A DNA stretch of 18,908 nucleotides from Pseudomonadota bacterium (GTDB taxonomy: Bacteria > Bdellovibrionota_B > Oligoflexia > Oligoflexales > RGVZ01), in contig JBEGVZ010000073.1 of the NCBI GenBank assembly GCA_041178085.1, positions 1-18,908 of the forward strand, read 5' to 3'. A program made the position numbers and the translations under genes. Positions 1 to 18,908 of the stretch are shown here, piece by piece; positions within the stretch are counted from its first letter, which is position 1; every line of letters begins with the position of its first letter. A model generated the notes under the pieces. The model was not told the origin of the DNA. It saw nothing but the letters and a program-made list of their open reading frames with translations, and did no database searches.

Positions 1-2
1 CG

Positions 3-614
3 CCGACCATAGCCCCCGGTGGTAGCGGACCTAACCCGGGCGGTGGGGCTCCCTCGACACCCTCTCCAACCCCAACGGTAACACCGGTCTCTGGGAGCTC
101 CTCAACCCCTTGGCCAGGCAATAGGGCCTCATGTGCGGCGGGCGAAGTCATGATCGGTTCGAATTGCCAGCAACTGGTTCCAGTGGAGCGGTGCAAAAGC
201 ACACGGAACCAGGCGTACTTTGTGGATCATCTTTATTCGGCCGACCCAGCTGAGTGCGTCGATAGCGGTTATGCCAGCGAAACAAAGCCATACTTCTATG
301 CTTTTGCCAATGGTGACAAACAAATCTTCCGATGGAAGCGGGCTACCTCCACAGGGGACATTCTCCATTACTTCCTCCAGGACGGGGAAAACCCTGGAAC
401 ACTTTATAAGCTTGAGGGTCCAGCATGGAAGATCACGGCCACGGACTTCATCCACGCAAAGAAGACAGCGCTTTACCGGTGCTTGATTCCCTGCTCATCG
501 GCATTTCCAAACCAGCAAAACTGCGACGGAAACATGCAGTGGGTCAGCGTACGCGAAGACTGTGAGGGTACGGGGCTGAACAAAGGACTTCTTGGTTACG
601 GCATCCTTCCCTGA
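3..614 (+). CDS. C-terminal part of a probably secreted protein: Pro/Thr/Gly-rich linker followed by a Cys-containing DUF5648-like domain (5'-truncated)
   Basis: The frame of ORF 150..614 stays open back to position 3 (PTIAPGGSGPNPGGGAPSTPSPTPTVTPVSGSSSTPW...). Repeated motifs VPVERC..DHLYS..E..GY, IFRW..HYF..LEG and ALYRC..LLGY resemble DUF5648 repeats. Confidence 0.6.
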   Translation, partial: PTIAPGGSGPNPGGGAPSTPSPTPTVTPVSGSSSTPWPGNRASCAAGEVMIGSNCQQLVPVERCKSTRNQAYFVDHLYSADPAECVDSGYASETKPYFYAFANGDKQIFRWKRATSTGDILHYFLQDGENPGTLYKLEGPAWKITATDFIHAKKTALYRCLIPCSSAFPNQQNCDGNMQWVSVREDCEGTGLNKGLLGYGILP

Positions 615-625
615 AAATTCAGATA

Positions 626-656
626 TAAGTTTTTTAAAAACTTAGAATTTTTCTAA
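626..656. promoter_or_regulatory. Two overlapping AT-rich palindromes, possible operator(s) or terminator-like element
   Basis: TAAGTTTTT-T-AAAAACTTA (626-644) and TTAGAA-TTT-TTCTAA (642-656) are perfect inverted repeats in the AT-rich intergenic region upstream of the amine operon. Confidence 0.35.
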
Positions 657-810
657 TACAAAAAAAATTATATTATAGAACCTCTGCGCCCCAATGCTTT
701 CAAGGCGGCGCAAGGGTGAATTACGCGCTTGCCAAGCCCTCTACGTTTGTCGTTAAAGGAACCCCCTGAGAAATTCAGCACAGAATTTATTGAAAGAGCT
801 TGGAGGACCA

Positions 811-2055
811 ATGACGAAACCGAACAAGATTGCTGTCATCGGTGGCGCAGGCGCCATGGGTCGGATCACAGTGCGGGACCTTGTGGAGTTTTCGGGCAAG
901 GACGACTCCATCGTCGTGGCAGACTACGACTTCAGCCGTGCGCAGGAATACGCTGGCTCCCTGAAGGACCCGCGGGTTTCCGCGGTCCAGGTCGACGTTC
1001 GCAATCACGAGGCCGCCGCCCGCGCGCTGGCTGGCTGCACGGTTATCATCAACAGCGTGCAGTACCAACTCAACCTTGACGTCATGCAGGTGGCCCTGGC
1101 CGCGGGTGCACACTATGTGGACCTCGGCGGCCTCTTCCACATGACCCGCCGCCAGATGGAACTGGATACCAAATTCAAGGCCCGCGGCCTGGTCGCGATT
1201 ATAGGTATGGGCGCTGCCCCAGGGATCACCAATATCCTCTCCCGCATGGGTGCAGATGAATTGGACGAAGTGACCGAAATCCATACGCGGGTTGCTGGAC
1301 GGGACTTGAGCAAATACTCATGGACCCCTGCGTTGCCGGTTTCCTACTCGCTGCAAACGATCCTGGAGGAGTTCTCCTTCCAGCCCGCGGTCTTCACCCG
1401 TGGGAAGTTCACATTCGTCGAACCGATGTCGGGTAACAACGCGCACCGTTTCCCCGCACCTGTTGGTGTACGCCGCCCGATGTATACGATCCATTCAGAG
1501 GTCGCCACGCTGCCCCTGTCTTTCGCCCGCAAAGGCGTTCGTGAAGTAACCTTCAAAATCGCTTTTGACGAAGAGTTTGTTGACCGCGTCCGGTTCCTGC
1601 GCGACATGGGCATGGCATCCCACGAGCCCGTCGACATAGGCGGCGTAAAAGTCCCCCCGATCGCCGTGATCAACAAAGTGGCGATGTCGCAAAAATCGCC
1701 GAAAGTGAAAGGCAAGCCGAAGCAGTACGAGATCGTCCGCGCGATCGTGAAGGGCGTATCCCGTTCCGGTTCAAAGTCGGCAAAAGCCCAACCCAAAGCC
1801 AAGTCTGCAGCAAAATACACCTATATCCTCGATTGCCACACCGAGGGGATGCCCAAGTGGGGCGTTGGCACCGACATCAACACTGGCACACCCCCGGCAA
1901 TTGCCGCGCTCATGATCGGCCGCGGGGAAGTTGCCGACCGGGGTGTCGTTGCGCCCGAAATTTGCATCGATCCCAAATCCTTTGTGAGGGAGCTGGGTCG
2001 CCGCAAGATGAAAGTTCAGGTGACTCGCAAGCGGGGCTGGGATGTTCCAGTTTAA
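811..2055 (+). CDS. Saccharopine dehydrogenase / lysine 6-dehydrogenase / carboxy(nor)spermidine dehydrogenase family oxidoreductase
   Basis: N-terminal Rossmann motif IAVIGGAGAMG, HYVDLGG, GMGAAPGITN, HSEVATL and C-terminal GVVAPE. GGAGG RBS at 802-806 supports ATG 811 over TTG 790. Confidence 0.85.
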   Translation: MTKPNKIAVIGGAGAMGRITVRDLVEFSGKDDSIVVADYDFSRAQEYAGSLKDPRVSAVQVDVRNHEAAARALAGCTVIINSVQYQLNLDVMQVALAAGAHYVDLGGLFHMTRRQMELDTKFKARGLVAIIGMGAAPGITNILSRMGADELDEVTEIHTRVAGRDLSKYSWTPALPVSYSLQTILEEFSFQPAVFTRGKFTFVEPMSGNNAHRFPAPVGVRRPMYTIHSEVATLPLSFARKGVREVTFKIAFDEEFVDRVRFLRDMGMASHEPVDIGGVKVPPIAVINKVAMSQKSPKVKGKPKQYEIVRAIVKGVSRSGSKSAKAQPKAKSAAKYTYILDCHTEGMPKWGVGTDINTGTPPAIAALMIGRGEVADRGVVAPEICIDPKSFVRELGRRKMKVQVTRKRGWDVPV

Positions 2056-3583
2056 CGCCAGGCATGTCATCGCGCTTCTGAGCGCTGCGCTGGTTTCCTC
2101 CACCGCACTGGCAGTCCCACGAACGACCGACGTGGTGATTGTTGGTGCGGGCTTGTCTGGACTCACTGCGGCCCACGAACTGAAGGGACGCGGGCTCTCG
2201 TACCACGTGCTTGAGCTGGCACCGATCATCGGCGGCCGCATCAAAACCGTTGCTTATTCCAGGCAGGAATTCCGCGCTTCCGCTGACGCGGGAATGGAAG
2301 AATATTGGGACAGCAACCCTGCCGTATCCCTGATCCGGAAACTAAAGCTTCCGATCCGCACTGACCCGGCAGTCTCCAGCATTGTGATCGGTGGCAAGCT
2401 CTATTCCTTGGGCGGCAAAAACCCAAGTCACCACTTACAAGACTTGTTTGACGCGGATGAACTTGCCGCGCTGGTCCGGTTCAATCAGCGCGTGGAAGCC
2501 TTGCTACAAGGCATCACTCCTGGAGGCGGAATCCCGGAAGACAGGAAGCACCTTGTCCACAAGTCATTCGCCGACTGGGTCAGGGAACAAAAACCCGGCC
2601 ACAAGGTTGAGGAGTGGATTCGCATCACGCTGGAGTGCGAAATCGGCACCGCGTGGGATCGCATATCGGCACTGGACGGGATTTCAGAGTTTCATATTTT
2701 CCTCGGGGAAGGGGAGACAAGCTACCGGGTTGCCGGTGGCAACGTGAAATTCATCGATGCGCTTGCCAGTGACGTCGGCCGTGAAAATATTTCTCTCAAT
2801 AAGCGCGTCATTCGCATCGCCCACAAGGATGGCCGTTCGCGAGTGACCTTTCTGTCCACTGACACCAACCGCAACGAAGAGATCGAAGCCCGCCATGTGA
2901 TCGTGACTGTGCCACTGTACCGCCTGATGGAAATCCAGTTCGAACCTGCGCTGTCCCAGGTCAAAAGGGACGCGATCGCCTCAATGACATGGGGGTCTTA
3001 CTTCAAGGTTCACGTGCTGGTGCCAAAATCGTCCGAGCGGTTCTGGACAGCCTCCTTGCCCTTGCTGTCTGACTCCGATCTGGGTGTGATCTACGATGGT
3101 AACCCGGACCAGGCGGGCGACAAGAATTCCCTGCGTGTGTTGTCTCTATTGATTGGCGGAGACAGGGCAGAACGCCTGAACTTCACCCCGCTCGACCAGG
3201 CGCGGGCAGAGATCAAGGCCGCGTTTGACAAGCTCTGGCCTGGATTTTCCGCTGGCATCGTCGACATGGAATTTTACCGTTACCACCCGCGGGCAATCGC
3301 GTCATGGCCAGTTGGCCGGTCACGATTTGACCAGCAATCGGACGAAATCCGCAAACCCGAAAACCGCGTCTATCTGGCTGGCGATCACACGGAAAGTTCC
3401 CATTCGGATGGTGCCGTTAATTCAGCGGTCAGGGCGGTTGCTCAAATTTTTAAATCTGAAGGCCTCAAGGCGGGCGAGACTTTGACGGCAAAACACAAGA
3501 AAACACAAAGAAAAATTTCGAAACTGAACAAAGACAAAAAACAGGGAAGGCAAAACCATGAGCCAGTCAATCAAAAGCTATAA
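2042..3583 (+). CDS. Flavin monoamine/amino-acid oxidase family protein with N-terminal signal peptide
   Basis: DVVIVGAGLSGLTAA..L..VLE....GGR FAD-binding motif, HVIVTVP, RVYLAGDHT and DGAVNSAVRA. Hydrophobic leader ending in ALA. Overlaps both neighbours. Confidence 0.88.
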   Translation: MFQFNARHVIALLSAALVSSTALAVPRTTDVVIVGAGLSGLTAAHELKGRGLSYHVLELAPIIGGRIKTVAYSRQEFRASADAGMEEYWDSNPAVSLIRKLKLPIRTDPAVSSIVIGGKLYSLGGKNPSHHLQDLFDADELAALVRFNQRVEALLQGITPGGGIPEDRKHLVHKSFADWVREQKPGHKVEEWIRITLECEIGTAWDRISALDGISEFHIFLGEGETSYRVAGGNVKFIDALASDVGRENISLNKRVIRIAHKDGRSRVTFLSTDTNRNEEIEARHVIVTVPLYRLMEIQFEPALSQVKRDAIASMTWGSYFKVHVLVPKSSERFWTASLPLLSDSDLGVIYDGNPDQAGDKNSLRVLSLLIGGDRAERLNFTPLDQARAEIKAAFDKLWPGFSAGIVDMEFYRYHPRAIASWPVGRSRFDQQSDEIRKPENRVYLAGDHTESSHSDGAVNSAVRAVAQIFKSEGLKAGETLTAKHKKTQRKISKLNKDKKQGRQNHEPVNQKL

Positions 3584-5036
3584 GATGTTCATCGGCGGCG
3601 AATTCGTGAGCGCTGCCTCGGGCAAGACCCGCGAAGTACGAGACCCGGGTAACAACAAGGTTGTGGCTCTTGTCCCGGAAAGCAGCAAGGAAGACATCGA
3701 TGCGGCCGTATATCAGGCTCGCCAGGCCTTCGATCACGGCCCGTGGCGTACGACGCAGGCCCTTGACCGTGCCAAGATCCTGTTCAAGATTGCGGAAGGC
3801 ATCCGCGCTCGCGCTCCAAAGCTCGCCGAGCTGGAAGTACTCAGCTGCGGCAAGCCCCTGGCCGAGGCCGAATACGACATCGCTGACGCCGCCAACTGCT
3901 TTGATTTTTATGCCGGCATGGCGACCAAGATCCATGGCGAGACCATGCAAGTCCCGGCCAACTCACTGAGCTTCGTCGTCCGCGAACCAATCGGTGTCTG
4001 CGGTCAGATCGTCCCCTGGAACTACCCGTTGCTCATGTCCTCCTGGAAACTGGCACCGGCCCTGGCTGCTGGCAATACATGTGTCTTGAAGCCTTCGGAA
4101 CTGACTCCGCTGACAGCACTTGAATTGGCCGAAATCCTGGTCGAGGCGGGATTGCCTGCGGGCGTGGTCAATATCGTGACCGGTCCCGGACCGGGATGCG
4201 GCGATGTCCTGTCGGCACACCCGCAAGTCGATAAGATCGCCTTCACAGGTGGTACCAACACCGGGCGCAGCGTCATGAGCGCCGCCACAGGCAATCTGAA
4301 AAAGGTGTCTCTGGAACTGGGCGGCAAGAATCCCAATATTGTGTTCGCCGACGCGGACTTCGAGGCCGCCGTGGACGGAGCTCTCTTTGGAGCGTTCGCC
4401 AACCAGGGTGAAGTCTGCTCTGCTGGATCTCGCCTGCTGGTCGACCGCAAGATCCACAAGCGCTTCGTCGAGGCAATGCTCAATAAGATCCCCAACATCA
4501 AGCTAGGCCACGGGCTTTCGGAAGGCGTCAAAATGGGGCCGGTGGTCAGCCGCTCCCACATGGAAAAAATCGAAGGCTACATCGCTTCTGGCATCGCTGA
4601 AGGCGCAAATCTTGTATGCGGCGGCAAACGCCCTGCTGAAAAAGCCCTTGTCGATGGCAACTTCATCGAACCGACGATTTTCGACGATGTCACACCGTCC
4701 ATGAAGATCGCCCGGGAAGAGATCTTCGGACCGGTCCTTGCCGTGATCCCCTTCGACACGGAAGAGGAAGCCATCCAGATCGCCAACGACACCGAATACG
4801 GCCTGGCTGCCGGTGTCTGGTCGCGTGACATCAACCGAGCCCTGCGCGTTGTTCGTGAGCTCCGTTGCGGCATCACCTGGATCAACACCTACCACCCGAC
4901 GTTCAATGAAATGCCATGGGGTGGTTACAAGCAAAGCGGCACCGGGCGGGAGCTTGGTTTGTACGGGATCGAGGAGTACCTGGAAACAAAACAGGTCAAC
5001 ATCAACCTCGATGAGGCTCCGATCGCCTGGTATTGA
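3558..5036 (+). CDS. NAD-dependent aldehyde dehydrogenase (betaine/aminoaldehyde dehydrogenase-like)
   Basis: IVPWNYP, KPSE, FTGGT, LELGGKNP (catalytic Glu), GEVCSAG (catalytic Cys), EEIFGP, PWGGYKQSG. Confidence 0.93.
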   Translation: MSQSIKSYKMFIGGEFVSAASGKTREVRDPGNNKVVALVPESSKEDIDAAVYQARQAFDHGPWRTTQALDRAKILFKIAEGIRARAPKLAELEVLSCGKPLAEAEYDIADAANCFDFYAGMATKIHGETMQVPANSLSFVVREPIGVCGQIVPWNYPLLMSSWKLAPALAAGNTCVLKPSELTPLTALELAEILVEAGLPAGVVNIVTGPGPGCGDVLSAHPQVDKIAFTGGTNTGRSVMSAATGNLKKVSLELGGKNPNIVFADADFEAAVDGALFGAFANQGEVCSAGSRLLVDRKIHKRFVEAMLNKIPNIKLGHGLSEGVKMGPVVSRSHMEKIEGYIASGIAEGANLVCGGKRPAEKALVDGNFIEPTIFDDVTPSMKIAREEIFGPVLAVIPFDTEEEAIQIANDTEYGLAAGVWSRDINRALRVVRELRCGITWINTYHPTFNEMPWGGYKQSGTGRELGLYGIEEYLETKQVNINLDEAPIAWY

Positions 5037-5050
5037 ACCGTTTGCTGCCA

Positions 5051-5086
5051 AGATTACGGAAGAGATTAGGGAAGAGATTGAGGAGA
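5051..5086 (+). repeat. Three imperfect 12-bp tandem repeats ending in the gabT RBS
   Basis: AGATTACGGAAG / AGATTAGGGAAG / AGATTGAGGAGA. Confidence 0.7.
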
Positions 5087-5093
5087 ACGCCCC

Positions 5094-6449
5094 ATGGCTG
5101 TTCGGATAAAGACAGAAATCCCAGGTCCACGCAGCCGGGAGTTGATGGCTGAGAGACAGGCACACGTTCCGCGCGGACCGTTCCACCTCACGCCAGTTTT
5201 TGTGAAATCAGCAAAAGGGGCGATGATTGAGGACGTTGACGGTAACTTGCTAATCGACTTCGCATCCGGCATTGGCGTGAACAATGTTGGTCATTGTAAC
5301 GAAGCCATTATCCATGCTGTCCAAGACCAAGCCAGCAAGTTTATGCACGTGGCTTTCAATGTTTCACCGTATGGATCGTACATCGATCTGTGCAAACGCC
5401 TGAACGCCATCACGCCGGGAGATTTTGCCAAGAAAACGTTTCTGGCGAATTCCGGGGCCGAAGCGGTCGAAAACGCGATCAAACTGGCACGCGCATTCAC
5501 CAAAAAGCAGGCGGTCGTCTGCTTCGATCACGCCTTTCACGGGCGGACGTACATGGCGATGACCCTGACATCAAAGGCCAAGCCCTACAAGATGGGCTTT
5601 GGCCCCTTCAACCCAGAGGTCTACCGCACGCCGTTTCCGTATGCCTACCGCTGGCCGGGAGCGAACACAGGCGGAGTGGTTACTGCGGCAGAACAGGCGC
5701 AAGTCGACGCCCAGTGTTTCGCCGAATTCAAGGATCTGGTGATAAACCGGATCACCCCGTATGACTGTGCCGCTGTCATCGTCGAGCCTGTCCTGGGTGA
5801 GGGTGGATTTATCCCGATGAGCCGCGGCTTTGCAGCCCTGCTGCGGGAATTCTGTACAACCCACAACATTGTGCTCATCGCGGACGAAATCCAATCTGGA
5901 TTTGGTCGCACAGGTGCCCTGTTTGCCTGCGAACAGCTGGGCCTTGTCCCCGACATGATGACTACGGCCAAGGGGCTGGGTGGCGGGATGCCTGTCTCCG
6001 CAGTGACAGGGCGCGCGGACATCATGGATTCTGCGGGCGAGGGGGGAATTGGCGGGACTTTCGGCGGTAGCCCGGTTTCTTGCGCAGCGGCCCTTGCCGT
6101 TTGCGAGATGTTTGAAAAAACGGACATCCTTGCCCGCTCACGAGCGCTCGGTGCACGTATCCATGAGACGTTGCTGGGGTGGCACGGAAAGTACCAATGT
6201 GTTGGCAACGTGCGTGGCCTTGGCACCATGATGGGCTTTGAACTGGTCCAGGATCGCACCACCAAAGAACCGTGGGCGGACGGTGCGAAGAAGCTGACTA
6301 AATACTGCTACGAAAACGGTCTGATCATCATGACGGCGGGCACTTACGGAAACGTCGTACGTCTGCTGATGCCCCTTGTAATCAAGGATGATGAACTCAA
6401 CGAAGGATTTGATATCCTTGAACGTGGCCTGAAAAGTTTGCATGCTTGA
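5094..6449 (+). CDS. gabT: 4-aminobutyrate--2-oxoglutarate transaminase (class III PLP aminotransferase)
   Basis: DVDGN..IDFASGIGV, NSGAEAVENAIK, AFHGRT, EPVLGEGGF, ADEIQSGFGRTG, AKGLGGGMP (PLP Lys), GGTFGG, AGTYGNVVR. GAGGAG RBS upstream. Confidence 0.88.
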   Translation: MAVRIKTEIPGPRSRELMAERQAHVPRGPFHLTPVFVKSAKGAMIEDVDGNLLIDFASGIGVNNVGHCNEAIIHAVQDQASKFMHVAFNVSPYGSYIDLCKRLNAITPGDFAKKTFLANSGAEAVENAIKLARAFTKKQAVVCFDHAFHGRTYMAMTLTSKAKPYKMGFGPFNPEVYRTPFPYAYRWPGANTGGVVTAAEQAQVDAQCFAEFKDLVINRITPYDCAAVIVEPVLGEGGFIPMSRGFAALLREFCTTHNIVLIADEIQSGFGRTGALFACEQLGLVPDMMTTAKGLGGGMPVSAVTGRADIMDSAGEGGIGGTFGGSPVSCAAALAVCEMFEKTDILARSRALGARIHETLLGWHGKYQCVGNVRGLGTMMGFELVQDRTTKEPWADGAKKLTKYCYENGLIIMTAGTYGNVVRLLMPLVIKDDELNEGFDILERGLKSLHA

Positions 6450-6470
6450 AAGATTCCCTGCGAGAGACCA

Positions 6471-7922
6471 ATGATCCGCTACCAACCCTATGTCGATGGC
6501 TCCTGGCGCGCAGCCAATTCGTTTGCACCGGTGCGCTCTCCCTACAGCGGGGACATCGTCGCTGAATGCGGATTGGCAGACAAAGGCATCATGCAATTGG
6601 CGATCACGGCGGCTGACCGTGACTTCCCGGCGTTTCGCCTTGCCCTCCGCGGGCAAAGGGCTCGCCTGCTGGCAGCCATGGCTCGCGGCATCGAGGCAAG
6701 GCGAGCGGAATTCATCAAGCGAATGATAAATGAAGCCGGCAAGCCGAAAACTTTGGCCAATGTCGAGGTGAGTCGCGCCATCATGACCTTCACCGCAGCA
6801 GCAGAGGAAGCCAAACGCCTCGGGGGCGAAGTCATTCCACTGGACGGTGAAGTCGCCAACGCGGGTTATGGTCCTGCGGTGTCATACTGGTTCGCCAAGA
6901 GCCCGGTGCTGGCCATTGCTCCATTCAATTTCCCGCTTAACTTGATCGCCCACAAAGTGGCGCCGGCTCTGGCAGTGGGTGCGCCCATCATCGTGAAACC
7001 ACCGCCCCAGGCGCCGGGTTGTGCCGTGCTTCTGGCTGAAATTTTTCACGAATGCCGTCAATCCGACGCGACGCTGCTGGATGCAATCCCGCCGGCAAGC
7101 CTTCAGGTCCTGGAGGCTCAAAACGACGTGACCGGTCTTGCGATCAAGGATCCGCGGATTGGTATACTGTCGTTCACCGGCAGCCAGAAGGTCGGCTGGA
7201 TGCTTCAGGGACTGGCCGTTGGCAAAAAGGTCGCGCTGGAACTTGGGGGAAACGCCGCTGTCATTGTCCACGAGGATGCAGACTTGCAGCGCGCTGCCGT
7301 ACGCTGTGCGTTTGGTGGCTTCGCCTATGCCGGCCAGATTTGTATCTCTGTGCAGCGAATTTTCGTTCATACCAAGGTCGAAAAAGACTTTATCCGGCTG
7401 CTCCTCGACGAAGTAGCCAAAGTGAACACGGGCGACCCTCAATCACCGGATGTCCTTTGTGGTCCACTGATCGATGAGGGGGCGACAAAGCGTGTCCTGT
7501 CATGGATTGAAGATGCTAAAAAGCGGGGGGCCCAGGTCCTTGCCGGCGGGACGCAAGCCGCTCACAATATGATCGCCCCGACCGTCATGACCAAAGTCCC
7601 CAAGGACCTGCCAATCGCCTGTGACGAAGTCTTCGGCCCGGTGGTAATTGTCGAGCCCTACCCGGACTTCGAAACTGCCGTCAACATGAGCAATGAATCG
7701 CTCTATGGCCTGCAGGCCGGGGTATTCACAGATAGCGCCCGACTGCAAAACCATGCTGTACAGAATCTTGATGTTGGCGGGGTCATCCTGAATGACATCC
7801 CCACATTCCGCGCGGACAACATGCCTTATGGCGGAGTCAAGGGTTCCGGCCTGGGGCGAGAAGGGGTCCGCTATGCCATGGAAGACTTTTGCGAGCGCCG
7901 TACCGTCGTCAACCGCACCTGA
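6471..7922 (+). CDS. Aldehyde dehydrogenase, ALDH21/lactaldehyde-dehydrogenase-like clade, possible succinate-semialdehyde dehydrogenase
   Basis: PFNFPLNLIAHKVAPA, FTGS, LELGGNAA, GQICISVQR, EVFGP, YGLQAGVFT, TFRADNMPYGGVKGSGLGREG. Confidence 0.9.
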   Translation: MIRYQPYVDGSWRAANSFAPVRSPYSGDIVAECGLADKGIMQLAITAADRDFPAFRLALRGQRARLLAAMARGIEARRAEFIKRMINEAGKPKTLANVEVSRAIMTFTAAAEEAKRLGGEVIPLDGEVANAGYGPAVSYWFAKSPVLAIAPFNFPLNLIAHKVAPALAVGAPIIVKPPPQAPGCAVLLAEIFHECRQSDATLLDAIPPASLQVLEAQNDVTGLAIKDPRIGILSFTGSQKVGWMLQGLAVGKKVALELGGNAAVIVHEDADLQRAAVRCAFGGFAYAGQICISVQRIFVHTKVEKDFIRLLLDEVAKVNTGDPQSPDVLCGPLIDEGATKRVLSWIEDAKKRGAQVLAGGTQAAHNMIAPTVMTKVPKDLPIACDEVFGPVVIVEPYPDFETAVNMSNESLYGLQAGVFTDSARLQNHAVQNLDVGGVILNDIPTFRADNMPYGGVKGSGLGREGVRYAMEDFCERRTVVNRT

Positions 7923-7932
7923 CTTGGGACAG

Positions 7933-10152
7933 TCACCGGTCTGTCGGTGATGGTCCGCCCTTGCGCCGTCCGCGGGCAACAGGACGGGTGCCCTTCTCCT
8001 TGATCGAGTCGTGCTTCATGGCTTCTTCGTAAGGGATCGACTTTATGCCCTGCAAGCGGGCCATTTCGATGAAACCTTGCTGGCACCGCACGGGAGGCTC
8101 AGACAGTCCAGGCGACAAACGTTTGTAGGACCCATCCGGTTGCAATACGCGGGCCTTCACATTGTCTGCCAGATAGAGCGCCAGCAAATTATTGATGATT
8201 GCTTCACGGTAATCTGAGTCTTCCACCGGGAACATGACCTCTACACGTCGGTCCATGTTTCGCGGCATCCAATCAGCACTGGATAAATAAACCTCGCGGG
8301 CGCCACCTGCATGGAAAAAATAAATCCGGCTGTGCTCCAGAAACCGGTCCACGACTGAGATGACGTGAATTCTATCGCTAAGTCCCGGGACGCCGGGCAC
8401 AAGGCAGCAAATCCCCCGCACGATCAACTTTACTTCGACTCCGGCCAGGGAGGCTTCATAAAGCTTGTCGATCAGTTCCTTGTCCACAAGCGCATTCATT
8501 TTGGCAACGATCTGGGCTTTTGCGCCTTTTTTCGCTTCGTTGATCTCCCGTTGGATCATCTCGATGATCCTTGTCCGCAAGGCAATCGGCGCAAGAATGA
8601 TGCGTTTAAAAGAAGGCATCGACACTTTGCGCCGCAATTTGCTTTCACCGCTCAAGATGTTAAAGCCCGTCAGCAGGTTGAAGATGGTCGATACATCTTC
8701 CCCAATTGCCTCATTGGCGGTGAAGTAGGAAAGGTCGGTGTAAAGCTTGGCCGTGCTCGAGTTGTAGTTGCCGGTAGAAAGGTTTACGTACCTCACCAGG
8801 CGGCCGCTTTCGCGGCGGACCACGAGGATGAGCTTGGAGTGAGTCTTGATACCTACGAAGCCAAAGACCACATTGACGCCGGCTCGCTCCAGGCGCCGCG
8901 CCCAGGTGATATTGTTTTTTTCGTCAAAACGGGCCTTCAGTTCAACAACAGCGGTCACTTGCTTGCCGTTTTCTGCCGCCCGGATCAAGGCGTCGATGAT
9001 CGGTGAATCACCGGAAGTCCTGTAAAGCGTCTGTTTGATCGCCAGGACATTGGGGTCATGGGCGGCCTGTTGTAAAAACTCGATCGTCGGATAAAACGAG
9101 TCGAATGGATGATGAAGAAGCAGGTCTTCTTCAAGGATCAACGAAAAAATATCGTCCCGGGATTCCATCTGGCGCGGCAGGCGCGGGTTGAATGGCGGGT
9201 CTTTCAACTGGGGCAATGGCAGATGATAAAGCCCCATCAAGCCGCTGAGCATCAGGGGGCCCTGCTTGTAGTAAACGTCAGATGGGGAAATGCGCAGCTC
9301 GCGCATCAGCAGCCGCATAACATTTTCAGGAAGCTCGGCTGCCAGGTCCAGGCGCACAGCCTCCTGATGTTCCCGGCTGGTGACTTCCCGCTGCACGGAC
9401 TTGAGCAGGTCGACCACTTCATTCTCTAACAGTGTGTAGTCGAGGTTGCGGGTCACACGCATCGGGCAGGAACTGGCAATCTCGAATCCCATGAACAGAG
9501 CACCAAGGTTTTCTGCCACCAGATCCTCCAGGAGCACAAACCAGCGTTTGCCCTCCGGTGCGGACGGGACAGGAATAAGGCGCGACAAAACGCTCGGCAC
9601 TTCAACCAATCCAATGGGTGGAATATCGATCAGGGCTTCATTGGAGGCGTTCACCCCCTTGAACTGGACCAGAAGGTACAGGGCAAGATTGGTCAGAAAA
9701 GGGAAGGGATGTGCCGGGTCTACGGCCATCGGGGTCAGGACCGGAAAGACCTCTTTACTAAAGTAACCCTGAAGGAATTCCTTCTGATGCGTTTCCAGGG
9801 TTGTGAACGGCACGATCTCGATCTGGTTGTCCTTCAAACCTGGCAGGACCGTATCACGCAGGCACTTATACTTGCGCGCCACCAGACCAATCACGCGTTT
9901 CCGGATCCCGGCGAGGGTTTCCTCGCCAGTCAGGGAGTCGGGCGAATCCGCCGCCTGGATGTCTTCCTCAACCATTTTCTTGAGGCCGGCAACGCGCACC
10001 ATGAAGAACTCATCGAGGTTGCTGGTGAAAATCGAGATGAATTTCAGTTTCTCAAGGAGCGGAGTCTCCTGTGACTCCGCCTCTGAGAGCACGCGCTCGT
10101 TGAATTCAAGCCAGCTGAGGTCCCGGTTGAAATAGCGTGGTGTTTGACTCAC
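7933..10152 (-). CDS. ppk1: Polyphosphate kinase 1
   Basis: YFNRDLSWLEFNERVL, NLDEFFMVRVAG, DPAHPFPF, KQTLYRTS, ELKARFDE, KTHSK, STGNYN, RFLEHSR, SSADWMPRN. AGGAG RBS 9 nt upstream of the GTG. Confidence 0.97.
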   Translation of the reverse strand: MSQTPRYFNRDLSWLEFNERVLSEAESQETPLLEKLKFISIFTSNLDEFFMVRVAGLKKMVEEDIQAADSPDSLTGEETLAGIRKRVIGLVARKYKCLRDTVLPGLKDNQIEIVPFTTLETHQKEFLQGYFSKEVFPVLTPMAVDPAHPFPFLTNLALYLLVQFKGVNASNEALIDIPPIGLVEVPSVLSRLIPVPSAPEGKRWFVLLEDLVAENLGALFMGFEIASSCPMRVTRNLDYTLLENEVVDLLKSVQREVTSREHQEAVRLDLAAELPENVMRLLMRELRISPSDVYYKQGPLMLSGLMGLYHLPLPQLKDPPFNPRLPRQMESRDDIFSLILEEDLLLHHPFDSFYPTIEFLQQAAHDPNVLAIKQTLYRTSGDSPIIDALIRAAENGKQVTAVVELKARFDEKNNITWARRLERAGVNVVFGFVGIKTHSKLILVVRRESGRLVRYVNLSTGNYNSSTAKLYTDLSYFTANEAIGEDVSTIFNLLTGFNILSGESKLRRKVSMPSFKRIILAPIALRTRIIEMIQREINEAKKGAKAQIVAKMNALVDKELIDKLYEASLAGVEVKLIVRGICCLVPGVPGLSDRIHVISVVDRFLEHSRIYFFHAGGAREVYLSSADWMPRNMDRRVEVMFPVEDSDYREAIINNLLALYLADNVKARVLQPDGSYKRLSPGLSEPPVRCQQGFIEMARLQGIKSIPYEEAMKHDSIKEKGTRPVARGRRKGGPSPTDR

Positions 10153-10186
10153 GGGGACTCACTCCTGTCCGTTGCCGATGCCGCCC

Positions 10187-11056
10187 TCAACCGGGGGGCA
10201 GGCGCTGCGCATCTACCAGGTTTACAAAGGTTATGTACTCCAGTAGCCAGACCATGACCCCGGAAAGGAAAATGACAGGAAAGGTCAGCAGCATCACGAA
10301 AACAGACGAAGACATGAATGCAAGACCAAACACCAAGATCGCAGCAAATCCAACAACCCCGGAAAAAACGAGACGCGATACTATAATCGGGACAGGATTC
10401 CTAAAGACACTTGAAAATGCGACTTTCAATGCCTGGACAGGACCAAAATCCGTCAGGACGACACCTGCGATGGCAAGCAAAGGAATCTCGGCAACGAGAT
10501 ACGAAACCATGAAGCCTACGACTTGAAGTAAGACATCCAAGGAGTCCATGCCGCCACCGCCCATGTCAGCTGCGGCATCCTTGCGATTCATTTGTTGCAG
10601 CGCTTGGTTCAACAAAACCTCAGGATTGAATCCATTGGAACCCTTGAACAGGATGAGCGCCTGGATTCCTGCAATCACGATAAACGGCACCACGAACATC
10701 GCCATAAGACCAAGTATCTTCAGTGGTATCTGCTTCATGGGCTGGAAAATCAGCTTACCCCGGAATTCCCCACGGGACACAAAATGGTCGATCACCGCGA
10801 ACGGGCCGAAAAAAGAAACTGCGACCATCACAAACAAGGACGCGATCCCGGCGGGAAGCGCAAGTACTGGAAACAGGAACGCCGTCCCACCTGAAAAACC
10901 AAGCACAACAAATGCAAGAAAAAGAGGCAAAAACACAAGGACAGCGAGAAACTTGAATGGAGCCTTCCCCAGCAGCTTCAAGGATTCCGGGATCCACCCG
11001 ATCGCCTGGCTGACCGTCACACTGCGGATTTTGTAGTCTGGATTCACAGTCGTCAT
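10187..11056 (-). CDS. Integral membrane protein (BPSS1780/YciC-like, about 5-6 TM)
   Basis: Start moved to ATG 11056 (AAGGAG RBS at 11067-11072), which removes the overlap with sixA. Amphipathic N-terminus AIGWIPESLKLLGKAP and the GPVQALKVAFSSVFRNP motif are typical of this group. Confidence 0.7.
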   Translation of the reverse strand: MTTVNPDYKIRSVTVSQAIGWIPESLKLLGKAPFKFLAVLVFLPLFLAFVVLGFSGGTAFLFPVLALPAGIASLFVMVAVSFFGPFAVIDHFVSRGEFRGKLIFQPMKQIPLKILGLMAMFVVPFIVIAGIQALILFKGSNGFNPEVLLNQALQQMNRKDAAADMGGGGMDSLDVLLQVVGFMVSYLVAEIPLLAIAGVVLTDFGPVQALKVAFSSVFRNPVPIIVSRLVFSGVVGFAAILVFGLAFMSSSVFVMLLTFPVIFLSGVMVWLLEYITFVNLVDAQRLPPG

Positions 11057-11061
11057 GCTTT

Positions 11062-11592
11062 TCAAGCTCCTTCGCCCAGCAGGGCTTTTGGTGATGTCCA
11101 AGTTAAAAGCTCCGAATCTCCCTTGAGTACCGCAAACCCGGCCTTCTTCAACCCGACATTGAAGTTGATCCCGGAGTGCCAGCACAAAATCTCGTTTATA
11201 GACGGACCGTGACCAACCAGGACCACGACTTCTCCTGGATCGATATTTGCCTGCAAACGTTGCCAGGCATGCTTCCATTCCTGCCAGGGGCTGTCCTGAT
11301 TCAATTCAGGCACCAGCATCATTTGAGGAGGAGCCCCGGCACCATCCTTGGCGCCAGCGGCGGTTGACGCCACCAGCAAACGATCTGCAGTCTCTCTGGC
11401 GCGCAAATATTCGGACGACAGAATCAGGGTTGGTTTCCAAACAGAAACAAGATGATCACATACCTGTGAAGTAAGTTTTATCCCCTCAGGAGTCAAAGGA
11501 CGAAGCCGATCCTCCCTGCGCCACTCCGATGGCTCCACGGCAGGTCCGTGACGCATAAGAATCAAGTATTTCGGTTTTGACTTGTCCGTCAT
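11062..11592 (-). CDS. sixA: SixA-type histidine phosphatase
   Basis: LILMRHG, D..RPLTPEG, SSEYLRARETA, VLVGHGPSI and KKAG.AVL; short 176-aa form. Confidence 0.8.
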   Translation of the reverse strand: MTDKSKPKYLILMRHGPAVEPSEWRREDRLRPLTPEGIKLTSQVCDHLVSVWKPTLILSSEYLRARETADRLLVASTAAGAKDGAGAPPQMMLVPELNQDSPWQEWKHAWQRLQANIDPGEVVVLVGHGPSINEILCWHSGINFNVGLKKAGFAVLKGDSELLTWTSPKALLGEGA

Positions 11593-11610
11593 CTGCGGGG
11601 CTTCGGCACG

Positions 11611-13032
11611 TTACTCAAGCAACTTGAACGCAGTCGCAGCAAAAAAACCGAGCAGAGTCGCAAATCCGGTCACTGTCGGCCCACCCTCGTGCGCGGCCTC
11701 TGGCAACATGGTCGATGCCACCATCGTGAGCATGGCACCACCGGCAATCCCCTCGATCCCTGTCGCGATGGCAGGGTCCAGCGAGGAGCCAATCAGAACT
11801 CCTGCCGCTGCAGAGAGGGAACAAACGATGGCAAGGGCTGACCAAAGCCCTATGATTTTCTGTTTTGAAAAACCTTGGTCGCGCATCGTCAACGCTGCAG
11901 AAAGAGCTTCTGGAAAGTTGGATATGAACATCCCGCCGACCAGAGTCATCGGGATGATATCCCAAAAACCGACGCCACCGGGCTGAGATTGCTTGGTGAG
12001 CACTAGACTCAGCACACCTGTGCCGATGACAAAGGCTTCTGGCACTCCGTCGATCACATTGCCGAGCCAGATCGCCATGGGCGAACCATGAAACTCGTCA
12101 TGGGCCTTTTTGATATCCAACTTGGTAGGAGCGGAGGCACCCCGGGCCAGGGCATCAATGGCCCGCTCTGACCACTCACGCACGCGGGTGGCGCTTTCCA
12201 CATGGCGGGCTTTGATTTCGCCAAGGCGTTCAGCAGCAAGATCCCGACATGCCACGTCCAGTTCAGGAGAAAGACTGCGTAGCCGGTCAAAATCCACCTT
12301 CGACAGGGTCAATACTTCTGTCGGGATAGTCACAGTTGCACTCGCCGTGCGGGGGCTGCCTGTCAACAAAGCAATCTCGCCGATCACAGAACTGACACCC
12401 AGGGTCTTGAGATGCTCGCCGTTGTGCTTGAGATCGACCTCGCCGGACTTGACGAAGACCATGAAGTCGCCCTCATCGCCCTGATCAAAAATCATGTCAC
12501 CAGCCTGGTATGCGCGCTCCTTGACCGAATCCACCAGGTCTTGAACGGCATTGGGAGGAACTGCTCGCAGCAGTTCGACCTGCCCCAGAACACGCAACAC
12601 TTCTTCATTCCGTTTGTTCTTCTGGCGACTCAGATAAGCCATGGAAGTCGCATATTTGCGCAGAAATCCACCCTTTGCGTTCAACAACTGGTCCGCGAGG
12701 ATGAAAATCAAGCCACCGAGGATCCCGCCAGCGATCAAGGTCAGAAGATTTGTAACTGGATCACCACCATGCCCGCCAGCGGCAACTTGCCCGGCATCGT
12801 GAGAGGCTGCAACCACGTGGCGTGCGCGTTCCAGAGCTTCAACGTGGGGCGCAACCAGCTCAAGGGCAAGAGCACAAAACAGGGCCCCTGCACCGAACGC
12901 CGCCATTCCACCAATCATGACCCGACTGGGCGATAGAAAGAAGGAGGCAAACGCCCCAGCGGGGAGGGCAACGGCGGCAACGAATCCCAGACCTGCCGCC
13001 CACATTGCAACGGTCATCGTGGCGTGTTCCAT
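11611..13032 (-). CDS. ZIP (ZupT/GufA) family metal transporter with an internal cyclic-nucleotide-binding domain
   Basis: ZIP motifs AFGAGAL, IDGVPEA, ISNFPEA, AGGAML.M...MLPEA. cNMP domain IFDQGDEGD..FVKSGEV...GEIALLTGSPRTAS at about 12223-12588. GGAGG RBS at 13041-13045 supports ATG 13032. Confidence 0.88.
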   Translation of the reverse strand: MEHATMTVAMWAAGLGFVAAVALPAGAFASFFLSPSRVMIGGMAAFGAGALFCALALELVAPHVEALERARHVVAASHDAGQVAAGGHGGDPVTNLLTLIAGGILGGLIFILADQLLNAKGGFLRKYATSMAYLSRQKNKRNEEVLRVLGQVELLRAVPPNAVQDLVDSVKERAYQAGDMIFDQGDEGDFMVFVKSGEVDLKHNGEHLKTLGVSSVIGEIALLTGSPRTASATVTIPTEVLTLSKVDFDRLRSLSPELDVACRDLAAERLGEIKARHVESATRVREWSERAIDALARGASAPTKLDIKKAHDEFHGSPMAIWLGNVIDGVPEAFVIGTGVLSLVLTKQSQPGGVGFWDIIPMTLVGGMFISNFPEALSAALTMRDQGFSKQKIIGLWSALAIVCSLSAAAGVLIGSSLDPAIATGIEGIAGGAMLTMVASTMLPEAAHEGGPTVTGFATLLGFFAATAFKLLE

Positions 13033-13036
13033 GATG

Positions 13037-14239
13037 TCAGCCTCCACTTCGCATCTTTGTTTTCAAAATTTTCGCTGCCTCGGCGTACCCACCGTCGCTT
13101 CCATCAATGAAATGAACATGGTTGTTTGTAGAAGGAACAAGACAGGTCAATATCGCAGCTTTTGACGAGTGTTGCCCGTACCAGATCAAACCTTGTGCCT
13201 CAAGGTTATCACAGGCGCGCATGAATTCGCGGAGCCACTCCTTGCTGCAATCAACAACAAACTTGAGTGAGCCGTCAAACTTCAGAAAGTCTGTATTCTC
13301 GATCAATTCCCGGCGGTAACGACCACCGAAAAACTGTGGAAAAATTTTTCCAGCGACAAATAACGCACGGACCAGGACATTGGTCATGAGCAGCCCGGAG
13401 GCGTAGAGCATACGTGCGCCAAATCGCACACCATCGGCACGTGCCCTGGTTTCTGCCGCAAGCTTTGCTGGATTGAGGGTGAGCTTCAAGTCGCGGACGT
13501 CGATGGCATGCCGCGATTGCCCCGGGAAACTGCGCGAATCAAGAAAGCCATTCAATTCCTGCATGATTGCAGAACGCTGCGCCCCTTCAGCAACCCTGAA
13601 AACAATGATGAAGCACGATTTGAAACCTCGTTTACTGGGCAACGAATCCCAGCGGCACTGAAGCCCCGAAAGATCCATGTCCTCGATTCTGCCGGTTTCG
13701 CCCTCTGGAATGATGGCTCCCGATGGCAGACCACCGCGCTTCAATTGCTCCTCAGCAAGCCCCCATCCGGATCCGTATAATGATGCGAGATCGTTCATGG
13801 GGCTCAGTGTGTATTTATGAACCTGGAATTGGGTATCCTCATTGACCAGGGCTTCGACCGGAAAGGTGGCTACGCGGATCGACAGTCCGTAGGCAGAGTT
13901 CCCCATAGCTCTGACCGCCGCCAGGCCGCTCCGGAGGCGGGGGATGACGTGACCTGGAACCGCGATGGTGGCGCCATCGCCGCCGAAAACGAAAGGGATC
14001 GAGTTTGGCTGGGACAAGTTCCGGGCACAGGCGATGACAGCTGCGCCGAGCATGTTAACCTGCTTGTAACGGCCGTTTCGAATTGCCTCAGTAGACCCCT
14101 GAACATCGGCCACCACGACATGCCAGCCAGACGGCAGGCTTATTCCTGAACTGGCGACCGTGGCGTCCACGAAAGATGGCAGGGGCTTCAGCAGGTCATA
14201 AAAATCGGCATTTTCACCCGACAAATCAGACGTCGCCAT
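13037..14239 (-). CDS. DUF3095-like protein with nucleotidyl cyclase/palm-type motifs
   Basis: LPSGWHVVVADVQGST..I..GRYKQVNMLGA, PFVFGGDGAT, DLSGLQCRW, DFLKFDGSL, HVHFIDGSDGGYAEAAK match my recollection of DUF3095. Confidence 0.8.
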   Translation of the reverse strand: MATSDLSGENADFYDLLKPLPSFVDATVASSGISLPSGWHVVVADVQGSTEAIRNGRYKQVNMLGAAVIACARNLSQPNSIPFVFGGDGATIAVPGHVIPRLRSGLAAVRAMGNSAYGLSIRVATFPVEALVNEDTQFQVHKYTLSPMNDLASLYGSGWGLAEEQLKRGGLPSGAIIPEGETGRIEDMDLSGLQCRWDSLPSKRGFKSCFIIVFRVAEGAQRSAIMQELNGFLDSRSFPGQSRHAIDVRDLKLTLNPAKLAAETRARADGVRFGARMLYASGLLMTNVLVRALFVAGKIFPQFFGGRYRRELIENTDFLKFDGSLKFVVDCSKEWLREFMRACDNLEAQGLIWYGQHSSKAAILTCLVPSTNNHVHFIDGSDGGYAEAAKILKTKMRSGG

Positions 14240-14858
14240 TGCTGTCCATTCCAGCGGGCAAGTCGTCGCCAGTTACCAGGGCATGGACACTGCCAACACT
14301 GAGCTCCATAGCCTCAGCGATCTTTTTGAAGGATTTGCCGTCAGCTTTCATTGACCGTGCGAGGATCTGTTTCTCGCGTGTGAGCTTGGCAGGCGCCCCA
14401 AGTTTAACTCCACGCTTTTTGGCGGCCTCCAGGCCGGAACGCACACGCTGCACGATCGTCTCACGTTCAATCTCTGCAATCTCCGCGAAAGCAGCGAGCA
14501 TGGTCCGGCGAAACGGATTTGCGTGACCGAGGTTAAGGACAGGCTGGGTTACTGAGATAAATCCGACGCCGTACTCGTCCATCTCGAGCAAAGTCTTTAT
14601 GGCAACTGTGGCATTACGACTGAGGCGGTCCAGGCGGTAGACCACGATCGTGTCAATCTGCCGGTTGACTGCCATGTTCATGAGCTGCCGGTAACCGGGG
14701 CGGTTTTCGTGTTTTCCAGATATGCCCTCGTCCTCCAGGACGTGCACCTTGGACGGTTTCTTTGGCAGCTCAGACAACCATTTCTCCACAGTGTTCTTCT
14801 GGGAAGCAAGATCCTGCCTGTCTGTAGAAACCCGGTAATAGATTGCGATTTTATCCAT
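14226..14858 (-). CDS. Small serine recombinase (resolvase/invertase family) with C-terminal HTH
   Basis: IYYRVSTDRQ (catalytic Ser), DEGISG..RPG, RLDRLSR, AFAEIAEIERETIVQRVRSGL.AAK.RG..LG and HTH SFKKIAEAMELSVGSV. Confidence 0.93.
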   Translation of the reverse strand: MDKIAIYYRVSTDRQDLASQKNTVEKWLSELPKKPSKVHVLEDEGISGKHENRPGYRQLMNMAVNRQIDTIVVYRLDRLSRNATVAIKTLLEMDEYGVGFISVTQPVLNLGHANPFRRTMLAAFAEIAEIERETIVQRVRSGLEAAKKRGVKLGAPAKLTREKQILARSMKADGKSFKKIAEAMELSVGSVHALVTGDDLPAGMDSNGDV

Positions 14859-14864
14859 GATTTC

Positions 14865-14893
14865 AGGTTAACAAAAAGCGTCCGCGATTTAAA
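14865..14893 (-). promoter_or_regulatory. Putative sigma-70 promoter with extended -10, giving a leaderless transcript of the resolvase
   Basis: Minus strand reads TTTAAA-N17-TAACCT with TGn before the -10, then GAAATC and the ATG. No Shine-Dalgarno sequence. Confidence 0.5.
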
Positions 14894-14910
14894 GCTGCCC
14901 ACTGCGCCAC

Positions 14911-14937
14911 TCAAGGGAATCACGCCAGTTCCGACCT
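14911..14937 (+). promoter_or_regulatory. Putative sigma-28 (FliA)-type promoter
   Basis: TCAA(G)-N15-TCCGACCT versus consensus TAAA-N15-GCCGATAA; weakest of the three matches. Confidence 0.4.
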
Positions 14938-14980
14938 GACAGGAGGAAGCGGAGATCCACAAACCGACCGGGAGTCAAGG

Positions 14981-16852
14981 ATGACTTTCTTGGCATTGAA
15001 GAGGACAGCCTGCGCTGCAGGGGCGGCATCGCTGCTCACAGCAACCAGCGCCTATGCTGTCGATAAAACAACGGGACCCTTCCGCCTTGGCGCCGGTGTC
15101 GAGGGTGGGCGTGTGTCCGTCCTCTCGGAGAAGCCAACCGAACTGGATAAGTCGGGCCCTTCATATGGCATGAGGGCATTTGCTGAAATCAATAGCAGAT
15201 GGCTAACTTTTACTCTGGGCGGATCGAGGCAAACAACCAGGCTATCAGGTGAAGATAAAACCCGGGGCGTGGGCCAGGATTTGACGGTAAACACGGCAAC
15301 TGGCCAAACCGGTCTATTCCTGAACTTCACACGCAAGCTGAGCCTGGGCCTTGCTGGACGGATTCACAAGGGACCATCTGCAGACTATGGCGTTCAGGTA
15401 GACGACGCGCAAAAAACCTTCCGCGATGCCGGTCCAGCCTTAAGAGCATCGATTCCGCTATTAACTCGCTACAACATTATCGCCGAAGCCGCGTGGCTGC
15501 GCTCCCTGAACAGCGAAGAACGCAAGGTTAGTACGGTGCTTGCATCTCTTTCAGCGTCCATCCCGGTTAATCTGCCCTCATTTGGTAAAACCACAATGGC
15601 GGCAAAGATCATCGCTCAACCCGGCCAGATAACTTCTACGGATGAATTCCGTCCGACGGTCTCAAATCTTTATTTCCAATACGCCAGTGATGAACTCGCC
15701 CCCGAATCAATCAAAGATGTGCAAACAATCGTCGACGCCTTGAAGCGACAAAACCTGGGGGACCAAAGGATTGAGATCAGTGGGTTCGGCAGCCGCACAG
15801 GCAGTCCACGCAGGACTCTCGCAGTGTCGCTGCAAAGGGCAGAGAAAATCGCAGCAATGCTGATCGAAGCAGGCATACCAGCTTCCGCAATGGAGGTCGC
15901 CGGCTTTGGCAGCTCCGAACTTGATCCGTTGGAGGCTCCTGATGGAGACCGCCAGAGAAGGGTTGTGGTGAAGTTGAAAAGAACCCGGCCACAGCCCCAG
16001 GATGTGACTACTTATGCGCTTTCAATGAGTGGCAGGCGAATACCCCCAAGTGTTGTGTACAAAGCAGAAGAACTATGGGGAATCCTTGAAACAGTCCAAG
16101 CAATGCGTAACTCGGAGAATAAATCCCTGTCTGTCTCGGTCGATTTGCCAGCAAGCGTCGCCCGCCAACCAGGCACATGGGAGAAGGTCCGCGAAGGAAT
16201 CAATGTCATTGTTAGTGCGGGGTTGTCAAAAAATGGCCTTGTAACAAGGGTAAGTGGCAGAAGGGGAGACATCCTGTTCAAAATAACCACAACAGATAAC
16301 CGGCTTCTTGCCCGGCTAGATGAAGTCCAGCAAATGCAAAACAAGCTGGTAGCGGTAAATGTAGATCGACTTCAAACCGACGATTTACCAGACAAACTCA
16401 TTGCTTCATCAAAACTCTGGACAGCCATAGAAGTTCCTTCCAGGGAAATCCGTCAGCGTCTTATCGATGAAGGCATCGCGCCGGGCAGGATCCGACTGGG
16501 TCAGCAATCAGACCTGTGGTCTTACACGACCGAATCCATTCAGCAATCTGGTCCGAGCAAGGGCGTGATCGTTGTCCACGCCAGCCGTTCAAAAAAGAGA
16601 CTCGAGACTGCATTGCGTTCAAACGTTCCTGAACAGGTCACACGGGTGACGACACCTTCTCGGGAAAAGAAGGAACCAGCGCCCAAACCCGACCATGCGA
16701 AAGACGCTATTTTGCGATTGATGGCGAAACCCTTAATCGAGAAAGAAAAATCCACGAAACCAGATAGTAAAGAACTGCCAGCCAAATCCCATCGCAGGGA
16801 TCCGTGGCAAACGGTTCCTCTTGGGGGGGGAACTCCATCTGGCACACCGTGA
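14981..16852 (+). CDS. Exported OmpA-family protein: signal peptide, probable beta-barrel, OmpA-like C-domain, degenerate OmpA-like repeats and a Lys/Pro-rich tail
   Basis: Signal peptide ending in AYA. Alternating beta-strand pattern in the first ~200 aa. LYFQYASDEL...IEISGFGSRTG....LAVSLQRAEKI...L..AG.....AGFG...RRVVV. Confidence 0.75.
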   Translation: MTFLALKRTACAAGAASLLTATSAYAVDKTTGPFRLGAGVEGGRVSVLSEKPTELDKSGPSYGMRAFAEINSRWLTFTLGGSRQTTRLSGEDKTRGVGQDLTVNTATGQTGLFLNFTRKLSLGLAGRIHKGPSADYGVQVDDAQKTFRDAGPALRASIPLLTRYNIIAEAAWLRSLNSEERKVSTVLASLSASIPVNLPSFGKTTMAAKIIAQPGQITSTDEFRPTVSNLYFQYASDELAPESIKDVQTIVDALKRQNLGDQRIEISGFGSRTGSPRRTLAVSLQRAEKIAAMLIEAGIPASAMEVAGFGSSELDPLEAPDGDRQRRVVVKLKRTRPQPQDVTTYALSMSGRRIPPSVVYKAEELWGILETVQAMRNSENKSLSVSVDLPASVARQPGTWEKVREGINVIVSAGLSKNGLVTRVSGRRGDILFKITTTDNRLLARLDEVQQMQNKLVAVNVDRLQTDDLPDKLIASSKLWTAIEVPSREIRQRLIDEGIAPGRIRLGQQSDLWSYTTESIQQSGPSKGVIVVHASRSKKRLETALRSNVPEQVTRVTTPSREKKEPAPKPDHAKDAILRLMAKPLIEKEKSTKPDSKELPAKSHRRDPWQTVPLGGGTPSGTP

Positions 16853-16861
16853 ATTTTTTCC

Positions 16862-16888
16862 TAAAGGATCTTATGGCAGATCCGATCC
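16862..16888 (+). promoter_or_regulatory. Putative sigma-28 (FliA)-type promoter
   Basis: TAAA(G)-N15-TCCGATCC in the intergenic gap before ATG 16927. Confidence 0.55.
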
Positions 16889-16926
16889 CTCACCGGGGCT
16901 ATGATTCGATTAGAGGGCAGATAGGT

Positions 16927-18096
16927 ATGAACAATTTCAGTATCATTGGTGCAGGACTGACCGGGATCTTCTGTCTAGCACTTCCAGCCTTGGCCGCAAC
17001 CAAGCCCGCTGAACCTTTGGATTCCCGGGACGTACCTGAATACCGTGTTTTTTTTGAGCGCAGCGACAAGCTTGATGGCAAGTCATTGGCCTTTATACAA
17101 AGTTTAGCCAAAATCGCAGCGAAGAATAACGGATCCATTAAGGAAATAGTCGTCGAAGGTCATGCAAGCAGGACTGGCGCGGAAGAAGCCAACCGCCGTG
17201 TTAGCATGTTGCGGGCTGAAACCGTTGCCGGAATCTTCACTTCAGCTGGTATGAAGCCCGAAGCGATCCGCGTGACTGCCTTCGGTAGCTCGCAACCGGT
17301 CGACGAACTTCCGGCAAGCCATGCTGAACAGCGACGTGCCACGGTCGCATTTCAATTCAGTGACGACGTCACTGGACCCTTGTCGGCGTTGCAAGAACTA
17401 GCAAAGTCCAGCCTCGAATATGTTTCTGTCGAGAAAAAAGGACTTCGTGCAAGGGATGAGGTGATCCTTTCCAGCACAAGCTGGAAACCCGTCAACGGCG
17501 TTGTTGATCCAAGGACTTTCCTTCCGGCCACAGAGATTCTAGCCGTTGACCGGATGGCAAAAGCCCTGGTCAAAAGCAAGAAAACCGGGGGCTTCATTGC
17601 CATCACCATGCCCGCAAGCGCCCTCGGGAGTAAAGCCGGACGGGAAACATTCGCAAGGTACAACAGAGTGCTAAAGCAGATCGGAGTCAGCCGGCGAAAG
17701 CTGTTGACCAGGTTTGATTCCCGTTCTGAATCGATTGAAATCGCGGTACACACCTTCAAACGCAATCAAGATGTTCTGGCACTTGGCGCGAAAATTGCTG
17801 AAACAGCACGCAATTCGGCTGCCATCAGGCTGGTAGACAAACGACCGGTGGCACGCTTTGCACCATTCCTTGCGAAGAACTCCGACTTGTGGTCTCAGGT
17901 TGAAGTCGTCAACGGAGGACCCAAGGCAGAGCAGGTTCGCGCCGCTCTGATTCGCCAGGGAGTCCCGGCGAAACGAATTAAGACCCGCCCAGGTTACCTT
18001 AATCGCCGGGTGATCGTTTCCGTCAGCTCAAGCCAGGGCTCAAGTAGCGACATCCAAAAAATCCTTGATGAAGCGCTTCAGAGGACTGCTCACTAG
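16927..18096 (+). CDS. Exported OmpA-like domain protein, paralogue of the C-terminal part of the upstream gene
   Basis: ATG 16927 yields a signal peptide MNNFSIIGAGLTGIFCLALPALA. VFFERSDKL...IVVEGHASRTG....NRRVSMLRAETV....AG......AFGSSQP...QRRATV. Confidence 0.78.
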   Translation: MNNFSIIGAGLTGIFCLALPALAATKPAEPLDSRDVPEYRVFFERSDKLDGKSLAFIQSLAKIAAKNNGSIKEIVVEGHASRTGAEEANRRVSMLRAETVAGIFTSAGMKPEAIRVTAFGSSQPVDELPASHAEQRRATVAFQFSDDVTGPLSALQELAKSSLEYVSVEKKGLRARDEVILSSTSWKPVNGVVDPRTFLPATEILAVDRMAKALVKSKKTGGFIAITMPASALGSKAGRETFARYNRVLKQIGVSRRKLLTRFDSRSESIEIAVHTFKRNQDVLALGAKIAETARNSAAIRLVDKRPVARFAPFLAKNSDLWSQVEVVNGGPKAEQVRAALIRQGVPAKRIKTRPGYLNRRVIVSVSSSQGSSSDIQKILDEALQRTAH

Positions 18097-18127
18097 CCAG
18101 TCACAGGCGCGGGCAATCTTCCATAAC

Positions 18128-18167
18128 CATTGGGTTTTTCTTCTCGAAAAGAAAGCTAAACCCAATG
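18128..18167. other. Intergenic hairpin/inverted repeat
   Basis: CATTGGGTTT (18128-18137) and AAACCCAATG (18158-18167) form a perfect 10-bp inverted repeat, with an inner TTCTT/AAGAA stem. No U-tract follows. Confidence 0.55.
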
Positions 18168-18183
18168 CTGGGGACGCCGATGG
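18157..18183 (+). promoter_or_regulatory. Putative sigma-28 (FliA)-type promoter
   Basis: TAAA-N15-GCCGATGG, near-consensus, 23 nt upstream of ATG 18207. Confidence 0.65.
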
Positions 18184-18206
18184 TATTCAAGGAAGGTGTC
18201 GGGAGC

Positions 18207-18908
18207 ATGACTCAAGCAAAAAATCGGCGCGAGCAACGATCCTATGTGACCAGATTCTGGTCCGCATTGGCTGTCGTGCTATCCGGCGTGATCATGTCTC
18301 CAGAAGTATCTTTTGCGCCTCCTGCAGGCGGCGGCGCGACCTACCAGTCACCCCCAGCATCAACCGACTGGCCCGCAGCCAATGGCTGGAAGATCATGTA
18401 CTGCGGGACCGCAATATCAAACGATGGAGCAAACGACTCAACCGCCAATTCAGCCAAGGACATTATCGGCGACTCGAGCAACCCCGGTGCTTACTACGCG
18501 ACGTCTGAAAACTATCTCTTCGTCCGGATGCGCCTCGATACCAATCCGGTCAGTTCGTCACAGTTGGACTCGTCCGGATCGTGGGCATTTGCTTTTGACA
18601 CAAACGGCGATCTGACTGGCTACGAATGGATCTGGCTTGTCGACGGGGGTAACAGTCCAGTTTTGCGTCTGAATCGCTACGGATCCTCTACTGCGACCAA
18701 TACATACTCAATTTCGTACACAGGCGATTCCTGGTTTCGCAGTTCGTCCGCCGGCAGTGCGATCAACACGACCGCTGATTATTTTCTAGACATTGCCATC
18801 CCAGTGACGGACTTTGCCTCCCTTACCACTGGATTTGCGTCGACCAATCCACAATTTGCACCTGGATTGCTGACGATGTGGGCCGCCACCTCGGCGAACG
18901 CGAACAAC
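18207..18908 (+). CDS. Secreted Ser/Thr/Asn-rich protein with a DOMON/CBM9-like beta-sandwich N-terminal domain (3'-truncated; absent from the ORF track)
   Basis: Open frame from ATG 18207 to the window end: MTQAKNRREQRSYVTRFWSALAVVLSGVIMSPEVSFA PPAGG...KDIIGDSSNPGAYYATSENYLFVRMRLD...WAFAFDTNGDLTGYEW...DYFLDIAIP. AAGGAAGG and GGGAG lie upstream. Confidence 0.75.
   Translation, partial: MTQAKNRREQRSYVTRFWSALAVVLSGVIMSPEVSFAPPAGGGATYQSPPASTDWPAANGWKIMYCGTAISNDGANDSTANSAKDIIGDSSNPGAYYATSENYLFVRMRLDTNPVSSSQLDSSGSWAFAFDTNGDLTGYEWIWLVDGGNSPVLRLNRYGSSTATNTYSISYTGDSWFRSSSAGSAINTTADYFLDIAIPVTDFASLTTGFASTNPQFAPGLLTMWAATSANANN

Follow-up and report, generated by a model that had tools for sequence, protein, structure and literature searches.

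A ZIP-fold transporter with an inserted cyclic nucleotide-binding domain and a predicted cyclase-like DUF3095 protein encoded next to it in one genus

Introduction

In MloK1, SthK, HCN/CNG and SLC9C1 the cyclic nucleotide-binding domain (CNBD) is a C-terminal appendage. The loop between TM3 and TM4 is the site of zinc autoregulation in ZIP transporters, and in the protein described here a candidate cAMP/cGMP sensor sits in that place. The closest structural reference for its transporter part is BbZIP of Bordetella bronchiseptica (7z6m, 5tsa, 8ght), a GufA-type prokaryotic ZIP. The transport-site motifs on TM4 and TM5 of ZIP proteins are given as HNxPEG-type in PMC13192868, and in adenylyl cyclases the base is specified by a Lys/Asp pair, K938/D1018 (PMC3591389).

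Two real, uncharacterised proteins are the subject of this work: a DUF3095 protein and the ZIP-CNBD protein encoded directly downstream of it. Literature searches across freely accessible main texts found no mention of DUF3095, PF11294 or IPR021445; a fusion of ZIP and CNBD likewise returned nothing, the looser searches being judged by title or abstract start.

Results

The two genes lie in an 18,908-nt stretch (positions 1 to 18,908) of contig JBEGVZ010000073.1, assembly GCA_041178085.1 (Pseudomonadota bacterium, RGVZ01), called the window below. They belong to a minus-strand gene run with the order resolvase, DUF3095, ZIP-CNBD, sixA, BPSS1780-like gene and ppk1 (Table 1), and Pfam assigns metabolic or envelope functions to the remaining genes of the window. 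The first-pass annotation had placed the end of DUF3095 4 nt before the ZIP gene and the ZIP ribosome-binding site within the last DUF3095 codons, and the sequence agrees: the TGA of DUF3095 ends at 13037, the ZIP ATG is at 13032, and the GGAGG motif (13045-13041) stands 8 nt before it. Other junctions of the run are also tight (resolvase/DUF3095, a 14-nt overlap; ZIP/sixA, 18 nt; sixA/BPSS1780, 5 nt), and close spacing is thus common to the whole operon and not peculiar to the pair. The DUF3095-ZIP junction is not an assembly artefact, since contigs from two further public runs span it (X2 record 5, 11615-13854; X3 record 10, 12763-13720). A promoter and terminator scan of the locus stayed at chance level (1 against 3.4 expected; 13 against 9.0 expected), and no convincing recombination-site repeats were found in 9800-15200.

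Table 1 Features of the gene run carrying DUF3095 and ZIP-CNBD, in window coordinates.
Feature	Position	Strand	Basis
Serine recombinase/resolvase-family gene, heads the run	14226..14858	-	PF00239, E 5e-36
DUF3095 gene, 400 aa	13037..14239	-	PF11294
GGAGG RBS-like motif for ZIP, within last DUF3095 codons	13041..13045	-	Sequence
ZIP-fold transporter gene, 473 aa, one inserted CNBD	11611..13032	-	Pfam, predicted model, BbZIP match
CNBD inserted in ZIP, about residues 137-279	12196..12624	-	Structural match, PDB sequence matches
Phosphate-binding cassette G218-E219...R228-T229 in CNBD	12343-12381	-	Sequence
SixA-like histidine phosphatase, downstream in the run	11062..11592	-	TIGR00249, E 5.8e-8, below cut-off
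BPSS1780-like membrane protein	10187..11056	-	NF041043, E 1.8e-6, below cut-off
Polyphosphate kinase ppk1, final gene of the run	7933..10152	-	Pfam profile search

The transporter model (pLDDT 87.1) has the eight-TM ZIP fold and superimposes on BbZIP 7z6m with a VIA Z of 24.2 (rmsd 2.6, 235 aligned of 238 residues), and TM5-TM8 also align to BbZIP by sequence (E 0.0017). Pfam recognises cNMP_binding at residues 173-251 (E 6.5e-17, 61.7 bits against a cut-off of 27.5) and Zip at 364-463, the latter at 26.2 bits (E 5.7e-6), below its cut-off of 35.1; the CNBD insertion splits the domain. The protein had been described beforehand as a ZIP-cNMP fusion; a CNBD with an intact cassette is indeed present in the regulatory loop of the ZIP, but the model places it between TM3 and TM4, as an insertion and not as a terminal fusion. 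The CNBD matches CNB-B of PKG II (5bv6; VIA Z 20.3, rmsd 1.6), and its sequence matches in the PDB are PKG, PKA-R and MloK1. Fold and intact Gly-Glu...Arg cassette (G218, E219, R228, T229) together mark it as a genuine CNBD and a candidate ligand binder. Compared with the HNxPEG-type motifs, Pro-Glu is kept in TM4 (DGVPE; D328, E332) and TM5 (SNFPE; S371, N372, E375) whereas the TM4 His-Asn is replaced; D328, N372 and E375 are invariant in 120/120 ZIP homologues. The family comprises at least 475 confirmed stretches in species genomes, in forms with one to three CNBDs, and 44 of the 120 homologues and 36 of 80 ZIP loci have a changed cassette.

DUF3095 is a full-length match to PF11294 (residues 13-393 on profile positions 1-378; E 5e-97, 325.8 bits against a curated cut-off of 22.2), a large family with at least 1971 matches among 8000 candidates scored. 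Longer fused forms (745-2125 aa) were absent among 7999 candidates, which is weak evidence. A cyclase or palm fold had been suggested for the protein from its motifs, and structure prediction followed by Foldseek points the same way: the AlphaFold model (pLDDT 92.7) matches AC9 with a Foldseek E of 6e-6 and a VIA Z of 13.3 (rmsd 4.2, 261 aligned). Its top whole-chain matches are tandem adenylyl cyclases (Z 10-13), with Cas10/Csm1 palms lower, at Z about 9; identity to the cyclases is 8-13% and the Foldseek TM about 0.38. DUF3095 is accordingly predicted to have a single-chain fold of the tandem class III cyclase type. At the level of sequence, no PF00211 (Guanylate_cyc) match was obtained at E up to 0.1, and a search of PDB chains gave no matches with the single sequence and two with a profile (E 0.34 and 1.2), nothing meaningful. 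Profile-profile alignment of each half with 12 class III cyclase domains of the genus, and of the halves with each other, stayed below 2% probability; the template is shallow, so this result is uninformative and the cyclase link rests on structure. In a feature atlas the neighbours of DUF3095 are FBP aldolase/phosphatase and Thg1 (0.75-0.76), which are leads only.

The N-terminal half (about 36-182) holds D45, D88 and R122, and the C-terminal half K320, D379, A386 and K390. D45 (in VVADVQGST) and D88 (in FVFGGDG), singled out by the first-pass annotation as a metal-binding pair, end model strands 39-47 and 83-85 and lie in register with a cyclase of the same genome; class III cyclases carry their two metal-binding Asp where beta1 ends and in the beta2-beta3 turn. 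Both are invariant in 120/120 aligned homologues and in 80/80 members of the loci set, the D88 motif being one of the three scan patterns by which those 80 DUF3095 loci were picked. K320 (118/120 and 72/80) and D379 (119/120 and 80/80) have a spacing that fits the adenine-reading Lys/Asp pair of cyclases, a correspondence drawn from motif spacing only. Two helix alpha4 residues of cyclases, Asn (N1025) and Arg (R1029), do not have their counterparts here: by spacing, Ala386 stands at the Asn position and K390 at the Arg position. Ala occupies the position of the transition-state Asn in 110/120 and 67/80 homologues, and the Arg position is basic in 90/120 but in only 41/80 of the second set. 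Active cyclases that lack the Asn exist, Rv1900c among them (PMC4886424); the missing Asn therefore makes DUF3095 less probable as a canonical member of the class, not as a protein that works like one. Further invariant residues, C195, D317, T365, C366 and H376, have no mapped counterpart in cyclases.

Six of the seven genomes examined from the genus encode the ZIP, and three keep DUF3095 adjoining it. The DUF3095-ZIP junction is near-identical and tight, with a 2-nt gap in G003 and a 1-nt overlap in G005. In the other three of the six ZIP-bearing genomes DUF3095 is lost or decayed beside an intact ZIP. G001, the sister of the DUF3095-bearing G005 in the ZIP tree (100/100), retains a 132-nt decayed remnant (tblastn E 3e-9), and in G004 and G006 the resolvase stops 11 nt from the ZIP start, which has its own purine-rich, RBS-like stretch. 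The CNBD cassette is intact in 6/6 ZIPs of the genus, with or without DUF3095. The resolvase lies upstream of the ZIP in all six genomes, against three for DUF3095, and no BPSS1780-like gene was seen in the corresponding position of the four further genus loci long enough to cover it. Across the three genomes with the adjacent pair, DUF3095 identity is 57-77%, dN 0.15-0.39 and dS 1.5 or more, near saturation. DUF3095 proteins of the genus type fall into a long-branch clade of their own (stem 1.81, SH-aLRT 100) that keeps all putative catalytic residues and has a clade-specific change at R319. Ordinary cyclases are also at hand: G000 has three of them, along with six CNBD matches, and each of the five genus genomes tested has two to four. 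The resolvase found about 4.5 kb from DUF3095 in G009 was considered as an ancestral linkage and rejected, because the equivalent block in G008 shows no DUF3095 there.

The first-pass annotation had named a lack of co-occurrence elsewhere as grounds for refuting its cyclase-ZIP system, and in the neighbourhood survey the two genes indeed largely failed to co-occur. DUF3095 adjoins 1/80 ZIP-CNBD loci, the sole case (L002) being genus genome G005, and neither CNBD nor ZIP was found near DUF3095 at any of 80 metagenomic DUF3095 loci; flanks of at least 1.5 kb were available upstream in 65/80 ZIP loci and downstream in 52/80 DUF3095 loci. Among the 137 of 139 DUF3095 neighbours scanned (L133, a near-duplicate of L132, was dropped) there was no cNMP_binding match, and the 122 of 140 ZIP neighbours scanned (18 from nine near-duplicate loci were dropped) included one class III cyclase, on the opposite strand (L021); both lists are crude ORF picks, many without a Pfam match and some possibly in wrong frames. 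No DUF3095 domain occurred within 148 ZIP/CNBD representatives. Anywhere in the genome, DUF3095 was found in 3 of 78 ZIP-CNBD genomes outside the genus, and PF00211 class III cyclases in 50 of the 50 such genomes tested. Class III cyclases are common, so the latter count fits a ZIP that answers a general nucleotide pool, but weakly. Within the phylum (131 genomes, most of those used being incomplete and non-independent MAGs) six carry the ZIP, 33 DUF3095 and three both, all three in one genus. ZIP-CNBD is limited to this genus within the phylum, and the two genes may therefore have arrived together.

Discussion

The adjacency of DUF3095 and ZIP-CNBD is limited to one genus and dispensable there, and the pairing is not a general system. 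The interest of the locus lies mainly in the ZIP, which is probably regulated by cyclic nucleotides. In our judgement ZIP-CNBD is likely to switch divalent-metal transport according to the general cAMP/cGMP pool of the cell, and the adjoining DUF3095, a predicted cyclase-like enzyme, is likely a dispensable passenger and not a dedicated partner. A general cAMP pool is the more likely signal than a private partner because the pairing was found in one genus only and close relatives have lost the cyclase-like gene.

On the transporter side, binding of a cyclic nucleotide would move the C-helix of the CNBD (256-274). A linker modelled with low confidence (277-301) ties this helix to TM4, part of the mobile elevator domain, and the CNBD would thus stand in for the autoinhibitory loop of BbZIP, which is His-rich and senses zinc. 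The site formed by D328, E332, S371, N372 and E375 is rich in oxygen and has no histidine, and would favour Mn2+ or Fe2+ over Zn2+. The altered cassettes of many homologues and the Pfam Zip score below its cut-off count against this account of the ZIP. DUF3095 would have one C1/C2-like active site, to which the N-terminal half would give the metal-binding D45/D88 and R122 and the C-terminal half the base-reading K320/D379, and would most likely turn ATP into cAMP, feeding the common pool. Its low identity and Foldseek TM, the Ala at the Asn position and the variable Arg position speak against a cyclase.

Three observations run against a general pool: the pair is still adjacent in three genomes despite near-saturated dS, the DUF3095 proteins of the genus form a distinct long-branch clade with the putative catalytic residues kept, and the ZIP, confined to this genus within the phylum, may have arrived together with DUF3095. 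The first two count in favour of a dedicated, genus-limited module, in which DUF3095 makes a possibly unusual cyclic nucleotide, the co-translated ZIP-CNBD reads it locally, and DUF3095-less relatives fall back on other cyclases. The 4-nt gap with its embedded RBS-like motif, the near-identical junctions in G003 and G005, the change at R319 and the compatible chemistry of a predicted cyclase beside an intact CNBD also suit such a module. We nevertheless consider it unlikely, as DUF3095 is missing or decayed in half of the ZIP-bearing genomes of the genus with the cassette unchanged, the resolvase is the steadier neighbour of the ZIP, no pairing appears outside the genus, and other slots of the run likewise gain and lose genes. 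We are equally doubtful of its narrower form, that the diverged DUF3095 is a bona fide single-chain cyclase acquired with the cNMP-gated ZIP and feeding it locally.

DUF3095 might instead keep the cyclase fold for another chemistry, making a linear or oligomeric nucleotide or performing transfer or hydrolysis, with no relation to the ligand of the CNBD. The frequent Ala in place of Asn, the poorly kept Arg position, the invariant residues without cyclase counterpart, the matches to Cas10/Csm1 palms and the atlas leads would agree with this, but tandem adenylyl cyclases are better whole-chain matches than Cas10, the K320/D379 spacing fits adenine reading, and Rv1900c works without the Asn; we regard such a function as improbable. 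A Pycsar-like abortive-infection pair of tandem cyclase and CNBD membrane effector, which the DUF3095 match to PaPycC (6yii, Z 12.4; a two-domain clade A PycC, PMC11224242), the patchy presence and the serine recombinase upstream might suggest, is very improbable, given that DUF3095 has no PADLOC match at E up to 0.1 and those of the ZIP do not reach beyond the generic CNBD stretch, that the ZIP keeps full transporter motifs, that each protein usually occurs without the other, and that throughout the genus the block keeps its synteny with sixA and ppk1, among otherwise metabolic or envelope neighbours.

With the widespread ZIP-CNBD family one can ask directly whether second messengers control metal uptake and an elevator transporter. 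Should DUF3095 produce cAMP, many bacteria would possess a source of the messenger that has gone unrecognised. A true local module would be a cyclase-transporter pair of a new kind, the first whose second messenger acts as the direct gate of an elevator-type metal transporter, and DUF3095 would gain its function; an incidental linkage would still leave the natural pair of this genus a handy two-gene test kit.

Compared with described systems, ZIP-CNBD is like BbZIP in its eight-helix core and in the aligned Pro-Glu of TM5 (QDVPE in BbZIP, SNFPE here), and both carry a regulatory element in the cytoplasmic TM3-TM4 loop (for BbZIP, PMC10256678). It differs in that this element is a CNBD of about 140 residues in place of the His149/His151 zinc sensor, that, judged by motif spacing, Asp-Gly takes the place of His-Asn in TM4, that T441 aligns with E276 of BbZIP, and that its model has no extra N-terminal helix. 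With the CNBDs of MloK1, SthK, HCN/CNG, SLC9C1 and PKG/PKA it shares the fold and the Gly-Glu...Arg-Thr cassette (Z 15-20), but its own predicted CNBD, a candidate ligand binder, interrupts the ZIP between its scaffold half and its elevator half.

DUF3095 matches the C1-C2 pairs of AC9, AC8 and AC5, human soluble AC (ADCY10) and PaPycC over the whole chain (about 260 aligned), with the two metal Asp in its first half and, by motif spacing, a putative Lys/Asp pair in its second. Unlike these tandem class III cyclases it shows no PF00211 match, little sequence identity, Ala in place of the Asn and variation at the Arg position, and the predicted enzyme has no sensor or membrane domain. DUF2652 (PMC4886424) is likewise a DUF recognised computationally as cyclase-like and without the Asn, but it is a separate family with a single domain of about 250 aa, and the main text of that paper does not mention DUF3095. 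Pycsar (PycC with PycTM or PycTIR) also sets a cyclase gene beside a cNMP-receptor gene, and its clade A PycC has two cyclase domains (PMC11224242); the DUF3095-ZIP pairing differs in not being obligate, in the absence of a PADLOC match for DUF3095, and in having a full ZIP transporter in the place of the effector.

Gene arrangement in the window

The genes of a 400-aa DUF3095 protein and of ZIP-CNBD, a 473-aa ZIP-fold transporter-like protein with a cyclic-nucleotide-binding domain (CNBD) inserted between TM3 and TM4, lie side by side in a tightly packed run. The first-pass annotation had placed the ZIP start 4 nt past the DUF3095 stop and its ribosome-binding site within the final DUF3095 codons; the sequence confirms the gap and shows a GGAGG in those codons, 8 nt upstream of the ZIP ATG. 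The junction is bridged by contigs from two other public runs. The remaining junctions of the run measure -14, 18, 5 and 34 nt, and given these the tight DUF3095-ZIP spacing is not special.

Features of the window and their positions (nt)
Feature	Position	Strand	Remark
Saccharopine-dehydrogenase-like gene, flavin amine oxidase, two aldehyde dehydrogenases, class III aminotransferase	790-7922	+	clustered; similar to genes for the breakdown of polyamines or GABA; convergent to ppk1
ppk1	7933-10152	-	tightly packed run
BPSS1780-like	10187-11056	-	tightly packed run
sixA-like	11062-11592	-	tightly packed run
Departure of contigs from runs X2, X3 and X4	11553-11615		contigs part from the window just where the ZIP gene stops
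ZIP-CNBD	11611-13032	-	tightly packed run
DUF3095	13037-14239	-	tightly packed run
Resolvase family	14226-14858	-	first gene of the tightly packed run
Tandem genes for two secreted OmpA-domain proteins of 623 and about 406 aa	14981-18096	+	long unannotated regions; divergent from resolvase

The resolvase-family gene is core-gene-like. Its identity is 83-92% across the genus, versus 80-81% for ppk1, and 70-77% in two sister genera; chromosomal settings differ, and a mobile element is not evident. The gene may encode a serine recombinase that has become domesticated. Relatives of the OmpA-domain genes also adjoin the resolvase in genus genomes G004 and G005. The X2 contig with sixA runs on into different DNA upstream, and the contig departures suggest strain-level insertions between ZIP and sixA.

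DUF3095 is a predicted class III cyclase

The DUF3095 protein is a full-length member of PF11294 (Pfam, E 5e-97), a large family with at least 1971 matches among 8000 candidates scored. Its AlphaFold model is confident (pLDDT 92.7, pTM 0.92; 120-row alignment). All 23 Foldseek matches at E up to 0.001 were class III cyclase structures (AC9, AC8, AC5, human soluble AC and 6yii; best E 6e-6, TM about 0.38). VIA-align gave Z 13.3 with AC9 (rmsd 4.2, 261 residues, span 14-400) and Z 12.4 with 6yii; the first non-cyclase rows were Csm1/Cas10 at Z about 9. For the N-half, the Atlas's own model gives weak agreement, with TM values (by row) of 0.49 for Guanylate_cyc and 0.57 for GGDEF. Based on these matches, the cyclase-type fold proposed earlier holds in the predicted model, as a single chain with a tandem C1-C2-like class III arrangement.

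Putative catalytic positions were inferred from motif spacing relative to a class III cyclase of the same genome. In the N-half, the metal positions fall to D45 and D88, which stand where the first-pass annotation had them, and the base-reading Lys position to V84. Within the C-half, the Lys position is occupied by K320, the second Asp position by the variable S324, the base-reading Asp/Thr position by D379, the Asn position by A386 and the Arg position by K390. R122, on the fourth strand of the N-half, is kept in 119/120 homologues and in 80/80 loci. The combination of K320/D379 with D45/D88 implies one putative composite site of adenine type; in adenylyl cyclase this signature is the Lys/Asp pair K938/D1018 (passage in PMC3591389). 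Against a canonical cyclase site, DUF3095 is without the Asn, and its Arg position is basic in only 41/80 loci of a second set, scanned with D88, K320 and D379 motif patterns. Rv1900c tolerates loss of the Asn (passage in PMC4886424). We consider it reasonably likely that the predicted cyclase makes cAMP or cGMP.

The pairing is limited to one genus and dispensable within it

The gene order in the genus is resolvase, [DUF3095], ZIP-CNBD, [variable], sixA, [variable], ppk1. DUF3095 is present in G000, G003 and G005, and in G004 and G006 the resolvase leads to ZIP across 11 nt. In G001 the spacer is 132 nt (L187:7979-8109; G001:C39) and encodes fragments matching DUF3095 residues 44-59 (E 1e-4) and 371-399 (E 3e-9), beside an intact ZIP with 94% identity to that of DUF-bearing G005. 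DUF3095 thus decayed in place at least once. A second loss is probable; the placing of G004 and G006 in the tree is not firm. The CNBD cassette is kept in 6/6 genus ZIPs, and the DUF-less genomes carry 2-4 other cyclases.

The slot after ZIP also varies. In G001 and G003 it holds a gene for a 426-440 aa protein (L187:5237-6559, L188:3729-5009) with a signal-peptide-like N-terminus; it had no Pfam or PADLOC family, and in the Atlas it neighbours hypothetical proteins, at 0.85 or less.

In a wider comparison, DUF3095 was nearby in 1 of the best 80 ZIP-CNBD genome loci (65 with at least 1.5 kb of upstream flank), and that locus belongs to the same genus. No CNBD or ZIP was found near DUF3095 in 80 metagenomic loci (52 with at least 1.5 kb of downstream flank), and Pfam scans of 137 DUF3095 neighbours gave neither a cNMP_binding domain nor a dominant partner. 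The 122 ZIP neighbours scanned included one class III cyclase, encoded on the opposite strand. Outside the genus, 78 ZIP-CNBD genomes were covered (L051, searched twice, counts once); DUF3095 is carried by three of these, and ordinary class III cyclases by all 50 tested. Among 131 genomes of the window's phylum, ZIP occurs in 6, all of one genus, DUF3095 in 33 and both in 3; in the sister genus DUF3095 is present in 11/14 and ZIP in 0/14. Since the genomes are mostly incomplete MAGs and not independent, we give counts and no statistics. The original interpretation is partly supported: the cyclase-type fold holds in the predicted model, but the cyclase-ZIP system proposed at first is not borne out by these counts, and the two genes mostly do not form a system. 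The window's ZIP is probably cNMP-regulated, with the predicted cyclase likely an incidental neighbour.

MazG-family nucleotide pyrophosphohydrolases (3/80; L109, L170, L181), Na+/H+ exchangers (3; L131, L137, L139) and histidine phosphatases (2; L182, L184) were seen beside metagenomic DUF3095 genes.

It is unlikely, set against this survey, that DUF3095 and the adjoining ZIP-CNBD form a private local module. Consistent with such a module, the kept DUF3095 is under purifying selection, its coupling to ZIP has held across near-saturated synonymous divergence, and the genus-type proteins retain all putative catalytic residues and form a long-branch clade distinct from the sister genus's copies; joint acquisition is possible, because ZIP in the phylum is limited to this genus. 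A Pycsar system is very improbable: the gene layout is reminiscent, and PycC of clade A has two cyclase domains (passage in PMC11224242), but PADLOC gave no match for DUF3095, ZIP matches were confined to the CNBD region, and the two genes are mostly apart.

Our search, with subscription papers and supplements outside its scope, found no literature naming DUF3095 or its accessions and none on a ZIP-CNBD fusion. What is new is the adjacency itself, together with evidence for its restriction to one genus and for its dispensability.

The ZIP-CNBD protein compared with known transporters

The ZIP-CNBD family is broad. Titles of the best 80 loci include Planctomycetes, Proteobacteria, Myxococcota, Latescibacterota and others, and one related record is titled Pseudobacteriovorax, an Oligoflexia name. 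Among 148 representatives (including P0261-P0387), 77 have one CNBD with ZIP, 42 two CNBDs and 4 three or more, so that proteins with two or three inserts are common; the DUF3095 domain occurred in 0/148. The cassette (G218, E219, R228, T229) is intact in the window's ZIP, in 76/120 homologues and in 44/80 loci, and altered in the remainder.

In L064-L066, L070, L072-L074, L076-L078 and L080, mostly Limnohabitans/Comamonadaceae-labelled, the cassette Arg is replaced by His, Gly or Thr. In the two loci scanned, L064 and L077, ZIP-CNBD has an ion-channel gene on one side and ureD on the other, a hint of a role in supplying urease with nickel.

In the model (pLDDT 87.1), three membrane helices at the N-terminus are followed by a linker helix (127-150) and the CNBD; after the C-helix (256-274) come a linker of low confidence (277-301) and five further helices. 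The model matches PKG II CNB-B (Z 20.3, rmsd 1.6) and BbZIP (Z 24.2, rmsd 2.6, 235 residues). In BbZIP, where TM3 is part of the scaffold and TM4-6 are part of the elevator domain, the TM3-TM4 loop, bearing His149/His151, negatively regulates uptake (passages in PMC10256678); the CNBD is thus inserted at a known ZIP regulatory position. Transport-site residues D328, N372, E375 and E445 are invariant (120/120), and E332 is found in 115/120. TM5 aligns with BbZIP QDVPE, and T441 with BbZIP E276. By coordination chemistry, the lost His ligands would point to a harder metal ion, for instance Mn2+ or Fe2+.
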